The notes under the pieces are model-generated. The model saw only the letters and a list, made by a program, of their open reading frames with translations, made no database searches and was not told the DNA's origin. Made by a program: the position numbers and the translations under genes. This document shows, one piece after another, positions 1 through 64,000 of a stretch of 64,000 nt of DNA. Origin of the DNA: an uncultured Muribaculaceae bacterium. GTDB lineage: Bacteria > Bacillota_I > Bacilli_A > RF39 > UBA660. The stretch is taken from NCBI GenBank assembly GCA_964370545.1, contig CAYJJQ010000001.1, positions 25,605-89,604 of the forward strand. Reading direction: 5' to 3'. Within the stretch, counting starts at the first letter, position 1; each line of letters begins with the position of its first letter.

Positions 1-118
1 TTCTTGTTTCTTTTTCATTAATTCTAATGACATATTTCTCATGTATATGCGAAATAGAAGAGTTTTTATACACATGTTCTTTTACCATATCTAGTTTTTG
101 TTCTATAGTTAATTTCAT
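1..118 (-). CDS. N-terminal fragment of an HTH transposase-like protein (IS3-family OrfA-like); gene runs past the window start
   Basis: Minus-strand ATG at 118-116 translates to MKLTIEQKLDMVKEHVYKNSSISHIHEKYVIRINEKETR..., which resembles IS3/IS150 OrfA helix-turn-helix N-termini. It is truncated by the window edge and lies next to a tRNA gene. Confidence 0.3.
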   Translation of the reverse strand, partial: MKLTIEQKLDMVKEHVYKNSSISHIHEKYVIRINEKETR

Positions 119-204
119 AATAAAAATGGCCCCTTTCAGTTGATTAGTTATATTTTTATTATACAACTAATTTTCCAACTTTTGGAAGCCATTTCATTTC
201 CCTA

Positions 205-279
205 TGGAGCAAGTGAGGAGAATCGAACTCCCATCTCAGCCTTGGCAAGGCCGCATATTAACCATTATACTACACCTGC
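205..279 (-). tRNA. tRNA-Gly (anticodon GCC)
   Basis: The reverse complement GCAGGTGTAGTATAATGGTTAATATGCGGCCTTGCCAAGGCTGAGATGGGAGTTCGATTCTCCTCACTTGCTCCA folds as a cloverleaf. It has a 7-bp acceptor stem, D-arm, anticodon stem CGGCC/GGCTG, loop TTGCCAA with anticodon GCC, T-loop TTCGATT, discriminator U and an encoded CCA. Confidence 0.85.
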
Positions 280-322
280 GTACATAAATTTTATCAAATA
301 CTGATAAATTAATCAAGGCTAA

Positions 323-351
323 TTGAAAAAATATTATTTTTTTGTTATAAT
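323..351 (+). promoter_or_regulatory. sigma-A-type promoter (TTGAAA-17 nt-TATAAT) upstream of the LtaS-like gene
   Basis: TTGAAA at 323-328 and TATAAT at 346-351 with 17-nt spacing, about 20 nt upstream of the 373 start. Confidence 0.45.
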
Positions 352-372
352 ACTATCATCGAGAAGGTTGCG

Positions 373-2409
373 ATGAAAAAGATTTTGTTGAAAAATTTTA
401 AAAAATTTAAAAGAGACTTTGTCTCTTATATTTTAACTAGTAGACTTTTTGTAACTTACACACTGTTGGCAGTTGTATGTACAATGTTTTCTAGATTTTT
501 GCCTTTGGGAGAATTTTTTACATTAAGATCAATATTAATGAACACTGGAATTATACTTATATTTGGGGCATTTGGTTATTTTGTTAAACCAGAAAAACGT
601 TTTGTTTACTATTTAACTTGGTTAATTATTTATGCTATAATCGGGTTTGTAAATAATATATACTATATATTCTTTTCGAATTTTGCTTCTTTTGGTGATC
701 TGGCTACTGCTGGGCAAGCAGGTGAAGTAGCAGGTTCCTTATTTGATAGGTTTTCACCAAAAGATTTTGTGTTTTTAATTTTTCCAATACTATTTTACAT
801 ATATCATAAGAAGTTAAAATCTACTGCATATTATAACTACATTAGTAAAATTGAAAGAAGTAATAAAACTTTTAATACTATTATAATTACTGGTATTATT
901 TGTATGGGAATAGCTTGTGCATTTTCTAATGGAGCTGATTTTAGTAGACTTAGAAATCAATGGAATAGACAATCTAATGTCAATTCTTTTGGAATACTAT
1001 TTTATCAAATTAATGATTTAGTGCAAACAATGATTCCTAAATTTTCAGCATTATTCGGTTATGAGGACGCAAAGGAATTATTTGATAGTTATTATGAAGA
1101 TTATGAACCTAATACTAATAATGAATACACTGGTATATTTGAAGATAAAAATATTGTATTTATTCACATGGAAAGTATTCAAAGTTTTTTATTAGATATG
1201 TCATATAATGGTAAAGAAGTAACTCCTAGAATTAATCAACTTGCTGAAGAGGGGATGTATTTTTCAAACTTTTATCCTCAAGTTTCAACAGGAAACTCAG
1301 CTGATTCTGAGTTTACTTTACTATCTAGTTTTTATCCAGCTTCAACTGGTACTATATTTGTAAATTACTATGATAGATATTATAACACCATGCCACAAGT
1401 TTTAAGTGAGCGAGGTTATACTACATTTAGTATGCATGGTAATAATATTTCCATGTGGAATAGAAATAATGCACATCCAGCATTAGGTTACCAAGAAATG
1501 TATTTTGAAAATGAATATGTATTTGAAGATACTGATAAAATAGGGTTAGGAATTAATGATTCGCTATTTTTAAAACAATCACTAGATTATTTAACAGATA
1601 TAGAAAATAAAAGTACAAATTATATGGGGTCTATTATTACTCTTACAAACCATTCTCCATTTTATGATGTTTCTCAGTTTGCTGAACTAGATCTATCAGA
1701 GGAAGTAATGTTAGAAAATGAAGATGGTGAAATGGAACTTACGACAGTTGATTATTTAAGTGAATTAGCTATAGGAAGGTATTTAAAATCTAGTCATTAT
1801 GCTGATCAAACAATAGGAGAGTTTATTGATTATATAAATGAATCTCCTAACTTTAATGATACTATATTTATATTCTATGGAGATCATGATGCAAGATTTT
1901 CTCAACAAGATTATAATTTCTTAATTAATTATGATCCATTAACTGGTGAATTAAAAGACGAATTAGATGAAACATATATTCAGTATGATGCATTTGATCA
2001 CTTGATTGCTAAAAAAACTCCATTAATAATTTGGACTAAAGATACTGACCTAAGAGAAAAAATAAATGGTACATTTGATTATCCAATAGGTATGATTGAT
2101 GTATACCCAACATTATTTAATATGATGGGACTTGAAAATAAATATGCTCTAGGTAAAGATATATTTAATATTAAAAGTGATAACTATGTAATATTTCCTA
2201 ATGCAAGTTTTTTAACTAGTGAAATATATTATAATAACTCTACAGGTGAATATAAAGCTCTTAAAGAAGATGTTATTCTTAGTGAAGATTATATAACATA
2301 TTATAGCGAAATTGCTAATACTGAATTAAGAGTATCAAATGCTGTTGTTACTCATGATTTAATATATGATATATTATATGGAAGAAAAGATGAAGAGGTA
2401 GTAGAATGA
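373..2409 (+). CDS. LtaS-like lipoteichoic acid synthase / phosphoglycerol transferase (membrane-anchored sulfatase-family enzyme)
   Basis: 678 aa with five N-terminal TM helices followed by an extracellular alkaline-phosphatase/sulfatase-like domain (FIHMESIQSF..., GNSADSEFT..., YGDHD). Starts an operon with the next two genes. Confidence 0.6.
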   Translation: MKKILLKNFKKFKRDFVSYILTSRLFVTYTLLAVVCTMFSRFLPLGEFFTLRSILMNTGIILIFGAFGYFVKPEKRFVYYLTWLIIYAIIGFVNNIYYIFFSNFASFGDLATAGQAGEVAGSLFDRFSPKDFVFLIFPILFYIYHKKLKSTAYYNYISKIERSNKTFNTIIITGIICMGIACAFSNGADFSRLRNQWNRQSNVNSFGILFYQINDLVQTMIPKFSALFGYEDAKELFDSYYEDYEPNTNNEYTGIFEDKNIVFIHMESIQSFLLDMSYNGKEVTPRINQLAEEGMYFSNFYPQVSTGNSADSEFTLLSSFYPASTGTIFVNYYDRYYNTMPQVLSERGYTTFSMHGNNISMWNRNNAHPALGYQEMYFENEYVFEDTDKIGLGINDSLFLKQSLDYLTDIENKSTNYMGSIITLTNHSPFYDVSQFAELDLSEEVMLENEDGEMELTTVDYLSELAIGRYLKSSHYADQTIGEFIDYINESPNFNDTIFIFYGDHDARFSQQDYNFLINYDPLTGELKDELDETYIQYDAFDHLIAKKTPLIIWTKDTDLREKINGTFDYPIGMIDVYPTLFNMMGLENKYALGKDIFNIKSDNYVIFPNASFLTSEIYYNNSTGEYKALKEDVILSEDYITYYSEIANTELRVSNAVVTHDLIYDILYGRKDEEVVE

Positions 2410-3008
2410 AAAAAAGATATCAAGTAATTCTAATATTTATCTTCATAATTATATTAGCGTTATTAGTATTTTCTTTAATTAATTCTGTTTTATCTACTAA
2501 CGTAGATGAAATTATTGTATTAGATGAAATTGAAGGATATAATTACAAACTTGAAGATAGAGATACTTCATTATATGAAAATCACTTTTATATACTAGAA
2601 GACATATTATTATCAGAAGAAATAAATTATGAACTATATGCAAAAGAAATTGCTATGTTATATATAATTGATTTATATACAATTGATAATAAAAATTCTA
2701 AGTACGATATTGGTGGTACTGAATTTGTATTACCTGAATATACTAATGATTACAATAACAAAGTATCTGATACATTATATAAATATGTTAATCATGTGGA
2801 TTTTAATGAAATTCCGATTGTTAGTAGTGTATCAGTGGATAAAGTAGAAGAGTCTACTTACTTATTAAATGAAGAAGAATATTCTAGTTATGTTTTAGAT
2901 GTATCATGGGAATATGAAAAAGATTATGGTTATGAAAAACAAAACGAAATAGTTATCATTAACATGGATAATAAATTATATATTGTTGAAACAGGCCAAG
3001 AGGAATAA
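2406..3008 (+). CDS. hypothetical membrane-anchored protein
   Basis: 200 aa with an N-terminal TM helix. Start overlaps the upstream stop (ATGA) and ends 1 nt before the LCP gene. No recognisable motif. Confidence 0.4.
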   Translation: MKKRYQVILIFIFIIILALLVFSLINSVLSTNVDEIIVLDEIEGYNYKLEDRDTSLYENHFYILEDILLSEEINYELYAKEIAMLYIIDLYTIDNKNSKYDIGGTEFVLPEYTNDYNNKVSDTLYKYVNHVDFNEIPIVSSVSVDKVEESTYLLNEEEYSSYVLDVSWEYEKDYGYEKQNEIVIINMDNKLYIVETGQEE

Positions 3009-4868
3009 ATGAAAAAAATAATTAGAAAACTTTCAAAAAGAAATAAAGCTGTCTTAATATTTTTTGGAATAACAATAGTTTCTTATATTGTTAGTTTTTC
3101 TATGTTTACAAAAAATGTGATGGGATTTACTGGGGTAGAAAATTTAGTTAGATATACCATATTAATATTTTTTGCATTTTACTTAATAATATATTTTTTT
3201 GTAGGAATATTTAGTATTATTAATAGAAAATATAAGAAAACTATTTTACTTTCTATTCTAGCACTTTTCTTTGTTGCAATATTTGTAACAGCCGTGTATT
3301 TTACAAATATACTTTTTGATGGATTATCAGGATTCGGTAGTGAAAAAGAAACGTCATATACTGCTAATCTTATTACATTAACTGGTCATGAATTAGTATC
3401 TAGCGATACTATTGGAATGATTGAAAATGATGAAGATATTGAAGGAAATGTTTTAGCAGTTAAATTATTAGAAGAAAATAATTTAGAAAATAAAATTATT
3501 TATTATACAACTTATGAAGAAATCTTAGTTGCGCTATATAATAAAGAAATAGGTGGAGCATTTTTACCGAATAATTATATAAGTATATTTAGTGCAGAAG
3601 AAGTATATTCTATGATATCAACAGAAACAATAGTAATTCATTCATATACTGAAAAAGTTAAAAATGAAAGTATTAGCGATAGTTCTAAAGGTTTCACAGA
3701 ACCGTTAACATTTTTATTTATTGGTGTAGATTCAACTGCAACAAAAATGGATGCTAATGCTGCATTTAATGGAGATACATTAATGGTAGTTACTTTTGAT
3801 CCAGAAACATTAAATACTACTATGGTTAGTATACCAAGAGATACTGTAGTACCAATAGCTTGTCAAGGTAATGCATATAATAAGATAAATTCATCAGCAG
3901 TATATGGAACTGAATGTGTAATAGATACTATTGAAAATTTAGTAGAAGTTCCAATAGATTATTATGTAAAAATAAATTTTCATGGTTTAGTAGATTTAGT
4001 TGAAGCAATAGGTGGAATAGAAGTTGATGTTGAAAAACCAACATATAATACTTATGGTGATTATAAAGTTTGTGAAGAAAATTCAGATAGAAAAAGCGGT
4101 AGTAGTTTAGTGTGTATGAATTATGGATTACAAACACTTGATGGAGAGCAAGCACTAGCGTATTCTCGTAATAGAAAGCAATATGCAAGTTCTGATTTAG
4201 CCCGCAATATACATCAACAACAAGTAGTAGAAGCTATTGTTAATAAACTAATGACCGTTAGTAGTATAGAACAAGCTGAATCTGTTTTTGATGCTATTAG
4301 TGATAACATAGTTACTAATATAGATACTGATCAAATATTTTCAGCATATGACATATTAAAAGAAATGGTGCTAGTAAGTAACGGTAATAAAATTAATCTG
4401 GAAAAATTATATTTAGAAACATATAATTTAAACTTTTATTTACCTAGTGCTAAAGCAATAAGAGCAGGTCTTGGATATTATCAAGATTCTCTTGATGATA
4501 TAATTGGTGCCATGAAAATTAATTTAAATATAGAAAAACCTGTAATACAAAAAGAATTTAGTTTTTCAGTTAACGAACCTTACGAATTAAATGTACCTGG
4601 ATCAGAATTGAAAAATGAACCAACACTTTCAGTATTATCTAGTTTTATAGGGAAAACTGAAAGTGATGCAACAACATATTGTAATCAGCAAGGATTTAAT
4701 TGTACATTTACAATTGTTGATTCTACTAGTGAAAAATATAATATAAATATAGCAGGAGGTTTAATAGGCAGTCAAAGCATGCCAACAGGATCTTTATTAC
4801 ACACAGTTAGTAACATTACATTTTATATAAATGGTCAAATAATAAATGAAGGATTACCCACAGAGTAA
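3009..4868 (+). CDS. LytR-CpsA-Psr (LCP) family cell-wall glycopolymer transferase with a C-terminal PASTA-like domain
   Basis: Several N-terminal TM helices. LCP core motifs are present: FLFIGVDS, DTLMVVTFDP, SIPRDT, KINFHGLVDLVEAIGGIEV, GEQALAYSRNRK. The C-terminus (GFNCTFTIVDSTSEKYNINIAGGLIGSQS) is PASTA-like. RBS GAGGA precedes the start. Confidence 0.65.
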   Translation: MKKIIRKLSKRNKAVLIFFGITIVSYIVSFSMFTKNVMGFTGVENLVRYTILIFFAFYLIIYFFVGIFSIINRKYKKTILLSILALFFVAIFVTAVYFTNILFDGLSGFGSEKETSYTANLITLTGHELVSSDTIGMIENDEDIEGNVLAVKLLEENNLENKIIYYTTYEEILVALYNKEIGGAFLPNNYISIFSAEEVYSMISTETIVIHSYTEKVKNESISDSSKGFTEPLTFLFIGVDSTATKMDANAAFNGDTLMVVTFDPETLNTTMVSIPRDTVVPIACQGNAYNKINSSAVYGTECVIDTIENLVEVPIDYYVKINFHGLVDLVEAIGGIEVDVEKPTYNTYGDYKVCEENSDRKSGSSLVCMNYGLQTLDGEQALAYSRNRKQYASSDLARNIHQQQVVEAIVNKLMTVSSIEQAESVFDAISDNIVTNIDTDQIFSAYDILKEMVLVSNGNKINLEKLYLETYNLNFYLPSAKAIRAGLGYYQDSLDDIIGAMKINLNIEKPVIQKEFSFSVNEPYELNVPGSELKNEPTLSVLSSFIGKTESDATTYCNQQGFNCTFTIVDSTSEKYNINIAGGLIGSQSMPTGSLLHTVSNITFYINGQIINEGLPTE

Positions 4869-4872
4869 TCCT

Positions 4873-5313
4873 TCATTTTTTCTTTTTATAATTAGTTTTT
4901 TTTGTTTTTTTTCTTTTCTTTTTAGTACTTTTCTTTTTGTTATTGGAAGTATTTTTATTTTTATTAGAAGAATTTGTTGTTTCTGGTTTAGCATTAGTAT
5001 TTTTCTTTTTCGTAACAGATGATTTTTGTATACCTTTTTTTACACTAACTGCTTTTTTCTTCGCAGGCTTTTTCAATTTAAATTTAACTAGATATACATT
5101 TATGATATCAGCTATATTCTTTTTCTTTTTAATAGATTTCTTTTTAACGTTTATTGCTTTAGTTTCTTTAGTAACAACTTTTTCTTTTTTATTTATAGTT
5201 TCTTTGTTACCCGGTTTAAATACCATGAATAAAATAAGTGAAATAAATGTTAACAAATAAATTAATATAAGTGATATAAATATCCAATCAATTGTATCTA
5301 ATGTTTTGTTCAT
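4873..5313 (-). CDS. hypothetical membrane-anchored, extremely lysine-rich low-complexity protein
   Basis: GGAGA RBS then ATG gives MNKTLDTIDW... (the track ORF begins 12 nt upstream at a TTG). One TM helix is followed by a K/T/N-rich tail. The coding strand carries two A8 homopolymer runs (plus-strand T8 at 4896-4903 and 4905-4912). Confidence 0.4.
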   Translation of the reverse strand: MNKTLDTIDWIFISLILIYLLTFISLILFMVFKPGNKETINKKEKVVTKETKAINVKKKSIKKKKNIADIINVYLVKFKLKKPAKKKAVSVKKGIQKSSVTKKKNTNAKPETTNSSNKNKNTSNNKKKSTKKKRKKTKKTNYKKKK

Positions 5314-5458
5314 AATAATCTCCAAGATTATTATATTATAAACTTTTTGAAAAAACTAGTAGTTACTTTACACTTTTGATATTTATTAACAATAATTGTT
5401 AAACATAATTTAAATAAAAATGATATAATGATAGTGAGTAACTATACAAGGAGGTAAA

Positions 5459-7174
5459 ATGAAAAAAATATTATATATAATTTCTACATTAATATGTTTT
5501 TTTATGTTTGCTTCTAATGTATCAGCTGAAGTTTATAAAGTAAGAATAATTGAAAGTTATGCTAACATGAGACCGACGGCATCTACTGATGGAAAAATTG
5601 TTGAAGTATTAGAACAAGGTACTGTACATACACTTATTTCTCCTATTCCTGAAAATAATTATTATAAAATAATAAGTGCTAGTGGAAAAGAAGGCTATGT
5701 GCATGAAAATTATAGTATACAATATTTAGCGTCTGAAAATGAAACGCCTGTAACAGCATGTGAAAAATCCTTATATGAAAAAGGATTTACAGAACCATCT
5801 TATTGGCCATATTTATGCTTTTTAGAGGAAGTTCATCCAACTTGGGTATTTACACCTTTAATCACTAATTTAGATTTTGAAGATGCAGTAAAAGCTGAAA
5901 GTGCTTGTGGAACTAGTGCTACATCAAAAACAGGAAGTTACATTGACACAAGTTGCCCAAATAATTTTGCTAAAGGATGGTATCCTGCATCTCAAACAGC
6001 TGTAGCATATTACATGGATCCAAGAAATTTTTTAAATGAAAATTATATATTTCAATTCGAGCGAGTTAGTTATGATGATCGAATTGGAGATAGTTATCCT
6101 GCTATGGTTGATAATATGTTGGAAAATGCATCTTTTTATACATATCATAAAGATAAAGGTTTAAACTTATCAACAGTTATTAATGATGTAGGAAAAAATG
6201 AATCTATAAAAACCAGTCCTGTATTTATAGCAGCAAGAATGTTGCAAGAACTAGGTTCCTCAACTACCTTGTTTTCATTATATAGTGGTGTATACACAGA
6301 TGATGATTATGGTGATAAATATGTAGGCTATTTTAATTTTTATAACTGGGGAGTATCAGATACTTGTGTAGATGCTTATGGAACTGCATATTGCGGTCTT
6401 AGCACTGCTATGAGATATGAATGGAATACTGCTGAAAAAGCAATACTAGGTGGAGTCAATTCTATCGCTATCAATTATATTAACGCAAACCAAGATACAT
6501 TATATTTACAAAAATATAATGTAATGCCTGAGCTTCCAAATGAATTATATGCTCATCAGTATATGACTAATATTCATGCTCCATCAAGCGAAGGAAAAAT
6601 TATGTCAGGGGTCTATAATAGTGCAGGATTCTTAGATAATTCTTTTGAATTCTTTATACCTGTATATAATAATATGGGTGCTGAAATAACTAATGAAGGT
6701 AGCGGAGGCTCTGGTGATGAAGATGATGATCTTACTACGCTTGATATAAATACAATTATTACTAATTCTGGATATCTTAGAGATAATGGTTATTTAACGA
6801 AAATAGCTATAGGAAGTGATATTGCTAATATTATTTCTAATATAGAAAGTGCTGCAGGTAAGGGAAATGTTAGTGCCACTGATGTAGATGGAAATATAAA
6901 AACTGAAGGTATAGCGAAAACTGGAGATAAAATAACTGTGAAAAATACAACCGAAAGCATTACCATAACAATTATAATTTATGGTGATACATCAGGAGAT
7001 GGTTTAGTTAACGCACTTGATTTATTACAAGTTCAAAAACAAATATTAGGTTCATATAATTTAACTGGTATTTATGCAGAAGCAGGGGATACTTCTAAAG
7101 AAGGTAAGATTGATGCTTTAGATTTATTACAAATACAAAAACAAATATTAGGTTCATATACAATTATTCAATAA
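5459..7174 (+). CDS. secreted peptidoglycan hydrolase: SH3b domain + GH73-like glucosaminidase region + C-terminal type I dockerin
   Basis: Strong RBS AGGAGG and a signal peptide. SH3b-like N-terminus (YKVRIIESYANMRP...GYVHENY). Central region resembles mannosyl-glycoprotein endo-beta-N-acetylglucosaminidase (SPVFIAARMLQELGSS). C-terminus has two dockerin Ca-binding repeats: GDTSGDGLVNALDLLQVQKQILG and GDTSKEGKIDALDLLQIQKQILG. Confidence 0.55.
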   Translation: MKKILYIISTLICFFMFASNVSAEVYKVRIIESYANMRPTASTDGKIVEVLEQGTVHTLISPIPENNYYKIISASGKEGYVHENYSIQYLASENETPVTACEKSLYEKGFTEPSYWPYLCFLEEVHPTWVFTPLITNLDFEDAVKAESACGTSATSKTGSYIDTSCPNNFAKGWYPASQTAVAYYMDPRNFLNENYIFQFERVSYDDRIGDSYPAMVDNMLENASFYTYHKDKGLNLSTVINDVGKNESIKTSPVFIAARMLQELGSSTTLFSLYSGVYTDDDYGDKYVGYFNFYNWGVSDTCVDAYGTAYCGLSTAMRYEWNTAEKAILGGVNSIAINYINANQDTLYLQKYNVMPELPNELYAHQYMTNIHAPSSEGKIMSGVYNSAGFLDNSFEFFIPVYNNMGAEITNEGSGGSGDEDDDLTTLDINTIITNSGYLRDNGYLTKIAIGSDIANIISNIESAAGKGNVSATDVDGNIKTEGIAKTGDKITVKNTTESITITIIIYGDTSGDGLVNALDLLQVQKQILGSYNLTGIYAEAGDTSKEGKIDALDLLQIQKQILGSYTIIQ

Positions 7175-7185
7175 AAAGGAGTAAC

Positions 7186-8511
7186 ATGAAAAAAATAAAA
7201 TTAATATTATTAATAGCAATTAGTATTATTTTGATACCATATGAAGTAAATGCGGCTACTGCATCAATTTCTGTGTCATCTTCTAGCACTATTGCTCTTG
7301 GAAATACTGTAACAGTAACAGTTAAACTTTCAAGTTCAACTAAAATAGGATCTTGGGAAATGCTTCTTAACTATGATAGTAGTTATTTAAAATTAACTAG
7401 TGCTACGAGTGAAGAAAAAGGAGTTAAAATGGCCTCAGTATCTCCGACGGGAGTTACTTCTAAAACCTATACATTTAAGTTTAAAACTTTAAAAACAGGT
7501 TCTACTAAAATAAGTGTACCTAGTTATTTAGCATATGAATTTGAAGGTTTAACAAAGATGACTGTATCTTCAGGTTCTAAAACAATAACAATCAAAACTC
7601 AAGCTGATATTGAAGCAAGTTATTCAAAGGATAATGATTTAAAAGCTTTTAGTGTTGAGGGATATACTTTAAATCAAGAATTTAATAAAGATACTTTAGA
7701 ATATTCAGTAGATGTACCTGAGGGAACAGAAAAAGTAAATATTATAGCTACAAAAAATCATTCTCAAGCAACAGTATCAGGATCTGGAGAAGTTGAGGTA
7801 TCGCCTGGAGCTAATGTATTTGAAATATTAGTAAGAGCACAAAATGGTAGTGAACAAATATATAAATTAACTGTTAATGTAATTGATCAAAATCCAATTA
7901 ACGTAAAAGTAGATAATGTTAATTATACAGTAGTTAAATTAAGAGAAAGTTTAACTATGCCAGTTACATTTACAGAAACAACGGTTACTATTAATGAGTT
8001 TGAAATACCAGCATTTTATAATGAAAAATTAAAATATACGCTAGTAGGTTTAAAAGATGAATCCGGTAATATTTCATTACATATTTATGATCAAGAAAAA
8101 AAATCTTATGAATTATATAATGAAATATTATTTAATGGAATTTCACTTTTAGTAAGTGAACCCAAAGGTGAAATACCAAACGGATATACTAAGTATACTG
8201 AAACAATATTAGAAAATGAATTAACGGTATATAAAATATCAAAAGATTCTAGAACAGCATTAATTTATGGAACTAATGTGTTAACAGGAGAAGAAGGATA
8301 TTATATTATAGATACTAAAGATAATAGTATAACTATTTATGATGATGAATATATAGTAGCATTAGAAGAAAAAAATGAATTATTTATGTATATTATACTA
8401 GGATTTTCTGGAATATTATTTATACTATTTATAATTATTATTAAATTATTAAGCTCTAAGAAAAATTCTAAAAAGAAAAAAAGAGTTAAAGCTGATGAAA
8501 TTAACTATTAA
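7186..8511 (+). CDS. membrane-anchored cohesin-domain protein with a cadherin-like beta-sandwich domain
   Basis: Signal peptide. The N-terminal ~130 aa match the type I cohesin pattern (ISVSSSSTIALGNTVTVTVKLSSSTKIGSWEMLLNYDSSYLKLTS). A cadherin-like domain follows (DLKAFSVEGYTLNQEFNKDTLEYSV). C-terminal TM helix plus KKNSKKKKR stop-transfer. Confidence 0.5.
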   Translation: MKKIKLILLIAISIILIPYEVNAATASISVSSSSTIALGNTVTVTVKLSSSTKIGSWEMLLNYDSSYLKLTSATSEEKGVKMASVSPTGVTSKTYTFKFKTLKTGSTKISVPSYLAYEFEGLTKMTVSSGSKTITIKTQADIEASYSKDNDLKAFSVEGYTLNQEFNKDTLEYSVDVPEGTEKVNIIATKNHSQATVSGSGEVEVSPGANVFEILVRAQNGSEQIYKLTVNVIDQNPINVKVDNVNYTVVKLRESLTMPVTFTETTVTINEFEIPAFYNEKLKYTLVGLKDESGNISLHIYDQEKKSYELYNEILFNGISLLVSEPKGEIPNGYTKYTETILENELTVYKISKDSRTALIYGTNVLTGEEGYYIIDTKDNSITIYDDEYIVALEEKNELFMYIILGFSGILFILFIIIIKLLSSKKNSKKKKRVKADEINY

Positions 8512-9586
8512 TGAAAAAATAGGACAATTATTTATAGTTGGAATTAAAGAAAAAGGGGATATTGAAAAGGTTATTAATTTAATAACTAGTTTTCATATTG
8601 GTGGAGTAATATTATATAAAACTGCTTATGATAATTATATTGAAATGATAGAATTAATAAATAAGCTAAAAACTGCTAATAAAGATAATAAGCTACCGTT
8701 GTTTATATCCATTGATCAAGAAAATGGAAGAGTAAATAGATTTCCTAAAGATATCAATATCATAAGAAATGCAGAGAGTATTGGGAAGTGTAATAATAAT
8801 ACAATAATTAATTCTGCAAGGTTAACCGCAAAATTATTAAGTGATTCGGGTATTAATATGAACTTTGCTCCCACATTAGATTTAAATAGATATAAAAATA
8901 ATAAAGTTATAGGAAATAGGTCTTATGGTAGAGATCCTGAAAAAGTAAGCTCAATAGGAAATATAATTATAAATGAGAATATTAACAATAATATATTGTC
9001 AGTAATCAAGCATTTTCCAGGACATGGTATAGTAAAAACTGATACTCATATATTTTTACCAATAATTAATAAAAGTTCATATAAAATAGTTATGCAGGAA
9101 GATATTATTCCATTTAAAAATAACATAAAAGATAAGTGTGAGGCAATAATGGTAGGGCATTTTTTAGTGCCATCTATAGCTGGGTTAACTCCAACTTCAT
9201 TATCTAAAAATTTTGTGGATAATGAAATTAGAAAAAAATATAATTTTGAAGGGTTGATAATTACAGATAGTTTATCAATGGGTAGCGTTAGATATAGATG
9301 GGGAAAGACTGGTACTGCAATTAAAGCAATTAATGTTGGAATGGATATACTTACAGTAAAATATTATAATGGTATAGAAAAAACTCTATATAAAATAAAT
9401 GACTTAGTTAATAACAATTATATAGATGAAAAGTCAATAAATAAATCAATAAAAAGGATAGCTTTTATAAAGAAGAAATATAATATAAATGATAAACAAA
9501 TAACCGGTATTTCTAATTTAGATTCAATTAATAATGAGATCAATGCATTAAACCAAGAAATTGAGAATCAAATTGACAAAATGTAA
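8495..9586 (+). CDS. glycoside hydrolase family 3 beta-N-acetylhexosaminidase (NagZ-like)
   Basis: GH3 N-terminal motifs KIGQLFIVG, KHFPGHG and DSLSMG. Overlaps the upstream gene by 17 nt. Confidence 0.65.
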   Translation: MKLTINEKIGQLFIVGIKEKGDIEKVINLITSFHIGGVILYKTAYDNYIEMIELINKLKTANKDNKLPLFISIDQENGRVNRFPKDINIIRNAESIGKCNNNTIINSARLTAKLLSDSGINMNFAPTLDLNRYKNNKVIGNRSYGRDPEKVSSIGNIIINENINNNILSVIKHFPGHGIVKTDTHIFLPIINKSSYKIVMQEDIIPFKNNIKDKCEAIMVGHFLVPSIAGLTPTSLSKNFVDNEIRKKYNFEGLIITDSLSMGSVRYRWGKTGTAIKAINVGMDILTVKYYNGIEKTLYKINDLVNNNYIDEKSINKSIKRIAFIKKKYNINDKQITGISNLDSINNEINALNQEIENQIDKM

Positions 9587-9621
9587 CAAATATGTTATAA
9601 TTCTTATATCAGGGGGATATG

Positions 9622-9795
9622 ATGATAAGATCAAAGAGGGGTTTGGTTTTAGAAAGTGTATTAGAAATAATTTTTGGATTAGCCATTATCTTGATAACTA
9701 TTCCCATTTGGAGTGAATTTCAAGACAAAGGTTATGAAGAAGTTGTGGAAAAATACGAAGACTATGGCCAAGTTGTCTTTTATGACAACAATTAA
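9622..9795 (+). CDS. 57-aa ComGC-like type IV (pseudo)pilin mini-protein, absent from the ORF track
   Basis: RBS AGGGGG 5 nt upstream. Product is MIRSKRG/LVLESVLEIIFGLAIILITIPIW..., with Gly before the cleavage site, Glu at +5 and a hydrophobic helix. The ILITIP motif matches ComGC (ILLLITIPNV). Shorter than the track's length cutoff. Confidence 0.45.
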   Translation: MIRSKRGLVLESVLEIIFGLAIILITIPIWSEFQDKGYEEVVEKYEDYGQVVFYDNN

Positions 9796-9893
9796 ATAGG
9801 AAGTGTAAACTTCCTGTTTTTTTGTCAAATAAATTGTGTATCATTACAAAATATGTTAATATTATTATGAGTAATACTATAGAAAGGATATGC

Positions 9894-11009
9894 ATGAAAA
9901 GGCTGAAAAAAAATACTATATATTTATTTTTAGGCGTAATAGCATTTACAATAACTACTATTGGTTATTCTTATGCTATCTTTTTTAGTATAGATTCAAG
10001 CACTTTAGAACAGCAAATTTCTGCTGGAGATTTACAAGTTGCATTTAATAATTCTTCTACTTCAATAACCAGAAATTCAATGCTACCTACTAGTGATGCT
10101 GATGGCCTTGCAGCAAGTTCTGCTAGTACAATATATTTACAAAATAATGGCTCTACCGATTCAACTGCTTTTTTTACTGTAAAGTATGACTATGAATCTT
10201 TTACTTCAGATGCAGATTATACTGCTGATAGTATGCTAATACCATTAGAATTTTTAAGAGCTGCAGTATTTGTATATGATGATGTAGCAGGTCAAATGGT
10301 GCAAGCTAGTGATGTGTTTACCTTATCTGAATTACCTGTATATACTGTAGATACTTCAAATTATTATAATAATGCATACAGATTATATTTTGCAAATATA
10401 GAAAAATCAACATCTGGAAATAATGCTCAAACTTATTCAATTAAAGTTTGGCTTGATGAAAATGCACCAGAATATATAAGAGATTACAAATTATATTTAA
10501 ACGTAAATGTAATAGCACAAGTTAAAGATTCAACTAGTAATTATAATTTAAGTGGCACACTTAATGTAAATAGCTCTCCTGTAGCAAATGCTACTATAAG
10601 TTTAATGAATGGTGCATTAAAAGCTACGACTGATGCAAATGGTAATTATACCTTTAATGGAATACCAGAAGCATTATATACACTAGATATTACTACATCT
10701 ACCACTAAATATGAAACAACTTTCAAATTAGAAGAAGGGGATGAACTAAAAAATAGTACGTATGTGAATACTCATACTGTTAATGGTAATACTACATTTA
10801 GTAGTTTAGCGTATACATATGGAACCTCACTTCATAAATTAAAAGAAATTAATAATATATTTGATAATACTAATGAAATTGTTTTAACTGATGGTCAGGT
10901 ATTAACATTGCCTAAAGTATACATTATCACAGGTGGTAATAATTTAGATATAAATGTAAATATTGATGTTGATAATGAAGGTGTTATCAACTTGAGTTTA
11001 GGAGGTTAG
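9894..11009 (+). CDS. secreted TasA/camelysin-like protein with SipW-cognate signal peptide plus a carboxypeptidase-regulatory-like (CarbopepD_reg) domain
   Basis: Internal ATG at 9894 with AAAGGA RBS gives MKRLKKNTIYLFLGVIAFTITTIGYSYAIFFSIDSS, which is a SipW-type signal (GxxxAxF). NGNYTFNGIPEALYTLD is a beta-sandwich motif. The N-domain is paralogous to the two following genes. Confidence 0.5.
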   Translation: MKRLKKNTIYLFLGVIAFTITTIGYSYAIFFSIDSSTLEQQISAGDLQVAFNNSSTSITRNSMLPTSDADGLAASSASTIYLQNNGSTDSTAFFTVKYDYESFTSDADYTADSMLIPLEFLRAAVFVYDDVAGQMVQASDVFTLSELPVYTVDTSNYYNNAYRLYFANIEKSTSGNNAQTYSIKVWLDENAPEYIRDYKLYLNVNVIAQVKDSTSNYNLSGTLNVNSSPVANATISLMNGALKATTDANGNYTFNGIPEALYTLDITTSTTKYETTFKLEEGDELKNSTYVNTHTVNGNTTFSSLAYTYGTSLHKLKEINNIFDNTNEIVLTDGQVLTLPKVYIITGGNNLDINVNIDVDNEGVINLSLGG

Positions 11010-11012
11010 TAT

Positions 11013-11639
11013 ATGAGGCAAAGAAGAATGTACGTTATACCTACAATTTTACTAGTCATTATGATGCTATGTACAGCAACATTTACATATGCATACTTTA
11101 CAGCACCGAGCTCAGAGTCGTATAGTGAATATGACATAACATCTACTAAAACTGGTTTTGCTTATGCAGAATCTGGATCAGAAATAGATTTACTTGTATC
11201 TGGAGATGTAATGCAAGAACCATTACAGAATAATAATGTAGCTGCAGCAACAGCTGTAAATGATGATCCGATTACAGTAACACTAAATACTTCAGTAAAT
11301 GGAGGAACTCTAACTTGTACTTATGATATTTATTATATACCGGATACTCCCTTTATGAATAGTATAGAAAATACAACAAATGAAAAAGAATTTACAATAA
11401 AAGGTGTTTCTGATAAAGGTTCATTTGCAACTGAAATAAATTTAGGAAATGTAACTGAAAAAATTATGTTAGCTGAAAATGTAAATATAGCGTTAAGTGG
11501 AGTAAGCAAAGTATTAGTACAATCATGGACTTTTACAGCAAGCTTTTACAACCAAACTTTTGTCCAAGATGATAATGCGGGAAAAGAATTTGGAGGTAGA
11601 ATTGTTTTAGAAGATTTAGATTGTGAAAATACTTTCTAA
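11013..11639 (+). CDS. TasA/camelysin-family secreted protein (SipW-cognate signal peptide)
   Basis: RBS GGAGG. N-terminus MRQRRMYVIPTILLVIMMLCTATFTYAYFTAPS matches the TasA/CalY GGGTFAFF[ST]D pattern. 208 aa, similar in size to CalY. Paralog of the next gene (conserved TCTYDIYY and WTFTASFYN...DNAGKEFGG motifs). Confidence 0.55.
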   Translation: MRQRRMYVIPTILLVIMMLCTATFTYAYFTAPSSESYSEYDITSTKTGFAYAESGSEIDLLVSGDVMQEPLQNNNVAAATAVNDDPITVTLNTSVNGGTLTCTYDIYYIPDTPFMNSIENTTNEKEFTIKGVSDKGSFATEINLGNVTEKIMLAENVNIALSGVSKVLVQSWTFTASFYNQTFVQDDNAGKEFGGRIVLEDLDCENTF

Positions 11640-11710
11640 AATGACAAAAAAAGACTTGAAAAAAAATAATTTATTTGTTACTATGTATATATAGTAGAGA
11701 AGGAGATAAC

Positions 11711-12358
11711 ATGGAAAGAAAACAAACATTATTGTTAACAGTAATAGCAGTAGCTACTTTACTAGTGGCAGTTGTGGGAGCAACGTTCGCGTTCTTCACG
11801 GCTTCAGGAACAGGATCTGCTGATAGTGAGGTAACAGTTACTACTAGTTCAATAGATACAGTTAATACGACTGCTTCTAACTTAACTTTACAAGTAGGAT
11901 TAACAGATATGCTTTTAGCTAATGGTAGAGATGATTATTCTGCTAGAAAACAAGCTACAAGTACTATTACAATGTCTGCTGGTACTGGAACAGGTGGAGG
12001 TACAAATACATGTACTTATGACTTATCATATACACCTAATTCAGGACAAGATTTTACTCAATCTGCAGCTAACACTGGTGGATTAAACGAGTTAACTATT
12101 TCAGCTGTTGCAACTAACCCTGGTTCAGGAGTAAGTAGTGATAATGCTGTAACAGAATTTTCACTTGATGGCATTACTACAGAGCAAACACTAATCGATG
12201 GTGGAACATTTGCTGTTAGTGGTGTAAGTAATACTGATGTTTTAACTTGGACATTTACTGTAACATTTTATAACTTAGCAGTTGATCAAAGTGATAATGC
12301 TGGTGCGACATTTGGTGGAACACTATCATTTAAAAACGTTACTTGCGTAAACAGTTAA
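11711..12358 (+). CDS. TasA/camelysin-family secreted protein (SipW-cognate signal peptide), paralog of the previous gene
   Basis: AGGAGA RBS and ATG 11711 give MERKQTLLLTVIAVATLLVAVVGATFAFFTASG. The C-terminal motifs TCTYDLSY and WTFTVTFYN...DNAGATFGG are shared with 11013..11639. Confidence 0.55.
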   Translation: MERKQTLLLTVIAVATLLVAVVGATFAFFTASGTGSADSEVTVTTSSIDTVNTTASNLTLQVGLTDMLLANGRDDYSARKQATSTITMSAGTGTGGGTNTCTYDLSYTPNSGQDFTQSAANTGGLNELTISAVATNPGSGVSSDNAVTEFSLDGITTEQTLIDGGTFAVSGVSNTDVLTWTFTVTFYNLAVDQSDNAGATFGGTLSFKNVTCVNS

Positions 12359-12370
12359 TATTAAAAAGTA

Positions 12371-12397
12371 AAGATTGAGCAATCAATCTTTTTTTTA
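12371..12397 (+). terminator. rho-independent terminator
   Basis: AGATTGA-GCAA-TCAATCT stem-loop followed by T6 directly after the stop at 12358. Confidence 0.6.
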
Positions 12398-12438
12398 TGT
12401 ATATTTTTTGATATAATTATAATAGAAATGAGGTTAAT

Positions 12439-13368
12439 ATGAAAAAGGTATTAGTCACTGGAGCAGCTGGAGCAATTGGCATTCAAACTGTTAAATATTT
12501 ATTAAGTGAAGGTAAGTATGAAATAACTATACTAGATTTAAAAAATTCAAGATCTCATAAAATACTAAAAAAATATAAAAATAGAGTTAATATTATCTAT
12601 GGAGATATATGTAATAGAGTATTAATGGAAGCCTTAATAAAAGATCATGATTATGTTATTCATTTAGCATCATCTTTATTTCCTTTAGGCCAACATAAAA
12701 AAAGTTTATCTAAAATTATAGAACATGATGCAGTTGAAAATATAGTTAGATCAATTAACTACTATAACCCCGCTTGTCATTTAATTTATGCATCAACTAC
12801 TTCAGTATATGGTGATGTAGAAAGTGCGTCTATTAAAAATAAAATACAACCAAAAACTGATGAATATTATACATATTATAAATATAAATCTGAACAATTG
12901 ATAACTTCTAAACTTAAACATTATACTATTGTTAGAGTGCCTTTAGTAGTAAATGGAAATAAAGTACATAACTTTATATATAATATAAAAAATAGTAGTA
13001 ATATTAGTTTTATTACAGATATAGATGCTGGATACTTTTTTACCAAGATACTAGATCATATTAAGGCATCTAATAAGAAAACAATTAATATTAAAAGTTC
13101 TTATAATGAAGAATTAACTTATAAAGATTTAAGAAATAAAATAATAAAAGCAACTGGTTTTGAAATAAAATTAATTTTAAATAAAATATTTGTAGAAAAT
13201 AACTTTTATTCACCAAGTCTTACTGATACAGAAACTTATGTTAATAAATTAAATTATCAAATAGATTCTTTAGAAAATTGTTTGAAAAGATTGAAAAGAA
13301 AATCTAAAAATAAATATATAAACTTAGCTTTAGGAAAAATGTACTTTTTAATTAGAGGCACAAAATGA
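12439..13368 (+). CDS. NAD-dependent epimerase/dehydratase (SDR) family protein
   Basis: Rossmann motif VLVTGAAGAIGIQTVKYLL at the N-terminus; 309 aa. Confidence 0.5.
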   Translation: MKKVLVTGAAGAIGIQTVKYLLSEGKYEITILDLKNSRSHKILKKYKNRVNIIYGDICNRVLMEALIKDHDYVIHLASSLFPLGQHKKSLSKIIEHDAVENIVRSINYYNPACHLIYASTTSVYGDVESASIKNKIQPKTDEYYTYYKYKSEQLITSKLKHYTIVRVPLVVNGNKVHNFIYNIKNSSNISFITDIDAGYFFTKILDHIKASNKKTINIKSSYNEELTYKDLRNKIIKATGFEIKLILNKIFVENNFYSPSLTDTETYVNKLNYQIDSLENCLKRLKRKSKNKYINLALGKMYFLIRGTK

Positions 13369-14399
13369 TAGGTGTAGCACTTGAAGGTGGGGGATTAAGA
13401 GGAGCTTATCAAGTTGGTGCACTTAAAGCAATAGAAGAATCTGGAATAAAAATAAATGGTTTAGTAGGCACCTCAATAGGTGCTGTAAATTCTGCTCTTT
13501 ATTTAATTGGAGGAATTAAATTATTAGAATCATTTTGGAAAGATGAAGATTTTGCTACATTACTAGGAGATTATGTTCATAGTGATGTTGATTCTTGTAG
13601 TATCATTGATGAATTAAAAGATTACAGAGATTCTATTAATGGAATAATTAAGAATCATGGGTTAGATGTTGATCAATTAGAAAATAAATTAAAAAGTATT
13701 TTAAATGAAAAGAAAATAAGAAATAGTAATTGTGATTACGGTTTAATTACATATAGAATTAAAGATAAAACAGCTCTTTCTTTATTTAAAGAAGATATAC
13801 CCCAAGGCAAGTTAGCAGATTACATTACTGCAAGTTGTTATTTACCTATCTTTAAAATGAAAAAATTAGATGGTGATAGTTATTATTTAGATGGTGGATT
13901 TTATGAAAATTCTCCATCTAATATGTTATCTGAAAAAGGCTATGAAAAAATATTTGTTATTGGACTAAAAGCGCCTGGTATTAATAGAAAAAAAATAGAT
14001 AATAGTAAAATAGTAAAAATAATGCCTAGTAGAAATTTAGGCCATATACTAAATGTAAATAAAAATAATATAATTAGAAATATTAATATGGGATATTATG
14101 ATACATTAAAAGTACTTAATAAATATGATGGAATTAAATATACATTTAAAAAATACCCTAAGTGGGTTTATAAGTTTTTATTAAGAAAAGTTGATAAGAA
14201 AACAATGCAAAGAGCTGAAATATTTTTCTTGACAGGTAATAAGAAAATTCTTATAATAAAAACTCTAGAATTTATTATGAACAAAGAAGATTATGATTTT
14301 AATAAAGTATATAGTCCAATTAAGTTAATAAAAAAATATAGAAAAAATAAAGAAAATAAAATAGCATATAAGTTTATTAAAAAATTAAAATTTTTATAG
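13365..14399 (+). CDS. patatin-like phospholipase
   Basis: GVALEGGGLRGAYQVG (GxGxxG oxyanion motif) and GTSIGAVN (GxSxG nucleophile elbow). Overlaps the upstream gene by 4 nt. Confidence 0.6.
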   Translation: MIGVALEGGGLRGAYQVGALKAIEESGIKINGLVGTSIGAVNSALYLIGGIKLLESFWKDEDFATLLGDYVHSDVDSCSIIDELKDYRDSINGIIKNHGLDVDQLENKLKSILNEKKIRNSNCDYGLITYRIKDKTALSLFKEDIPQGKLADYITASCYLPIFKMKKLDGDSYYLDGGFYENSPSNMLSEKGYEKIFVIGLKAPGINRKKIDNSKIVKIMPSRNLGHILNVNKNNIIRNINMGYYDTLKVLNKYDGIKYTFKKYPKWVYKFLLRKVDKKTMQRAEIFFLTGNKKILIIKTLEFIMNKEDYDFNKVYSPIKLIKKYRKNKENKIAYKFIKKLKFL

Positions 14400-14407
14400 G
14401 AGGTAAT

Positions 14408-15130
14408 ATGGGAAGAGCATATGAAGTTAGAAAAGCTAGTATATTAAAATCTGGATCTGCAAAAGGTAAAGTATATACTACTTATGCAAAAGAAATATAT
14501 ATTGTAGCAAAAAAAGGAGCTCCTGATCCTGATGCAAATGATGCACTTAGAAGATTAATAGACAAAGCTAAAAAGGAACAAGTTCCTAATGATATTATTG
14601 AAAGAGCAATTAATAAAGCTAAAGGTTCTACTGGTGAAGACTATGAGGAAGTAGTTTATGAAGGTTTTGGTCCAGGCGCATCTACTTTAATTATTAAAAC
14701 GCTAACTGATAATGTTAATAGAACTGTAGGAATGGTTAGAGCATCTTTTAATAAATTAAATAAAAGTTTAGGCGTGACTAATTCGGTTTCATATAACTAT
14801 GATTACTTAGCAGTAGTATCAGTTAAAGAAGATGAAGAAAAAGTATTTAATGCTTTAATAGAAAATGAAATTGACCCAATAGATTTTGAAAATGAAGATG
14901 GTGAAATTAGTGTTACTGTTAATCCTAAAGATTATGATAAATTAAAAACTGCTTTAGAATCAATAAATGAAAATATAGTTTATGAATTTGATGAAATAGG
15001 AATGTTTGCTAAAGATGAGATAACTTTAGAAGGTGAAGATTTAGAAAACTTTAAGAAGTTATATAAACTATTAGATGAAATAGATGATGTTACATCTATA
15101 TACCATAACGTAAAAGATTTTGAGTTATAA
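14408..15130 (+). CDS. yebC: YebC/PmpR-family probable transcriptional regulatory protein
   Basis: RBS AGGAGG. 240 aa starting MGRAYEVRKASILKSG..., with the family-typical length and conserved N-terminus. Confidence 0.7.
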   Translation: MGRAYEVRKASILKSGSAKGKVYTTYAKEIYIVAKKGAPDPDANDALRRLIDKAKKEQVPNDIIERAINKAKGSTGEDYEEVVYEGFGPGASTLIIKTLTDNVNRTVGMVRASFNKLNKSLGVTNSVSYNYDYLAVVSVKEDEEKVFNALIENEIDPIDFENEDGEISVTVNPKDYDKLKTALESINENIVYEFDEIGMFAKDEITLEGEDLENFKKLYKLLDEIDDVTSIYHNVKDFEL

Positions 15131-15762
15131 TGATAAAAAGAATATTAATTGATATTGATGATACACTATTAACTTTAAATATAAATAAGATATTAAAAGA
15201 ATATGATACATATTTGAAACCTTTAAATATAAAAGGTATAGATATATATAATTTATATGGGGATTTTGAAAATACTAATTTAGAATATACAGATGAAAAT
15301 GTACTTAAATATTTTCATGATAACTTAAGTGCAAATATTACTTTAAATCATTTAAATGATTTAAGAGAAATATTTGCAAATAATAGTTCCTTAATTAATG
15401 ATGATACAGATTATATATTAAATAAGTTAAGTGAAAAATATGAAATAGTTGCTTTAAGTAATTGGTATAGTAAAGATCAATCTAATAGATTAGAAAAAGT
15501 AGATATATTAAAATATTTTACTAAGGTATACGGTGTAGATAACTTAGGTAGAAAACCATATAATAATACCTATATTAATGCATGTAAACCATATAAATTA
15601 AATGAATGTATTATGATAGGTGATAACATAGTAAATGATGTAAGTAAGCCTCATATTTTAGGAATAAAAAGTATATATTTTAATCCTTTAAATAATAAAA
15701 GTAATTATAAATCAATAAATTCTTTAAATGAATTAATTGATTTATTAGTTGAAAACCAATAA
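15130..15762 (+). CDS. HAD-superfamily hydrolase
   Basis: N-terminal DxD motif (ILIDIDDTLL). Paralog of the HAD gene at 15937 (shared VALSNWY...LEK...LKYF...ACKPY.LNEC.IIGD...YFNP). Start overlaps the yebC stop. Confidence 0.5.
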   Translation: MIKRILIDIDDTLLTLNINKILKEYDTYLKPLNIKGIDIYNLYGDFENTNLEYTDENVLKYFHDNLSANITLNHLNDLREIFANNSSLINDDTDYILNKLSEKYEIVALSNWYSKDQSNRLEKVDILKYFTKVYGVDNLGRKPYNNTYINACKPYKLNECIMIGDNIVNDVSKPHILGIKSIYFNPLNNKSNYKSINSLNELIDLLVENQ

Positions 15763-15774
15763 AAAATTAGTTAT

Positions 15775-15920
15775 AATAAACTTGATAGCTGCGATGGTAT
15801 TTACAACACTTGAGCTATATCGTCTAACTTGCGTTAAAAGTAAAAGAGTATGTTGAACATAAATTAAGGTGGTACCGCGGAAATATTTTCGTCCTTATCT
15901 TTCTTTATGTTTTTTTTGTA
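15775..15920 (+). promoter_or_regulatory. T-box riboswitch leader, probably Tyr-specific, preceding the HAD-tyrS operon
   Basis: Conserved T-box sequence AAATTAAGGTGGTACCGCGG at 15861-15880. The UGGU bulge fits discriminator A of tRNA-Tyr. A UAC triplet at 15802-15804 sits in a candidate specifier region. A T-run at 15903-15918 suggests the terminator end. The full fold was not verified. Confidence 0.55.
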
Positions 15921-15936
15921 TAAAAAAAGGAGTAAT

Positions 15937-16560
15937 ATGTTAAAAAGAATTATTTTTGATTTAGATAATACTATATTTGATTCAATCACTGATTATATTA
16001 ATACATATAATGAATTTTTAGATAGTTCTGATATAACATTTTCTATTGAAGAATTAGCTTTAGTTACTAAAGAATATGAAAAAGATAATTATAATGTTAA
16101 TAAAATAGAATATACCTCATATGTAAGTGAAAAGCTTAATATAGATTATTCTGTAAATAACTTTAATAAAATCTTAGAAATAAATGGTAAACATGCAACA
16201 ATTATTAATTCTAATACAAAAAAGATACTAGAATATTTAAATAGCAAATATGAGATAGTTGCTTTATCTAATTGGTATTATGATGTACAGTATAAAAGAT
16301 TAGAAAAAAGAGGCTTACTAAAATATTTTAAACATATTTATTGTTTAGATAACTTCGGAAGTAAACCAAGTAGTGCTGTATTTGAAAAAGCATGTAAACC
16401 ATATGAATTAAATGAATGTTTAATAATAGGAGATAGTATAAAAAATGATATAGAAGTACCTAAAAAATTAGGTATGAAAGTTATATACTTTAATCCTAAG
16501 AATTATCATTCAACTTATGATAATATAAATAGTTTGGATGAACTATTAAATAAATTATAG
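15937..16560 (+). CDS. HAD-superfamily hydrolase, tandem paralog, first gene downstream of the T-box
   Basis: RBS AAAGGAG then MLKRIIFDLDNTIFD (DxD motif). Strong similarity to 15130..15762. Its stop lies 11 nt before tyrS. Confidence 0.5.
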   Translation: MLKRIIFDLDNTIFDSITDYINTYNEFLDSSDITFSIEELALVTKEYEKDNYNVNKIEYTSYVSEKLNIDYSVNNFNKILEINGKHATIINSNTKKILEYLNSKYEIVALSNWYYDVQYKRLEKRGLLKYFKHIYCLDNFGSKPSSAVFEKACKPYELNECLIIGDSIKNDIEVPKKLGMKVIYFNPKNYHSTYDNINSLDELLNKL

Positions 16561-16571
16561 AAAGGAATATT

Positions 16572-17804
16572 ATGAAATTATTTGATGATTTAAAAGAAAG
16601 AGGATTACTTAAAGATATATCCTCACCAGAAATTGAAAAAAAGTTAAATGAAGAAACAATTACTTTTTACTGGGGAACTGATCCTACTGCAGATAGTCTG
16701 CATATTGGTCATTATCCAAGTTTAGTAACTGCTAAAAGACTTGCTAAAGCAGGTCATAATCCTATTTTATTAGTAGGAGGAGCAACAGGACTTATTGGAG
16801 ATCCTAGACCTACTAGTGAAAGAACAATAATATCTAAAGAAATAGTAGAAAAAAATATAGAAGGATTAAAAGATCAAGTAAATTTTTTACTTGATGGTAA
16901 AGCAACAATTGTTAATAACTATGATTGGTCTAAAGATATTAATTTTATAGATTTCTTAAGAGATTATGGTAAATACTTTAGTATTAATTATATGCTTGAT
17001 AAAGATATAATAAAAAGAAGATTAGAAACTGGTATTACATATACCGAGTTTAGTTATATGATAATGCAAGCATTAGACTTTGAATATTTAAATCAAAAAT
17101 ATAATTGTACTATGCAAGTAGCAGGATCAGATCAGTGGGGAAATATTACAGCTGGTATAGAGCTTATTAGAAGAAAAAGTGATAAAGAAGCATTTGGATT
17201 TACTATGCCTCTTATCTTAGATAAACATGGTAATAAATTTGGTAAATCTGAAGGTAATGCTTTATGGCTTGATAAAAATAAAACTTCTTCATATACTATG
17301 TATCAATATTTAATTAATTTAGATGATAGCATGATAGATCATTATTTAAAAGTATTTACATTTTTATCACTAGATGAAATAAAAGAAATTAATGCTAAGC
17401 ATGCATTAAAACCAGAAGATAGAATTGCTCAAAAAGCTTTAGCTAAAGAAATAATTACTGATATTCATAGTAAAGAAGATTATGAAAAAGCTAAAAAAAT
17501 AAGTGAAAACTTATTTAGTGAAAAAATATTTGAATTATCTAGTGAAGAAATTATATCATCATTAACAGGAGTTAAAACAATAAATATTAACAGTGATGAA
17601 GACATACTTAACTTACTGGTTAATACAACTATATGTTCTAGTAAAAGAGAAGCTAGAGAGATGCTTGAAGCTGGAGCAATATCTATAAACAATAAAAAAA
17701 TAACTTCATTAGATGAAATTATTTCTAAAAAAGATGCTATAGATAATAAAGTATTACTAATTAAAAAAGGTAAGAAAAATTACTACTTAGGTATATATAA
17801 CTAA
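16572..17804 (+). CDS. tyrS: tyrosyl-tRNA synthetase
   Basis: Class I HIGH motif (SLHIGHYPSL), KMSKS-type KFGKS motif and a C-terminal S4-like domain; 410 aa. Confidence 0.9.
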   Translation: MKLFDDLKERGLLKDISSPEIEKKLNEETITFYWGTDPTADSLHIGHYPSLVTAKRLAKAGHNPILLVGGATGLIGDPRPTSERTIISKEIVEKNIEGLKDQVNFLLDGKATIVNNYDWSKDINFIDFLRDYGKYFSINYMLDKDIIKRRLETGITYTEFSYMIMQALDFEYLNQKYNCTMQVAGSDQWGNITAGIELIRRKSDKEAFGFTMPLILDKHGNKFGKSEGNALWLDKNKTSSYTMYQYLINLDDSMIDHYLKVFTFLSLDEIKEINAKHALKPEDRIAQKALAKEIITDIHSKEDYEKAKKISENLFSEKIFELSSEEIISSLTGVKTININSDEDILNLLVNTTICSSKREAREMLEAGAISINNKKITSLDEIISKKDAIDNKVLLIKKGKKNYYLGIYN

Positions 17805-17849
17805 GTCATAAAACTTTTTTTCATATATTATATGGAAAGGAGTTTTTTT

Positions 17850-18098
17850 ATGAACCGAGAATATTATAAACCAAGACCAGTACCAATACCAGTTAGAAGA
17901 TATGGATATAAAGAAAATGAAGGTGATAGATTTTTTTTAGCAGCTCCATTTTTATTTGGAGCACTAGCAGGAGGAGCTATAGCAGCATCATCTAGACCAA
18001 GACCAGTATATGTTTATCCACCAGCACAACCGTATTATAATCCGGCAGTGCCATATGCACATTCTAGTTATTCATATTACTATCCTACATATCGTTAA
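17850..18098 (+). CDS. small Tyr/Pro/Ala-rich hypothetical protein (spore-coat-like composition)
   Basis: AAAGGAG RBS 7 nt upstream of ATG 17850. Product MNREYYKPRPVPIPVRRYGY...YYNPAVPYAHSSYSYYYPTYR. Convergent with the SEDS gene and overlaps it by 14 nt. Confidence 0.35.
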   Translation: MNREYYKPRPVPIPVRRYGYKENEGDRFFLAAPFLFGALAGGAIAASSRPRPVYVYPPAQPYYNPAVPYAHSSYSYYYPTYR

Positions 18099-19149
18099 TT
18101 ATTATTCCAATAAATAAAAAAGTAATTATTAAACTTGTTCCACCATATGATAAAAATAATAATGGTATACCCATGATAGGTAATAAACCTAAATTCATGA
18201 GTATATTAAATGATATTTGAAATATAAAAATAGTAGCAAATACTTTAGCAAATAATTTATTATTTGCTTTTTTTATATAACTTATTAATATTAAACTAAT
18301 AAATAAATAACATATAGTAACAATTATTCCTGCTAATAATCCATAATTACCTATATTAAATGCATAAATAAAATCAGTAGGAGCTTCAGGTACATATAGT
18401 GATAATTCTCCAATACCATTTTTTAATAAAGGAGATGATCCTATTAATATAAGTGCATTATTTATTTGATAATTATCACTAAAATATATTAATCTATCTA
18501 TTCTATAAAATAAGGAAGTACCAAATATATTAATAAATAAATCTTCATTAAATATATATAAACTTACTAAACTACCTAATATTATTAATAGTAAAGTAAA
18601 TATAATTATATAATATTTCTTATTAAGTTTAGCACTTAAAAAACATACTAATGCAATTAATAAATAAAATATTATAGCACCTGTATCAGGTTCTAGAAAT
18701 ACTAATACACAAGGTATTAAAGTGTATATAAATAAAAGTATAATATATTTAAAATTATTTGTTTTATTTATAGTTATTTTAGTTAATAACAATGCTAAAG
18801 TTATTTTAGTTAATTCACTAGGTTGTAAAGAAAATACCCCTAAATCAATCCACGCTTTAGCCCCATTTATTTCTTTGCCAAGAAATAACACTAAAATAAG
18901 TAATATAATTGATATTACATATAATATAAAACTATAATCAAATAATTTAATATTATTTATTTTAGTGCAAAAGAATAATATGAAAAAACCAATTATGAAC
19001 CAACATAATTGTTTAATAAAATGACCATCATATAAAGTATTAATCATTTCAGAATTAATCATGTTAAGCAAACTAAGTATCATTAAAATACCTATAGGAT
19101 ATAATATTATATATTTATTTTTATAATTCATACTATTATTATGGTACAA
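18085..19149 (-). CDS. SEDS-family peptidoglycan glycosyltransferase (FtsW/RodA/SpoVE)
   Basis: Polytopic membrane protein with the SEDS C-terminal signature LPIMGIPLLFLSYGGTSLIITFLFIGII. Confidence 0.7.
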   Translation of the reverse strand: MYHNNSMNYKNKYIILYPIGILMILSLLNMINSEMINTLYDGHFIKQLCWFIIGFFILFFCTKINNIKLFDYSFILYVISIILLILVLFLGKEINGAKAWIDLGVFSLQPSELTKITLALLLTKITINKTNNFKYIILLFIYTLIPCVLVFLEPDTGAIIFYLLIALVCFLSAKLNKKYYIIIFTLLLIILGSLVSLYIFNEDLFINIFGTSLFYRIDRLIYFSDNYQINNALILIGSSPLLKNGIGELSLYVPEAPTDFIYAFNIGNYGLLAGIIVTICYLFISLILISYIKKANNKLFAKVFATIFIFQISFNILMNLGLLPIMGIPLLFLSYGGTSLIITFLFIGIIINDM

Positions 19150-19189
19150 AAATCTAATTTTTTACATAAATTATAATGAAGGTGATGTT

Positions 19190-19486
19190 ATGAAAGATTT
19201 ACCAAGAGTATATGCAAATCCAATAAATAAAGAATTTAAGAATTTTAAAAGAGAAGATAAAATAAATGAGTATGAAGAAAAAGTTAGTATAAGTCCAAGA
19301 AATTTATCTATGAAAATAAAAGATATATTCAATAGAAGTGATTATATTTATAAAAAAAGAGTGAGAATTCACACTTCTTTAGGAACTGAAGAACATATGA
19401 TAATAGGTAAGACAGTTGATTACTTACTTACTATGCAGGGTAAGAAAATAAAGTATACAGATATACTAGATATAGAAGTAATATAA
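19190..19486 (+). CDS. hypothetical protein (98 aa)
   Basis: RBS GAAGGTGA. No recognisable family. Confidence 0.35.
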   Translation: MKDLPRVYANPINKEFKNFKREDKINEYEEKVSISPRNLSMKIKDIFNRSDYIYKKRVRIHTSLGTEEHMIIGKTVDYLLTMQGKKIKYTDILDIEVI

Positions 19487-19498
19487 AAAAAATATATC

Positions 19499-19816
19499 TT
19501 AGATTAAATCTTCGATATATTTTTTTAATTCTTTAGCTTTTTTATCAAATATTATTTTAAGTTGATTATCAATTTCAACAACGCCTTTAGCTCCTATTTT
19601 TTGAATAGCTTCTTTATCGGCTTTACTAACATCTTTAAGTATAACCTTAAGTCTACTCATATTACATTCGGCATTAACGATATTGTCTTTACCACCTAAG
19701 TATGTAATTAGCTTATTAGCTTCAATATCAAAATCTTTTTTATTTAACTTAAATATAACTAATAATATAATAACTAATACAATTGCTATTATTATATATT
19801 GTAACCATATATCCAT
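19499..19816 (-). CDS. membrane-anchored PTS EIIB-like domain protein
   Basis: N-terminal TM helix then LITYLGGKDNIVNAECNMSRLKVILKD...IGAKGVV, matching the PTS EIIB glucose-type fold including the Cys position. Confidence 0.5.
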   Translation of the reverse strand: MDIWLQYIIIAIVLVIILLVIFKLNKKDFDIEANKLITYLGGKDNIVNAECNMSRLKVILKDVSKADKEAIQKIGAKGVVEIDNQLKIIFDKKAKELKKYIEDLI

Positions 19817-19926
19817 TTATATCACCTAATTAATTATACTACAATATACTAAAAAAATAAACTGTTCATTCACATATTTGAAAATTATACATAAATTAAT
19901 AATGAATAAAGTGAAAGGGTGAAATT

Positions 19927-20364
19927 ATGAATAAAACAACTTCTTCAAATTGCATAAATGATATTTTAAATGTTATTTTAGTATTACAAGAAAATGCATG
20001 TCCTGAAAATTGCTTAGATACATGTGATAGACCTGTTCTAGGCGGAGGGCCAAACTGTTTAGCTTGTAATACAAGACCAGTAATGTTATATACATGTTGT
20101 GGAAATGGTGTTCCTTGGAGTATGCCAACAAGTAAAGATTCAATTCAAAATTGTGAAGGTGCTACTGTTACAGATAACTGTTCAACTGTATTTAGACTTG
20201 AAAAACTTGATTGTAACTGTGCTACATTTAGAGTACTAATTGCAAATCCAGATACTACTAGTTTATATCCATACGTAGGAACAAATTCTTTCTTTACAAT
20301 GGATACAGAATGTTTATGTTCCCTAAGATGTTTAAATGATACATACGTTGAATGTATATTCTAA
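19927..20364 (+). CDS. CotY/CotZ/ExsY-like cysteine-rich spore coat / exosporium protein
   Basis: 145 aa with 17 Cys. VFRLEKLDCNCATFRVLIANPD matches the CotY/CotZ core (FFRVEKL.DCCATL.IL.P). Confidence 0.55.
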   Translation: MNKTTSSNCINDILNVILVLQENACPENCLDTCDRPVLGGGPNCLACNTRPVMLYTCCGNGVPWSMPTSKDSIQNCEGATVTDNCSTVFRLEKLDCNCATFRVLIANPDTTSLYPYVGTNSFFTMDTECLCSLRCLNDTYVECIF

Positions 20365-20373
20365 TAAAATAAT

Positions 20374-20400
20374 AAAACTAGTTTAAAACTAGTTTTTTTT
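20374..20400 (+). terminator. rho-independent terminator
   Basis: Palindromic AAACTAGTTTAAAACTAGTTT followed by T8 after the 20364 stop. Confidence 0.5.
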
Positions 20401-20427
20401 ATGCTATAATAACAATAGTAGGTGGCT

Positions 20428-23400
20428 ATGAAAAAACTTAAGGAAATATTTAATAAAAATAAAATATTAGTAATCGTTATGGCAGTTTCAATTGTTCTTA
20501 TAAGTGGAGTGTCTTTTGCATACTTTGCTGGTTTGATTGGCGCTCCGGCTATAACTGATTTAGATGTGACAAGTCAAAAGGGAAATACTATAGTATTTAC
20601 CCCAGGAACTGCCATTAATTTATATGCTACAGAAGATAACTTTGGACAAACACATACTAGTTTAAGTGGACAGACTATTTCAACTGCTGAATATACATCT
20701 TCTAAAACTGAATTAAATCCTGAAAAATATAATGTTTATTTTGTTATAAATGTAAATGATTTTGAATATACAACTGCATCCGAGGAAACAGAAATACTTT
20801 TAAAAGTAACTAATCCAGAAGGTGTAGAAGTAACTAGCATTACTGGATTTACTCACGATACAGTTACGGATAATGTTTCAGGAGATACATTATCAGGTTT
20901 TGATGTAACTACATTTATGGGTATAGTGCCTATAGCAATAGATTATGAAATAGATTCAATAAATAAGATTAAAACTACTCAACAGTGGAAAGTAGAGCTT
21001 ACTTTTGTTAACCTTGCTACTAAACAAAATGATAATACTAAAAAGACTTTTGAAGGTAAATTAATTTTGCAACAGGGTCCATATGAACCAACACTAGCAG
21101 AATCTATTATATTTGATAATTATGATAATGATGATTTTATATATCATTCAGATAAAAACGAAGACTCAGCAGGAGATAATAGTTTTAGATTCTCAGGTGC
21201 TAACCCTGATAACTATGTTACATTTAATGATGAATCATGGAGAATAATAGGTATCTTTGATGATAAATTAAAACTAATAAGAGAAACTCCATTAGATACA
21301 CTTATGGCATTTGATACAGGTAACTCTAATGACTTTGCAACATCTGATATAAATACTTATTTAAATACTACTTTTTATAATGCCCTTAATTCAGATGCTA
21401 AAAATTTAACGGTATCATCAAAACTTAATATAGGCCCTATATCTACTAATACGGGAGGAGAATATCATAAAACTCCAGGTGTAATAGCTAGAAAAGAAAG
21501 TTTTTTAAAAACATCTAGTTCATACAAAGTTGGTTTAATGAATGCAAGTGATTATTTATTTGCAGCATCAGAAACATATCATACTTTAAATAACTATGAT
21601 GCTACTGATACTAATAACGATTATGCAGATAATGCAAATATGATAGCTACTAATTGGATGTATATATTTGATACATATACAGCATCAGATTTCGAGTGGA
21701 CAGTAACACCAGCAACAGATGGTAATAGTTTAATGCAAATAAGAGCAGTAGGGAACACTAATTCTAACTATGCAACTAATAATGGATTAGCAGCTAGACC
21801 AACTGTTTATATTACAGGTGATGCCAGATTATCAATTGGTACTGGAACATCTGCAGATTCATATATTCTAAGTCTTCCATTGCAAGGTGCCTCTAAACAC
21901 CTAGTAGAAAATCATGACGCAGGTGAAGGATTATACCAACATACAGCAGATCTAGCTAACGGAGCAGGAGATAATAACTATAGATACTCAGGACCTGATT
22001 CGCTAGTAAAAAACTATGTAACATTTAATGATGAAATGTGGAGAATAATAGGTATCTTTGATGGTAAATTAAAACTAATAAAAGAAACATCAATAGGAAC
22101 ATATGAGTTTGATCCAGGAAATGATAACTCATGGGCCGATGATGGTGGAGGAGTAGAAGGAAATCAACTCCTAAATAACTATTATTTTAATAGTACAGTA
22201 GCCCCAAATCTCTTAGCAGATTGTGGCGGCTCTGGTAGAGGAAGTTGTGATTTCACATCAACGGGACTAGATGCAACTGCAAGAGCAATGGCAGAAACAT
22301 CAACATGGTACTTAGGAGCTCCTGATACAAATAATCAAACAGCAAATGCATTTTATAAAGAAGAAAGAGGAAGTGCAACAACAGATGGAACACATATAAC
22401 AACAGAGGCAAATATAGGATTATTATATATGAGTGATTATGGATATGCAGCATCAAGTAATGCATGGACAACAAACCTAGTTCGTTATGATACAAACTCA
22501 ATACCTGCAAATAACTGGATGTTTAGTGGATTATATGAGTGGTCAATATCGCCTAATTTGTCTGGCTCTAGCAGCGTGTTGGGTGTAAGCAGCAGCGGTG
22601 ATGCGAACAACTACTATGCCAGAGGTGGGTCTGCGTGGCGCCCAACCTTATACCTGAAATCAAATGTAGAAATCATAGGAGGATCAGGAACTGAAAGTGA
22701 TCCGTTTAAAATAGGTTTAGATGCTAATAAATACTTAATAGATAGTCATGGAGCAGAAGAAGGGCTTTACCAGCATACAGCAGATTTAACAAATGGAGCA
22801 GGAGATAATAATTATAGATATTCAGGACCTGATTCATTAGTAAAAAACTATGTAACATTTAATGATGAAATGTGGAGAATAATAGGAGTTTTTGATGGAA
22901 ATGTAAAACTAATAAAAGAAACATCAATAGGAACATATGAATTTGATCCAGGAGATGATAACTCATGGGCCGATGATGGTGGAGGAGCAGAAGGAAATCA
23001 ACTACTCAATAACTATTATTTTAATAGTGCAGTAGCGCCAAATTTGTTAGCAGATTGTGGTAATACAAGTAGAGGAAGTTGCGACTTCACATCAACAGGA
23101 CTAGACGCAACAGCAAGATTAATGGTAGAAACATCAACATGGTACTTAGGGGCTCCTGATACATATAATCAAACAGCAAATGCATTTTATAATGACGAAA
23201 GAGGAAGCGTGACATCTACAGGAACCCATATAACAACAGAGGCAAATATAGGATTAATGTATGTAAGTGATTATGGATATGCAGCCTCAAGTAATGCATG
23301 GACAACAAATTTAATTGATTATAATACTAACTCAATACTAGCAAGTAACTGGATGTGTAGTGGAGTTTTCGAGTGGTCAATATCGCCTTATTTGTCTCGC

Positions 23401-23556
23401 TCTAACTTCGTGTGGTATGTTTACGACAACGGTGATGCGGACAGCTACTACGCCAGCTATGGGAGTGCGTGGCGCCCAACCTTATACCTGAAGGCCGAAA
23501 CGAAGATTGTAGGAGGAACGGGAACTGAAAGTGATCCGTTCCAGTTAGGACTATAA
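20428..23556 (+). CDS. large secreted protein: SipW-cognate signal + TasA-like N-domain + three ~270-aa repeat domains (last two near-identical)
   Basis: N-terminus MKKLKEIFNKNKILVIVMAVSIVLISGVSFAYFAGLIGAP is a SipW-type signal. Residues ~190-215 (QWKVELTFVNLATKQNDNTKKTFEGKLIL) are paralogous to the C-terminal motif of the small TasA-like proteins. Repeats: A ~21130-21900, B 21901-22735, C 22736-23556. B and C end in GC-rich patches. The start may be GTG 20422 or ATG 20428. Confidence 0.6.
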   Translation: MKKLKEIFNKNKILVIVMAVSIVLISGVSFAYFAGLIGAPAITDLDVTSQKGNTIVFTPGTAINLYATEDNFGQTHTSLSGQTISTAEYTSSKTELNPEKYNVYFVINVNDFEYTTASEETEILLKVTNPEGVEVTSITGFTHDTVTDNVSGDTLSGFDVTTFMGIVPIAIDYEIDSINKIKTTQQWKVELTFVNLATKQNDNTKKTFEGKLILQQGPYEPTLAESIIFDNYDNDDFIYHSDKNEDSAGDNSFRFSGANPDNYVTFNDESWRIIGIFDDKLKLIRETPLDTLMAFDTGNSNDFATSDINTYLNTTFYNALNSDAKNLTVSSKLNIGPISTNTGGEYHKTPGVIARKESFLKTSSSYKVGLMNASDYLFAASETYHTLNNYDATDTNNDYADNANMIATNWMYIFDTYTASDFEWTVTPATDGNSLMQIRAVGNTNSNYATNNGLAARPTVYITGDARLSIGTGTSADSYILSLPLQGASKHLVENHDAGEGLYQHTADLANGAGDNNYRYSGPDSLVKNYVTFNDEMWRIIGIFDGKLKLIKETSIGTYEFDPGNDNSWADDGGGVEGNQLLNNYYFNSTVAPNLLADCGGSGRGSCDFTSTGLDATARAMAETSTWYLGAPDTNNQTANAFYKEERGSATTDGTHITTEANIGLLYMSDYGYAASSNAWTTNLVRYDTNSIPANNWMFSGLYEWSISPNLSGSSSVLGVSSSGDANNYYARGGSAWRPTLYLKSNVEIIGGSGTESDPFKIGLDANKYLIDSHGAEEGLYQHTADLTNGAGDNNYRYSGPDSLVKNYVTFNDEMWRIIGVFDGNVKLIKETSIGTYEFDPGDDNSWADDGGGAEGNQLLNNYYFNSAVAPNLLADCGNTSRGSCDFTSTGLDATARLMVETSTWYLGAPDTYNQTANAFYNDERGSVTSTGTHITTEANIGLMYVSDYGYAASSNAWTTNLIDYNTNSILASNWMCSGVFEWSISPYLSRSNFVWYVYDNGDADSYYASYGSAWRPTLYLKAETKIVGGTGTESDPFQLGL
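21901..23556 (+). repeat. intragenic tandem direct repeat, 2 x ~835 bp (~90% identical)
   Basis: 21901-22735 and 22736-23556 encode ENHDAGEGLYQHTADL...SAWRPTLYLK twice. The differences cluster in a ~63-nt patch near each repeat end. Confidence 0.85.
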
Positions 23557-23587
23557 TACTAAAAGGAAGACCGACCCTGAAAGTGTA

Positions 23588-23630
23588 GTCACGCTGCCAG
23601 GCGGATGTCTGGCCGTGACCGATTTTATTA
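23588..23630 (+). other. GC-rich stem-loop downstream of the giant gene (terminator and/or DGR-type target-recognition hairpin)
   Basis: GTCACG(CT)GCCAG-GCGGATGT-CTGGCCGTGAC forms an 11-bp stem with an 8-nt loop, then CGATTTTATT. About 60% GC in a 27% GC genome. Confidence 0.5.
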
Positions 23631-23649
23631 ACAATAAAAAGGAGCGCAT

Positions 23650-24033
23650 ATGAATAGTAAAGGATTTACATTAATAGAACTACTTGCTGTGATAGTTGTT
23701 CTTGCTATAGTTGGTACTCTATCAATAGTTATATATAGCGGGTTTAGTGATTCTATTAAAGAAAAAGAATATGAAACATTAATTAATTTATATAAATCAT
23801 CTATAAAAGTGTATGTTGAGGATAATGATTATGATAATGTAACTATTGTTCTTCAAGAACTTATTGATACTGATTATGTAAGTGCTCCGGCTGATGGAAT
23901 AATAATTAATCCAATCAATGAAAGTTATAAACTTAATTGTTTAAAGTTTAATGTAATTAAGGAAAATAATGAGTATATAGTTTCTTATGATGAAACAAGT
24001 ACTAATGTTTTAATAGAAGATAAATGTAATTAA
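23650..24033 (+). CDS. type IV pilin / ComGC-like pseudopilin
   Basis: RBS AAAGGAG. Product is MNSKGFTLIELLAVIVVLAIVGTL..., a canonical class III prepilin leader with Gly before the cleavage site, Phe at +1 and Glu at +5. Confidence 0.75.
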   Translation: MNSKGFTLIELLAVIVVLAIVGTLSIVIYSGFSDSIKEKEYETLINLYKSSIKVYVEDNDYDNVTIVLQELIDTDYVSAPADGIIINPINESYKLNCLKFNVIKENNEYIVSYDETSTNVLIEDKCN

Positions 24034-24040
24034 AATAGTG

Positions 24041-24074
24041 ACTACTTTTACACTTAAAAGTAGTTTTTATTTTG
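24041..24074 (+). terminator. rho-independent terminator
   Basis: ACTACTTTT-ACACTT-AAAAGTAGT stem-loop followed by TTTTTATTTT. Confidence 0.6.
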
Positions 24075-24114
24075 ATAAAATGTTATAATTAAGTTGGAGA
24101 AACTTGGAGGATAT

Positions 24115-26199
24115 ATGGATATTTTAAGTACACTTAATGATAATCAGAAAAAAGCAGCAATGCATATAGATGGTCCTTGTTTAGTAATTGCCGGAGCAGG
24201 TTCTGGTAAAACAAAAGTGCTAACAACAAGAATTGCTAATTTAATAAATAATCATGTATATAGTAGTAATATACTAGCTATTACATTTACAAATAAAGCA
24301 GCTAAGGAAATGAGAGATAGACTTAATAACATAGTTAGTGATAACTATGCTTTTGTAGGAACATTTCATTCTTTTGGTGTTAAGATAATTAGGGAAAATT
24401 ATGATAAAGTAGGATTAGATAAGAATTTTACTATTTTAGATTCAGATGATAGTTTAAGTGTTATAAAAAAAATACTTAAAGATATGAATATAGATGTAAA
24501 AGAGATTAGTCCTCATTATATAAAAAATAAAATAAGTTTTATAAAAAATGAATTATTAACTGATGCTGGAATAGAAAGACATTTTAATACTTATGTAGAT
24601 AAAAAGGTAGCAGAAATATATTATAAATATGATAATATACTTAGAAGAAATAATGCTATAGATTTTGATGATTTACTTAAAAAACCAGTATTATTATTTA
24701 AAGAAAATAAAGAGATATTAGAACATTATCAAGAAAAATTTAAATATATTTTAGTAGATGAGTATCAAGATACTAATGAAGTGCAGTATATACTTATAAA
24801 ACTACTTAGTGATAAACATAAGAATATATTTGTAGTAGGTGATGTTAATCAAAGTATTTATGCATTTAGATATGCTAACTATAAAAATATACTGAACTTT
24901 GAAAAAGATTTTAAGAACTGTGTTACTATAACTTTAAATCAAAATTATAGAAGTACAACTAATATATTAAGTGCTGCTAATGATGTAATAAAAAATAATT
25001 CCGAAAGAAAAGATGTGGAGTTATTTTCTGAGTTAGGAACTGGTACTCAAATAAAATATTTTAGAACCTATAATGATCAAAGTGAAGCTCTTAATGTAGT
25101 AGAAGAAATCAAAAGATTAATAAATAGTGGATATAATAAAAAAGATATAGCAGTTTTTTATAGAACTAATGCACAATCTCGTGGTATAGAAGAAAAAATG
25201 CTTAAAAGTAATATACCATATAAAGTAGTAGGAAGTTTTTTCTTCTATAAGAGAAAAGAAATTAAAGATTTAATAGCTTATTTAAGGTTACTATCTAATA
25301 CAAAAGATGATGTTGCTTTAGAAAGAGTTATTAACGTACCCAAAAGAAAGATAGGACCTACAACTGTTAATAATATTAGAAATAAAAGTGATGAGTTAAA
25401 TACATCTATGTTTGATGCAATTGATAGTGGTAAAGAATTAGAATTTAAAAATGTTATTAATGAACTTATAAAAGATAAAGAAAATTTAAGTTTAACTGAA
25501 TTAATAGATGCAGTTTTAGAAAAAACAAAAATGTTAGAAGAACTTAAAAATGAAAAAAGTTTAGAAGCAGATTTAAGAATAGAATATTTAATGGAATTTA
25601 AAAGTATTACTGAAAACTTTCAAAAAGAAACAGGTATAGTAAACTTAGAAGATTTCTTAGAATCTATATCACTTGTAGCAGATATAACAGAGCATAAAGA
25701 TTATGATGATGTTGTTACCCTGATGACAATACATGCTTCTAAAGGTCTTGAATTTAAAGTTGTATTTATAATTGGAATGGAAGAAGGTATATTGCCTCAT
25801 CAAAATTCACTATTTGAAAAATCAGAATTAGAAGAAGAAAGAAGATTATGTTATGTTGCTATAACTAGAGCAAAAGAAAAATTATATATTTCTAATGCTG
25901 AAAGAAGAATGTTATTTGGTAAAATAAGTGCTAATATGCCATCAAGGTTTATAGATGAAATTAATGATAAACTACTTGATATATTAGAAGAAAAACCTAA
26001 AATAGAAGAAAAGAAAATTGATAAAAATATCTTATATGGTGATAATAAAGAATATAGTATGGGAGATACAGTATTTCATGTTACATTTGGACAAGGAAAA
26101 GTTACAGCAATTGATGATAGATTTGTAACTGCAAATTTTGGAACAAGATTTGGAGAAAAAAAAGTACTTAAAAATTATAAAGGTATGCAAAGGAGATAA
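24115..26199 (+). CDS. pcrA: ATP-dependent DNA helicase PcrA (UvrD family)
   Basis: RBS GGAGGA then ATG 24115. Walker A AGAGSGKTKVLT, DEYQDTN, TIHASKGLEF, and a C-terminal Tudor-like tail. About 694 aa. Confidence 0.85.
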   Translation: MDILSTLNDNQKKAAMHIDGPCLVIAGAGSGKTKVLTTRIANLINNHVYSSNILAITFTNKAAKEMRDRLNNIVSDNYAFVGTFHSFGVKIIRENYDKVGLDKNFTILDSDDSLSVIKKILKDMNIDVKEISPHYIKNKISFIKNELLTDAGIERHFNTYVDKKVAEIYYKYDNILRRNNAIDFDDLLKKPVLLFKENKEILEHYQEKFKYILVDEYQDTNEVQYILIKLLSDKHKNIFVVGDVNQSIYAFRYANYKNILNFEKDFKNCVTITLNQNYRSTTNILSAANDVIKNNSERKDVELFSELGTGTQIKYFRTYNDQSEALNVVEEIKRLINSGYNKKDIAVFYRTNAQSRGIEEKMLKSNIPYKVVGSFFFYKRKEIKDLIAYLRLLSNTKDDVALERVINVPKRKIGPTTVNNIRNKSDELNTSMFDAIDSGKELEFKNVINELIKDKENLSLTELIDAVLEKTKMLEELKNEKSLEADLRIEYLMEFKSITENFQKETGIVNLEDFLESISLVADITEHKDYDDVVTLMTIHASKGLEFKVVFIIGMEEGILPHQNSLFEKSELEEERRLCYVAITRAKEKLYISNAERRMLFGKISANMPSRFIDEINDKLLDILEEKPKIEEKKIDKNILYGDNKEYSMGDTVFHVTFGQGKVTAIDDRFVTANFGTRFGEKKVLKNYKGMQRR

Positions 26200-26201
26200 T
26201 T

Positions 26202-29089
<2,888 letters not shown>

Positions 29090-29096
<7 letters not shown>

Positions 29097-30019
29097 ATAA
29101 TTAATTTTCTTTGAGGTATAGAAGCTTGTATTTTTTTATGTTCAACTAAAAGTTGGCTCATTGTTTGGATAAGAATTTTATTAATATTTACTTCTCCTGC
29201 TTCCCACTCGTATAAAGAAAATGCACGATATAATGTTTCTAATATTAGCGATATATTACCACTAGTTAAATCACGCATATATTTCATGGTTTCATATGAA
29301 ATATTATCATTTAACAAAAAATTCTTATGTATAGATTTATATTTCATATAATAGTTAATAATTAAATTATTAATGAACTCGATTTTTTTAGCATAAGTTA
29401 TTTGTATAAATTTATAATGATCTAATCTTGCTTCTGTTTCTTCAGAATTATCACTAGTTGATATTATTGTTTGATCAAATAGATTAAAATATTGTGCAAG
29501 AATATTTTGAACCAATTCTTCTCCTGAATGAATTCTATCGAAATTGCTTATTATAAGAGTTTTCTTCTTTTCTGGAAATTCATCATTAATTTTATCTAAT
29601 ATCTCTTTAGTTAAATCTAAAGAAATATTATTATATTTATTATTATCTTCAAAGCAAGAACTGTTAATATATTCATAGGCTTCCTCTATTTTTCTGTTAA
29701 TAAAAGGTTGGTACTCATTTTTCAGTATTTTGAATTCTGCACCAGAATAGGAATTAATAATGATATCAGATAAAATAAGCTCATAATAATACTTTAAAAA
29801 GTTTTTGCTGAAATTATTGGTCGAGAAATTTATTAAATCAAAAGAGCCGTTTATAATTAACCTGTCTCCAGTATATAAATTTTGATTGTTGTTTAATACC
29901 GTGCGTTTTCCGCTTCCTTTATTTCCATTAATTATTATTAGTCTATCATCTAACTTACTTATTTTTTTCCATTCATCTACTATATAATCGTTTAGTATTG
30001 TGTTATATTTACTTTTCAT
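29090..30019 (-). CDS. hypothetical P-loop NTPase
   Basis: Walker A IINGNKGSGKRTVL near the N-terminus; 309 aa; no further family assignment. Confidence 0.35.
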
Positions 30020-30152
30020 AAAACCTCCTAATTTAATTATAAATGTGATTATAAAATTTTACAATATAAATTGTACATAAAATGACAATTTATATTTTTT
30101 TTATTTCACTTAAATAAGTATAATGATATTATTTATATAAGGTAGTGATTAT

Positions 30153-30533
30153 ATGAAAGTTATAGTTTGTGTAGATGATAATTTAGGTATACTTTTTAAT
30201 AAAAGAAGAGTATCTAAAGATAGTAAAATAATAGAGGATATAATAAGTAATTATGAAGATATTTATATTAATGAATATTCTAAAGAATTATTTATAGATA
30301 ATTATATAGTTAGTGATAAACTTGAAGAGGGAATTAATTTTGTAGAAAACAATTCTTTATTAGGAATGGAAGATAAAATAACTGAAGTAATTATTTATTA
30401 CTTTAATAGAAAATATCCAAGTGATCTAAAGTTAGAACTTGATTTAAATAAATATAATGAAGTAAGTAAAACTGAATTTGTAGGAAGTTCTCACGATAAA
30501 ATCACTAAAGTAGTTTATGAGGTGGTAAAATGA
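30153..30533 (+). CDS. hypothetical cytoplasmic protein, translationally coupled to the downstream nuclease-like gene
   Basis: 126 aa with no signal peptide. Its stop overlaps the next start (ATGA). Confidence 0.35.
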   Translation: MKVIVCVDDNLGILFNKRRVSKDSKIIEDIISNYEDIYINEYSKELFIDNYIVSDKLEEGINFVENNSLLGMEDKITEVIIYYFNRKYPSDLKLELDLNKYNEVSKTEFVGSSHDKITKVVYEVVK

Positions 30534-31216
30534 AAAAAGCTATAGCAAGTTTAATAATAATAGGATCGTTAATATTTACTTTTTATTCAGAAATAACACA
30601 TGCATACAATACATATTTTGAAGATGACACACTTTATTCATCAGAAGAAGTGATTGAGTATGATGGAGAACTTTATGAATCGGTTAATAATAATGTGCCC
30701 AATTTTACTGATGAAGACAGAAGAAAAACAGTATTTGAAAGTTATAGTGAATTAGACAGCTTAGGAAGAGCAGGTGTAGCTTTTGCTAGAATAGATAAAT
30801 CATTAATGCCTACTGAAGATAGAGGAAGTATTGGGAGTGTTAAGCCTAGTGGTTGGCATACCGTAAAATATGATATTGTATCAGGTAATTATTTATATAA
30901 TAGATCTCATTTAATTGGTTTCCAATTAACAGGAGAAAATGCGAATGAAAATAATTTAATAACAGGAACTAGATATTTTAATGTAGAAGGTATGCTGATA
31001 TTTGAAAATATGGTTGCTGATTACATAAAAGAAACAAATAACTCTGTATTATATAGAGTAACTCCTATATATGAAGGAAATAATCTCGTAGCAAGTGGAG
31101 TTACTATAGAAGCAGAATCAGTAGAAGATGATGGAATATTATTTAATGTATATGTACATAATATTCAACCGGGAATAGTTATAAACTATAGTGATGGAAC
31201 TAGTTATTTAGAATAG
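30530..31216 (+). CDS. secreted EndA-like DNA/RNA non-specific endonuclease-family protein (DNA-entry nuclease-like)
   Basis: Signal peptide. SIGSVKPSGWHTVKYD...YNRSHLIGFQLTG aligns with the EndA-type ...SGWH...DRGHLI.Y.LGG core. DRGH is replaced by NRSH, with the His retained. Confidence 0.45.
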   Translation: MKKAIASLIIIGSLIFTFYSEITHAYNTYFEDDTLYSSEEVIEYDGELYESVNNNVPNFTDEDRRKTVFESYSELDSLGRAGVAFARIDKSLMPTEDRGSIGSVKPSGWHTVKYDIVSGNYLYNRSHLIGFQLTGENANENNLITGTRYFNVEGMLIFENMVADYIKETNNSVLYRVTPIYEGNNLVASGVTIEAESVEDDGILFNVYVHNIQPGIVINYSDGTSYLE

Positions 31217-31242
31217 AAAAAAAGAAGAATAATTCTTCTTTT

Positions 31243-31500
31243 TTAAATGCTATTAAGTTCATCACATAGTTTTTTACATTCTTTATCTATTTTAGTAGCT
31301 TCTGCTTCTTCTAATACATACCATTTATTTTCATAAGCATAATCAAATAAATCTTTTTGCATATCACTAGTTTCTTTAAACATAGTTATATATTTTTTAT
31401 GTAACTCATCATTACTAGCTTCATTTAACATAGTTGCTTGATTAACAACTAATGCTTTCATAGAAGCAAGTATATCAAATAAATAATACTTATCTTCCAT
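31243..31500 (-). CDS. Coat F-domain spore coat protein
   Basis: MEDKYYLFDILASMKALVVNQATMLNEASNDELHKKYITMF... matches the Coat_F pattern (DLL..EK....Y..A..E..NP.LR). Confidence 0.5.
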   Translation of the reverse strand: MEDKYYLFDILASMKALVVNQATMLNEASNDELHKKYITMFKETSDMQKDLFDYAYENKWYVLEEAEATKIDKECKKLCDELNSI

Positions 31501-31708
31501 TTTTTTGTTCTCCTTTTAAAATATTTGCTAGTGTATTAGCGTGTTTAACATTCATATCATAAACTTCATTTAATTTAGAACATAATTTTTCATCATTAGT
31601 ACTATTCATATAAAATTGTAATTTCTTAATTAAAATTAAATTCCAATTAAATGCATCTGATATATAAGATAAATCTTTAGGTGTAATTGTAGATAATTTT
31701 TTATTCAT
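31490..31708 (-). CDS. small hypothetical protein co-transcribed with the Coat F gene (possible coat partner)
   Basis: 72 aa; overlaps the downstream Coat F gene by 11 nt. Confidence 0.3.
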   Translation of the reverse strand: MNKKLSTITPKDLSYISDAFNWNLILIKKLQFYMNSTNDEKLCSKLNEVYDMNVKHANTLANILKGEQKNGR

Positions 31709-31755
31709 AATAATTTCCTTTCAAATATATTATGAACTATAAAATAAATTATATA

Positions 31756-32553
31756 CTATTTAACTTTAAGTAAATATAACGAAACAGAGGGAGTATTATT
31801 AAATCTTATAGGTAAACTTTCTACTCCTAATCCGTTAGATACGTAAATGTTTTCGTAGTTGCCAAAAGTATATTTTTTAGCATTTTCTTTTGTAAATATA
31901 GGACTCATTAAATAAGGTTTTATTAACCCTCCTAAAGAGTGTCCGGCAAAATATATACTAGTATTATTATTTATATTATCAATTAAATCAGGTTCGTGAA
32001 TGAGCGTAATATTCATAGCAGGTTTAATATCTTCTTCTATAGCGTATGAATTAGTTATATCAGTTGTAGTAGTAAGACCAGTAATAGAAATTGGTGTTAT
32101 ATCTTTATAAAATAACAACTGTGTTTTATTATCAAGTAATATAAAATCGCCTTCATCCATAATAAATTTATAATTATCAATATTCTTAAGATCGTTATCT
32201 CCGTAAATAGAATATTTATATAAATTAGCATTAATTCCTTTTAAAAAATTAATTACTACATCTTTATCTTTAACAGAAATTTCATAGTTATCATCTATTA
32301 AATCTCCTGTAAAAAATACTATGTCAGGTTCTAATAAATTAATTTCAGTTTGTATTTTTTCTAAGTTATCCATATTAAAATTAGTATTAATTAGTAAATC
32401 TGAAAAGTGTAATATAGTCAGACCATCAAAAGATTCTGGCATAGAAGTATCTATAGTAAATTTATTAACTTCAAAACCATTTATAGCTATATATCTAGCG
32501 TATAAAAATATTAAAACTAATATTAATATAATTGCAAATAATATTTTTCTCAT
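31756..32553 (-). CDS. calcineurin-like metallophosphoesterase with N-terminal membrane anchor
   Basis: LTILHFSDLL (GDxHG-like D-x-H region), FFTGDLIDD (GDxxD motif), GHSLGG. Confidence 0.55.
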   Translation of the reverse strand: MRKILFAIILILVLIFLYARYIAINGFEVNKFTIDTSMPESFDGLTILHFSDLLINTNFNMDNLEKIQTEINLLEPDIVFFTGDLIDDNYEISVKDKDVVINFLKGINANLYKYSIYGDNDLKNIDNYKFIMDEGDFILLDNKTQLLFYKDITPISITGLTTTTDITNSYAIEEDIKPAMNITLIHEPDLIDNINNNTSIYFAGHSLGGLIKPYLMSPIFTKENAKKYTFGNYENIYVSNGLGVESLPIRFNNTPSVSLYLLKVK

Positions 32554-33176
32554 TAGACAGCTCCCATAGAAAATAATAGTGTTAAAGTAAGTGAGTTATG
32601 AAATATATGCATTATTATAGGTACATAAATATTATTTGTTTTATAGTGAGCATATGCAAATGCGGCACCAAGACCTGCATAAGGAATTATAAAAATAATA
32701 TCATTTCCAATTACATGTAAGTAACCAAATAAAAATGCGCTAATACCAATATATAAATATTTATTACTAAAAGATTTTCTAATACCTAATCTAAAAATTA
32801 ATTCTTCAGTAATAGGTCCAATTATAGCCATAGTAAGTATAGCGGTAAGCCCAAAATCACTAAGAGCCGTTCTATTTAATTCTTCATTTTCAGATATAGT
32901 ATTAAATATAGAATATAAAAAGTTGTTAGTTACTATCACAAAGATATAACCACATAACCAATATAAAAATATATCCTTAAAGTAATCTTTTTTAAAGTTT
33001 TGAAAATCTTTTTTAAAATCTTTTATGAATATAAATATAAATACTAAAGAAGTAATTAAACTAGATAAAAATAAAGTTAATCCCCCATCAAAAAATTCAC
33101 TTAATATTTCATTAGTGATTATTGTTAATATAAAATATAGTATTATATATAAAATAAATTTATAGTATTTTTTCAT
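32553..33176 (-). CDS. CPBP-family (CAAX protease / Abi) intramembrane metalloprotease
   Basis: Motifs ITEELIFRLGI (EExxxR), FLFGYLHV (FxxxH) and IIMHIFHN (HxxxN/D) in a polytopic membrane protein. Confidence 0.6.
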   Translation of the reverse strand: MKKYYKFILYIILYFILTIITNEILSEFFDGGLTLFLSSLITSLVFIFIFIKDFKKDFQNFKKDYFKDIFLYWLCGYIFVIVTNNFLYSIFNTISENEELNRTALSDFGLTAILTMAIIGPITEELIFRLGIRKSFSNKYLYIGISAFLFGYLHVIGNDIIFIIPYAGLGAAFAYAHYKTNNIYVPIIMHIFHNSLTLTLLFSMGAV

Positions 33177-33297
33177 AAAAATAAATTCCTTCTATTACTC
33201 TAAATTAAATATATCATAAAATGGCTAAATCTTCAATTTATAAGTTGAAGTTAGAGTGTAAATATGTTAATATATTATAAGAAGGGTAGAAAATCTT

Positions 33298-34035
33298 ATG
33301 AAGAAAAAAATTATATTATTTATGGCACTTTTATGTATGCCGATTTATGCTAATGCATCCACTTGTTCAACAGAAGAACAACTTACTTTAAGAAATGGAG
33401 CTAGCTTAATTACAGCGGCTTATGAAGAGTCAGAAAGAGAAGTTGATCCATCAACGTATATTCCTCCAGGAAATTTAACTGAAGAGGAAAAAGAAAATTA
33501 TGTTGAGATGGAAACATTTTTTAATATTAATATATTAAACATAACTACTGATTATTATGTTGAAATTACTAATAATCAAAATAATGAAGTTATTTTGGTT
33601 AGAGCAAATGATACAGAAGATGGTAAATATACATTTGAACATAATAATTTAAATACTGTTACAACTTATACCATGTCTGTGTATTCATCTAATGATACTG
33701 GTTGTCCAGATGAAAGATTATCAATTGTAAGAGTTACTACTCCAATGATTAATCCGTTTGCTTCATATGATGTATGTTCTATATATCCTGATGAAAGTGT
33801 TTGTCAAAAATATGTTACTACTCCAGGTTTTGATAGCACAATGTTTTATAACGCTATTAATGGATTAAAAGCTGAAAATGTGGAGAATCCAGAAGATGAT
33901 GACGATGGTGTAATAGCTGAAACAACAGATTTTATTAAAGATTATTATTTATATTTTATTATAGGGGCAGTAATAATTGCTGCAGGGGTTATAGTATTTG
34001 TGATACTAAAAAAGAAAAGAGGTAAGAAAAAATGA
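33298..34035 (+). CDS. secreted surface protein with C-terminal TM anchor; first gene of the Tad-like operon
   Basis: Signal peptide MKKKIILFMALLCMPIYANAS. C-terminal TM plus KKKRGKKK. Overlaps the next gene by 4 nt. Confidence 0.4.
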   Translation: MKKKIILFMALLCMPIYANASTCSTEEQLTLRNGASLITAAYEESEREVDPSTYIPPGNLTEEEKENYVEMETFFNINILNITTDYYVEITNNQNNEVILVRANDTEDGKYTFEHNNLNTVTTYTMSVYSSNDTGCPDERLSIVRVTTPMINPFASYDVCSIYPDESVCQKYVTTPGFDSTMFYNAINGLKAENVENPEDDDDGVIAETTDFIKDYYLYFIIGAVIIAAGVIVFVILKKKRGKKK

Positions 34036-37000
34036 AAAAAATAAGTTATTTAATAGTTTTCGTTTTATCAATTTTTATTTTTAGTAATGTAAATGCAGAG
34101 ACATTTAATGTTACTCATAAAGATTTAAAAGGACCTTCAGGTTTATATTTGGGGGATATGGATGATTCTTCTTATAATAAAACATTTTATATAACTGTAT
34201 ATAATGCTAATTACTTAGGAACGAATTATAGTGCGTTTTGTTTAGATCCGGGATTAAGAACGAATACTACTTACACAACTAGTGTAGATTTATCTAGTTC
34301 TTCTAGAAGAGGTTTAGAAGAGTATGATTATGGCCTTAAAACTATTTTAATTAATGGTTATAATATTAATAATACTACAACTACTAATCCAGTTACTGGA
34401 AGTAATTTAACAGCAGATGAGTTTAAAGTTGCAACAACTATAGCTCTAAGATCTTATGTACTTGCATGGGGAAGCTTTAACTCATCTTCAGTACTTACAG
34501 AGGAAAAATCGGCATATATAAATGAAACAGCATTATGGAATTATAATGCTGCTGAAGATGGAATATTTGATACACAGAGATTTGAATGGATTTCCAATGA
34601 AAAAATAGGACTAAATAGTTCCAAAAATTTTGATGATTATGATTCAAGTATAAACTTCAACTCGAGTAGCGAAGTTGGAGAAGGTGTATTCCAGGTTGCA
34701 AGAGAGCTATACTATGATGGTATGGATGCAGCAACAAAATATGCTACTACATCTCAATTAAGTCCTGATGTTGTAAATACATCAAGAGATGTTACTAATG
34801 ATGATGATTCAATTACTAGAACAATTACTTTAACGCCAACTAACTTTAATGGTAAAACAGGAACCTTAACTTCATTAAGAGTATCTGGTGTTAGTGGTGT
34901 TAGTTATAAAATAAGTAAAAATGGATCAGAATCAACACTTACATCATTTAGTAATGTTACTTTAGATGAAAATACAAAAATAATTATTACATTTACAGTA
35001 ACTCCTCAAACAGGAAAAAATGTTGATTATAATTTAAATTATTCATTTAATCATGAAGATTTAGATTCAGGAAGATTTATTCTTTTAGGAGAAGGTCAAG
35101 CAAACGTACAAAGATTACTTCTTTATGTACCAGGAGATACTAGTAAAGTATTTAATGATGAATTTACTATAGTTGGTGATGTAGCTTGTAAAACTGAAAT
35201 AGATATTCCAGGAGCTTGTTCAAATTATGATGATGAACATTTTACTGGAGAAATAAATGGACCAGAAGATATTAAAAATTGTGTAATAGATGGCCAAGAT
35301 GAAGCTGGTAACTCATACCAAGCTGAAACTTGTGATGATAATATAATACCATCGGATAGTAATGATTACTGTCAAGTTTATTGTACTGAGGATTTTGAAA
35401 TTGAATTTCCTGGTATGAGACCAGTAAATAGTGGTAGATATTTTGATATAGGGGCACAAATTGTTGCTACAAAATCATGTTATACTAGTGAAATAGATCA
35501 TGATCAATTTGATGAAGATATAGAAAATGCTATTAATGCTGTAATTGCAGCATATAATAGATATTCAGAAGCATCTGCAGTTGTAGAAGGGTTAAATTCA
35601 TCATATATTGGAACAAAAAAATATGATGATAAAGTTACATATTTTTCATATGATGCTGGTAGACCCGAGAAAACAAAACAAGAATGTACAGAAAGTATTA
35701 AAGATGGAGAAACTGTTGAAACTTGCAGAACTGTAGTTACTCAAAGTTATATTGCTCCGCATTGTGATAGAGATGGAAGTGGAACACATGATGCTAATGA
35801 ATGTGGCGATAGAATAGTTCCAAGCAAAAGTTATACAACATATTATATTTCTAACGGAGTACTTCAAAGTAGAACAGAGAATACTTCTTCAAAAACTTAT
35901 GATGGAGATGATGGTAATACATATTCAAATGGTATAATGTCATCTTGTAATGATAGGGTATCATCTTGTGATAACGGAAGTATACCATCTAGTGTAACTT
36001 CAGCAGCGAACAGTGAAAAATCATCGGCTAAAACTGCATTAGATAATGCAATAAATGCATATAATGCAATTATTAATGATTATAAATTATGTTCTGATTG
36101 GGATTATAGTTATGATAGCGTTCCTGAGATAACATATTCATATGAATCAAAATACGATAATTTACTTAGTGGTAGTGACAGAAAAATGGACTCTGATAGT
36201 TCAAGATTAGATGTTGATACTTATGAGTGTGATGAGAATTATGAAAATTGTGGAACTTTAGATAAGGAAACAGTATCATATATTACTTGTACAACAAGTG
36301 GTTGTACAACAACTTCTTACCAATTAAACAGAGATGCTGGAATAGTAAAAAAGACTGGTGATAAAACTATAGATTATGAAACACCAGAAATATTTTATCA
36401 ATACTGGCCGTCAGGAGAAGTATTTATAGAAGATGAGGGTTATGTTAATAGTAGTAATACAGGAACCGTAAGTACAGTTGATGGTTTACCAGTTGAAATA
36501 GAGCATAATGCAGGAGCATATGACTTTGTATTTACAATAGACGGACTAGGAGAGTATTATGATGACTGTGGTGAAGATGGAAGAATTATAAATGAATCTG
36601 ATCCAAGTGGAACTGTACTTGAAAAAAATGAAACAGCATTTGAAGGTGAATATGTATGTCAATATTTAGTTAACTGTCCAGAGTGTGAATTTGATGTAAC
36701 TTATATACCTGATCCAGATGAGTGTACTAACTGCTTATTTACAGCAGGATACTTACAAGCTCATTATAGACCTACATCAGTTGGTTCTTTAACTGCTAAT
36801 GATAGAGAAATGGGATGGAACTGGAATAGAAATGATGGAACATTCTTAGGTGAAAAAGCAGGGGATACACTTGATGATATTATTAATAATGGGGATTCAG
36901 TTTATTTAGGAACGCCGTTATTAACAGTTAACTTAACTGCGGATTTAGCAGCAGATATAAGAATGTATAACGATAGAGAAGAAAAAAATGGTGGATATAA

Positions 37001-37235
37001 AAATAATTCACTAAAATGTATTGATTCTGGAAGTTATGAAAACGTAATGTGTTATAGTACATTCTTTGATGATTACTTAGAACATTCAACATATAATACA
37101 TTATTTGTATTTGGTAATGACAGAGATGATATTGGAACATACTTTCAATTATATACAGGCGCTTCTATACCAGGAGGATCTACTGGAATTGGTGGACCAT
37201 CTTGGAAACTTAATGAGGAGGTGGAGTTAGGATGA
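34032..37235 (+). CDS. large (1067 aa) secreted Cys-rich protein, possible adhesin or pilus-associated protein
   Basis: Signal peptide. More than 40 Cys. No recognised catalytic motif. Stop overlaps the next gene by 4 nt, suggesting translational coupling into the Tad-like genes. Confidence 0.4.
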   Translation: MKKISYLIVFVLSIFIFSNVNAETFNVTHKDLKGPSGLYLGDMDDSSYNKTFYITVYNANYLGTNYSAFCLDPGLRTNTTYTTSVDLSSSSRRGLEEYDYGLKTILINGYNINNTTTTNPVTGSNLTADEFKVATTIALRSYVLAWGSFNSSSVLTEEKSAYINETALWNYNAAEDGIFDTQRFEWISNEKIGLNSSKNFDDYDSSINFNSSSEVGEGVFQVARELYYDGMDAATKYATTSQLSPDVVNTSRDVTNDDDSITRTITLTPTNFNGKTGTLTSLRVSGVSGVSYKISKNGSESTLTSFSNVTLDENTKIIITFTVTPQTGKNVDYNLNYSFNHEDLDSGRFILLGEGQANVQRLLLYVPGDTSKVFNDEFTIVGDVACKTEIDIPGACSNYDDEHFTGEINGPEDIKNCVIDGQDEAGNSYQAETCDDNIIPSDSNDYCQVYCTEDFEIEFPGMRPVNSGRYFDIGAQIVATKSCYTSEIDHDQFDEDIENAINAVIAAYNRYSEASAVVEGLNSSYIGTKKYDDKVTYFSYDAGRPEKTKQECTESIKDGETVETCRTVVTQSYIAPHCDRDGSGTHDANECGDRIVPSKSYTTYYISNGVLQSRTENTSSKTYDGDDGNTYSNGIMSSCNDRVSSCDNGSIPSSVTSAANSEKSSAKTALDNAINAYNAIINDYKLCSDWDYSYDSVPEITYSYESKYDNLLSGSDRKMDSDSSRLDVDTYECDENYENCGTLDKETVSYITCTTSGCTTTSYQLNRDAGIVKKTGDKTIDYETPEIFYQYWPSGEVFIEDEGYVNSSNTGTVSTVDGLPVEIEHNAGAYDFVFTIDGLGEYYDDCGEDGRIINESDPSGTVLEKNETAFEGEYVCQYLVNCPECEFDVTYIPDPDECTNCLFTAGYLQAHYRPTSVGSLTANDREMGWNWNRNDGTFLGEKAGDTLDDIINNGDSVYLGTPLLTVNLTADLAADIRMYNDREEKNGGYKNNSLKCIDSGSYENVMCYSTFFDDYLEHSTYNTLFVFGNDRDDIGTYFQLYTGASIPGGSTGIGGPSWKLNEEVELG

Positions 37236-37642
37236 GTAATGCGTATTGGGGATACTGGTTAGTATTACTTGGTGTATTTATTGTAGTTGTATTATTATTA
37301 ATACAAAACGTAACTACAGCTAACGTACAAAATGCTTCACTTATTAAAGAAATATCTGAAGCAGCAATGATTGATTCAGTAGATTATGCATATTATCGTG
37401 ATTACGGTGAAATAAAAATTAATGCTGAAAAATTTGAAGAAACATTTACAAGAAGAATGGCAGAAATAGTTACTGGTGGAACGACTTATAAAATTGAATT
37501 TCATAGAATTTATGAGTCTCCTCCAGCTATTGCATTAGATGTATCTAGTAGATCTAGTACATTTAATATATTTGGTGATGAAACAACTTTTGATTTAACT
37601 GATAGAGTAGAAGCTATTCTTGAAGGAAGTATAAAAGGATAA
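37232..37642 (+). CDS. small single-TM protein (TadE/RcpC-like accessory candidate)
   Basis: RBS GAGGAGG. N-terminal TM WLVLLGVFIVVVLLLI then a ~110-aa soluble domain. Confidence 0.3.
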   Translation: MSNAYWGYWLVLLGVFIVVVLLLIQNVTTANVQNASLIKEISEAAMIDSVDYAYYRDYGEIKINAEKFEETFTRRMAEIVTGGTTYKIEFHRIYESPPAIALDVSSRSSTFNIFGDETTFDLTDRVEAILEGSIKG

Positions 37643-37653
37643 AAGGAGGATAA

Positions 37654-38445
37654 ATGAAAAATTTTACGGGAGGACTAAAAAGGTTTTTATCTAATAAAAA
37701 CACAATAACGATATTAGCTGTTATTGTAGGTATTTTAGTATTATGGTTTGCTTATAATATGCGAGTGCAACAAGCTATTAAACCTCAATTAATTCCATAT
37801 GCCTTAGAAAGAATAGGGGCAACTGAACCTATTACTACTGAGAATATTGGATATATAGAAGTTAATGCTGATATGTTATCAAAAAGTGATATTATTACAA
37901 GTGCTGCTTTATTAGATGGTAAATTTATTACTACAGGAACATCTATACCTAAAGGTGGATTCTTTCATCAATCGCAAGTTGTTGAAGGTGAAACTCTTCC
38001 TAATACAGTGTTTGATCATATTGAAGATGGACATGGTTTATTCTCATTAAGAGTAGATAATGATTCTACTTACGGTAATTCAATTTATCCTGGGGATAGA
38101 ATAGATTTATATGTTAAATATGTAGATGAATTAGGAATAATAGTTTTTGGTAAATTTATAGAAAGTATAGAAGTGTTAGCAGTTAGGGATTCTCGTCAAG
38201 ATGATGTTTTTGATAGTGAAGATCCTTCTAATCCTTCGTTACTGTTATTCTCTTTACCAGAAGATACTAATAACCCAGAAAATAATTTATTTTACTGGTT
38301 AACACAAGCAAGTTTTATTCCTGGATTAGAAATAATACCTGTTCCTAGAAATAAAGCTTATACAGAAGAAGATGCAGCAACTAAAATAACTAGTTATGAA
38401 ATTCAAGCATATATTGAACTTTATACTAGATCTGCACTTCAATAA
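37654..38445 (+). CDS. CpaB/RcpC-like pilus assembly protein candidate (single N-terminal TM + periplasmic domain)
   Basis: RBS AAAGGAGGA. The TM (ITILAVIVGILVLWFAY) followed by a ~230-aa domain fits the CpaB architecture. No motif-level confirmation. Confidence 0.3.
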   Translation: MKNFTGGLKRFLSNKNTITILAVIVGILVLWFAYNMRVQQAIKPQLIPYALERIGATEPITTENIGYIEVNADMLSKSDIITSAALLDGKFITTGTSIPKGGFFHQSQVVEGETLPNTVFDHIEDGHGLFSLRVDNDSTYGNSIYPGDRIDLYVKYVDELGIIVFGKFIESIEVLAVRDSRQDDVFDSEDPSNPSLLLFSLPEDTNNPENNLFYWLTQASFIPGLEIIPVPRNKAYTEEDAATKITSYEIQAYIELYTRSALQ

Positions 38446-38482
38446 AATAAAAGAATAAAAGAATAAAAAAGGTGGTGAACGT

Positions 38483-39571
38483 ATGAATGATGCGATTTTT
38501 TCGCAGTTGGATTTTGGTCCACTAAAAGAATTTCTCGAAGATGAAAATGTCACAGATATTTCATACGGGAACGGTGGTCAAATCCACTTAAAAACACTTG
38601 ATAAAGGTGTATATAGAGTTGAAAGACCAGAAATAAATAATGCTTTATTAGAAAAACTTGCCTTTCAGTGTTCTAATGTAATGGGAACAACATTTAATAT
38701 GGCACATCCATTTCTGGATGCTGAAAGTGCTGAGTTACGTCTTAACTTTGTGCATGAATCTATTTCAACAAATGGGGTTGCATGTACTATACGTAAAACT
38801 CCAGCAAAAATAAGATTAAATAAAGATAAGTTATTAAGTGAAAAATACGTAACTGAAGAGTTGCATGATTTTTTACTTACATGTATTCATGGTCACTGTA
38901 ATGTTATTGTAAGTGGAGAAACTGGTTCAGGAAAAACAGAATTAGTTAAATATCTTGCATCACATACAGGAGAAAATGAAAAAATAATTACAATAGAAGA
39001 TACATTAGAACTTCACTTAGATAAAATATTTCCACATAGAGATATAGTAGCTATGAAAACTAATAATATAGCATCTTATTCAGATGTACTAGTTACATGT
39101 ATGAGACAGAATCCAAGATGGATATTACTATCTGAGGTGCGTTCTGCTGAAGCAGTAACAGCTGTTAGAAACTCAATATCTTCAGGACACAACATCATTT
39201 CAACAATTCACTCGGATAGAGCTAAAAATGTTCCGATGCGTTTATATTCATTACTTGAATCTAATCAAGATATTGATCAGTTCTTAAAATCTATACATAG
39301 ATATGTGCAGCTTGCAATTCATGTTAAAGGATATTTAAGTAAAGAGTTAGGAAGATTTCAAAGGGAAATAGTTGAGATTTGTGAATTTTATGTAACAGAA
39401 GATAATGAAGCTAAATCAAATGTTATTTATAAGAAAAATTTAGATGGTAAGGTAGCAGTGCAAAATCCATCAAAATATTTATATGAGTATTTAGGATCAC
39501 AAGGTGTTACGCTTAAAGAAAATGTATTTGCTGCAGCTAGCAAGCAAGAAGAGTTTATTGAATCATTATAA
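38483..39571 (+). CDS. TadA/CpaF-type secretion ATPase (VirB11/GspE superfamily)
   Basis: Walker A VSGETGSGKTE, Asp box ITIEDTLEL, Walker B DVLVTCMRQNPRWILLSEVR and His box SGHNIISTIHSD. Confidence 0.75.
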   Translation: MNDAIFSQLDFGPLKEFLEDENVTDISYGNGGQIHLKTLDKGVYRVERPEINNALLEKLAFQCSNVMGTTFNMAHPFLDAESAELRLNFVHESISTNGVACTIRKTPAKIRLNKDKLLSEKYVTEELHDFLLTCIHGHCNVIVSGETGSGKTELVKYLASHTGENEKIITIEDTLELHLDKIFPHRDIVAMKTNNIASYSDVLVTCMRQNPRWILLSEVRSAEAVTAVRNSISSGHNIISTIHSDRAKNVPMRLYSLLESNQDIDQFLKSIHRYVQLAIHVKGYLSKELGRFQREIVEICEFYVTEDNEAKSNVIYKKNLDGKVAVQNPSKYLYEYLGSQGVTLKENVFAAASKQEEFIESL

Positions 39572-39586
39572 GAAGGGAGAATATTT

Positions 39587-40489
39587 ATGGCAGGACTAGA
39601 GCTAGTTATTTTACTATTTCTGGGTATTTTTGTATTAATTTATAGAATGAACCCAGGAGAAAATGTATATAAATTTATAGTCAGAAGTGTTGGTGAAGTA
39701 TACGATAAATATGCTCCATATTCATTTAAAATGGTTCGTGAAAAAACTAAAGATTTAGGTCAAGAATATACTGCTAAACAGTATTTAACACAAGTAATAG
39801 TATTTGCTTTAGGAGCTGGCTTAGTTTCATACTTTTATTTTTATAGTATAATTTGGGCTTTAGTATATGCAGTAGGTGCGGTTGCATTTATTCCATACCT
39901 TGCATATCTTAGAACCCAAAGAATTTATAGTGAATATATATTTGAACAAATACAAATATATACTACAAATGTAATAATGGAATTTAATACTACTCAATCT
40001 TTTGTTAAATCACTTGAAGGAGTTAGAGATTCTGGAATACTTGAAGATCCAGTATTAACTGATTTAAATACTATGATAGAAATGTCGTATAAAAATGGAA
40101 CAATAGATGAATCAGTAATATATTTTAATGATAAATATCCATTTTATATGGTTAAAAATATGAATCAATTGTTCCTGCAGATTACTAAAGAGGGAGCTCG
40201 TGATGCAGGTCAATCATTAGAAAATATGTCACTTGATATTGATGCACTTGTTGAAGGTGTTTATAGAGATCAACTTGATAGAAAACAATTCCATGGTAAA
40301 TTTATTAAATTTGGATTAATACTACTATTATTAGTTCTAGTATTTCAAAATATATTAGGAGTAGATAGTTACTTAGAATTATTAGAATCTTGGTATGTGC
40401 CTATTGTACTTCACATGATATTAATACTAAATGCATACTTTCTAATAACAGGAGAGAAATACTATAATGAAGATGTGGGGGTAGAGTAA
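39587..40489 (+). CDS. TadB-like inner-membrane platform protein (T2SS-F-like)
   Basis: 300 aa with 3-4 TM helices and a cytoplasmic domain. Immediately downstream of the ATPase, as in tadABC loci. Confidence 0.45.
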   Translation: MAGLELVILLFLGIFVLIYRMNPGENVYKFIVRSVGEVYDKYAPYSFKMVREKTKDLGQEYTAKQYLTQVIVFALGAGLVSYFYFYSIIWALVYAVGAVAFIPYLAYLRTQRIYSEYIFEQIQIYTTNVIMEFNTTQSFVKSLEGVRDSGILEDPVLTDLNTMIEMSYKNGTIDESVIYFNDKYPFYMVKNMNQLFLQITKEGARDAGQSLENMSLDIDALVEGVYRDQLDRKQFHGKFIKFGLILLLLVLVFQNILGVDSYLELLESWYVPIVLHMILILNAYFLITGEKYYNEDVGVE

Positions 40490-41280
40490 TGATTTTATAT
40501 GAAATAGTTGCTATAGCCGTTATGATATTTGTAGTAATGACATTTACTGGACAGCTTAGTATTACAAAAATGATAGCAGATAATGAAATGTTATTTAGAA
40601 AATTAAAAGAAGAAGATTGGGATTTTTACGTTAGAGCTAGATATGGTGAAGGTGTTAACCCTAATGTTCTTTTTAACAAAAGAATTAAAAATGGATTTAT
40701 AGTTATTGCAGCTGCGTTAATTATATTTATTAGTCAGTTAACTGCAGTAATAGTTGTACTAGCTATAGTAGCAGGATTCTTGATTTTTAAAATGAGTCAC
40801 ATGCAATTAAAAGGTTTTTATAAAAGAAATATTCACCACATTGATGAAATGTTACCTCATTATCTAAAAAACTTAGAAATATTGATACAACATTATACAG
40901 TGCCAGTAGCAATAGGTAAATCAATGGAAACTGCACCTGATATTTTTAAAGAAGGGTTACAAGAATTAATTAATGAAATTAATTCAGGTGTAGGAACAAT
41001 CGATCCATACATGAACTTTGCAAAAAAATATCCGGTTAGAGATTCAATGAGAATGATGAGACTTTTATATCGTTTATCACTTGGTAAACAAGAAAGAAAA
41101 CAAGAACAGTTACTTACTTTTTCTAAATCAATTTCAAGTTTACAACAAAAAGGTAGAGATACTAGATATAAAAATAGACTTGATAAAATGGAAGGTAAGA
41201 CCATGGCAATGCTTATATCCACTGGACTTGGAGTTATGATTTTACTTATTTTATCAGTTTTACAAATGATGAACTTATAA
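40489..41280 (+). CDS. TadC-like inner-membrane platform protein
   Basis: 263 aa with TM helices at both ends. Start overlaps the upstream stop (TAATG). Confidence 0.45.
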   Translation: MILYEIVAIAVMIFVVMTFTGQLSITKMIADNEMLFRKLKEEDWDFYVRARYGEGVNPNVLFNKRIKNGFIVIAAALIIFISQLTAVIVVLAIVAGFLIFKMSHMQLKGFYKRNIHHIDEMLPHYLKNLEILIQHYTVPVAIGKSMETAPDIFKEGLQELINEINSGVGTIDPYMNFAKKYPVRDSMRMMRLLYRLSLGKQERKQEQLLTFSKSISSLQQKGRDTRYKNRLDKMEGKTMAMLISTGLGVMILLILSVLQMMNL

Positions 41281-41362
41281 CTTTACACTTATTTTTAAAA
41301 AAAGTTGATATTTAATAAAAAACAAGATATAATAACAATATATACTAGAGGAGGAATTTTAA

Positions 41363-41626
41363 ATGAAAGAAGCCACAGGAGAATTAAATATTACAGTTAT
41401 TACTGTAGTAGCAATTGCTGCAGTAGCAGCGCTATTTGCGGTATTTATTTTACCAGCTATACAAGATAACATCACACAATCATCAAAATGTAACTCAGCT
41501 GTTGCTTGCCAAGAAGGCGTGCCAGAAGCTGGATCTAAAACATGTCTTTACTATCCAGTAAATGAAGAGACAGGTGTACAAGGTGATCCCGAAACAATAG
41601 TTTGTAACTCAAATACTCAAGAATAA
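41363..41626 (+). CDS. Flp-like pilin candidate 1 (87 aa)
   Basis: RBS AGAGGAGG. MKEATG/ELNITVITVVAIAAVAALFAVFIL is a short polar leader ending in Gly followed by a ~22-aa hydrophobic helix. The tail carries 4 Cys. Confidence 0.45.
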   Translation: MKEATGELNITVITVVAIAAVAALFAVFILPAIQDNITQSSKCNSAVACQEGVPEAGSKTCLYYPVNEETGVQGDPETIVCNSNTQE

Positions 41627-41643
41627 AAAAAGGAATGATTTAA

Positions 41644-41871
41644 ATGAAAGAGGCTGCAGGAGAGCTTAATATAACGCTAGTAGTTGTACTTGCTATAGGG
41701 GCTTTAATGGCCTTTTTTTTAGGTGTAGTTTGGCCACTTATAGATGGAGAACTAACACACGATGCAAATTGTGATAGAGCAATTTGTGGAAGTGAAGCAG
41801 TGGATGGTATGGTTGTATGTCATGCAGATGATAACCCAGATATAACTTTTCATTGTCCATTTAAAGGGTGA
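41644..41871 (+). CDS. Flp-like pilin candidate 2 (75 aa)
   Basis: MKEAAG/ELNITLVVVLAIGALMAFFLGVVW, paralog of the previous gene; 4 Cys. Confidence 0.45.
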   Translation: MKEAAGELNITLVVVLAIGALMAFFLGVVWPLIDGELTHDANCDRAICGSEAVDGMVVCHADDNPDITFHCPFKG

Positions 41872-41875
41872 TTAG

Positions 41876-42340
41876 ATGAAAGAAGCGTATGGTGGAACCG
41901 GTTTATATGTTATAGTAATTACATTTTTATTACTATTTACAGGTATAATGGGTATGACTATTAATAGATCAAAAGCGTATTCAATAAAAGATGAAATAAT
42001 TTCTGCCATTGAAAGAGATAATGGTTTAAATATTACTCAGTCTTTAGAGAATAGTGATATAGCAGAAGCTATGGATCTCGGAGCTTATAGATCTATAGGT
42101 CAGTGCCCAGAAGAATATGAGGATAATTCTGAATATTTTGCATTTGATAGATTCGGAGCTAGAGTTACAAGTGCAGATCCTGCATCACTTTGTATCAAAC
42201 AAATAGATGTATCTGATACAGAGTGCTACTATAAAGTTATATTATTTTATGGTGTTGATTTCCCTATGCTTAATGAAATCTTTACATTTAATGTAGTAGG
42301 TGAATCATCTATTGTTACAGATTGTAGGCAGGTGAATTAA
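41876..42340 (+). CDS. TadE/TadF-like minor pilin candidate (154 aa)
   Basis: MKEAYGGTGLYVIVITFLLLFTGIMG leader similar to the Flp-like genes, with a larger globular domain. Paralog of the next gene (shared YYKVILFYGVDFPML / YYEVSLFFKFDLPFL). Confidence 0.4.
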   Translation: MKEAYGGTGLYVIVITFLLLFTGIMGMTINRSKAYSIKDEIISAIERDNGLNITQSLENSDIAEAMDLGAYRSIGQCPEEYEDNSEYFAFDRFGARVTSADPASLCIKQIDVSDTECYYKVILFYGVDFPMLNEIFTFNVVGESSIVTDCRQVN

Positions 42341-42786
42341 TGAGAGAAAGTATAGGAGCCTCTTGGCTATATGGACTTGTAATAACATTTATTATGTTGT
42401 TTTCAGCATTTTTATTATTAGCGCTTAACTATTCAGAAGCATTTGATAATAGAAATGAAGTGATTAATATATTAGAAAAATATGAAGGATATAATCCTAA
42501 TGCTATAACAGTAATTAATGAATACTTAAATGCAAAAGGGTATGATGATGATGGAAATTGTCCAGAAGGATCATTAGGTGCAACAATCGATGGTGATAGA
42601 TATACAACCGATTTAAATGGAAAATATAATTATTGTTTAACAGAAATAAGAAGTACTGATTATGAATCATACTATGAAGTATCGTTATTTTTTAAATTTG
42701 ATTTACCTTTTTTAGGAGATATACTAACATATCCTATAAGAGGTGAGACTGAAGACATCATTGTATATAATAGTGTAATTAGATAA
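42340..42786 (+). CDS. TadE/TadF-like minor pilin candidate (148 aa)
   Basis: MRESIGASWLYGLVITFIMLFSAFLLLAL; paralog of 41876..42340. Confidence 0.4.
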   Translation: MRESIGASWLYGLVITFIMLFSAFLLLALNYSEAFDNRNEVINILEKYEGYNPNAITVINEYLNAKGYDDDGNCPEGSLGATIDGDRYTTDLNGKYNYCLTEIRSTDYESYYEVSLFFKFDLPFLGDILTYPIRGETEDIIVYNSVIR

Positions 42787-42797
42787 GGAGTGAAAAA

Positions 42798-43790
42798 ATG
42801 AATGTAATAATATCAAATAAATATCAAGCTGTTCTAGGATCGCTAACTATTGATGTAATAAAAACAATTAATGGAGAGTTTAGTGCTGATGATATAATTA
42901 GCCAGTTCAAAACCTTTTTTTATAATAAAATGATTATTGATGTAACTGCTATTAAAGAGTATCAACAAATTAGAACTATTCAAAGTTTATCTTTGAATAT
43001 GGATATGAGTAATGTAATATTATTATTAGATGATTCTCCAGAAGTTAATTCACCACAATACTTATCACAGTTAGTTTCTATGGGAATATACAATTTTACT
43101 AGAAAAGCAGATTCAATAATGTATTTAATTGACCATCCTAATCAATATAAAGATGTAGCTAAATTCCAACAATTAAATGGAGAAAATCCATCAATGGAAT
43201 TTAATACTAAAATAGAAAAACAAGAAACAACAGGTTTTATAGGACAAAGAATAATTGGTATTAAGAATATTACTGCTCACGCAGGAGCAACAACTTTAAT
43301 TTATATGTTACATAAACATTTGAAAAATAAATATAAAGTGGTTGCTGTGGAGTTAGGTAGAAATGACTTTAGTCATTTTAGTGATGTAAAGATGGATAGT
43401 ATAGAAGCTACAGATTTTTCTAATTATATCAATAGTAACTTAGATAAAGAAGTTATTTTAGTTGATTTAAATGAGAATCCAGAAACATATTGTACTGAAG
43501 TAATTAATTTAATAGAACCTGGATTTATTAAACTTAATAAATTAATAAAAAAAGATGCTATGATATTCCAAAAATTAAAAGATCAAAAAATTGTTCTAAA
43601 TAGAAGTGTGTTATCTGATAAAGATGTATCAGATTTTGAAAAAGAAAGTGGAAGTAAAGTATTATTTAATTTACCTAATATTGATGATAAATTAGATAAA
43701 GTTGACAAAATAGTGGAACTATTAGTTTACCTGGGCTTTACACGAATTAACGAAAATAGTGATGATAAAGGCATATTTGGTATATTTTAG
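42798..43790 (+). CDS. TadZ/CpaE-like ParA/MinD-fold protein with degenerate Walker A (probable pseudo-ATPase)
   Basis: C-terminal half has IIGIKNITAHAGATTLIYML...KVVAVELG, i.e. MinD/ParA-like spacing (GxKGGxGKTT...KVLLIDLD) but without the P-loop Lys/Gly. Confidence 0.4.
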   Translation: MNVIISNKYQAVLGSLTIDVIKTINGEFSADDIISQFKTFFYNKMIIDVTAIKEYQQIRTIQSLSLNMDMSNVILLLDDSPEVNSPQYLSQLVSMGIYNFTRKADSIMYLIDHPNQYKDVAKFQQLNGENPSMEFNTKIEKQETTGFIGQRIIGIKNITAHAGATTLIYMLHKHLKNKYKVVAVELGRNDFSHFSDVKMDSIEATDFSNYINSNLDKEVILVDLNENPETYCTEVINLIEPGFIKLNKLIKKDAMIFQKLKDQKIVLNRSVLSDKDVSDFEKESGSKVLFNLPNIDDKLDKVDKIVELLVYLGFTRINENSDDKGIFGIF

Positions 43791-43844
43791 TTGACTATTA
43801 TATAAAACTTAGATAAAATATAAATATAAAGAAGGAGAGAAAAT

Positions 43845-44195
43845 ATGGATAATTTTTGTACTGAAACTTGGACAATATGGGAATTTGCTGGACAAGTGTT
43901 AATGATATTTAAAATAGTTATTCCACTTATAATAATTATTTTAGGAGCAATGGATTTAGGAAAAGCTGTTGTATCAAGTGATGAAAAAGAAATAAAAAAA
44001 GCTACAGGATCTTTAGTAAGAAGATTTATAGCGGGTATAATTATATTCTTTATACCGACTATAGTACACGTGGTATTTACAATGTTTGATTCAGTTCAAG
44101 TATCTGGAAATGATATTTGTACTAGTTGTCTTTCAAATCCAAGTACTTGTAAAAGTACTGCTTGTGATGCGAATCCAGGAGCTGAAGGCTGTTAA
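43845..44195 (+). CDS. small two-TM membrane protein with Cys-rich C-terminal tail; last gene of the operon
   Basis: RBS AAGGAGAG. TM helices IVIPLIIIILGAM and FIAGIIIFFIPTIVHVVF. Tail is CTSCLSNPSTCKSTACDANPGAEGC. Confidence 0.35.
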   Translation: MDNFCTETWTIWEFAGQVLMIFKIVIPLIIIILGAMDLGKAVVSSDEKEIKKATGSLVRRFIAGIIIFFIPTIVHVVFTMFDSVQVSGNDICTSCLSNPSTCKSTACDANPGAEGC

Positions 44196-44202
44196 TAAAA
44201 TT

Positions 44203-44228
44203 AATACTGTTTACAGTATTTTTTTTTT
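44203..44228. terminator. bidirectional rho-independent terminator
   Basis: AATACTGT-TT-ACAGTATT stem-loop followed by T10. Lies between the convergent genes ending at 44195 and 44269. Confidence 0.55.
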
Positions 44229-44268
44229 GCCATAATTTATGGCATGAAAAAAACCTTATTTCTAAGGT

Positions 44269-45495
44269 TTATTCTACAGCTCTCATTACACCAGAATAAG
44301 TATAGCCTTCTAATGTTTTAGAAGTATGCCATTTTTCTTCTTCTGTTGTATTAGTTCTTGTTCTTCCTGTTGGTTCATAATTATCAACATCATCATACCA
44401 CCCAGTTGAACTCCATACAGTTTCAGCATCCTCTTCAGTATACTCAACTTGGAATTTTAGTGGTACAGCAAATAAATTAATACCATATTTAGAAAAGTAA
44501 TAACTATCTACATTTCTAGCATTATGCATTTCTATTTCTATATCTACATAATATCTTCCAGATTTTTCATAAACTCTACTGATATCAAAATCAAAGTTTG
44601 AACTAGTAAGTGCTATATCTTTAAATGTATATTCATCAAGTGAGTAAACATTGTAATCTTCATTGTTTCCAACATGTAATATATCTTCATCTCTAGTTTC
44701 TAAGTATTTTCTATAATCAGTAAATCCGCTTGAGAAATATGAATCAGCTACTATTGTAGCATCCTCAATATCTAGACCTCTTAAATTAGTAAGTTCTAAT
44801 GTATACTCATAATCAAGTCCAGTAAACTCATATGTATCAGATACCCATCCAGTTGTATAGTATTGATAACTATCTACTGGTACGTATTCTTTTTCTACAG
44901 TTTCAATTTCTTTAACTAGTAAATATTCATATTTTGTTTCAGGATCTGGTGTTGGTTCAGGCTTTGGTGTTGGAGTAGGTGTAGGTGTTGGTGTAGGTGT
45001 TGGTTTGTATGTTACTACAAACGAACTAGTACAATTCTCACAAACGACATTACAATTAACAGTACATTCAGTTTCTTGAATAGTAGTTAATATATAATCA
45101 GTTTCTCCTCCACAGCTTAGTTGAACTTTTAGTGAATAATTATTATCCGCTATTTTAGTTACTTTAACATAACTATCTTCTAAACTACAAGATTTCCCAT
45201 TATCAGTAAAATCAATTACTAATTTTTGATTAATCATATTTCCTAAAGTAAGTGTTATTTCTTCATTTATGGCTTTAGGTAAATTACCTTCGTGAAAATA
45301 TCCTTCAGCAGCTACTTTCATTTCACTAATTTTATTTCTATATTCCATATTATCAGAACTACTAAATGCTGAGTTATTACCACCCGCAAGTGCTCCTACT
45401 ATTAAAAATATAATTATAACTACAACTAATACTATAGCTGTTTTAATACCGACTGAAGCCCAGTTGATACTTCTTTTCGAACTTTCTTCGTACAT
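44269..45495 (-). CDS. membrane-anchored protein, paralog A (conserved N-domain + Pro-Thr linker + conserved C-domain)
   Basis: N-terminal TM. Shared N-domain LTLGNMINQKLVIDFTDNGKSCSLEDSYVKVTK...LKVQLSCGGETDYILTTI. Linker TPTPTPTPTPTPKPEPTPDPE. C-terminal ...WHTSKTLEGYTYSGVMRAVE shared with 45629..46957. Confidence 0.45.
   Translation of the reverse strand: MYEESSKRSINWASVGIKTAIVLVVVIIIFLIVGALAGGNNSAFSSSDNMEYRNKISEMKVAAEGYFHEGNLPKAINEEITLTLGNMINQKLVIDFTDNGKSCSLEDSYVKVTKIADNNYSLKVQLSCGGETDYILTTIQETECTVNCNVVCENCTSSFVVTYKPTPTPTPTPTPTPKPEPTPDPETKYEYLLVKEIETVEKEYVPVDSYQYYTTGWVSDTYEFTGLDYEYTLELTNLRGLDIEDATIVADSYFSSGFTDYRKYLETRDEDILHVGNNEDYNVYSLDEYTFKDIALTSSNFDFDISRVYEKSGRYYVDIEIEMHNARNVDSYYFSKYGINLFAVPLKFQVEYTEEDAETVWSSTGWYDDVDNYEPTGRTRTNTTEEEKWHTSKTLEGYTYSGVMRAVE
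44945..45006. repeat. simple-sequence repeat (GGTGTA/GGTGTT)n encoding (Thr-Pro)n on the minus strand
   Basis: ggtgttggagtaggtgtaggtgttggtgtaggtgttgg, a hexanucleotide-like SSR inside paralog A. Confidence 0.7.
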
Positions 45496-45628
45496 TTTTA
45501 TACCCCCTTAAAGTATTTCAACGACAAGTTGCTTGTTACAATTATAACACAAATGTAACATATTAGCAACAACTTTTTTTTGTGTTATGTAAATATTCGT
45601 AAAAAAAGCTTTAATATGACAATTAAAG

Positions 45629-46957
45629 CTATTCTTTTATTCTAAATTTACCTGTATAACTGTAACCAGCTAGTGTTTTTGCATAATGCCATACTTCTTC
45701 TGTATCAGTTATTTCTTTAAATTGATCTGTTCCAATATGGCTATTATCTTCCATAATTTGTTCTAAGTAATCAGTAGATTCAATGCTTATATATCTACAA
45801 GCTACATCTTCTTCAGCAAATTGAATAGAAAATGTTATTGGAATAAAATATACATTTAAACCAATTTCATCAGACCAGTGTCCTCTCATAGGATAGGGGT
45901 CCTGTTTAATTTCTATGTCTATATCTATATAATAATTACCAAATCTTTCATACAGTTCACTTCTATCAAAAGTATAATGTATATTTCTAACTAAGTTATG
46001 ATCTTTCATATCTTTTTCACTTATATCCATGACATCTAAAGTATTAGCACTAGAATTATATTTTACATTATGATTTTTATCATCTAAATAATTTTCAAAA
46101 TCATCTCCAGTAAATTCATCTGTTTTATAGTTTGTATAATATATATCGTAATGATCTAAATTAGTAAGTTCTACGGTATAGCTAAATGTATCTCCTTTAT
46201 CTACAGTAATAGGTACGTATATAGCTGTATAATATTGATAGTATTCAGAAGGGCATATTTCTTGAAATAACAAATCTTTTTCTCTAGTCATTAAATATTC
46301 ATATGTTGTGTCCACATCATCATCTTTATCATCATCATTCACATCATCATCATCTTTATCATCATCATCATCTTTATCATCGTCATCATTCACATCATCA
46401 TCATCGTTATCTTTGTTATCATCGTTATCTTTGTCATCGTCATCATCATCAGGAGTTGGCTTCGGAGTAGGTTTAGTAGTATTGTTATTATCATCGTCAG
46501 GCTCATTATCAGTATCATCATCTTCATGTTCAATTACAAAATCCACACCATCAATAGTAGTAAGTATATAATCATTTTCATCACCACAATCAAGTGCAAC
46601 TTTAAGAGCGTAATTATTATCAAGTAATTTAGTGACTCTAACATAACTTTCATTTAAGTCACATGATTTTCCTTTATCGGTAAAATCAATTACCATTTTT
46701 CTATTAATCATATCTTCAAGTGATAATTCAAATGTTTCACCAACTTCATCTGGTAGGTTATCATTTTGATAATAATTTAAAGCAGCATTTTTCATATCAG
46801 CTATCTGACTGTGATAAATTAAATTATTGTCGTTATCATTATTAAATAAAAGTAATATAATAAAAATAATAATTAATATTACTGCCAATCCAATAATAAA
46901 TATAAGATTACCCGAATAATTTTTGTTTAATTTTTTCTTAGTATTTTTTTTGCTCAT
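45629..46957 (-). CDS. membrane-anchored protein, paralog B (same N- and C-domains, poly-Asp/Lys acidic linker)
   Basis: N-terminal TM. N-domain LSLEDMINRKMVIDFTDKGKSCDLNESYVRVTK...LKVALDCGDENDYILTTI. Linker DDDDDDKDNDDNKDNDDDDVNDDDDKDDDDD.... C-terminal WHYAKTLAGYSYTGKFRIKE. Confidence 0.45.
   Translation of the reverse strand: MSKKNTKKKLNKNYSGNLIFIIGLAVILIIIFIILLLFNNDNDNNLIYHSQIADMKNAALNYYQNDNLPDEVGETFELSLEDMINRKMVIDFTDKGKSCDLNESYVRVTKLLDNNYALKVALDCGDENDYILTTIDGVDFVIEHEDDDTDNEPDDDNNNTTKPTPKPTPDDDDDDKDNDDNKDNDDDDVNDDDDKDDDDDKDDDDVNDDDKDDDVDTTYEYLMTREKDLLFQEICPSEYYQYYTAIYVPITVDKGDTFSYTVELTNLDHYDIYYTNYKTDEFTGDDFENYLDDKNHNVKYNSSANTLDVMDISEKDMKDHNLVRNIHYTFDRSELYERFGNYYIDIDIEIKQDPYPMRGHWSDEIGLNVYFIPITFSIQFAEEDVACRYISIESTDYLEQIMEDNSHIGTDQFKEITDTEEVWHYAKTLAGYSYTGKFRIKE
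46310..46500. repeat. low-complexity (GAT/GAC/AAA)n trinucleotide-type repeat encoding the poly-Asp/Lys linker
   Basis: Plus strand reads (catcatc/tttatc)n. The + strand ORF 46308..46571 is its serine-rich shadow. Confidence 0.7.
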
Positions 46958-47102
46958 TACGAATTCCCCCCTTCAGGTACTTTAAGCAACATAGCCCTCT
47001 TTATTAACTTAACTATAGCATATCAATTTTATTAAATCAAGACTCAAAATAATATGACAAGCAATATAAAATATGTTAATATTTATATATAAGGAGATAA
47101 TA

Positions 47103-47999
47103 ATGAGTTTAAAAATAGAGAAACTAAATAAAAGTTATGGAAGCAAAAAAGTAGTTGATGATTTATCATTTGAAGTACTTAAACCAGCATGCTTTGGTTT
47201 ATTAGGTACTAATGGAGCAGGTAAAACAACAACTATAAGAATGATTCTTGAAATATTAAAAAAAGATTCTGGAACAATAAAATGGAAAAATGAAGAAATA
47301 GTTGGATTAAATAGCACATTTGGTTACTTACCAGAAGAAAGAGGCCTTTATCCTAAAAGTAAAATATATGATCAAATAATGTATTTTGCTAATTTAAAAG
47401 GAATTGATAAAGAACAAGCTGATGAAAAAATAGCATACTGGTTAAAAAGATTAGATGTTGAAGAATATAAATATATGACTCCTGATAAATTATCAAAAGG
47501 AAATCAGCAAAAAATACAGTTTATATTAAGTGTTCTTCACGATCCAGAATTAATTATTTTAGATGAACCTTTTAGTGGATTAGATCCAGTTAATACAGAA
47601 CTTCTTAAAAATGTAATTAATGAATTAGTAGATCAGAATAAATTTATTATTATGTCTTCTCATCAAATGAGTTCTATTGAAGAATTCTGTTCTGATTTAT
47701 TAATACTTCATAAAGGAAAAACAGTATTAAAAGGTAATTTAAAAGAAATTAAAAATAGTTATGAGGCTAAAGAAGTTATTTTAGAAACCAATGATAATAT
47801 AGATAAATTATTAAAAGATAATAAATATAAAGTATTAAGTAGAAATGATGATGAGTATATTGTGGCAATAAATAAAAAAGAAGATAGTACTAAATTATTA
47901 AATATATTAACAAAAAATAAAATAAATATAATTAAGTATGAACTTAAAAGACCAACACTACATGATATATTTGTAGAGAAAGTAGAAGGGGTAAATTAA
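47103..47999 (+). CDS. ABC transporter ATP-binding protein (ABC-2/NatA-like)
   Basis: RBS AAGGAGA then ATG 47103. Walker A GTNGAGKTT, signature LSKGNQQK, Walker B IILDEPFSGLD. Confidence 0.8.
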   Translation: MSLKIEKLNKSYGSKKVVDDLSFEVLKPACFGLLGTNGAGKTTTIRMILEILKKDSGTIKWKNEEIVGLNSTFGYLPEERGLYPKSKIYDQIMYFANLKGIDKEQADEKIAYWLKRLDVEEYKYMTPDKLSKGNQQKIQFILSVLHDPELIILDEPFSGLDPVNTELLKNVINELVDQNKFIIMSSHQMSSIEEFCSDLLILHKGKTVLKGNLKEIKNSYEAKEVILETNDNIDKLLKDNKYKVLSRNDDEYIVAINKKEDSTKLLNILTKNKINIIKYELKRPTLHDIFVEKVEGVN

Positions 48000-48000
48000 A

Positions 48001-49248
48001 ATGAAGGATATATTTATAGTAGGTAAGTTTACTATTAAAGAAACTATTAAGAAAAAAGCTTTTATTATTACAAATATAATCTTATTAGGAATAATTTTAG
48101 TTATAGTTAATATTCCTAACATAATAAAAATATTTGAAATAGATGTTGAGAACTTTATAGTAGAAAGAATAAAAATTATAGATCCTACTAATGTATTTGA
48201 AGGATCTATAAGCAATTATGCTGAATCTGATGCATTATATACTATTGATGTATTATTAAAAGATGTATCTGAAGATAACATTATTAAAGATATAGAAGAA
48301 AGTGAAACTGATAGTATTATTTATATTAGTAATGAAAATAACTTATTAGATATTAAATATTATTCAAGTAATGGAATACTTAATAGTAATGCATCAACAA
48401 TTATCAACACTCTTAATACAATATATAAAGATATTCAAATAAGTAGATTAGATCTAACTAATGAACAGTTAGAAGCTATTTATCCACAATTAAATATAGA
48501 AAATATAGCAACAGATGAAAATTCTAGTTCAGTAGATTCAGAAACATCAATGGGTGTTGGTAGTGTATTATCTATGGTACTGTTTTTAACTGTATATTTA
48601 TTTGCATATCAAGTGTCAACTGCTGTAACAACAGAGAAGACTTCAAAAATAGTTGAAACTTTATTAACATCAACTAAACCAAAAAATATTATTTTAGGAA
48701 AAACATATGGAGTAGGTTTATTAGGTTTATTACAAATAATAACTTTATTATTATTTACATTTATAAGTGCCTATCTATTTTTACCTAATGATATAATTAA
48801 TGATTTGATAGCATCACTAAATATAGCAACCCCTTTAATAATAATATCGATGTTATATTTTATACTTGCATACTTATTATTCGCATTCTTATTTGCTTTA
48901 TCTGGAGCAATGGTAAATAGAATAGAAGATGTACAAATAGCTAATATGCCTATAAATTTAGTTTTAGTAATAGGATTTTACTTAGGATATTTTACTCTTT
49001 TTGACACAACAGGAATATTAAATGTAATATCTTCTTATTTACCAATATCATCGGCATTTTCAATGCCTACAAGATATGTGCTTGAATCTGCAAGTATATC
49101 ATCAGTTATTATTTCTCTAGTTATATTAGTAGTAACTATTATAATTATTGCAAAAGTATCTATTAGAATATATTCTAATGCAATATTAAATAATGGAAGT
49201 AAAATGAATATGAAAGATTTAATAAAATTATATAAACAGAAAAATTAA
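48001..49248 (+). CDS. ABC-2 family permease (NatB-like) with large extracytoplasmic loop
   Basis: N-terminal TM, a ~150-aa loop, then 5 C-terminal TM helices. Start 1 nt after the ATPase stop. Confidence 0.6.
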   Translation: MKDIFIVGKFTIKETIKKKAFIITNIILLGIILVIVNIPNIIKIFEIDVENFIVERIKIIDPTNVFEGSISNYAESDALYTIDVLLKDVSEDNIIKDIEESETDSIIYISNENNLLDIKYYSSNGILNSNASTIINTLNTIYKDIQISRLDLTNEQLEAIYPQLNIENIATDENSSSVDSETSMGVGSVLSMVLFLTVYLFAYQVSTAVTTEKTSKIVETLLTSTKPKNIILGKTYGVGLLGLLQIITLLLFTFISAYLFLPNDIINDLIASLNIATPLIIISMLYFILAYLLFAFLFALSGAMVNRIEDVQIANMPINLVLVIGFYLGYFTLFDTTGILNVISSYLPISSAFSMPTRYVLESASISSVIISLVILVVTIIIIAKVSIRIYSNAILNNGSKMNMKDLIKLYKQKN

Positions 49249-49298
49249 ATTGACAAATAGAAAAAAAATACTATAATAATGGTAGTTTGGGTGGTTGT

Positions 49299-49679
49299 AT
49301 GAAAGAAATATACGAAAAAGAATATAGTGAAGGATTAATATATGATAATGCATTTAAAACACTAATTTATTCTAGATTAAGTGCTATGTATGATTTTTAT
49401 AATTTAATTGCAAATTATGATGATGCTACTATGCTGCCAGCAGCAAGTGGAACTTTAAAAAATTATAAAAAAGGTTTGGTAACTATGATGAATCTTTACT
49501 TACTTCTTTCATTTCCATCTAATAACCAAAAACTAAATAAAACAATATATGATAATTTAATAACAACTTCAATCAGATTAGAAGCAATTACAAAAGAGTT
49601 TTCTGCTGATTTGATTGATCAATCAACAGAAATGATTAATTTATTACTAGATATAGAAGAAGATGAAAGAAGCTTATAA
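49299..49679 (+). CDS. hypothetical protein
   Basis: ATG 49299 (MKEIYEKEY) after GGGTGG. About 126 aa. Confidence 0.35.
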   Translation: MKEIYEKEYSEGLIYDNAFKTLIYSRLSAMYDFYNLIANYDDATMLPAASGTLKNYKKGLVTMMNLYLLLSFPSNNQKLNKTIYDNLITTSIRLEAITKEFSADLIDQSTEMINLLLDIEEDERSL

Positions 49680-50059
49680 TGTACATTTCTTTTGATGATT
49701 TTAAACAGTATAAAACTACACTTATAAATGATGATAATTATATAGATAAGCTTATGACTTTAAATGGTGAAATTGAAGAATGCTTAGATATTTTTCGAGT
49801 GGGAAAAAATAAAGGAATACTAGAATTCGAAGATGATTTAATAAAAGAGATTAAAAAAATGAATGTTGCTTTAAGTAGTATTTTAGTTTTTTTACACTAT
49901 AGTTCTACAAACCAATTTATTAATAAGGAATTATATGATAAACTAGTATTATATATAGTAACACTTAGTATTGGTGTTGAAAGTGAGTATGAAGAAGTAA
50001 TGAATCAGTTAAGGGAATATTTAGAAAGTATTGCTGATGATTACGAAAGAAAGTTGTGA
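49679..50059 (+). CDS. hypothetical protein
   Basis: Start overlaps the upstream stop (TAATG); 126 aa. Confidence 0.35.
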   Translation: MYISFDDFKQYKTTLINDDNYIDKLMTLNGEIEECLDIFRVGKNKGILEFEDDLIKEIKKMNVALSSILVFLHYSSTNQFINKELYDKLVLYIVTLSIGVESEYEEVMNQLREYLESIADDYERKL

Positions 50060-50063
50060 TAAA

Positions 50064-51374
50064 ATGAAAAAATATTATTGTCTTGGGATAAAGGGCGCAG
50101 GAATGTCTACGCTTGCTCAAATATTACATGATTTAGGTAACGAAGTAATTGGATATGATGATGTAACTGATTATAAGTTTACAGAAGATAATTTAATAAA
50201 AAGAAACATTAAAATATATAGTGATGATAGTTTAAAATTAAATGATGATATTATATTAACTTATAGTGCAGCTTTTAGCTTAGATCATAAAGAAATAATA
50301 AGAGCAAAAAATTCTGGTATAAAAATTCAAAAGTATAATGAAATTATTGCGGAAGTTATAGATTTATTTTCAAGTATTGGTGTAAGTGGTACTCATGGAA
50401 AAACTACTACTTCATCAATGATAAAACATATTTTAGAAAATGAAATTGGATGTAATTATTTTGTAGGTGCTGGAGAAGGTAAAGTAAATAAGGAAAATAA
50501 ATATTTTGTAGTTGAATCAGATGAATTTAATAGACATTTTACTTTATATAAACCAGCGTATTCAGTAATTACTAATATTGAAGAAGAGCACATGGAAATA
50601 TATAAAGATATAGAAGATATAAAAAGTGCCTTTGAAATATTTGCAAATAATACAAGTGAGTTAGTAGTTGCTTGTGGTGATAATTTAAATGTTAGAAATT
50701 TAAATTATCAAAAGCCAGTTAAATTTTATGGTTTTAACGAGGATAATACTGTTGTTATAAAAAACGTTAAATTAACAGAAACTGGATCTAACTTTGATTT
50801 ATATGAAGATAATAAATTAATAGGTAATTTTGATTTACCAATGTTTGGTAAACATATGGTACTTAATTCAGTAGCTGCTATTATAATTACAAGTATGTTA
50901 GGAATAAGTGTTGATAAAATAAAAAAACATTTAAATTCTTTTGAAAATGCAACAAGAAGATTTGCAGAAATCAAAATGAATGATATAATCATCATAGATG
51001 ATTATGCACATCATCCTACTGAAATTAAAGTTACTTTAGAAGCAGTTAGACAAAAGTATCCAACTAAAAAATTAGTTGCAGTATTTAAACCTAATACATA
51101 TTCAAGAACAAAAGATTTTAAAGAAGATTTTATTAGTTCTTTAAGTATTGCTGATAAAGTTTATTTAACTCCTATAGATAGTAATAGAGAGAAAAGTGAG
51201 AATTACCCAGGTATATCATCATTTAATATAATAAATGGTATAGATAATGCTGAATTAATTGATTTAGATACAATTAATAAATTAGAAATATATAAAGACT
51301 CTGTTATATGTTTTATGAGCTGTGCATATGTAGATAAGCTTATTAAAAAATATCAAGAGTTAATAAGAAATTAA
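50064..51374 (+). CDS. murC: UDP-N-acetylmuramate--L-alanine ligase
   Basis: ATG 50064 gives MKKYYCLGIKGAGMSTLAQIL (MurC N-terminal Rossmann motif). Mur ligase P-loop GVSGTHGKTTTSSMI. About 436 aa. Confidence 0.85.
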   Translation: MKKYYCLGIKGAGMSTLAQILHDLGNEVIGYDDVTDYKFTEDNLIKRNIKIYSDDSLKLNDDIILTYSAAFSLDHKEIIRAKNSGIKIQKYNEIIAEVIDLFSSIGVSGTHGKTTTSSMIKHILENEIGCNYFVGAGEGKVNKENKYFVVESDEFNRHFTLYKPAYSVITNIEEEHMEIYKDIEDIKSAFEIFANNTSELVVACGDNLNVRNLNYQKPVKFYGFNEDNTVVIKNVKLTETGSNFDLYEDNKLIGNFDLPMFGKHMVLNSVAAIIITSMLGISVDKIKKHLNSFENATRRFAEIKMNDIIIIDDYAHHPTEIKVTLEAVRQKYPTKKLVAVFKPNTYSRTKDFKEDFISSLSIADKVYLTPIDSNREKSENYPGISSFNIINGIDNAELIDLDTINKLEIYKDSVICFMSCAYVDKLIKKYQELIRN

Positions 51375-51385
51375 AGGAGAGTAAA

Positions 51386-51955
51386 ATGGAAAATTTTGAT
51401 ACTAGAGAATTTATAAAATCATTAATAGTACCTGTTATAGTATTGCTACTTATAACTACTACTATATTTGTATATGTTAATTATATAAGAAAACCTTATT
51501 CAGATGAAGAAATATTTAAATATGGTAATGTAACTAAAGTAGAAGAAAACAAGTTTTATTTAGGATCAGGAGAATTATTTGAAATAGATTCTGAAACTAC
51601 TTATACAAATAGTAGAGATGATATAGAATTAACTGAAGATATATTAGAAGATAATTATGTAGAATTTAAATATATAACTAATGGAGAAACTAATTTAGTT
51701 ACAGATATTACTTTAAATATTAATCCAGTATTTGTAGGAACTATTATAGAGGTTACTAACTTAAAAGCAGTAGTAGAACCTAATGAAGATGAAACGTATA
51801 TTAGATCTAGTGCAGATAAAGTATATGTATCACTACCTGATAATTCAAATTATAGTGTAGGTGATGTAATAACTGTTAGATATGATGGAAGATTAATGGA
51901 AAGTTATCCACTTCAAATAATAACAAAATCAGTAGATGGAGTAGTGGTTAGTTAA
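51386..51955 (+). CDS. hypothetical membrane-anchored protein
   Basis: RBS AAAGGAGAG. One N-terminal TM. Translationally coupled to the sigma factor gene. Confidence 0.35.
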   Translation: MENFDTREFIKSLIVPVIVLLLITTTIFVYVNYIRKPYSDEEIFKYGNVTKVEENKFYLGSGELFEIDSETTYTNSRDDIELTEDILEDNYVEFKYITNGETNLVTDITLNINPVFVGTIIEVTNLKAVVEPNEDETYIRSSADKVYVSLPDNSNYSVGDVITVRYDGRLMESYPLQIITKSVDGVVVS

Positions 51956-52593
51956 TGGAGCTTGAAAAAACTATTCTTCTTACGCCAGAAGAAGAAAAGG
52001 ATTTATTTTCAAGATATAAAAATGGGGAAAAACAATTAGAAGAAAGATTAATTCTTAGTAATATGGGTTTAGTATATTTCATAATGCATAAATATAAAAA
52101 AAATTCTCCCTATGAAGAAGAAGATTTAGTACAATATGGAATAGAAGCTTTAATAAAAGCAGTAAGAAAATTTGATGTAGATAAAGGTGTAAGATTTAAT
52201 TCTTATGCATTTATGGTAATAGAAAAATATCTTATTACTCTTTATAATAAAAGAGATAAATCTCTTGATACGCATGTAGTAACATCATTAAATGAATTAA
52301 TAGGTGATTCAGAAACTGAATTAGGTAGTTTACTAGAAGATACTGATATAATACTCGAAAGTAATATTTTTAAAGAGCAAGACAAAGAAACAGTAGCTAA
52401 ACTTTTTGAAGCTTTAACTGATAGAGAAAGACTAATTATTTCATATAAGTATGGATTTACTGGCACAGTATATAGTTATAGACAAATAAAAACTATATTA
52501 AATATATCAGTAGAAAGAATAAGACAAATAGAATTTAAAGCCTTAAGAAAAATGAGAATTATGAATGAAAAAAATAACATTGCAACTAGATAA
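51955..52593 (+). CDS. sigma-70 family RNA polymerase sigma factor (small, 212 aa)
   Basis: Region 2 (ERLILSNMGLVYFIMHKY) and a region 4 HTH (YRQIKTILNISVERIRQIEFKALRKMR). Confidence 0.6.
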   Translation: MELEKTILLTPEEEKDLFSRYKNGEKQLEERLILSNMGLVYFIMHKYKKNSPYEEEDLVQYGIEALIKAVRKFDVDKGVRFNSYAFMVIEKYLITLYNKRDKSLDTHVVTSLNELIGDSETELGSLLEDTDIILESNIFKEQDKETVAKLFEALTDRERLIISYKYGFTGTVYSYRQIKTILNISVERIRQIEFKALRKMRIMNEKNNIATR

Positions 52594-52635
52594 TGTTATT
52601 TTTTAATGATATAATAAAAATAGAAATGAGGTATT

Positions 52636-53334
52636 ATGAAAGATATAACAATAATAATTCCATCTTTAAGTCCAGATGAAAAATTACTTAAATTAGTAAA
52701 GGAGTTAAACAAATTAGATTTTAAAGATATCATTATAGTTAATGATGGAAGTAAAAAAGAGTTTGACAAATATTTTGAAGAATTATCTTTAAATAAAACT
52801 TGCCATATTTTATATCATAAAGTTAATAAAGGTAAAGGTGCAGCTTTAAAAACAGCATATAAATATATAATAGAAAATAGACCTAAAACTAAGGCTGTAG
52901 CAACTATAGATGCTGATGGACAGCATTTACCTAAAGATGTAAAAAGATGTATTGAATATATGCTTACTAAAGAAGGTAATGTAGTATTTGGAGTAAGAGA
53001 TTTTAATGAAGATAATATACCTTTTAGAAGTAGATTCGGTAATAAAGTAACAGCGTTTGTATTTAGGGTTTTATGTAAAATGAAATTATCAGATACTCAA
53101 ACAGGTTTAAGAATAATACCTGCTATATATTTAAAAGATATGTTAAAAGTTGAAGGTGAAAGATTCGAATATGAAACTAATATCTTAATATATATATCTA
53201 AAAATAAAATTCCATATAGTGAAGTTAAAATAGACACGGTTTATATTGAGAATAATAGAACTTCACATTTTAGACCAATAAAAGATTCTATGAAAATATA
53301 TAAAGTAATATTAAAATCTAAATTTAAGAAGTAG
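52636..53334 (+). CDS. family 2 glycosyltransferase (polyprenol-phosphate sugar transferase-like)
   Basis: IIVNDGSKKE, IDADGQH (DxD) and TQTGLR motifs. Confidence 0.6.
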   Translation: MKDITIIIPSLSPDEKLLKLVKELNKLDFKDIIIVNDGSKKEFDKYFEELSLNKTCHILYHKVNKGKGAALKTAYKYIIENRPKTKAVATIDADGQHLPKDVKRCIEYMLTKEGNVVFGVRDFNEDNIPFRSRFGNKVTAFVFRVLCKMKLSDTQTGLRIIPAIYLKDMLKVEGERFEYETNILIYISKNKIPYSEVKIDTVYIENNRTSHFRPIKDSMKIYKVILKSKFKK

Positions 53335-53341
53335 TGATATA

Positions 53342-54322
53342 GTGAAAGTATTAAAAGTAATAAATAGAGTGTTTATAGTTATAGGAGTTATTCTAAGTTT
53401 AACAGTAGTGTTATTATTAGGAGGTTTAGCAATTACTTATTATGGACCTTCAAGTGAAGCAAGAGATCTTCTTGTAACATCTCTTGCGGAGTCTAGTTTT
53501 GGAAAATATGTTAATTACATATATTTTTCTGATGATGAAATAAAAGAAATAAGAGAAAATAATAGTGTAGGAGAGATTACTGATGTAACAGATACATCTT
53601 TAGTAGATACTACTGTAGATAGTTCTAAACCAAACCTAATTATAGAAGATGTTTACGGTAGCACCTTCACTGGAAAAATGATGATTATTAATGATCCTTC
53701 TACAGTATTTGTTGGAGTATCATCTCCATCATTTTCTAGTGCCAAACCAGGAAAAAAAGTTGATGAGATGATTGAGTACTACGGAGCTGTAGCAGGAGTT
53801 AATGCTGGAGGTTTTGTAGATACAGGCGGAGTAGGTAATGGTGGCATGCCTCTTGGTATTGTAATAAGTGAAGGTAAATTATTAAATGGTAGTTTAAAAA
53901 GTACTTATGAAGTAATAGGTATAGATACAGATAATAAATTAATAATAGGAAAAATGACAGGTCAAGAAGCAATAGATAAAAACATAAGAGACGCTGTTAG
54001 TTTTGGTCCAGCTCTAATAGTTAATGGTAATCCTTTAGAAGTAAAAGGGATGGGATCTGGACTTAATCCTAGAACAGCAATAGGACAAACAAAAGATGGC
54101 AAGATGTTACTTCTTGCAATTAACGGTAGACAAGCAAATAGTTTGGGAGCTAGTATGGCAGACGTAATAAAAGTTATGCTTGATTATGATGCTGTTAATG
54201 CAGCTAATTTAGATGGTGGAAGCTCCACAGTTATGTATGAAGGACCAACACTTATTAACACTTGTGCATCACTTTATGGACCTAGAGATATTCCTACTGC
54301 AATTATAGTAGGTGCAAAATGA
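53342..54322 (+). CDS. phosphodiester glycosidase (NAGPA-domain) family protein, membrane-anchored
   Basis: GTG start. GVNAGGF...PRTAIGQTKDGKMLLLAINGRQANSLGASMADVIKVMLDYDAVNAANLDGGSSTVMY matches the NAGPA domain. Confidence 0.55.
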   Translation: MKVLKVINRVFIVIGVILSLTVVLLLGGLAITYYGPSSEARDLLVTSLAESSFGKYVNYIYFSDDEIKEIRENNSVGEITDVTDTSLVDTTVDSSKPNLIIEDVYGSTFTGKMMIINDPSTVFVGVSSPSFSSAKPGKKVDEMIEYYGAVAGVNAGGFVDTGGVGNGGMPLGIVISEGKLLNGSLKSTYEVIGIDTDNKLIIGKMTGQEAIDKNIRDAVSFGPALIVNGNPLEVKGMGSGLNPRTAIGQTKDGKMLLLAINGRQANSLGASMADVIKVMLDYDAVNAANLDGGSSTVMYEGPTLINTCASLYGPRDIPTAIIVGAK

Positions 54323-55398
54323 TAAATTATTTTAATAAAAGAACAAAATTTGGAAAAATAGTTATTATTAGCAGTTTAATTACTATTTTATTTATAATAA
54401 CATTTTGGGTATGGCTATACTTTAAACTTGATGCCTATCAAAAAACAACATCAACATATGGATTAGAAACAGTTACTAACATTGTTTTAGATAATTCATA
54501 TGATGAATTATCAAAGCTTACTACTTTAAATAAAAATGAATTTGAAACAAAAAATAATGTAGTTTCATCAATAAAAAACTATATTAATGATAATACACCA
54601 AATTATATAAAAAACTTAAAAGACTCAACTGAGGATTTATTAATATATGATATTAAAGAAGATAATAATATTTTAGGAACTGTTACTTTAGAAAGAAAAG
54701 ATGGTAAAGTTAAATGGAAACCTATAAATGTTACATATAACAATACTGTATATAATGTTAATATCTCAGTGCCGGAGGGTAGTAAGGTATATATTAATGA
54801 TATTTTAGTAAGTGAAAAATATTTAGTAGATAAAGTTAAATATGCAGCACTTGAAAGAGTGTCTGAAGATATATCAATGCCTTATTTAGAAAATTATAAA
54901 ATAGATAATTTTTATAATATACCAACTATTATAGTTAAAGATGAAAATAGTAACTCTGTTACAATGAATAAAAAAGAAAATAATGAAACTATTACCTATG
55001 AATCTAAAGTTAATAGTTTAAGTGTAGATAATACTTTTGAGCATTATGACATGATAATTAATGATGCTAAAACTTATTCTAAGTTTACTAGTGAAGATGC
55101 AAGTTTTACTCAGATAGCTTCTAGAATGGAAAAAGGTAGTGTTATATACAACAATTTAAGAACTATGGAAGTATGGTGGTATCTTGATCATGAAAAAATA
55201 GATTTTTCAGATATTACTGTAAGTAATTTAATAAATTATTCAGAAACTTTATTTTCTGTAGATGTAAAATATACATACTATGTATATAGAAAAGGTAAAG
55301 AATTTGAATATCCAACAAATATTACTATTACATATTATGAAGATAATGGAAAATGGTTAATAGGAGATTTACAAATAATAAGTGGTGAAAATACATGA
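54319..55398 (+). CDS. hypothetical membrane-anchored extracellular protein
   Basis: N-terminal TM; overlaps both neighbours by 4 nt. Confidence 0.35.
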   Translation: MINYFNKRTKFGKIVIISSLITILFIITFWVWLYFKLDAYQKTTSTYGLETVTNIVLDNSYDELSKLTTLNKNEFETKNNVVSSIKNYINDNTPNYIKNLKDSTEDLLIYDIKEDNNILGTVTLERKDGKVKWKPINVTYNNTVYNVNISVPEGSKVYINDILVSEKYLVDKVKYAALERVSEDISMPYLENYKIDNFYNIPTIIVKDENSNSVTMNKKENNETITYESKVNSLSVDNTFEHYDMIINDAKTYSKFTSEDASFTQIASRMEKGSVIYNNLRTMEVWWYLDHEKIDFSDITVSNLINYSETLFSVDVKYTYYVYRKGKEFEYPTNITITYYEDNGKWLIGDLQIISGENT

Positions 55399-56618
55399 AA
55401 AAAATAATTTTTATATTACTTTTAAATACACTATATATAACTTCAGTATCTGCTACTGAAGTTATATATAATGATAAAAATTATAGTAGTCTAACTGATG
55501 GTAAAACATCCACTTGTTTAGAAGTAGATAATAAGAGTATACAAATAAATTCAGATAGTAATATTTATGGACTATATTTAAAATGGGAAGACTATCCTTC
55601 TTCTGGCATCACCGTTACTCACGGTGATCACAAAGTAGAACATAATACAGGATATTTTCAAGATTACATAGAACTTAAAAGTAATGAATTAAATGCTGAT
55701 TTAAATATTAATAGTAAAGGTAAACTTTGTGAAGTAGAAGTAGTCACGACAGAAGCAGAAAAAGAAAACATTCATGTTTGGGAAGCTCCACATGATAAAG
55801 CTGATTTTTTATTTCTTCCTACACATGCAGATGATGAAATTTTATTTTTTGGTGGAGCTTTAGCGACATATGCTAATATGGAAAATGTTACTATCCAAGT
55901 AGCTTATTTAGTTAACCATGCAAATACACCTTATAGACAACAAGAACTATTAAATGGATTATGGGAAAGTGGAATTAGAAATTATCCAATAATACCAGAA
56001 TTTTATGATTACAAGAGTTCATCACTTGATCATGCTAAAGGTTTATATGATTTAGAAGAAATGCTTGATTATCAGAAAGGGCTTATAGAAAGATTTAAAC
56101 CGCAAGTCGTTGTAGGTCATGATGTTAATGGAGAGTATGGTCATGGAGTTCACATGCTTAATACTCATTTATTACTTCAAGCTATTAAAGAAACAGAGTA
56201 TACTCCAAAGAAATTATATCTACATTTATATGATTTAAATCCAATTATATTAGATGTGGATACACCACTTGAAAATTTTGGTGGTTTAACAGCATTTGAA
56301 GTTGCAACAAATTCATTTGCTCATCATGCTTCACAATCTATATATTATGAAGTTAAAAAATCAAGTTGGTATGATATTAGAAAATTTGGATTAGCTCACA
56401 GTACAGTGGGTATAGATATGGGGCATGATATGCTTGAAAATATAACTACGTATTATGATCAAGATAATGCTGTAATATTAGATGAAGATGACCTTAATAT
56501 ATTATTTCCATCTTCAGAAAAAGATTTAAGTTCTTATTATCCTTATTTAATAGTAATTGGATCTTTAATAGTATTATTAATTATTTGTATTATTTTAAAT
56601 AGAAAAAAAAGAAATTGA
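55395..56618 (+). CDS. PIG-L/LmbE-family deacetylase, secreted with C-terminal TM anchor
   Basis: Signal peptide, HADDEILFFGG (PIG-L A[HP]DDE motif), C-terminal TM plus NRKKRN. Confidence 0.55.
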   Translation: MKKIIFILLLNTLYITSVSATEVIYNDKNYSSLTDGKTSTCLEVDNKSIQINSDSNIYGLYLKWEDYPSSGITVTHGDHKVEHNTGYFQDYIELKSNELNADLNINSKGKLCEVEVVTTEAEKENIHVWEAPHDKADFLFLPTHADDEILFFGGALATYANMENVTIQVAYLVNHANTPYRQQELLNGLWESGIRNYPIIPEFYDYKSSSLDHAKGLYDLEEMLDYQKGLIERFKPQVVVGHDVNGEYGHGVHMLNTHLLLQAIKETEYTPKKLYLHLYDLNPIILDVDTPLENFGGLTAFEVATNSFAHHASQSIYYEVKKSSWYDIRKFGLAHSTVGIDMGHDMLENITTYYDQDNAVILDEDDLNILFPSSEKDLSSYYPYLIVIGSLIVLLIICIILNRKKRN

Positions 56619-56636
56619 TTTAATTTTAATTAAAAA

Positions 56637-56666
56637 AATAATCTCAAACGAGATTATTTTTTATTT
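56637..56666. terminator. bidirectional rho-independent terminator
   Basis: AATAATCTC-AAAC-GAGATTATT stem-loop followed by TTTTTATTT. Lies between the convergent genes ending at 56618 and 56661. Confidence 0.6.
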
Positions 56667-57038
56667 GTTTACTGAACTTGATAAAATATCTAGATGTTCT
56701 AATACTAAACCAAACCATTTAATAAATGCTTCTGTTATCATACCTATTATTACAAACAGTGCAGCAGAAATTAACCCTACTATTAATGACATTCCATCAC
56801 TATCGTTTGTAAATACTAAACCAAATATAGTCATACCAGCAGCACTAATATAATAAAGTATTTTAATAAATTTAGCATAACCTTTTATTTTACTAGCAGC
56901 ACTTAAAGTTTCTTTGCTTAAAAAAGAGCTTTTAGTTTTATTAGAACTTTTTTTAGCAGGTGTATTTTCATAACCACAATTACTACAAAAGTTTTCTCCT
57001 GATTCTAGTTCAGTTCCACACTCAACGCATTTTCTCAT
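56661..57038 (-). CDS. zinc-ribbon membrane protein
   Basis: N-terminal CVECGTELESGENFCSNCG (a CxxC...CxxC ribbon) and two C-terminal TM helices. Confidence 0.45.
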   Translation of the reverse strand: MRKCVECGTELESGENFCSNCGYENTPAKKSSNKTKSSFLSKETLSAASKIKGYAKFIKILYYISAAGMTIFGLVFTNDSDGMSLIVGLISAALFVIIGMITEAFIKWFGLVLEHLDILSSSVNK

Positions 57039-57124
57039 ATTTACCTCTCCTTATGAGGATATTATAGCATATTTTACTTTTAAATAAAATGAAAATAGGG
57101 TATAATATTAATTAGGAGAAATGT

Positions 57125-58165
57125 ATGAATTTATTAGTAAACGATATAAATATTTTTATAATAGTTTTAGTTACATTTATGGCAAGTGTATTGTTAGTGC
57201 CTGTGTCTAAAAAAATTGCTCATCATGTGGGTGCGATTGATATGCCAGATGAAAGAAAAGTGCATACTAAACCAATGCCTAGATTAGGTGGCTTAGCGAT
57301 TTTTGGAGCATTTTTATTAGGATACATTCTATTTGGAGATTTAACAGTTCAAATGGTATCAATTTTAATAGGTGGATTTATTATAGTTCTTATGGGTTTT
57401 ATAGATGATATTAAACCTATACGAGCTAGATATAAATTTTTGGTTCAGTTAGTAGCTGCAACTATAGCTGTATTCTATGGAGGTTTAGAAATAAATTATA
57501 TAAGTTTTTTCGGGTATAGTTTAGATTTTATCACACCAATAAATTACTTAGTTACAGTTATATTTATTGTTGCAATTGCAAATGCAATTAATTTAATAGA
57601 TGGATTAGATGGCCTTGCTGCTGGAGTATCTTCTATATATTTTACTACAATAGCGGTTATTACTTTAATACTTAATTTAACTGGTGGTTTAAGCATAGTG
57701 CTTACTTTAGTTATGTTAGGAGCGACTTTAGGATTTTTACTTTATAACTTTAATCCAGCTTCCATATTTATGGGAGATTCTGGAAGTTTATTTTTAGGAT
57801 ATATGATAGCAGTAATATCACTTTTGAATTTTAAAACTGCTGCAATAACATCACTTATAGTTCCAATACTAATTTTATCTATACCAATACTGGATACATT
57901 ATTTGCTATCCTTAGAAGGCTTATAAAAAAACAATCAATTGGTACTCCTGATAAAGAACATTTACATCATCAATTTTTAAAAATGAAATTTTCTAAAAGA
58001 GTTACTGTATTAGTAATATACATGATAAATATTATGTTTTCAGTTGTTTCAGTATTGTTTGTAACGGGTTATAATGAAATTGCAGTAGCATTATATGTTG
58101 TATTAATGATAGGATTATTATTTATGGTGTTGAAAACAAATTTGTTATTTGATAATAAAAAATAA
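57125..58165 (+). CDS. MraY/WecA-family UDP-GlcNAc:undecaprenyl-phosphate GlcNAc-1-phosphate transferase (TagO-like)
   Basis: Polytopic membrane protein with MPDERKVHTKPMPRLGG, DDIKPI and NAINLIDGLDGLA motifs. Confidence 0.7.
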   Translation: MNLLVNDINIFIIVLVTFMASVLLVPVSKKIAHHVGAIDMPDERKVHTKPMPRLGGLAIFGAFLLGYILFGDLTVQMVSILIGGFIIVLMGFIDDIKPIRARYKFLVQLVAATIAVFYGGLEINYISFFGYSLDFITPINYLVTVIFIVAIANAINLIDGLDGLAAGVSSIYFTTIAVITLILNLTGGLSIVLTLVMLGATLGFLLYNFNPASIFMGDSGSLFLGYMIAVISLLNFKTAAITSLIVPILILSIPILDTLFAILRRLIKKQSIGTPDKEHLHHQFLKMKFSKRVTVLVIYMINIMFSVVSVLFVTGYNEIAVALYVVLMIGLLFMVLKTNLLFDNKK

Positions 58166-58216
58166 TTTGCTAGTTGAACTATATAAATACCTATATAAAT
58201 ATGCGAAAGAGGAATT

Positions 58217-58915
58217 ATGAAAGAACACTATAAAAAATTGTATAAGGATGGGGAAATAGAATATTTTAAATATTTAAAAAAAATATTATTATCAAATAGA
58301 AAGAAAATAATAGTAACAGTTAACCCAGAAACTCTTATGCAATCAAAAAATGATAATAAAATAAATGAAATGTTAAAACATGAAGAAATAAGTTTAGTAC
58401 CAGATGGAATATCGGTAGTAAAGAAAGCTAGATTAAATAAAAGCAAAATTAAAAGCCGTATAACAGGTATAGATATTTCAAATGAATTACTTTTCCTGTG
58501 TAACAAATATAAAAAATCAATGTGTATATTTGGAGCAGATGAAGTTACTTTAAAAAAAGCAATAAAAAAAATTAAAAAAGATTATCCACAAATTAAGATT
58601 TTAGGATATCAAAATGGATTTGTTGAAAATAAAGAATTAGAATTCCAAAAATTAATTAAATTAAAGCCGAATGTATGCTTAGTAGCGCTTGGTATTCCAT
58701 TACAAGAAAAATTAATTTATGGAAACTATGAATATATCGATAATGGAATATATATTGGCGTAGGCGGATCCATCGATGTAATTTCAGGAAGCAAAAAGAG
58801 AGCTCCAAAATTATTTGTTAAAATGAATTGTGAATGGTTATATAGAATTATTACTGAGCCAAAAAGAATAAAAAGATTTGTTAAAAATAATATTGTATTT
58901 ATATTAAAAAGATAA
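58217..58915 (+). CDS. WecB/TagA/CpsF-family glycosyltransferase (TagA-like)
   Basis: Size (232 aa) and core IIVTVNPE...LVPDGISVV...ALGIPLQE pattern fit the family. Confidence 0.55.
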   Translation: MKEHYKKLYKDGEIEYFKYLKKILLSNRKKIIVTVNPETLMQSKNDNKINEMLKHEEISLVPDGISVVKKARLNKSKIKSRITGIDISNELLFLCNKYKKSMCIFGADEVTLKKAIKKIKKDYPQIKILGYQNGFVENKELEFQKLIKLKPNVCLVALGIPLQEKLIYGNYEYIDNGIYIGVGGSIDVISGSKKRAPKLFVKMNCEWLYRIITEPKRIKRFVKNNIVFILKR

Positions 58916-58983
58916 ATTGATATTACACTGTAAAAGTGATATAATTTTATACGTAATAGAAAATAAGGAAGTGAGATTATTAT

Positions 58984-60345
58984 ATGGAGAAGAAATTAAA
59001 ATTAAATAAATTTATTTTTTATTTTATTATTTTTCAACCAATAATTGATTTAATGACCTCATTATTTGTTAGAAATCAAATCGGGATATTTTCGATAGGC
59101 ACAATTGTTAGAGCATTGTTTTTAGTTGCAATTCTTTTGATAACTTTTTTTTCAGCTTCAAAAAAACAAAAAATTGCTATAATAACATTTATAGGAATAG
59201 TAGTGTTATATGGTATAACATTTTTAAGTCTAAGTTATATTGATTTTGGAATGACTGGATTATTAACACAATGCCAAGATTTAATTAAAACGTTTTTTTA
59301 TCCAATTATATTAATTTGTTTTCTAGTGTTATATAAAAATGATAATCTGAAAATATCTTCAAAGTGTTTTTCATTTTCTTTGTTTTTGTATGGTATCATT
59401 ATATTTTTTTCTGCTATATTTGATATTGATTATTATAGTTATAATGAATGGACATATGGAACTGTAGGACTTTTTTATGCAGCAAATGAAATCGGTATGA
59501 TTGTTAGTTTGCTAGGCGCAATTATTATTGTTGATTGTTACAATATAAACAAAATCAACAGTTGGTCTATTTTTACGATAATAAATTTTCTCTTATATAT
59601 TTTTACTTCAACGCAATTAGGTACTAAAACCCCATTTTTTATTATGTGTGCATATTTATTGTTGTTTGTGTTATTTTTGATTTACAAACTTTTTATGAAT
59701 AAAAACAAATTTAATTTGATTAAGTTAATAGTTGTTCTATTGTTTTGCGTTTTTCTACTGTTTGGAATCAAGTATAGTAATGTTGGAAAAAATTTAAATA
59801 TAAATTTTCAAGCAGATATAATAAATATATTAGGAATTAATTCTACTTCTCCAGATGACAGTTTAAATTCTGAAGATGAATCTGAGGATAACCAAAATCC
59901 ATCTATAAATGATTTGAATATATTATTAAGTAGTAGAGATATATATAAAGCTGAAGCTAAAAAGTCTTATGGTGATGCAAATATTGCAAGAAAAATTATA
60001 GGATTGGGATATGTTGAAAAAATAGATGGAGAAATTATAAATAGAAAATTAGCAGAGATGGAATATTTTGATATATTATATTCTAATGGGTGGATAGGGT
60101 TTATAATTTATTTTTTACCGGTTATGGGAATTTTAATTTATGGAATTAATATAGTATTAAAAAATATAAAAAAAATAATGCTTAATTTCAAAATTTTAAT
60201 ATTGATTGCTTCTATTGCTTTAGCGTATATTAGTGCATTATTAGTAGGGCATGTTTTTACAGCACCTGCAGTTTCAACTATATTAACAATTATTATTATT
60301 TACACTTTAATTGAAATAGATAAATTAATTGGAAAGGAAAAATAG
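58984..60345 (+). CDS. polytopic membrane protein, possible Wzy/O-antigen-ligase-like glycopolymer polymerase
   Basis: More than 10 predicted TM helices with a ~90-aa external loop (NSTSPDDSLNSEDESEDNQNPS). Sits inside a glycosyltransferase cluster. No motif confirmation. Confidence 0.3.
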   Translation: MEKKLKLNKFIFYFIIFQPIIDLMTSLFVRNQIGIFSIGTIVRALFLVAILLITFFSASKKQKIAIITFIGIVVLYGITFLSLSYIDFGMTGLLTQCQDLIKTFFYPIILICFLVLYKNDNLKISSKCFSFSLFLYGIIIFFSAIFDIDYYSYNEWTYGTVGLFYAANEIGMIVSLLGAIIIVDCYNINKINSWSIFTIINFLLYIFTSTQLGTKTPFFIMCAYLLLFVLFLIYKLFMNKNKFNLIKLIVVLLFCVFLLFGIKYSNVGKNLNINFQADIINILGINSTSPDDSLNSEDESEDNQNPSINDLNILLSSRDIYKAEAKKSYGDANIARKIIGLGYVEKIDGEIINRKLAEMEYFDILYSNGWIGFIIYFLPVMGILIYGINIVLKNIKKIMLNFKILILIASIALAYISALLVGHVFTAPAVSTILTIIIIYTLIEIDKLIGKEK

Positions 60346-60346
60346 T

Positions 60347-61453
60347 ATGATTAAAGTTATGAGTATTTTTGGTACAAGACCAGAGGCGATTAAAATGGCT
60401 CCGGTAGTTAAAGAGTTGGAATCTAGAAATGAAATTAAAAGTATAGTTTGTGTTACTGCTCAACATCGAGAAATGCTAGATCAGGTATTAGAAACATTTC
60501 AGATAAAACCTGATTATGATTTAAATATAATGCAACATGGACAAACTCTGGCTGAAGTTACTTCAAAATCGCTTAATGGATTAGATGAGGTCATAAAATC
60601 TGAAAAACCAGATATAGTTCTTGTACATGGAGATACAACTACTACTTTAGCTGGAGCTTTAGCAGCATTTTACAATCAAGTTAAAGTAGGGCATGTTGAA
60701 GCAGGTCTTAGAACATATGATAAAAATTCTCCTTGGCCAGAAGAAATAAACAGGCAAATTGTAGGTAATATAGCAGACTTGAATTTTGCGCCAACTAAAC
60801 TTAGTGCTAATAATTTACATTTAGAAAACAAGAAAAAAAATACAATATATATAACAGGTAATACCGCTATTGATGCGATGTCTACAACTGTAAAAAATAA
60901 TTATAATCATAGAGAATTAGATTGGATAACTAATAAGGAAAAATTAATTTTGTTAACTGCGCATAGAAGAGAGAATTTAGGAAAACCAATGAGAAATATT
61001 TTTAGTGCTATAAAAAAGATTGTTGATGAATTTAACTACGTGAAAGTTATTTATCCGATCCATTTAAATCCCAAAGTTAGGGAAATTGCTCATGAAATAT
61101 TTGGTGATTGTGATAGGGTTAAATTGATTGAGCCTCTTGAAGTTTTTGATTTTCATAACTTTTTAAATAGAGCACATATCATTCTTACTGATTCAGGCGG
61201 TATTCAAGAAGAAGCTCCTGGCTTAGGTAAACCAGTTCTTGTTTTAAGAGATACTACTGAAAGACCGGAGGGAATAGAAGCTGGAACATTAAAGTTAGTA
61301 GGAACAGATGAATATATAATATATGAAGAAACAAAAAAATTGTTAACCTCGAAACAAGAATATGAAAATATGAGTAAAGCGTCAAATCCTTATGGCGATG
61401 GAACTTCTAGCAAGCAGATTGTTGACATTATTATAAAAGTATTTAATAGTTGA
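60347..61453 (+). CDS. UDP-N-acetylglucosamine 2-epimerase (non-hydrolysing), MnaA/WecB
   Basis: ATG 60347 gives MIKVMSIFGTRPEAIKMAPV, then HGDTTTTLAGALAAFY and HVEAGLRT motifs. Confidence 0.8.
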   Translation: MIKVMSIFGTRPEAIKMAPVVKELESRNEIKSIVCVTAQHREMLDQVLETFQIKPDYDLNIMQHGQTLAEVTSKSLNGLDEVIKSEKPDIVLVHGDTTTTLAGALAAFYNQVKVGHVEAGLRTYDKNSPWPEEINRQIVGNIADLNFAPTKLSANNLHLENKKKNTIYITGNTAIDAMSTTVKNNYNHRELDWITNKEKLILLTAHRRENLGKPMRNIFSAIKKIVDEFNYVKVIYPIHLNPKVREIAHEIFGDCDRVKLIEPLEVFDFHNFLNRAHIILTDSGGIQEEAPGLGKPVLVLRDTTERPEGIEAGTLKLVGTDEYIIYEETKKLLTSKQEYENMSKASNPYGDGTSSKQIVDIIIKVFNS

Positions 61454-61516
61454 AAGCCAATCTAGCAAATAATATAATTAATACTAGTTTAATTAAACTA
61501 AAAAATGAAAGGTAAC

Positions 61517-62653
61517 ATGAAAAAAATAACTATTTTATCATTGCATACTAAAGCTGGCGGAGTTGAGCGTGCAGTAGCTAGCCTCGCTAATTTGCTATGC
61601 ACAAAATATAGAGTTGAAATTGCAGTTGTTTATAAATTGCAAGAGTTTCCTGCTTTTTCAATAAATGAAAAAGTATCTGTAGTTTATTTATCTAATAATC
61701 TAACTCCAAACAAAGCTGAGTTATTAGATTCTATCAAAAAACGAAAAATAATAAAAATATTTAAAGAAGCAAGGAAATCATTTTATGTGTTATTGGAGAA
61801 AAGAAGAATTACACAAAAATTTATTGAAAAATCTGATAGCGACGTTTTTGTTTCTACAGGTTTATATTTTAATAAATTATTGGGTAAATATGGAAAAAAT
61901 GTTGGAATTAAAATTGCTCAGGAACACAATCATCATAATAATAATATGAAATATATAAAAAGAGTTTTAAAATCTTTAAAAAAGATTGATTATTTTATGC
62001 CAGTGTCATATGAATTATCCGAATTTTATAAAATAAAATTAGAACACAAAAAAACAAAGGTTAAATATATTTCGCATTTTTTGGATTATCAACCTCAAAA
62101 CATATCAAAATTAAATAAAAAAAATCTATTATGGATCGGTAGGCTATCTCAAGAAAAGGGAGTTTATGATTTGCTTTCTATATTCTGTAAAATACAAGAA
62201 ATGGACAATGAATGCAAATTACATATAGTAGGCGATGGTGATTTATATAATAATATGACCGAAAAGGCCAAAGAGCTTAATATATCTAATAATGTCACTT
62301 TCCACGGAACTAAGAATAGGCCTGAAATAGAACAATTGATGTTATCTTCCTTTGCATATGTTATGACTTCTTATTCTGAATCTTTTGGTTTAGTTTTGAT
62401 AGAAGCCGCAAGTTATGGATTACCCCTAATTGCCTTTGATGACGCTAAAGGAGCAAATGAGATTATTGATTCTAACATGGGATTTTTAATAGAAAATAGA
62501 AATATAGATGAATTTGCAAACAAAGTTATGTTGCTTTTAAAAGACAAAAATTTACGAAAAAAAATGGGGGAGCATAGCCTGAAAAAATCTTATGAATACA
62601 ACTCCTTGAACGCAGAGAAAAAATGGTTTGAATTTTTGGAACAAATATTATAA
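61517..62653 (+). CDS. family 1 (GT4) glycosyltransferase
   Basis: ATG 61517 (MKKITILSLHTKAGGVERAV). C-terminal ...SYSESFGLVLIEAASYGLPLIAFD with the GT4 E-x7-E region. Confidence 0.65.
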   Translation: MKKITILSLHTKAGGVERAVASLANLLCTKYRVEIAVVYKLQEFPAFSINEKVSVVYLSNNLTPNKAELLDSIKKRKIIKIFKEARKSFYVLLEKRRITQKFIEKSDSDVFVSTGLYFNKLLGKYGKNVGIKIAQEHNHHNNNMKYIKRVLKSLKKIDYFMPVSYELSEFYKIKLEHKKTKVKYISHFLDYQPQNISKLNKKNLLWIGRLSQEKGVYDLLSIFCKIQEMDNECKLHIVGDGDLYNNMTEKAKELNISNNVTFHGTKNRPEIEQLMLSSFAYVMTSYSESFGLVLIEAASYGLPLIAFDDAKGANEIIDSNMGFLIENRNIDEFANKVMLLLKDKNLRKKMGEHSLKKSYEYNSLNAEKKWFEFLEQIL

Positions 62654-62736
62654 TTATGATATTTGTTTTTTTATAGGCAATGTTGACATGTTCATTTTTT
62701 TGTGTTATTATAGATAATATGAACGGAGTGTGTAAT

Positions 62737-63714
62737 ATGTTTAATTACAAAGTAAAATTGTTTCTTACAATATTTATGTTATTAATTGTAACGGGGTGTG
62801 GAAGTTCTGATGATCAAATTGTAATATATAGCAGTATGGAAGATTTCAAAAATGTAGAACTAACTAAACAATTAGAAGAAAATTTTCCGGATAAAGATAT
62901 AATAATACAATATTATCCTACTGGAAATAACGCTGCTAAAATTCGTAGCGAGGGAACATCAACTGAGGCCGATATTGTCTTAGCTCTGGAAACTATGTAT
63001 TTAGAAGAATTAAAGGACTCATTTGAGGATTTAGATAGTTTTGACACTGGTCATTATTTAGAAAATGTAAACCCGAATCACAATAAATATTTGATTTTTG
63101 AAAAATATAGTGGAACTATTGCTATAAATAAAGAATTTTTTGATGAAGAAAAAATTCCCTATCCAAAAACCTATGAAGATTTGTTAAATCCGGTATTTAA
63201 AAATAAAGTTGCAATGCCAAATCCTAAAACTTCAGGCACAGGGTACTTGTTTGTGATTAATGCAATTAATGAAATGGGGGAAACTAATGCATTTGAATAT
63301 TTTGATCAATTATCAAATAATGTAAAACAATTTACAGCTTCTGGTTCTACTCCGATTAATTTATTAATTCAGGGAGAAGTAGAGATTGCAATGGGGTTGG
63401 TATCATTAGCTGTTAATGAGATTAATCAAGGAGCAAAAATCGAGTTAATTGAACTTGAATCTGGAACTCCTTATAATACTTCAGGCTTGGGAATAGTTAA
63501 AGGAAAATTAGAAAAAGAAGGTGTTTCAGAGGTTTTTGAATTCCTAATGAATGAATGGCTAATTTTTGATAAAGAAAACTATTCTCCTAGTAATATTATA
63601 GAGGGATTGGAATTTAATATAGAAAATTACCCGCTTGATTTGATTGATGCGGATATGACTGGTATAGCAGATTTAAATTATAGAGAAAAAATATTGGCGA
63701 AATGGAAGTATTAA
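62737..63714 (+). CDS. ABC transporter substrate-binding lipoprotein (family 1 solute-binding, iron(III)/polyamine type)
   Basis: ATG 62737 gives MFNYKVKLFLTIFMLLIVTGCGSS, with the lipobox Cys. About 325 aa periplasmic-binding fold. Confidence 0.55.
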   Translation: MFNYKVKLFLTIFMLLIVTGCGSSDDQIVIYSSMEDFKNVELTKQLEENFPDKDIIIQYYPTGNNAAKIRSEGTSTEADIVLALETMYLEELKDSFEDLDSFDTGHYLENVNPNHNKYLIFEKYSGTIAINKEFFDEEKIPYPKTYEDLLNPVFKNKVAMPNPKTSGTGYLFVINAINEMGETNAFEYFDQLSNNVKQFTASGSTPINLLIQGEVEIAMGLVSLAVNEINQGAKIELIELESGTPYNTSGLGIVKGKLEKEGVSEVFEFLMNEWLIFDKENYSPSNIIEGLEFNIENYPLDLIDADMTGIADLNYREKILAKWKY

Positions 63715-63715
63715 T

Positions 63716-64000
63716 GTGAAAAAAATATTAGAAGTAAAAAATATATCAAAATATTATGAAGAAAAAAAAGTGCTATCAGCACTTTCTTTTGATGTTTATG
63801 ATGGGGAGTTTTTATCGATTTTGGGATCATCTGGATGTGGGAAAACCACATTAATTAGAATATTGATTGGAATCGAGAAAATAAAAGAAGGAAATATTTT
63901 TTATAATGGTGAAGATATAACGAACTTTCATCCATCAAAAAGAGAAATGGGATTAGTCTTTCAAAATTATGCTTTATTTCCTAATATGACGGTCCTAGAA
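63716..64000 (+). CDS. ABC transporter ATP-binding protein, partial (runs off the window end)
   Basis: GTG 63716 gives VKKILEVKNISKYYEEKKVLSALSFDVYDGEFLSILGSSGCGKTTLIRIL... with a Walker A motif. Truncated at 64000. Confidence 0.6.
   Translation, partial: MKKILEVKNISKYYEEKKVLSALSFDVYDGEFLSILGSSGCGKTTLIRILIGIEKIKEGNIFYNGEDITNFHPSKREMGLVFQNYALFPNMTVLE

Follow-up and report, generated by a model that had tools for sequence, protein, structure and literature searches.

A dockerin-bearing GH73 glucosaminidase encoded beside a membrane-anchored cohesin protein in uncultured gut Bacilli

Layout of the locus

The window, a stretch of 64,000 nucleotides from an uncultured member of the Bacilli, contains two adjacent genes predicted to encode a dockerin-bearing peptidoglycan hydrolase (gene 1) and a membrane-anchored cohesin protein (gene 2). 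The pair and its immediate surroundings comprise the following features.

4844-4878: bidirectional terminator-like hairpin, which closes the upstream genes
4873..5325, minus strand: divergent gene for a small membrane protein of 150 aa, with a short N-terminus, one transmembrane (TM) helix and a long Lys-rich tail
5400..5429, plus strand: promoter-like site TAAACA-18-TATAAT with a TG extension, upstream of the operon (consensus scan, 10/12 matches; a consensus match only)
5459..7174, plus strand: gene 1, predicted secreted SH3b-GH73-X-dockerin N-acetylglucosaminidase, 571 aa
7186..8511, plus strand: gene 2, predicted single-pass membrane protein with an N-terminal cohesin, 441 aa
8495..9586, plus strand: GH3 NagZ-like beta-N-acetylhexosaminidase without a signal peptide
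9794..9819, plus strand: terminator-like hairpin with a T-run, 3′ of both the GH3 gene and a consensus promoter (9573-9601)

Gene 1 begins with an ATG at 5459 that has the ribosome-binding site AAGGAGG just 5′ of it, and gene 2 begins with an ATG at 7186, its ribosome-binding site AAAGGAG lying within the 11-nt gap that follows gene 1 on the same strand. Both reading frames had been placed at these positions in an earlier note on this DNA. No terminator-like site was found between genes 1 and 2, and the two are in the same operon. The start of the GH3 gene overlaps the end of gene 2, so that in this genome it is co-transcribed with gene 2; its product matches Pfam Glyco_hydro_3 at 2e-59 and the NCBIfam beta-N-acetylhexosaminidase family at 3e-50, the latter under the cut-off.

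Domains of the enzyme and of the membrane protein

Gene 1 encodes the following segments.

5459..5527, plus strand: signal peptide, aa 1-23, MKKILYIISTLICFFMFASNVSA followed by E, of Sec/SPase I type without a lipobox (read from the sequence; helix 2-16 in the AF2 model)
5534..5734, plus strand: SH3b wall-binding domain, aa 26-92 (SH3_3 Pfam, PDB profile, Foldseek)
5741..6688, plus strand: GH73 catalytic region with a conserved N-terminal extension, aa 95-410 (profiles, Foldseek)
6248-6250, plus strand: codon of the predicted catalytic Glu264, within the GH73 region
6743..6973, plus strand: small alpha/beta module just before the dockerin, aa 429-505 (AF2 secondary structure, H430-436 to E500-505, pLDDT about 80-94)
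6980..7171, plus strand: type I dockerin, aa 508-571 (Pfam, PDB profile, Foldseek)
6986-7021, plus strand: Ca-binding loop 1, DTSGDGLVNALD, aa 510-521
7088-7123, plus strand: Ca-binding loop 2, DTSKEGKIDALD, aa 544-555

The SH3_3 Pfam score of the gene 1 protein, 24.1 bits, falls just under the cut-off of 27. The gene 1 family profile matches the PDB SH3b domain 2krs at 1e-4, Foldseek returns 2krs, 2kt8 and 9ovi at a TMt of 0.68-0.81 (0.70 for 2krs), and a precomputed PF08239 annotation is present on most gene 1 homologues. The SH3b assignment of the earlier note, a predicted SH3-like beta-barrel, is confirmed by these profiles and models despite the sub-cut-off Pfam score.

Its description of a GH73-like glucosaminidase also stands. 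Pfam Glucosaminidase (PF01832) has no match in the gene 1 protein at E<=0.1; NCBIfam SagB matches at 6e-13, and the family profile matches the PDB structures of AtlE (4pi7, 1e-16), SagB (6u0o, 1e-15), Clostridium perfringens Acp (5wqw, 1e-14) and Atl (6fxo, 1e-13). Foldseek searches with the AF2 model of the gene 1 protein (pLDDT 88) find SagB (6u0o_B) at 8e-12, as well as AtlE (TMt 0.70-0.73), Atl and C. perfringens Acp. Residue Glu264 is invariant in 120 homologues and aligns to the catalytic-Glu motif of AtlE, and the motif His366-Gln367-Tyr368, at least 90% conserved in the same number of homologues, aligns to the HQY of AtlE and SagB. Membership of family GH73 (endo-beta-N-acetylglucosaminidases), as predicted from the profiles, the catalytic Glu and HQY motifs and the lysozyme-like alpha/beta fold of the model, is solid. 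The enzyme is predicted to hydrolyse the GlcNAc-beta-1,4-MurNAc bond of peptidoglycan. SagB proper was considered and rejected as an identity for the enzyme: the SagB family NF052642 scores 48.6 bits, far under its cut-off of 425, and the protein has no N-terminal membrane anchor. The module at aa 429-505 has no Pfam or PDB sequence match.

The C-terminal dockerin, which had been recognised earlier from its two Ca-binding loops, scores 46.2 bits against Pfam Dockerin_1 (PF00404; cut-off 22.9) over aa 508-564. The gene 1 family profile matches PDB 2ccl_B at 7e-9, and the dockerin part of the AF2 model superposes on the same chain with a TMt of 0.90 and an rmsd of 0.9 Å over 59 columns (Foldseek). 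A type I dockerin is defined by two repeats of about 22 residues, each made up of an EF-hand-like Ca loop (D-x-[DNS]-x-[DN]-G-x-[IV]-[ND]-x-x-D) and the helix after it, and this arrangement is found here: both loop strings quoted in the earlier note are present, and each is followed by the helix LDLLQ(V/I)QKQILG. Position 5 of loop 2 is Glu in this protein and Asp in 96% of orthologues. All 120 of the closest full-length gene 1 homologues, which are 43-50% identical, carry PF00404. No other segment of the enzyme is as well conserved as the dockerin, whose mean pairwise identity is 0.73-0.83, compared with 0.58 for the catalytic core and 0.41 for the SH3b domain. The two dockerin repeats are 85% identical to one another and vary in parallel at positions 9, 10, 11, 14, 15, 17, 21 and 23, where both repeats changed together in, for example, 6/6, 3/3, 4/4 and 17/18 cases.

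The gene 2 protein is composed as follows.

7186..7254, plus strand: signal peptide, aa 1-23, cleavage site PYEVNA followed by A (read from the sequence; Ala23 invariant and VxA motif conserved in the family)
7255..7599, plus strand: cohesin module, aa 24-138 (Pfam, Foldseek, weak profile matches)
7627..7884, plus strand: cadherin-like beta-sandwich domain (PF12733), aa 148-233 (Pfam 36.8 bits, cut-off 24.2, over aa 156-231)
7888..8343, plus strand: two further all-beta domains forming a stalk, aa 235-386 (AF2 strands 239-384, pLDDT 84-94)
8377..8508, plus strand: transmembrane helix, about aa 398-424, and Lys-rich cytoplasmic tail, aa 425-441 (sequence, AF2)

Pfam Cohesin (PF00963) scores a modest 30.0 bits over aa 28-117, above its cut-off of 24.1. 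The best PDB match of the AF2 model (pLDDT 88.3) is the cohesin of C. perfringens GH84C (2w1n, 5e-9; 2jh2, TMt 0.69), and the further Foldseek matches, 1qzn, 5k39 and 2y3n, are all cohesins. The nearest structures are thus the non-cellulosomal C. perfringens cohesins and then type II cohesins, all at 10-18% identity; sequence-profile matches to PDB cohesins, including 2y3n and 1tyj, are weak (0.005-0.4). With the curated Pfam threshold exceeded and a model that agrees with the nine-stranded beta jelly-roll fold, the domain is assigned to the cohesins, as the earlier note had proposed. The closest cohesins are non-cellulosomal or type II while the dockerin is type I-like, and cognate specificity is therefore not readable from type labels.

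That note had also named the cadherin-like domain and the C-terminal membrane anchor, both of which are recovered, but had missed the two beta domains at aa 235-386, a segment with no Pfam or PDB sequence match. PF12733 is also found as tandem arrays in giant proteins. The anchor consists of the hydrophobic run LFMYIILGFSGILFILFIIIIKLL followed by SSKKNSKKKKRVK, modelled by AF2 as helix 388-426, and the homologues end in tails of differing length, all of them Lys-rich. Neither SLH nor LPXTG was found in the gene 2 protein, which is anchored by the C-terminal TM helix and basic tail. A cleavable signal peptide, an N-terminal cohesin and a C-terminal TM helix together place the cohesin on the extracellular end of a membrane-rooted stalk.

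Conservation and genomic context of the pair

The locus was compared with 80 loci from different GTDB species of uncultured gut Bacilli, each taken with about 8 kb on either side. Adjacency could be judged in 78 of them, and in all 78 the cohesin gene immediately follows the dockerin-GH73 gene on the same strand; the other two begin at the cohesin gene and are uninformative. The intergenic gap is 6-20 nt in 67 of the 72 loci where it could be measured. The dockerin-GH73 gene is conserved, as a single copy, in hundreds of species. The 64-kb window and the 80 related loci (1.07 Mb in total) each hold one dockerin and one cohesin and no more, and it is for the window and this related sequence that the earlier term 'minimal pair' holds. 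Covariation between the two proteins (n=77) is weakly enriched in the cohesin domain, by 1.25-1.4x over the other ectodomain domains.

The other members of the operon region are less constant. The GH3 gene lies 3′ of the cohesin gene in only one of the 80 related loci (L035) and does not count among the conserved genes of the module. In 40 related loci, minus-strand homologues of the ORF for the 150-aa protein precede the dockerin-GH73 gene by a median of 140 bp; this protein, which has no Pfam or PHROG family match, is possibly an accessory component.

The pair lies among cell-envelope genes rather than genes for plant fibre degradation. Its upstream neighbours are LtaS-like and LCP genes, and a GT4 gene is found downstream in 29 of 71 loci, which we take from its N-terminal sequence to be TagO/WecA-like. 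A GT4 paralogue is present in the window at 57125..58165 (Pfam Glycos_transf_4), together with RodA/FtsW, Mur ligase and MnaA genes elsewhere. The absence of nearby cellulases asserted in the earlier note was borne out, in that the scanned parts of the 64-kb window yielded no cellulase or CBM, and the window and the flanks of the 80 related loci no GH5, GH9 or GH48. A cellulosome was rejected: in the sequence scanned there is, per locus, one cohesin and a lone dockerin, carried by a GH73 enzyme, with no CBM, and the SLH or LPXTG anchoring of such complexes was not found.

Proposed surface tethering of the hydrolase and alternative readings

Adjacency, the single dockerin and cohesin per locus, conservation of the dockerin and the envelope context favour the tethering that the earlier note had suggested. 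It is probable, in our view, that the genes form a dedicated two-gene module by which the producer holds a peptidoglycan hydrolase at its own surface through a membrane-stalk tether. The dockerin would bind the cohesin encoded by its neighbour 1:1 in a Ca-dependent manner, and two symmetric binding orientations are probably possible because both repeats share the conserved helix face A-L-D-L-L-Q-V-Q-K-x-I-L-G. The tethered glucosaminidase would be retained and act at a fixed distance from the membrane inside the cell's own wall, where it may cut glycan strands in wall maturation, turnover or daughter-cell separation. The SH3b domain would contribute substrate affinity, and the basic tail of the gene 2 protein would serve only as an anchor and topology signal. 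In this genome the cytoplasmic NagZ-like GH3 enzyme could process recycled fragments, a link that is not conserved.

Several known systems resemble this arrangement in part. As cited in PMC4611034, Wegmann et al. (2014) described in Ruminococcus bicirculans a cohesin/dockerin pair that stands alone and is tied to a GH73 enzyme. Going by that summary, this non-cellulolytic gut Firmicute, with one dockerin, one cohesin and a GH73 link, embodies the same concept, but it belongs to the class Clostridia and not to the uncultured Bacilli. Dockerin-bearing lysozymes and cell-wall hydrolases of rumen and gut ruminococci (Morais 2016 and Bensoussan 2017, via PMC6403190 and PMC6487960) likewise have a dockerin fused to a peptidoglycan-cleaving module. 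As related in those sources, these GH25 lysozymes and carboxypeptidases plug into multi-cohesin scaffoldins anchored by sortase or SLH and are proposed to act against other bacteria, whereas the present enzyme is a GH73 with a TM-helix anchor and no scaffoldin or cellulosome. The statement in the earlier note that such pairing is rare for autolysins needs softening in view of these accounts of the R. bicirculans pair and the dockerin lysozymes.

The comparison with C. perfringens drawn in that note is apt, since the GH84C/NagJ cohesin (2w1n, 2jh2) is the closest solved one and pairs outside plant-fibre degradation. The C. perfringens modules, however, link large secreted host-glycan hydrolases to each other, whereas here a membrane-anchored, non-catalytic stalk and a peptidoglycan hydrolase cargo are encoded in a two-gene operon. 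In Cellulosilyticum lentocellum, the adjacent genes of ClcC/ClcD, the only dockerin gene and the only cohesin gene of that genome, are co-transcribed with separate ribosome-binding sites, and their heterodimer has been shown experimentally (PMC13487519). That pair has a GH5 cellulase as cargo and a cohesin protein with CBM3 and X2 but no cell anchor, and its dockerin has only one intact recognition face; both faces are conserved here.

Staphylococcus aureus SagB-SpdC (6u0o; bioRxiv 10.1101/2020.05.21.109470) offers a parallel on the enzyme side. The catalytic domain finds its best structural match in SagB, and in both cases, as proposed here, a GH73 glucosaminidase is kept at the membrane through a membrane protein. 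SagB has its own N-terminal TM helix, whereas the present enzyme is predicted to be soluble, with a cleavable signal peptide, SH3b and dockerin; SpdC, a CAAX-protease-like protein with 8 TM helices, sets the orientation of the active site, whereas the partner here is a single-pass stalk. A SagB-SpdC-type complex was rejected on this ground, the adjacent partner being a single-pass cohesin protein and not a polytopic CAAX-protease-like (Abi/Rce1) one. An Rce1-like gene at 32553..33176 (minus strand) lies 25 kb away and is unlinked to the pair.

Of the alternatives, the one that survives best, itself improbable, is that the membrane cohesin is a general display anchor for several dockerin proteins, with the GH73 enzyme merely the cargo encoded next to it. 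Dockerins can greatly outnumber cohesins in the genomes of non-cellulolytic gut Firmicutes, for instance in R. bromii (26 versus 4; PMC4611034) and R. albus (58-90 versus 0-1; PMC4081043), the single C. lentocellum cohesin had further candidate partners (PMC13487519), and the dockerin search covered 64 kb here and about 8 kb per side in the relatives. Against this, one dockerin gene is strictly coupled to the cohesin gene in every informative locus, a second dockerin was not found in the 1.07 Mb of flanking sequence from 80 genomes, and the gene 2 protein has a single cohesin.

It is slightly less likely still that the displayed lysin is offensive, forming a 'lyticome' that attacks neighbouring gut bacteria for competition or nutrients. 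This is how the dockerin-bearing lysozymes and D-Ala-D-Ala carboxypeptidases of rumen and gut cellulosomes are read in PMC6487960 and in PMC6403190, which cites Morais 2016. Relatives of the GH73 core (aa 90-408), 30-40% identical, also occur on unannotated contigs from faeces labelled 'Bacteriophage sp.', and there is a weak match (4e-7) to the phage tail-associated hydrolase family phrog_759. The gene context nevertheless suggests a role in the cell's own wall and not in attacking others: in most species the locus sits among housekeeping envelope genes (LtaS, LCP, GT4), and the gene, single-copy across hundreds of species, is core-gene-like. Among solved structures the nearest are those of SagB and AtlE, housekeeping glucosaminidases of S. 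aureus, and a membrane stalk of about four domains would be unlikely to reach past the cell's own wall.

Least likely of all is that the two proteins do not bind each other and are adjacent through co-regulation of two envelope proteins, the dockerin being a Ca-dependent folding or wall-binding module, or one with another partner, and the cohesin-like domain an Ig-like part of the stalk. To our knowledge, many non-cellulosomal dockerin- and cohesin-like modules lack a known partner (cf. Peer et al. 2009), which would favour such a reading, as would the modest Pfam score of the cohesin and its weak covariation enrichment. The extreme conservation and parallel variation of both dockerin helix faces would, however, be hard to explain without a partner, the gene for the sole protein with the known partner fold starts 6-20 nt from the dockerin-GH73 gene in nearly all measurable loci, and the analogous adjacent pair of C. 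lentocellum does bind (PMC13487519).

The concept of a cohesin-dockerin pair serving a cell-wall hydrolase has precedents; what is new is the membrane-anchored form conserved across a clade. If the tethering module proposed here is correct, the plug-and-socket of cellulose-degrading machines would have been reused for the cell's own wall-remodelling enzyme.

Architecture of the two encoded proteins

Genes 1 and 2 lie in an AT-rich window (G+C ~26%), and their surroundings comprise the following features.

5400-5429, forward strand: promoter-like site, a consensus match upstream of gene 1
5459..7174, forward strand: gene 1, an ORF of 571 aa (protein 1), co-directional with gene 2
7186..8511, forward strand: gene 2, an ORF of 441 aa (protein 2)
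8495..9586, forward strand: gene for a NagZ-like GH3 protein without a signal peptide, overlapping the end of gene 2
9794-9819, forward strand: terminator-like hairpin downstream of the GH3 gene

A dedicated 1:1 tether is the best-supported explanation of the gene pair. In this model, the dockerin of the exported glucosaminidase would bind, probably in a Ca-dependent way, to the cohesin that tops a membrane-rooted stalk, and the enzyme would thereby stay at the surface of the producer. There, it would cut the producer's own wall glycan strands in maturation, turnover or cell separation, with an SH3b domain contributing wall affinity.

An earlier note had read an SH3b domain, a glucosaminidase and a type I dockerin in protein 1, and a cohesin, a cadherin-like domain and a C-terminal membrane anchor in protein 2. 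Domain, profile and model results confirm this observation, with two additions to the description that are set out below. In protein 1, Pfam places Dockerin_1 at aa 508-564 (46.2 bits against a curated cut-off of 22.9), and the dockerin fold in the AlphaFold2 model (mean pLDDT 88.1) superposes on 2ccl_B with a TMt of 0.90 and an rmsd of 0.9 Å. The SH3_3 match at aa 34-85 is sub-threshold in Pfam (24.1 bits against 27), and the modelled SH3b fold matches 2krs, 2kt8 and 9ovi (TMt 0.68-0.81).

The Pfam Glucosaminidase model gave no match in protein 1. Four lines of evidence nevertheless secure the GH73 assignment. The NCBIfam SagB model matches aa 155-389 (6e-13), and a profile of 120 protein 1 homologues matches AtlE (1e-16), SagB (1e-15) and Atl (1e-13) of S. 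aureus, as well as Acp of C. perfringens (1e-14). The catalytic residues are intact: Glu264, which aligns with the catalytic-Glu motif of AtlE in the profile alignment, is invariant in the 120 homologues, and His366-Gln367-Tyr368 are at least 90% conserved. The top structural match of the modelled catalytic domain is SagB in the SagB-SpdC crystal structure (6u0o_B, 8e-12), followed by AtlE, Atl and Acp. The first addition to the earlier description is a small α/β module at aa 429-505, directly N-terminal to the dockerin, that matches no Pfam family or PDB sequence. As protein 1 carries a Sec-type signal peptide (…SNVSA|E) and no lipobox, it is predicted to be exported as a soluble protein; lipoprotein anchoring was rejected because the lipobox is absent from the sequence.

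The GH73 region and the extension N-terminal to it contain six cysteines (C101, C120, C150, C166, C303 and C312) that are invariant in the 120 homologues, a pattern that points to three structural disulfides or to a metal site in this exported enzyme of an anaerobe; no solved GH73 relative was noted to have these cysteines. Separately, a phage collection contains ORFs (H1-H7; MT837716.1 and others) that share 29-40% identity with aa 90-408, the GH73 core plus its Cys-containing N-terminal extension; they lie on short 'Bacteriophage sp.' contigs of human faecal origin that carry no annotation. All of these ORFs match the GH73 core and lack the dockerin, so the catalytic module circulates more widely than the dockerin fusion. 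A prophage or endolysin origin was rejected, as phage genes are absent around the locus, PHROG matches are weak and the phage-collection matches are confined to the GH73 core.

In protein 2, Pfam identifies a cohesin at aa 28-117 (30.0 bits; cut-off 24.1), followed by a cadherin-like domain at aa 156-231 (36.8 bits; cut-off 24.2). The AlphaFold2 model (pLDDT 88.3) is all-β to residue 386 and then forms a single long helix, residues 388-426. Among PDB structures, it most closely matches the GH84C cohesin of C. perfringens (2w1n, 5e-9; 2jh2, TMt 0.69), and type II cohesins come next. The second addition is a pair of β domains at aa 235-386, between the cadherin-like domain and the membrane anchor, which likewise have no Pfam or PDB sequence match. 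Protein 2 begins with a signal peptide (…EVNA|A), and its hydrophobic C-terminal helix is followed by SSKKNSKKKKRVK; all homologues have a Lys-rich tail here, of differing length and sequence. The positive-inside rule places the cohesin, together with the three β domains beneath it, outside the cell and roots the protein in the membrane through its C-terminus, leaving the cohesin as the domain most distant from the membrane. If extended, this stalk of four β-sandwich domains could reach an estimated ~10-15 nm, judged from typical domain sizes.

A whole-library profile search with the protein 2 family was dominated by giant proteins carrying 10-53 cadherin-like repeats. These proteins of 1,000-7,663 aa (P0269-P0417) contain PF12733, the cadherin-like domain of protein 2, in 10-53 tandem copies and score above true protein 2 orthologues in the whole-protein search. 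Full-length orthologues of ~420-620 aa formed many 50%-identity clusters in the same search, which returned no architecture new to the analysis.

Co-inheritance and gene neighbourhood

Ribosome-binding sites precede both genes, which are separated by 11 nt, and the window scan found no terminator-like site between them. Database relatives of each protein number in the thousands, many on shared contigs. A scan of one genome per GTDB species, with the cohesin protein as query, found 336 genome stretches encoding a relative, and the best 80 of these were used for locus comparison. Almost all of the best 80 carry labels of uncultured gut Bacilli or 'Tenericutes' MAGs, with humans, rabbits, chickens, mice and ruminants as hosts. 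Among them are Candidatus Onthocola, Candidatus Caccenecus and Clostridium sp. CAG:609, and NCBI places the named genera in Bacilli incertae sedis. A few labels (Muribaculaceae, Agathobacter) are probably submitter or binning errors.

Co-inheritance of the two genes is strict. The dockerin-GH73 gene lies directly upstream of the cohesin gene, on the same strand, in 78 of the 80 loci; the other two begin at the cohesin gene and are therefore uninformative on pairing. The distance from the gene 1 stop to the gene 2 start is 6-20 nt in 67/72 measurable loci, and the dockerin is present in all 120 closest homologues of protein 1. [quoted passage not shown] Alternatively, the cohesin may be a general anchor that also receives further dockerin proteins encoded elsewhere in the genome.

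The earlier note had also placed the pair outside a cellulosome, and this held: a cellulosome was ruled out, since the sequence scanned has a single cohesin and lacks CBMs, SLH or sortase anchors and fibre-degrading cargo. The scanned parts of the window likewise give no sign of plant-fibre degradation. Instead, the conserved neighbours of the gene pair are envelope genes. An LtaS-like sulfatase, a 200-aa protein and an LCP ligase are encoded upstream in about 35 loci, and a GT4 (TagO/WecA-like) gene lies downstream in 29/71. Elsewhere in the window, genes for RodA/FtsW, a Mur ligase, GT4, MnaA and an O-antigen-ligase-like protein indicate that the organism makes a wall. The NagZ-like gene follows the cohesin gene in just 1 of the 80 related loci; it thus lies outside the conserved module and was rejected as a third member of the system.

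This context bears on a second alternative, in which the complex may be an offensive 'lyticome' that attacks neighbouring cells, the role proposed for cellulosomal lysozymes (PMC6487960, PMC6403190). Both the housekeeping gene context and the SagB/AtlE-like catalytic domain argue against such a weapon.

Several further features of the window were recorded. Divergent from gene 1, 4873..5325 (reverse strand) encodes a 150-aa protein that has a single TM helix at its N-terminus and a tail very rich in Lys, with homologues at the matching position in 40 related loci and no family match in Pfam or PHROG. The likeness of this tail to the basic one of the cohesin protein makes the small protein a possible third component that has gone unrecognised. 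Directly after the operon, three tandem ORFs at 9822..12358 (forward strand) encode secreted proteins with the N-terminal motifs …YSYAIFFS…, …FTYAYFTA… and …GATFAFFTAS…, the first ORF having CarboxypepD_reg/SdrD_B-like and weak LysM matches. These motifs resemble SipW-dependent (TasA/camelysin-type) signal peptides, and the region may have a role in fibre or matrix formation. Within 19927..24033 (forward strand), a gene for a CotZ-like spore-coat protein (19927..20364) is followed by one for a 1044-aa protein with a weak DUF6273 match (20422..23556) and one for a 127-aa protein that bears a type IV pilin N-methylation motif (23650..24033). The region 33298..44195 (forward strand) looks like a Tad/Flp-like pilus or secretion cluster, containing a 1067-aa protein without a family, DUF5411, an RcpC/CpaB-like protein, a T2SSE/CpaF-type ATPase, several unassigned membrane-sized ORFs and a T4SS_pilin-like protein.

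Conservation of the dockerin recognition surface

The dockerin is the most conserved segment of protein 1. Mean pairwise identity is 0.73 across the dockerin and 0.83 and 0.78 in its two loop-helix repeats, against 0.58 in the GH73 core and 0.41 in SH3b, and the two repeats of one protein are on average 85% identical to each other. Both repeats share residues (A-L … Q-K … L-G) at positions 10, 11, 17, 18, 21 and 22, which we take to be the cohesin contacts in solved type I complexes. Among dockerin orthologues, a deviation from the consensus in one repeat is almost always accompanied by a deviation in the other, as in the related locus L004 (SIID/TIVD) and in the pairs NAQD/NAQD and NSLD…K/NSLD…K.

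Parallel change in the two dockerin repeats, by repeat position
Position 9: both repeats change in 6/6
Position 11: both repeats change in 3/3
Position 17: both repeats change in 2/2
Position 21: both repeats change in 4/4
Position 23: both repeats change in 17/18

Although drawn from few independent changes, this parallel variation is the signature expected under selection for two equivalent binding faces, and would point to a dual binding mode. It is hard to explain if a protein partner is absent. The weakest alternative, that the cohesin and dockerin modules may not bind each other, is opposed by this conservation pattern. Covariation between the dockerin and its putative partner, measured as normalised mutual information with average-product correction (APC) in 77 orthologous pairs, shows top couplings that are only 1.25-1.4-fold enriched in the cohesin relative to the other ectodomain domains; it counts neither for nor against binding, as the dockerin varies too little and the pairs are too few. 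In Cellulosilyticum lentocellum the only dockerin gene and the only cohesin gene of the genome neighbour each other in one operon and their products heterodimerise (PMC13487519), a precedent that supports taking adjacent genes for partners.

In a few divergent lineages, the recognition faces of the dockerin are changed: SIID/TIVD in L004, and D(V/I)SGDG…NSLDLLK in the loci L061, L075 and L077, with a degenerate second Ca loop in L061. The cohesins of these lineages also deviate visibly (e.g. LGAWNFILDYD, MGSWQFLVNYD). The four are natural specificity variants, usable for experimental co-evolution work.

Relation to known systems and implications

The gene pair belongs to a broader class of non-cellulosomal cohesin-dockerin pairs, within which the cohesins of C. 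perfringens toxin complexes are structurally nearest to that of protein 2. A lone cohesin/dockerin pair linked to a GH73 enzyme has been reported for Ruminococcus bicirculans (Wegmann et al. 2014, as summarised in PMC4611034). Dockerin-bearing lysozymes also occur in ruminococcal cellulosomes (PMC6403190). The idea of a peptidoglycan hydrolase localised by a cohesin-dockerin pair thus already has precedents. Three aspects appear to be previously undescribed: a cohesin anchored by a transmembrane helix at its protein's C-terminus, the SH3b-GH73-X-dockerin architecture (X being the aa 429-505 module), and a strictly conserved two-gene operon in envelope loci of a large clade of uncultured gut Bacilli.

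In SagB-SpdC, the partner holds and orients a GH73 enzyme at the membrane and controls product length (bioRxiv 10.1101/2020.05.21.109470). The likeness to the present pair lies in this functional arrangement. Membership of the SagB-SpdC family itself is refuted by the SagB model score (48.6 bits against a cut-off of 425) and by the partner, a single-pass stalk here as opposed to an 8-TM CAAX-like protein. A CAAX-protease/Rce1-like (Abi) membrane protein, of the same family as SpdC, is encoded at 32553..33176 (reverse strand), unlinked to the GH73 gene at a distance of 25 kb; it should be borne in mind if the GH73 enzyme has a second partner.

A more ambitious reading, which we consider unlikely, makes the tether a non-covalent functional analogue of SagB-SpdC throughout this clade of uncultured, small-genome gut Bacilli. 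The four-domain stalk would act as a molecular ruler that holds the SagB-like GH73 enzyme at a fixed height over the membrane, where it trims or releases nascent glycan strands. Ca2+-dependent docking could additionally serve as an on/off switch for autolysin localisation.

To our knowledge, cohesin-dockerin pairs have been studied almost only as cellulosome glue and as a synthetic-biology tool, and are otherwise known only from the degradation of extracellular polysaccharides and host glycans. If the stalk were such a ruler, cohesin-dockerin pairing would acquire a housekeeping, cell-biological role. On the tether reading itself, a high-affinity pair would emerge as a core cell-envelope device, maintained as a dedicated 1:1 operon throughout the related species that were examined (336 genome stretches encode a relative), with the autolysin held on a membrane stalk by a transmembrane anchor in place of the known SLH or sortase routes. 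The pair may also have engineering value as a naturally orthogonal, apparently dual-mode cohesin-dockerin system.

Peptidoglycan hydrolases need positioning and restraint, which are known to be provided by TM anchors, SpdC/ActH-type partners, FtsEX and wall-binding repeats. A plug-and-socket arrangement would extend this short list of bacterial means, and the gene pair opens a simple, testable way into how abundant, uncultured gut Bacilli manage their walls.

Follow-up and report, generated by a model that had tools for sequence, protein, structure and literature searches.

Both bacteria and archaea are now turning out to use TasA-class donor-strand fibres for matrix formation and adhesion, the known examples coming from cultured Bacillus, Clostridium and archaea. 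TasA, BsaA, AbpA/AbpX and tafi fibres, with their dedicated SPase I, have been described (PMC9674648, PMC11580942, PMC11821415, PMC12337348, bioRxiv 10.64898/2026.01.04.697558). The gene cluster considered here lies in a 64-kb stretch of DNA (the window), and a prior reading of the sequence alone had held that it is not a characterised system. That is correct for the sequences, all of which are unannotated, but not for the kind of system, which is known from TasA, BsaA, AbpA/AbpX and tafi.

Extent and conservation of the cluster

Four forward-strand genes (g1 to g4, Table 1) encode proteins with a common signal type, and an ORF re-check returned the reading frames and coordinates given in the sequence-only reading. 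Homologs of g1 are found in 45 of 80 related loci, while those of g2, whose orthologs form a separate group, are found in 25. The g1-g3 cluster is not a chance arrangement, as it is syntenic in many genomes, where its conserved neighbours are epimerase, patatin and YebC genes and not coat genes. The operon that the cluster forms is thus far unannotated but conserved; it encodes secreted beta-sandwich proteins and belongs to an uncultured low-GC gut bacterium of the Bacillus class (GC content 26%). Rfam revealed no riboswitch or other RNA family within the cluster or upstream of it. Titles on related records include 'Mycoplasma sp. CAG:472', 'Candidatus Onthocola' and 'uncultured Tenericutes'.

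Table 1. Features of the cluster and of the g4 gene (a slash marks the predicted cleavage site)
Feature	Position (nt)	Strand	Length or residues	Basis and details
sigma-70-type promoter, upstream of small ORF	9573..9601	+		TTGACA, 17 nt, TG-TATAAT; consensus match only
small ORF, predicted single-pass membrane protein	9619..9795	+	58 aa	translation (MMIRSKRGLVLESVLEIIFGLAIILITIPIW...)
terminator-like hairpin and T-run, 3' of small ORF	9794..9819	+		fold -17.1 kcal/mol, z -6.25
g1	9894..11009	+	371 aa	Pfam, AF2 model, Foldseek, hhalign
g1 signal			S-Y-A28/I	...TIGYSYA/IFFS
g1 TasA-fold N-domain	9978-10538	+	residues ~29-215	AF2 model and Foldseek
g1 CarboxypepD_reg / prealbumin-like domain	10551-10775	+	residues ~220-294	Pfam
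g1 weak LysM-like C-terminus		+	residues 299-340
g2	11013..11639	+	208 aa	start 4 nt past g1 stop
g2 signal			T-Y-A27/Y	...ATFTYA/YFTA; divergent h-region
promoter-like site just 5' of g3	11656..11684	+		TTGAAA, 17 nt, TG-TACTAT; consensus match only
g3	11711..12358	+	215 aa	alignment, AF2 model
g3 signal			T-F-A27/F	...VGATFA/FFTAS; ultra-conserved
intrinsic-terminator-like hairpin and T-run, cluster end	12371..12396	+		AAGATTGA-GCAA-TCAATCTT; fold -9.7 kcal/mol, z -3.86
g4	20428..23556	+	1042 aa	g3-family N-domain (nt 20428-21072), then three ~275-aa repeats
g4 signal			S-F-A31/Y	...SGVSFA/YFAG
g4 repeats	21073-21897, 21898-22737, 22738-23553	+		weakly DUF6273-like (Pfam E 3.3e-4)

The small ORF is preceded by a promoter-like site that agrees with the consensus at 12 of 12 positions and has an extended -10. 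It lies directly 5' of g1 homologs in related loci L001-L006, L010 and L011 (tblastn, E 6e-12 to 1e-3) and has no Pfam match; its product is possibly an assembly or anchor factor. That it might be a prepilin is ruled out, because the Gly is not kept among its orthologs. A strong RBS (GAAGGAGA) precedes g3 after the second promoter-like site, and the promoter-like sites in the cluster region are of sigma-70/sigma-A type.

Folds and paralogy of the encoded proteins

The N-terminal domain of g1 has, in the AF2 model (pLDDT 90.4), a TasA-type jellyroll or Ig-like beta-sandwich fold. In Foldseek the best-matching PDB entry is 8aur_A, from the TasA fibre (E 1.5e-4, prob 1.00, TMq 0.46), followed by CanA (9hdi), and hhalign of the g1 family with TasA (P 0.0017) places SGTL, PGD and NNGS motifs in register. 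The carboxypeptidase-regulatory-like domain seen in the sequence-only reading is indeed present behind it (CarboxypepD_reg, Pfam E 1.8e-8, residues 224-283). An exhaustive phmmer search with the g1 N-domain retrieves 191 cluster representatives at E<=1e-3, and the Peptidase_M73 profile PF12389 matches 3 of 114 relatives of the domain at E<=0.01 (best 3.5e-4).

The paralogy proposed for g2 and g3 is clear in BLASTP, which aligns them over their full length at 30% identity (E 5e-19), the C-terminal motifs TCTYD and WTFT..FYN..DNAG..FGG included. The N-terminal ~215 residues of g4 likewise proved to be a paralog of both: g3 aligns with g4 residues 10-212 with the C-terminal motif included (E 8e-5), and the g4 N-domain matches many family members of 210-230 aa in other genomes (best E 8e-19). 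The second and third g4 repeats are 80% identical, the first and third 31% (E 9e-30). Neither L001 nor L005 has g4 at the syntenic position. Directly 3' of g4 lies a canonical prepilin gene (23650-24033) whose product has the G/FxxxE prepilin peptidase site; g4 and this gene are not a conserved pair, since L005 has the pilin gene without g4 and L001 has neither.

The g3 family comprises at least 1486 clusters at 90% identity; no listed member carries a Pfam domain, and the names among those listed are only 'hypothetical protein' or a generic signal-peptide label. Mature g3 would start with a 20-aa Ser/Thr-rich segment containing a conserved V-T-V-T-T strand motif, and the remainder, which contains a conserved Cys pair, is modelled as a beta-sandwich of nine strands (AF2, pLDDT 87.3). 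In an alignment of 116 family sequences Cys101/102 and Cys212 are present in 116/116, Y103, E127, N188 and Q193 are invariant, and T45 is kept in 111/116.

A TasA-like fold had been anticipated for the small paralogs. The g3 model fails to retrieve one: Foldseek returns no TasA, AbpA or CanA, only generic jellyrolls (TNF/C1q-like, CBMs) at E>=5e-3 and TM 0.2-0.3, and its BFVD search yields nothing beyond generic jellyrolls of the tail-fibre and C1q-like kinds. Nor does the g3-family profile find TasA among PDB sequences, where its matches are non-significant (kinesin, archaeal pilin helices). It is g1, previously cast as the odd one out, that carries the TasA fold, in its N-domain. BLASTP shows no similarity between g1 and g3; the two family profiles align across 195 co-linear columns (hhalign P 1.2e-4), a weak link, as are the profile links generally (hhalign probabilities 16-55%), and the two AF2 models have helices and strands in the same order and spacing. 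The SAG1386/EF1546 family is weakly matched by 60 of the 116 g3 homologs. Of the TasA/camelysin class originally proposed for the cluster, the link to TasA is real through the g1 fold, but g2 and g3 have no PF12389 match and neither reaches the cutoff of the TIGR04088 signal profile.

Signal segments and signal peptidase genes

All four proteins begin with a basic/hydrophobic segment that ends in the motif [ST]-[FY]-A/[YFI]-F, and this motif and its register with TasA confirm the common, unusual signal type first noticed from the sequence. No further ORF of the window has the full motif closing an N-terminal hydrophobic stretch, ORF 3009-4868 giving a loose match only (VSFSMF). When the g3 family is aligned with TasA by hhalign the signal alone aligns, in register, GATFA/FFT against GGTWA/AFN; the TasA cleavage site is T-W-A/A-F, its mature start A28 having been checked against 8aur. 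The -1 Ala is invariant in the g3 family (116/116) and the -3 residue is Ser or Thr. Indeed, a small residue at -3/-1 followed by an aromatic pair is seen in 148 of 151 family ORFs of the related loci, even with varied h-regions.

Profile searches of g1-g4 for the proposed class gave no PF12389 match at E<=1 and none at the curated 19-bit cutoff of TIGR04088, for which g3 scores 9.5 bits (E 1.1), below that cutoff, and g1, g2 and g4 have no match. JGI labels some g3 homologs as 'SipW-like signal peptide' proteins, and three so named score 16.3-17.8 bits, also below 19. Across the g3 family 31 of 116 members match TIGR04088 at E<=1 (best 3e-4); no member of the g1 family does so at E<=0.1.

The sequence-only reading had found no sipW gene in the window, and this holds: six frames of the 64 kb contain no signal peptidase I serine-box motif, and tblastn of a relative's SipW-type proteins against the window found nothing. 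A SipW homolog search returned no protein from the 206,801-bp contig. Only 3 of 80 related loci have an SPase I gene within 10 kb, and the TIGR02228-type SPase I genes of relatives score 78-83 bits (cutoff 51.85). In L031 a SipW-type gene is directly upstream of, and co-oriented with, homologs of g1 and g3; in L075 a DUF5305 gene (E 1.7e-15) adjoins one for a multi-TM SPase fusion, both upstream of two g3 homologs; and in L079 a SipW-type peptidase gene lies 7 kb from the homologs. PDB searches with the 190-aa (L075) and 406-aa (L031) proteins adjoining SipW-type genes gave no match. If a SipW-type enzyme encoded elsewhere in the genome serves the cluster, the peptidase gene would not need to adjoin those of its substrates, which would matter for genome-mining rules based on sipW adjacency.

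Conservation of the g3-family signal is extreme, with 91% column conservation in the h-region versus 47% in the mature domain, and signal peptides 89% identical among proteins whose mature parts are 30% identical. This is odd for a segment merely discarded, and it counts against a fibre assembled from signal-cleaved subunits. It would fit a functional transmembrane helix, g1-g4 then being uncleaved, signal-anchored type II membrane proteins that expose a stalk together with a jellyroll or adhesin domain at the cell surface, possibly as trimers in the manner of TNF/C1q-type jellyrolls, and do not polymerise. The AF2 model of g3, an unbroken helix to residue 27 followed by a disordered stalk, agrees with such an anchored protein, as do the Foldseek matches of g3 to TNF-ligand, C1q-like and CBM jellyrolls and the window's lack of a peptidase gene. 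We nonetheless consider this arrangement unlikely. The paralogs vary their h-regions freely yet keep [ST]-[FY]-A/[YF]-F and the small -3/-1 residues, a cleavage-site signature in register with the proven TasA site. Furthermore, L031 and L075 have SipW-type genes adjoining the homologs, the fold of g1 is that of the TasA fibre, and all the g3 Foldseek matches are weak (TM 0.2-0.3).

A proposed fibre and its relation to known systems

On balance, and with reserve, we favour the view that the cluster, with its small membrane protein and g1 to g3, and g4, which is not linked to it, code for the subunits of an extracellular, biofilm-matrix-like fibre of the TasA class that is exported by Sec. We infer that the precursors enter the membrane through the N-terminal signal ending [ST]-[FY]-A/[YFI]-F and that a signal peptidase of the archaeal/ER type (SipW-like), its gene lying elsewhere in this genome, cuts them there. 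Cleavage would release a flexible N-terminal segment, in g3 FFTASGTGSADSEVTVTT, and polymerisation would proceed as this segment becomes the donor strand that completes the beta-sandwich of the next subunit. The conserved, alternating V-x-V-x-T segment just after the predicted site suggests as much, since it is undocked on the AF2 monomer (residues 30-48, pLDDT 44-60) and matches the donor-strand description of BsaA and TasA (PMC11580942, PMC9674648). With its own promoter-like site, strong RBS and terminator, g3 is the proposed major subunit, and for g2 the proposed role is that of a minor subunit or adapter. By analogy with TapA or TafF, g1, combining the TasA fold with a prealbumin-like domain and a weak LysM-like tail, may be a wall-proximal anchor or nucleator, or a minor subunit. 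The g4 protein, with its pilin-like N-domain and three large repeats, could be an adhesive tip or alternative tip subunit.

It is improbable that the g3 family goes further and forms a distinct class, its near-invariant signal serving as a membrane assembly handle and its subunits being covalently locked after strand insertion. The hydrophobic segment might in that case be recognised by the conserved 58-aa membrane protein or a dedicated peptidase complex, and the lock might be an inter-subunit Cys101/102-Cys212 bond, an ester joining Thr45 to Gln193, or an isopeptide at Asn188 with Glu127 as catalyst. If true, the chemistry of such a fibre, widespread among uncultured gut Bacilli, would be an 'exchange-and-lock' of a new sort.

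Very unlikely, in our view, is a sporulation-specific fibre, a spore-surface appendage or coat-associated structure like Ena or CotN, in place of a vegetative or biofilm one. The earlier hint of a spore surface had as its sole basis the CotY/Z-like gene, which does exist between the cluster and g4 (CotZ-like, 19927-20364, Pfam E 9.5e-11), but 8 kb off and beyond the housekeeping genes YebC and TyrS, and no test supports the hint. An FtsW/SpoVE-family gene (homolog annotated PF01098) lies in the same interval, the original description of TasA was as spore coat-associated protein N (molecule name of PDB 5of1), Ena2A and Ena3A are among the weak Foldseek matches of g3 (E 0.05-0.07), and the g3 Cys pair recalls the disulfide-linked Ena subunits. 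Those matches are however non-significant, the promoter-like sites are of sigma-70/sigma-A type, and the genes syntenic with g1-g3 are those for epimerase, patatin and YebC rather than coat genes. That the proteins are pilins of a non-canonical class, put together by type IV or Tad machinery with the N-terminal helix retained as filament core, is exceedingly unlikely: the g3 profile weakly matches archaeal type IV pilin helices (6nav, 6w8x), a prepilin gene directly follows g4, a Tad-like locus occupies 37-44 kb of the window and C. perfringens BsaA/BsaC export needs type IV pilus proteins (PMC11580942), but the helix matches are non-significant (E 5.5, 8.8), g1-g4 have no TIGR02532 or PF07963 match, the conserved N-terminus MEKKNT-LLTV has neither Gly at -1 nor Glu at +5, and the pilin gene holds its slot in L005 without g4, so that adjacency is no conserved pairing.

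As a TasA-class fibre, the cluster would bring into that class many gut Bacilli, a large uncultured group of low GC, and provide the first functional hypothesis for the g3 family. It would offer as handles the invariant cleavage motif, the conserved Cys pair and five more invariant or near-invariant residues of that family, together with g4 as a candidate tip adhesin.

Among known systems, the B. cereus endospore appendages Ena1/2/3 (DUF3992) resemble the cluster in their small jellyroll subunits, N-terminal connector and conserved cysteines, and a sporulation gene lies near the cluster. They differ in that Foldseek of g3 to 9i0y and 8pdz is non-significant (E 0.05-0.07, prob 0.25-0.41), g1-g4 have no DUF3992 match in Pfam, and Ena subunits have no SipW-type signal. 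The AbpA, AbpX, CanA and tafi fibres, which have a dedicated SPase I and a DUF5305 accessory protein (PMC9245690, PMC11821415, PMC12337348, bioRxiv 10.64898/2026.01.04.697558), share the locus logic of major pilin, minor pilin(s), two-domain tip and anchor, and CanA is the second-best structural match of g1. The g3 homologs of the relative L075 have genes for DUF5305 and a multi-TM SPase I directly upstream, an arrangement that AbpX and tafi loci are reported to have (bioRxiv 10.64898/2026.01.04.697558; PMC12337348). Unlike these systems the window has no SPase I or DUF5305 gene, its signals are Sec-type and not Tat, and the g3-family profile detects no homology to their pilins among PDB sequences.

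The C. perfringens BsaA/BsaB/BsaC (sipW-bsaABC) 'exchange-and-lock' matrix fibre (PMC11580942) has in common with the cluster a disordered N-terminal segment behind the SipW-type signal as the proposed donor strand. It also shares small paralogs with a large accessory protein, gut Firmicutes hosts and type IV pilin genes nearby, whereas in the cluster no N-E-K isopeptide triad can be made out (E127 and N188 are invariant in the g3 family, but no Lys is), there is no VWA protein, and sipW is unlinked. B. subtilis TasA/TapA/SipW (tapA-sipW-tasA) and B. cereus CalY are like the cluster in the signal end, in register with T-W-A/A-F, and the TasA system also in the g1 N-domain fold (8aur) with its SGTL, PGD and NNGS motifs and in having several paralogous subunits, a larger accessory one among them. 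The cluster departs from it in having no sipW in cis and no window protein in Pfam Peptidase_M73, in adding a small membrane protein and a 1042-aa subunit, and in its abundant small subunits g2 and g3, which form an unannotated family of their own that has a conserved Cys pair. Most likely the cluster is a new sequence family within an already known kind of fibre system.

Signals and paralogy in the gene cluster

The window (GC about 26%) carries four co-oriented genes between a GH3 gene and an epimerase gene, namely a small ORF and g1, g2 and g3, candidate TasA-like fibre subunit genes, as is the more distant g4. Each of the proteins g1 to g4 opens with basic residues, then a hydrophobic stretch whose end, [ST]-[FY]-A, precedes [YFI]-F; the full motif is absent at this position from all other ORFs of the window, 3009-4868 giving only a loose match. 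g2 is paralogous to g3 over the full length (30% identity, E 5e-19), with the previously quoted motifs common to both, and residues 10-212 of g4 align with g3 (E 8e-5). This g4 N-domain matches many 210-230-aa family members of other genomes, with E as low as 8e-19, and the remainder of g4 comprises three repeats of ~275 aa, R1 to R3 (R2/R3 80% identity; R1/R3 31%, E 9e-30), which weakly match DUF6273. g1 contains a CarboxypepD_reg domain and a sub-threshold LysM-like segment, and BLASTP finds no similarity between g1 and g3. No signal peptidase I gene is encoded in the 64-kb window. The sequence-only reading, which had described a family of four with a common signal type, two small paralogs, a related N-terminal region in g4, a carboxypeptidase-regulatory-like domain in the third protein and no sipW in the window, thus stands confirmed on all points but one: by sequence, g1 is no paralog of g2 and g3.

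The predicted promoter of the small ORF matches the consensus perfectly, and g3 is preceded by a promoter-like site whose -10 is extended, together with a GAAGGAGA ribosome-binding site. An Rfam search of the cluster region returned no matching families.

Just upstream of the cluster (5459-8511), the gene for a dockerin-bearing protein (SH3_3 and Dockerin_1, E 5e-12) adjoins that for a membrane-anchored cohesin/cadherin-like protein, which suggests a minimal cohesin-dockerin surface display pair.

Features of the cluster, g4 and the pilus genes (g1 to g4 on the + strand)
Feature	Position	Remarks
GH3 gene	8495-9586	upstream flank of cluster
Predicted sigma-70-type promoter of small ORF	9573-9601	perfect consensus match
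Small ORF	9619-9795	58-aa single-pass membrane protein, from translation
Strong hairpin and T-run	9794-9819	3' of small ORF; -17.1 kcal/mol, z -6.25
g1	9894-11009	371 aa
g2	11013-11639	208 aa; start 4 nt past g1 stop
g3	11711-12358	215 aa
Hairpin and T-run	12371-12396	3' of g3; -9.7 kcal/mol, z -3.86
Epimerase gene	12439-13368	downstream flank of cluster
g4	20428-23556	1042 aa
Canonical type IV prepilin (MNSKGFTLIELL)	23650-24033	directly 3' of g4; TIGR02532 and PF07963
DUF5411 protein	in 37232-43790	E 2.6e-46
RcpC/CpaB match	in 37232-43790	weak
T2SSE-family ATPase	38483-39571	E 3.7e-28
Two polytopic membrane proteins	in 37232-43790	
Flp-like prepilin candidate	41363-41626	87 aa
Two TadE-like small proteins	in 37232-43790	

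Conservation of the g3 family and comparison with TasA

g3 has at least 1486 homologs at E<=1e-3 in a 90%-clustered database; among the matches listed none has a Pfam domain, and they are unnamed or 'hypothetical', apart from a few JGI entries named 'predicted ... peptide with SipW-like signal peptide'. A genome scan for relatives gave 346 stretches, from which 80 loci were kept, all in uncultured Bacilli-type MAGs with titles such as 'Bacilli bacterium', 'Mycoplasma sp. CAG:472', 'Candidatus Onthocola' and 'uncultured Tenericutes'. Across an alignment of 116 family members identity to g3 is 89% in the signal region (residues 6-29) and 30% in the mature domain, though ascertainment accounts for part of the extreme signal conservation, since exact words seeded both searches. 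Position -1 is Ala27 throughout and position -3 holds Ser or Thr without exception; Y103, E127, N188, Q193 and C212 are also invariant, a second Cys is present at 101 or 102 in every sequence, and T45 in 111 of the 116. The canonical signal is found in 115 of 151 family ORFs in the loci, and the other 36 are paralogs with different h-regions that nevertheless retain the cleavage-type motif, so the motif count overall is 148/151.

NCBIfam NF042931 ('SAG1386/EF1546 family surface-associated protein') weakly matches 60 of the 116 members over the signal and first ~60 mature residues (best E 4.6e-5, far under the 80-bit cutoff), and this likeness may point to another related family of surface proteins, one of streptococci and enterococci.

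Searches with curated profiles did not bear out a TasA/camelysin assignment. No window protein matches PF12389 (Peptidase_M73) in Pfam, and TIGR04088, the SipW-dependent signal model, scores g3 at 9.5 bits against a cutoff of 19 and leaves g1, g2 and g4 unmatched; three of the g3 homologs that JGI named reach 16-18 bits, and 31/116 family members appear at E<=1. Aligned by hhalign with B. subtilis TasA (reference sequence 100% identical to PDB 8aur, whose chain begins at A28), the g3 family matches only in the signal, in exact register (GATFA|FFT vs GGTWA|AFN). The g1 N-domain (residues 1-215) has 191 cluster representatives by exhaustive phmmer, many of them stand-alone 190-250-aa proteins; among 114 aligned relatives three touch PF12389, two contain DUF6273 and five have a clear LysM. 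This family aligns with TasA over 72 columns (P 0.0017), with the signal end, T-G-x-L (TasA SGTL), P-x-SD (PGD) and N-x-G-s-l (NNGSL) in register.

For the AlphaFold model of g1 (pLDDT 90.4) the top PDB match is the TasA fibre 8aur_A (E 1.5e-4, probability 1.00, TMq 0.46, signal helix included), followed by CanA of Pyrodictium, a member of the same fibre superfamily as TasA (bioRxiv 10.64898/2026.01.04.697558). The g3 model (pLDDT 87) shows a helix (3-27), a low-confidence segment (30-48) and a nine-strand sandwich; in Foldseek it finds nothing in the PDB at E<=1e-3, its weak matches being generic jellyrolls (Bd1399, CBM61, TNF ligands, Ena2A/3A), and the viral library yields the same kind. 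Although TasA is not among these matches, and a TasA-like jellyroll is thus not recovered directly for g3, the g3 and g1 families give a weak, co-linear profile alignment (P 1.2e-4, 195 columns) and their models have secondary-structure elements near-identical in order and spacing; on these grounds g3, g2 and the g4 N-domain are read as a divergent branch of the g1 fold class. The invariant helix and the TNF/C1q-like matches of g3 would also agree with a signal anchor that stays uncleaved and displays a jellyroll domain, but this rival fits less well with a -3/-1 site that is conserved in paralogs whose helices vary.

Gene order and peptidases in relatives

The block g1-(g2)-g3-epimerase-patatin-YebC is syntenic across relatives, homologs of g1, g2 and the epimerase being found in 45, 25 and 36 of the 80 loci, respectively, and upstream of g1 the eight closest loci also retain the small membrane protein. 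g4 is missing from the syntenic position in two relatives, L001 and L005. Archaeal/ER-type signal peptidase I genes lie within 10 kb in three of the 80 loci, and four scanned ORFs of L031 and L075 score 78-83 bits with the SipW-type model TIGR02228 (cutoff 51.85). In L031 sipW, a 406-aa protein with TasA-like motifs, a g1 homolog and a g3 homolog follow one another on one strand. L075 has a multi-TM SPase fusion followed in turn by DUF5305 (E 1.7e-15), the gene of an 848-aa protein, two g3 homologs and one more protein, with a hydrophobic N-terminal segment ending GATFSY. Proteins carrying the same signal type, DUF6273 proteins among them, also flank other copies of the sipW module.

The 848-aa protein (L075 7369-9915) starts with a signal related to the others (VGYAVYNQGLNLTG); its residues ~549-657 match a Hint/intein weakly, below threshold, and a Listeria-Bacteroides repeat lies at its C-terminus. 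In a conserved module (L031 1261-7742, L081 3288-9782, L083 3231-9813) genes for a DUF2357 protein and for a ~508-aa protein whose N-terminus holds a membrane segment lie between two SipW-type peptidase genes, one of them extended at the C-terminus by a ~500-aa fusion, and a ~405-aa protein with TasA-like motifs comes next. DUF2357 is reminiscent of McrC, so the enclosed, restriction-like pair may be McrBC-like.

The closest relatives (L001-L007, L011, L058) are MAGs with the record title 'uncultured Muribaculaceae bacterium'; in housekeeping genes (TyrS, YebC, CotZ) they are 75-85% identical to the 26%-GC, Bacilli-like window, and the titles look like mislabelled taxonomy. An 88-aa Pro/Tyr-rich protein (17832-18098, …PPAQPYYNPAVPYAHSSYSYYYPTYR), conserved beside an FtsW/SpoVE-family gene in relatives, may be a coat or wall protein.

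Proposed assembly and relation to known systems

By analogy with TasA (PMC9674648), BsaA (PMC11580942) and tafi (PMC11821415), on which the mechanism is patterned, we infer cleavage, polymerisation and distinct subunit roles. Precursors would be exported via the Sec pathway and cut after the invariant Ala by a SipW-type peptidase encoded outside the window, and the freed N-terminal segment with its conserved V-T-V-T-T motif, which AF2 leaves undocked in g3, would insert into the beta-sandwich of the adjoining subunit. The role of major subunit would fall to g3, given its own promoter-like site, strong RBS and terminator, and that of a minor or adapter subunit to g2; g1, with its TasA-fold domain, prealbumin-like domain and weak LysM-like tail, would serve as an anchor or nucleator, and g4 as a variable tip adhesin. 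We consider it improbable that subunits are joined by a covalent 'lock' or that the signal peptide takes part in assembly. The rival proposal of a spore-specific fibre has the CotZ-like gene 8 kb away as its sole point in favour, and the absence of the G|xxxxE site contradicts a type IV or Tad pilin-like class.

The window also carries a Tad/Flp-like pilus locus (37232-43790), and in L005 the slot of the type IV prepilin is occupied by a 668-aa GFTLTELL pilin, without g4.

The cluster had been thought not to be a characterised system; the kind of system is known, but the sequence family is new, with no curated model covering g3 and its relatives. Also new are the conserved Cys pair, the invariant polar residues, the unusually constrained signal, the conserved small membrane protein, the putative peptidase unlinked from its substrates (none in the 64-kb window) and the host group. 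Many-TM SPase I and DUF5305 form the accessory set of AbpX and tafi loci (bioRxiv 10.64898/2026.01.04.697558; PMC12337348; PMC11821415), to which the multi-TM SPase fusion and DUF5305 of the related locus L075 are alike.

Follow-up and report, generated by a model that had tools for sequence, protein, structure and literature searches.

Two GC-rich patches in the tandem lectin-like domains of a chromosomally encoded protein as probable variable regions of a diversity-generating retroelement

Two GC-rich patches within a single reading frame of the window (the whole 64,000-nucleotide stretch analysed here) are very probably variable regions (VRs) written by a diversity-generating retroelement (DGR), one of them internal to the gene (VR1) and the other terminal (VR2). 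The preliminary description had proposed DGR variable regions in a C-type-lectin-like domain, with the reverse transcriptase (RT) and template repeat (TR) outside the window, and this reading is well, though indirectly, supported by homologues encoded in DGR cassettes, by divergence confined to particular columns and by the modelled fold. Since the retroelement is missing from the 64-kb window, we regard the locus as a further example of a known system rather than as a new one.

The target gene and its domains

The target gene (20422..23556, forward strand, from the ORF listing and its translation) encodes a secreted or anchored protein of 1044 aa and is preceded by a promoter-like site at 20382-20410. 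Its setting is chromosomal and cellular, amid housekeeping genes. In the protein an N-terminal module precedes three DUF6273-like domains (A, B and C), the module homologies having been found by blastp. The N-terminal module (20422..21096, forward) has a hydrophobic signal or anchor ending in GVSFAYFAG, then a beta-rich region, and is about 36% identical to the corresponding module of the P0101 group of homologues. Repeat A (21097..21882, forward), delimited by Pfam and composition, is a divergent DUF6273-like domain that lacks a VR and is 31% identical to repeat C. Repeat B (21883..22716, forward, by homology) and repeat C (22717..23553, forward) are DUF6273/C-lectin-like domains with 80% amino-acid identity to each other, and the nearest outside relatives of repeat B are DGR-cassette targets and the proteins P0156 and P0157. 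Repeat B carries VR1 (22549..22631, forward; codon comparison, GC peak and population columns), whose differing bases run from 22555 to 22631; repeat C carries VR2 (23383..23465, forward; codon comparison, GC peak and relatives), at the C-terminal end of the gene.

Pfam DUF6273 (PF19789) scored 21 bits on repeat A (residues 282-464), under the 23.5-bit cut-off, and gave no match on repeats B and C; many homologues carry a precomputed PF19789 match. The suggested C-type-lectin fold of the repeat domain is borne out by a model of repeat C (pLDDT 93.9), which matches DUF6273 and C-lectin folds, including those of the DGR targets TvpA and Mtd, and places the VR in the last beta-strands.

A TasA/SipW-type signal had also been proposed for this protein; the SipW-type signal model TIGR04088 (NCBIfam, cut-off 19 bits) found no match in it even with E up to 10, and the homologue P0101 reached 11.5 bits. 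The motif G-x-S-F-A-Y-F is visible by eye in the target protein and recurs in relatives, and we treat the TasA/SipW resemblance of the N-terminal signal as a lead only. The same motif occurs in three ORFs at 9822-12358.

Searches of phage and plasmid collections with the target gene, as DNA and as protein, gave no detectable sequence match; distant homologues were found at the ends of three viral contigs, with no RT in their flanks. There are no exact copies of four window proteins on record, and no known RNA family was found in 22400-23800.

Composition and divergence of the two patches

The two highest GC peaks of the window (22549-22658 and 23383-23492, both 55-57% GC in 100-nt windows, against a window average of 26.8% with sd 6.3%) coincide with the patches, which had been described as GC-rich and adenine-poor in a genome of about 27% GC. 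Measured over 22561-22660 the composition is 55% GC and 22% A, and over 23395-23495 it is 54.5% GC and 20.8% A. The equivalent stretch of repeat A (21700-21830) has 36% GC and 39% A, with 37% GC and 41% A for the VR-equivalent part of that domain. GC at third codon positions is 10% in this stretch; the patches reach 58-66% at these positions and the bodies of repeats B and C 17%. Repeat A is thus written here in ordinary AT-rich codons, as previously noted.

The two patch copies are spaced by exactly 834 nt. Compared over 22540-22659, 97 of 120 positions are identical and 23 differ, with 19 of the differences at codon positions 1-2 and four at position 3. For the repeat body the corresponding counts are 33 and 39 (Fisher p=0.003 for patch versus body). 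The rate of difference at codon positions 1-2 is 25% in the patch and 8% in the body (p=7e-5), and non-synonymous codon differences are likewise concentrated in the patch (13/38 versus 28/204; p=0.004). NNY codons derived from AAY fit 12 of the 17 differing patch codons. The variation thus sits in short segments, affects the first and second positions of AAY-type codons and leaves the scaffold invariant, and the earlier statement that differences fall mainly at the first two positions of AAC-type codons holds. Its 63-nt block at 22564-22626 does contain differing codons, but they number 14 of 21 rather than 15; outside this block the patches had been called identical, but the variable stretch actually spans 22555-22631. 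To account for two of the 23 differences (22580 T/G and 22617 T/C), the TR would need in-frame stop codons, unless non-adenine changes took place.

Among codons for the same amino acid, synonymous divergence is no lower in the patch (4/25) than in the repeat body (27/176). We had considered dating the last homing event from this divergence and dropped the attempt, patch and body being equal (p=1.0); nothing in synonymous divergence shows recent homing.

Related cassettes and variation among relatives

Three homologous loci, L005 (GCA_964371745.1), L011 (GCA_964369625.1) and L012 (ERZ4883054), have the gene order target–bAvd–RVT_1–TR–target in hosts of 26-27% GC, with targets about 0.3-1.2 kb from the RT gene in all three. 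Their VRs have 47-57% GC and lie in the same C-terminal register as VR1 and VR2, and these homologues of the window protein are demonstrably DGR targets. In L012 all 16 of the 16 TR-VR mismatches fall at TR adenines; the corresponding counts are 11/17 and 14/17 in L005 and 15/26 and 16/23 in L011. Adenines make up only about one third of each cassette TR. The non-adenine share of mismatches in L005 and L011 is 18-42%. The target domains of these cassettes share 40-48% identity with repeats B and C, and their VRs share with ours the GC-rich, adenine-poor composition, the register and the R-P codons at which TR-VR homology stops. They differ in being single-domain proteins (373-458 aa) directly flanking an RT, whereas the window protein has three domains, two VRs and no RT nearby.

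Placing A at every site that differs between the two patches yields a putative TR of 99 nt with 31 A and 46% GC, translated as SPNLSSSNNVWNVNNNGDANNYYARNGNAWRPT. The real cassette TRs have 88-93 nt and 31-33 A, and the reconstructed TR closely resembles them.

Hypervariability confined to the patches had been predicted from the sequence, and at the protein level the relatives agree. The nearest of them, P0156, P0157 and P0158, have the same layout (an N-terminal module and two VR domains). Their domain bodies share 71-81% identity with those of the window protein, their two VR segments of 26 residues each only 37-44% (this protein-level contrast has a Fisher p from 1e-5 to 1e-10); in P0121 the contrast is seen for one domain, with 79-80% for the body and 33-37% for the VR. 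Population data point the same way: across 14 variants of the L012-type protein from metagenomes, entropy is high in the columns that differ between repeats B and C, with an overlap of 11/13 (hypergeometric p=1e-4). Because P0156, P0157 and P0158 are freshly diverse in both VRs, we take DGR machinery to have been active in the lineage. The two-VR layout is kept in the proteins of at least four relatives and is therefore not an oddity of assembly.

In the P0094-P0120 group (loci L013 and L014) the VR-equivalent has 53% GC and 18% A and is invariant across samples, and there is no RT within 10 kb. A GC-rich patch alone is therefore no proof of ongoing diversification.

Boundary blocks and the downstream hairpin

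Immediately after each variable stretch lies an identical 27-nt block resembling an IMH, TGCGTGGCGCCCAACCTTATACCTGAA, at 22632..22658 and again at 23466..23492 (both forward, from the codon comparison). Both blocks begin with GCGTGGCGCCCAACC, in which 12 of 15 letters are G/C; this is the identical G/C-rich element reported to close each patch, and it is present exactly twice in the window, at 22633-22647 and 23467-23481 as first mapped, where chance expectation is zero even with three mismatches allowed. The first block covers the codons A-x-R-P-x-L-Y-L, where TR-VR homology stops in L005, L011 and L012.

A GC-rich hairpin (23588..23619, forward, from DNA folding) lies 31 nt past the stop codon and is followed by GATTTTATT. 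The earlier description gave it a stem of 11 bp and a loop of 8 nt; the fold obtained instead pairs 6+7 bp, with a 2-nt bulge, around the 4-nt loop GGAT, at -14.4 kcal/mol (z=-3.1; none of 200 shuffles was equally stable). The DGR inverted repeat is GC-rich, with a 4-nt GRNA loop, and sits 4-34 bp 3′ of the VR (Guo et al. 2011); such repeats accompany only 34% of DGRs (Wu et al. 2018, PMC5758913). The present hairpin begins about 95 nt past the IMH-like block, versus the published 4-34 bp, VR1 is followed by no hairpin, and a T-tract stands 3′ of it, so that it may be no more than the terminator of the gene. It was not called in a strict terminator scan; the post-stop hairpins of L005 and L011 are AT-rich and terminator-like. 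The structure may be a terminator or a DGR-type inverted repeat, and it looks more like the former. Folding of the tails 3′ of VR1 and VR2 was not significant (z=+0.37 and -1.47).

Search for the template repeat, reverse transcriptase and Avd

No TR or RT had been noticed in the window, and several approaches concur. With the 97 invariant positions scored on both strands, no third site exceeded 45/97, and a repeat finder returned nothing. RT and Avd were sought in the 64-kb window by tblastn with the L005 and L011 cassette RTs (none), by HMMs built from the three cassettes over all six frames (none, with best scores of 6.7 and 8.9 bits, respectively), by a motif scan (no YxDD together with an SQ motif) and by Pfam in 39 window ORFs (none), a set comprising all ORFs of at least 245 aa except 373-2409, 3009-4868, 16572-17804, 18085-19149 and 24094-26199. 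On this basis 20 kb upstream and 40 kb downstream of the target gene are cleared of an Avd–TR–RT core. Several ORFs of suitable size were considered as RT or Avd and rejected: 18085-19149 is FtsW/RodA-like, as judged from its translation only, and others, including 19499-19816 and 30153-31216, were PTS-EIIB-like, without significant family match, or a non-specific endonuclease.

The third patch copy that a TR would supply, none being present in the window, was also sought in public collections with degenerate DNA patterns (one on genome contigs, one on metagenome contigs and three on viral contigs). These scans of genome, metagenome and viral collections returned only chance matches in genomes of 50-71% GC, or none.

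Discussion

Under the proposed mechanism, an RT and its Avd partner would copy TR RNA into cDNA with random bases opposite template adenines, and the cDNA would replace the VR as far as a fixed 3′ boundary (IMH), a role that the identical 27-nt block opening with GCGTGGCGCCCAACC could play here. The outcome would be randomised residues on the binding face of the C-type-lectin-like (DUF6273) domain with the scaffold unchanged, so that the surface or secreted protein would present a non-variable domain and then two diversifiable domains in tandem. We infer a TR, present or past, with a length of about 99 nt and about 31 adenines, that is common to both VRs; such a TR would match TCGCCTNATTTGTCTNGCTCTANCNNCGTGTNGNNTGTNNNCNNCANCGGTGATGCGNACANCTACTANGCCAGNNNTGGGNNTGCGTGGCGCCC. 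The Avd–TR–RT core would act from another part of the genome or from a mobile element, unless it has been lost. As to its present state, the chances seem evenly balanced that the DGR is still present and acts in trans. With more reserve, we suggest as a possibility that a cellular DGR, far away (>20-40 kb) or on another replicon or prophage, serves a small family of chromosomal surface proteins with two lectin domains behind a TasA-like 'AYF' signal module.

An alternative to continuing activity, but not to a DGR origin, is that the VRs are relics: written by a DGR that was then lost or that never arrived with the gene, and since frozen. We hold this to be possible though rather doubtful. It is favored by the clearance of 20 kb upstream and 40 kb downstream of any RT, Avd or TR when targets in the three cassettes adjoin the RT, by the GC-rich, adenine-poor VR of the P0101 group that is invariant across samples, by synonymous divergence that is not reduced in the patch, and by a preprint on phages that kept DUF6273 targets after DGR loss. 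On the other hand the ORF is intact and the 27-nt IMH-like block is identical in both VRs, cellular DGR targets more than 100 kb from their RT are documented (PMC5758913), and both VRs are freshly diverse in P0156, P0157 and P0158.

A possible objection to the DGR reading as a whole is that the binding loops arose by diversifying selection and recombination among paralogous lectin domains, the GC content coming from a horizontally acquired mosaic segment. There is indeed no TR or RT here against which to check the adenine rule, GC-richness extends beyond VR2 into the tail and intergenic region (23494-23620, 45-54% GC) as a foreign segment might, and L005 and L011 show their share of non-adenine mismatches. 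This explanation nevertheless leaves unaccounted for the AAY-type differing codons with fixed third positions, the identity of the invariant positions between copies, the homologous segments that stand beside bAvd, RT and TR and whose mismatches are all or mostly at adenines, and the likeness of the reconstructed TR to family TRs in length and adenine count; we consider it improbable. A DGR overlooked in cis, with its template within the window, for instance in the Asn-rich stretch GNTNSNYATNNG of repeat A, and an unrecognised RT nearby, is least probable of all and is effectively refuted. Repeat A does have several AAY codons at roughly homologous positions; as a candidate TR it was rejected, with only about 50% DNA identity to the VRs and mismatches at invariant positions, third copies reach at most 45/97 of those positions, and the RT HMM attains 6.7 bits at best in any frame, with no YxDD plus SQ.

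The novelty implied by the preliminary description is low: DUF6273 DGR targets, multi-VR ORFs and remote targets have all been published. DUF6273 with a C-terminal VR has already been described as a DGR target (PMC10743442, PMC11792537, bioRxiv 10.1101/2024.10.15.618418), in gut phages where it occurs in tentaclins and in Mtd-like second targets (Baykov et al. 2023, PMC10743442), in Faecalibacterium prophage targets (PMC11792537) and in those of Toutatisvirus (bioRxiv 10.1101/2024.10.15.618418). These phage DGRs often have two targets each, one possibly about 17 kb from the TR, and the targets at times outlast their DGR. Our protein shares with them the domain family, the C-lectin-like fold and a VR at the C-terminal end of the domain that forms a beta-hairpin surface; unlike them, it is encoded by a chromosomal cellular gene, has an N-terminal signal/anchor module and two VR domains per ORF, and lacks a DGR core within 20-40 kb. 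The remote DGR target TvpA of Treponema denticola, whose TR and RT are known, is unrelated in sequence (14% identity), and the N-terminal DUF6273 domain of the Thomasclavelia ramosa IgA protease (PDB 9qa6; PMC12402451), 18% identical, is part of a metallopeptidase and is not reported as DGR-diversified (PMC12402451).

The locus leaves the understanding of how DGRs work unchanged. It shows that DGR-written VRs in an AT-rich genome are recognisable from sequence alone, as GC-rich, adenine-poor islands with AAY-type codon differences. A relative has the same GC-rich signature but no variation, so the signature speaks for DGR history and not necessarily for present activity. The locus adds a cellular, chromosomal branch to DUF6273 DGR targets, hitherto mainly from gut phages. 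If a DGR acting in trans on a paralog family proved true, this DGR would be multi-target and multi-VR, would belong to a low-GC Bacilli-like lineage that has hardly been sampled, and could vary two binding sites of one adhesin in combination.

Several VRs in one ORF have precedents. Marichromatium purpuratum has an ORF made up of three tandem FGE-sulfatase paralogs that holds three VRs (Schillinger et al. 2012, PMC3521204), and a CLec1 target bears three as well, of which two are internal (Wu et al. 2018, PMC5758913). As in those ORFs, tandem C-lectin-type domains with one VR each share a single reading frame, and the IMH of an internal VR would have to encode protein too; the domains here are DUF6273-like, unlike the FGE-sulfatase type of M. 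purpuratum. Two variable lectin domains per protein could let the organism change both binding surfaces simultaneously. One contig of a relative carries three two-VR paralogs.

A probable DGR target gene with two GC-rich patches

The ORF at 20422-23556 (+ strand) encodes a protein of 1044 aa with three related domains, of which the last two (repeat B, 21883-22716, and repeat C, 22717-23553, both + strand) are spaced by exactly 834 nt and share 80% protein identity. Each carries at its 3' end a patch of about 110 nt that peaks at 57% GC. The 100-nt windows of this 64 kb have a mean of 26.8% GC (sd 6.3%), and the two patches are the top two GC peaks. In the two stretches singled out by a preliminary description of this DNA, GC is 55% and 54.5% and A is 22% and 20.8%, respectively; the corresponding part of repeat A has 36% GC and 39% A.

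Over 22540-22659, repeats B and C are the same at 97 of 120 positions, and 19 of the 23 differences fall at codon positions 1-2, whereas in the repeat body position 3 accounts for 39 differences and positions 1-2 for 33 (p=0.003); the rate of position 1-2 differences is 25% in the patch against 8% in the body (p=7e-5). Among the 17 codons that differ, 12 form pairs like AGC/AAC, AGC/TTC, GGT/TAT, AGC/TAC and TCT/AGT, as expected if AAC or AAT codons were randomised at their adenines. In the repeat B copy, the variable stretch extends from 22555 to 22631. The motif GCGTGGCGCCCAACC, with zero occurrences expected by chance, is found exactly twice, each time as the start of a 27-nt block that is the same in both copies (22632-22658 and 23466-23492) and resembles an IMH, the fixed 3' boundary of a variable region (VR). 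The preliminary description had proposed that the patches are VRs of a diversity-generating retroelement (DGR); its account of their composition, near-identity, codon pattern and repeated motif holds with small corrections, one being that 14 of 21 codons differ in the block it named, rather than 15. We consider it very probable, on these patterns and on the comparisons below, that the patches are of DGR origin and that this is a real, correctly recognised DGR target.

The substitution spectra of the two regions are very different: the putative adenine sites of VR1 (22555-22631) are nearly all G (five AGC, two GGT and one GGC codon), so that the loop is rich in Ser and Gly, while those of VR2 (23389-23465) are mostly T and encode Tyr and Phe. 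Past VR2, GC content remains at 45-54% across the final 20 codons and the intergenic DNA (23494-23620), whereas the matching tail of repeat B has about 30-35%; the GC-rich stretch after VR2 may have come from a donor or may act in cis.

DGR cassettes and two-domain relatives

Hundreds of single-domain homologues (370-480 aa, identity at most 48%) came from the first protein search, and many of them differ among themselves only in the segment matching the patches. Three related loci from genomes of 26-27% GC, read as DNA (L005, GCA_964371745.1; L011, GCA_964369625.1; L012, ERZ4883054), have a common order of target, bAvd (the reverse transcriptase partner), RVT_1 reverse transcriptase (RT), template repeat (TR) and second target. 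Their TRs are 88-93 nt long with 31-33 adenines, lie just 3' of the RT gene, and align with the end of each target gene, in register with the patches studied here. TR-VR mismatches fall at TR adenines in 16/16 cases in L012, 11/17 and 14/17 in L005, and 15/26 and 16/23 in L011. The VRs of these loci have 47-57% GC and 20-27% A, so the composition of the patches is characteristic of this VR family in AT-rich hosts. Among 14 metagenomic variants of an L012-type protein, the high-entropy columns match those that differ between repeats B and C (11/13 overlap, p=1e-4). The 170-nt 3' ends of the two L012 targets (1684-1853 and 5285-5454) are 100% identical, VR included, as are about 20 nt past the stop; these would reflect either very recent conversion or assembly collapse.

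Much closer homologues, P0156 (775 aa), P0157 (776 aa) and P0158 (783 aa), each have the N-terminal module of the window protein followed by two VR-type domains. P0156 and P0158 are encoded together with P0121, which has one VR-type domain, on a 63,815-bp NCBI contig, and P0157 is on a different contig of 18,531 bp; the layout common to all three shows that two VRs are a conserved trait of a small gene family, not an assembly accident. Compared with the window protein, their domain bodies are 71-81% identical and the two 26-residue variable segments only 37-44% (p 1e-5 to 1e-10); for P0121 the values are 79-80% and 33-37% (p about 1e-6). The C-terminal tail of P0156 is identical at 29/29 residues. 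These contrasts favour, at the protein level, hypervariability between genomes that is confined to the VRs, a check that the preliminary description had asked for. With repeat C alone as query, the word-indexed protein search did not pick up these four relatives, about 80% identical in their domain bodies, which were recovered only by longer queries (repeats B and C together); its negatives are to be read with care.

Domain identity and N-terminus

The sole Pfam match, DUF6273, falls on repeat A at 21 bits, under the 23.5-bit cut-off. The AlphaFold model of repeat C, built with 77 homologues, is confident (pLDDT 93.9, pTM 0.93). In gut phages, DGRs are known to target DUF6273 domains that have a C-lectin-like fold and a C-terminal VR (PMC10743442, PMC11792537, bioRxiv 10.1101/2024.10.15.618418). 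In contrast to these, the present locus belongs to a cellular, chromosomal branch of the class in a poorly sampled low-GC lineage. This branch is new, as are its retention of a two-VR architecture behind a distinctive N-terminal module and the presence here of a target without a retroelement within 20-40 kb.

The N-terminal stretch of the target ends in GVSFAYFAG, with related motifs in P0101, P0121-P0123, P0156 and three ORFs at 9822-12358. The TasA/SipW-type signal proposed earlier for the target found no support in a model search: the SipW-signal model TIGR04088 (NCBIfam) has no match to the window protein and gives P0101 only 11.5 bits against a 19-bit cut-off, leaving the resemblance as a lead rather than a finding. 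The three ORFs are consecutive (395, 208 and 227 aa; SYAIFF, TYAYFT, TFAFFT) and do not reach the TIGR04088 cut-off; in the third, tblastn finds homology to the N-terminal module of P0101 (E=5e-9). The three may be the substrate family of one dedicated signal peptidase.

Search for the template repeat and reverse transcriptase

With A placed at the sites that differ, the inferred TR, TCGCCTAATTTGTCTAGCTCTAACAACGTGTKGAATGTAAACAACAACGGTGATGCGAACAACTACTAYGCCAGAAATGGGAATGCGTGGCGCCC, has 99 nt, 31 A and 46% GC, and its translation, SPNLSSSNNVWNVNNNGDANNYYARNGNAWRPT, resembles the real TRs of the L005/L011/L012 family. Two of the 23 differences (22580 T/G and 22617 T/C) would need TR stop codons or non-adenine changes; the latter do occur, as seen in the family's own TR-VR pairs (L005, L011). 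The patch has no third copy in the 64-kb window. Neither RT nor Avd was detected there by tblastn with the L005 and L011 cassette proteins, by a profile from the three cassette RTs and Avds applied to all six-frame segments (best 6.7 and 8.9 bits), or by Pfam on 39 ORFs, the set being all those of at least 245 aa but 373-2409, 3009-4868, 16572-17804, 18085-19149 and 24094-26199; a scan for YxDD and SQ motifs likewise found no RT. With degenerate DNA patterns, genome, metagenome and viral collections yielded nothing, or chance matches in 50-71% GC genomes only. Phage and plasmid collections gave no match, and exact copies of four window proteins are not on record.

Active or frozen variable regions

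The chances that the patches are still being rewritten are close to even. Remote DGR targets are already known (PMC5758913), and a remote yet active DGR is supported here by the intact target ORF, by the IMH-like block kept identical after both VRs, and by fresh diversity in both VRs of the relatives. Alternatively, the VRs were written by a DGR and are now frozen. This relic reading draws on the three cassettes, in all of which the RT is flanked directly by targets, and on a report of phages that keep DUF6273 targets after DGR loss (bioRxiv 10.1101/2024.10.15.618418).

It draws also on the P0094-P0120 group of homologues, whose VR-equivalent (11249-11353 in locus L013, 7162-7266 in L014) has 53% GC and 18% A and does not vary among about 25 protein clusters drawn from many samples. 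The homologue there adjoins pilin-like genes as well as comEA and comEC, no RT lies within 10 kb, and its VR-equivalent is an apparent frozen VR. Dating the last homing event by synonymous divergence was dropped, because the patch (4/25 same-amino-acid codons) is no different from the repeat body (27/176).

Hairpins downstream of VR2

The GC-rich stem noted earlier at 23588-23619 is present, but it folds as a 6+7-bp stem with a 2-nt bulge and a GGAT loop (-14.4 kcal/mol, z=-3.1), not as an 11-bp stem with an 8-nt loop. It begins 31 nt downstream of the stop codon, about 95 nt beyond the IMH-like block, with GATTTTATT and the next gene's ribosome-binding site after it. No counterpart follows VR1, and L005 and L011 have AT-rich hairpins after the stop codon that resemble terminators. 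The DGR hairpins described in the literature consist of a GC stem of 7-10 bp with a GRNA loop and lie 4-34 bp past the VR (PMC3240598), and a confident inverted repeat is found in only 34% of DGRs (PMC5758913). A terminator is the simpler reading of this hairpin, with a DGR role as a possible alternative.

A 27-nt stretch at 23515-23541, GGAACGGGAACTGAAAGTGATCCGTTC, coding GTGTESDPF, is identical between repeat C and L011 target B and matches at 26/27 in L011 target A (copies at 2977-3003 and 6468-6494), although protein identity is only about 45%; L005 and L012 do not share it. The stretch can fold a 7-8-bp hairpin about 22 nt past the IMH-like block, inside the published 4-34-bp range, with a fold that is not significant (z=-1.47), and may represent a cis element or the trace of a recombination event.

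Neighbouring genes

Directly downstream of the target, 23650-24033 encodes a small ComGC-like prepilin-type protein with the N_methyl motif GFTLIELLAV. The target-domain homologues P0078 and P0085 bear prepilin signals themselves, and together these give a hint of a link between the lectin domain and a pseudopilus. An ORF cluster at 33298-44195 surrounds a T2SSE-type secretion ATPase (38483-39571); 8/9 of its tested ORFs (245-1067 aa), including one of 1067 aa, have no Pfam match, and the cluster may be an uncharacterised pilus or secretion system. Two paralogous ORFs at 44269-46957 (- strand; 408 and 442 aa), also without Pfam match, share a 161-nt repeat of 78% identity, and one contains an extended Asp-rich array built of 9-12-nt units (runs of GAT/GAC, 46295-46546). 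At 5459-8511, a dockerin/SH3 protein gene adjoins one for a cohesin/cadherin-like protein, a pair that suggests a cellulosome-style surface assembly in this 27% GC organism.
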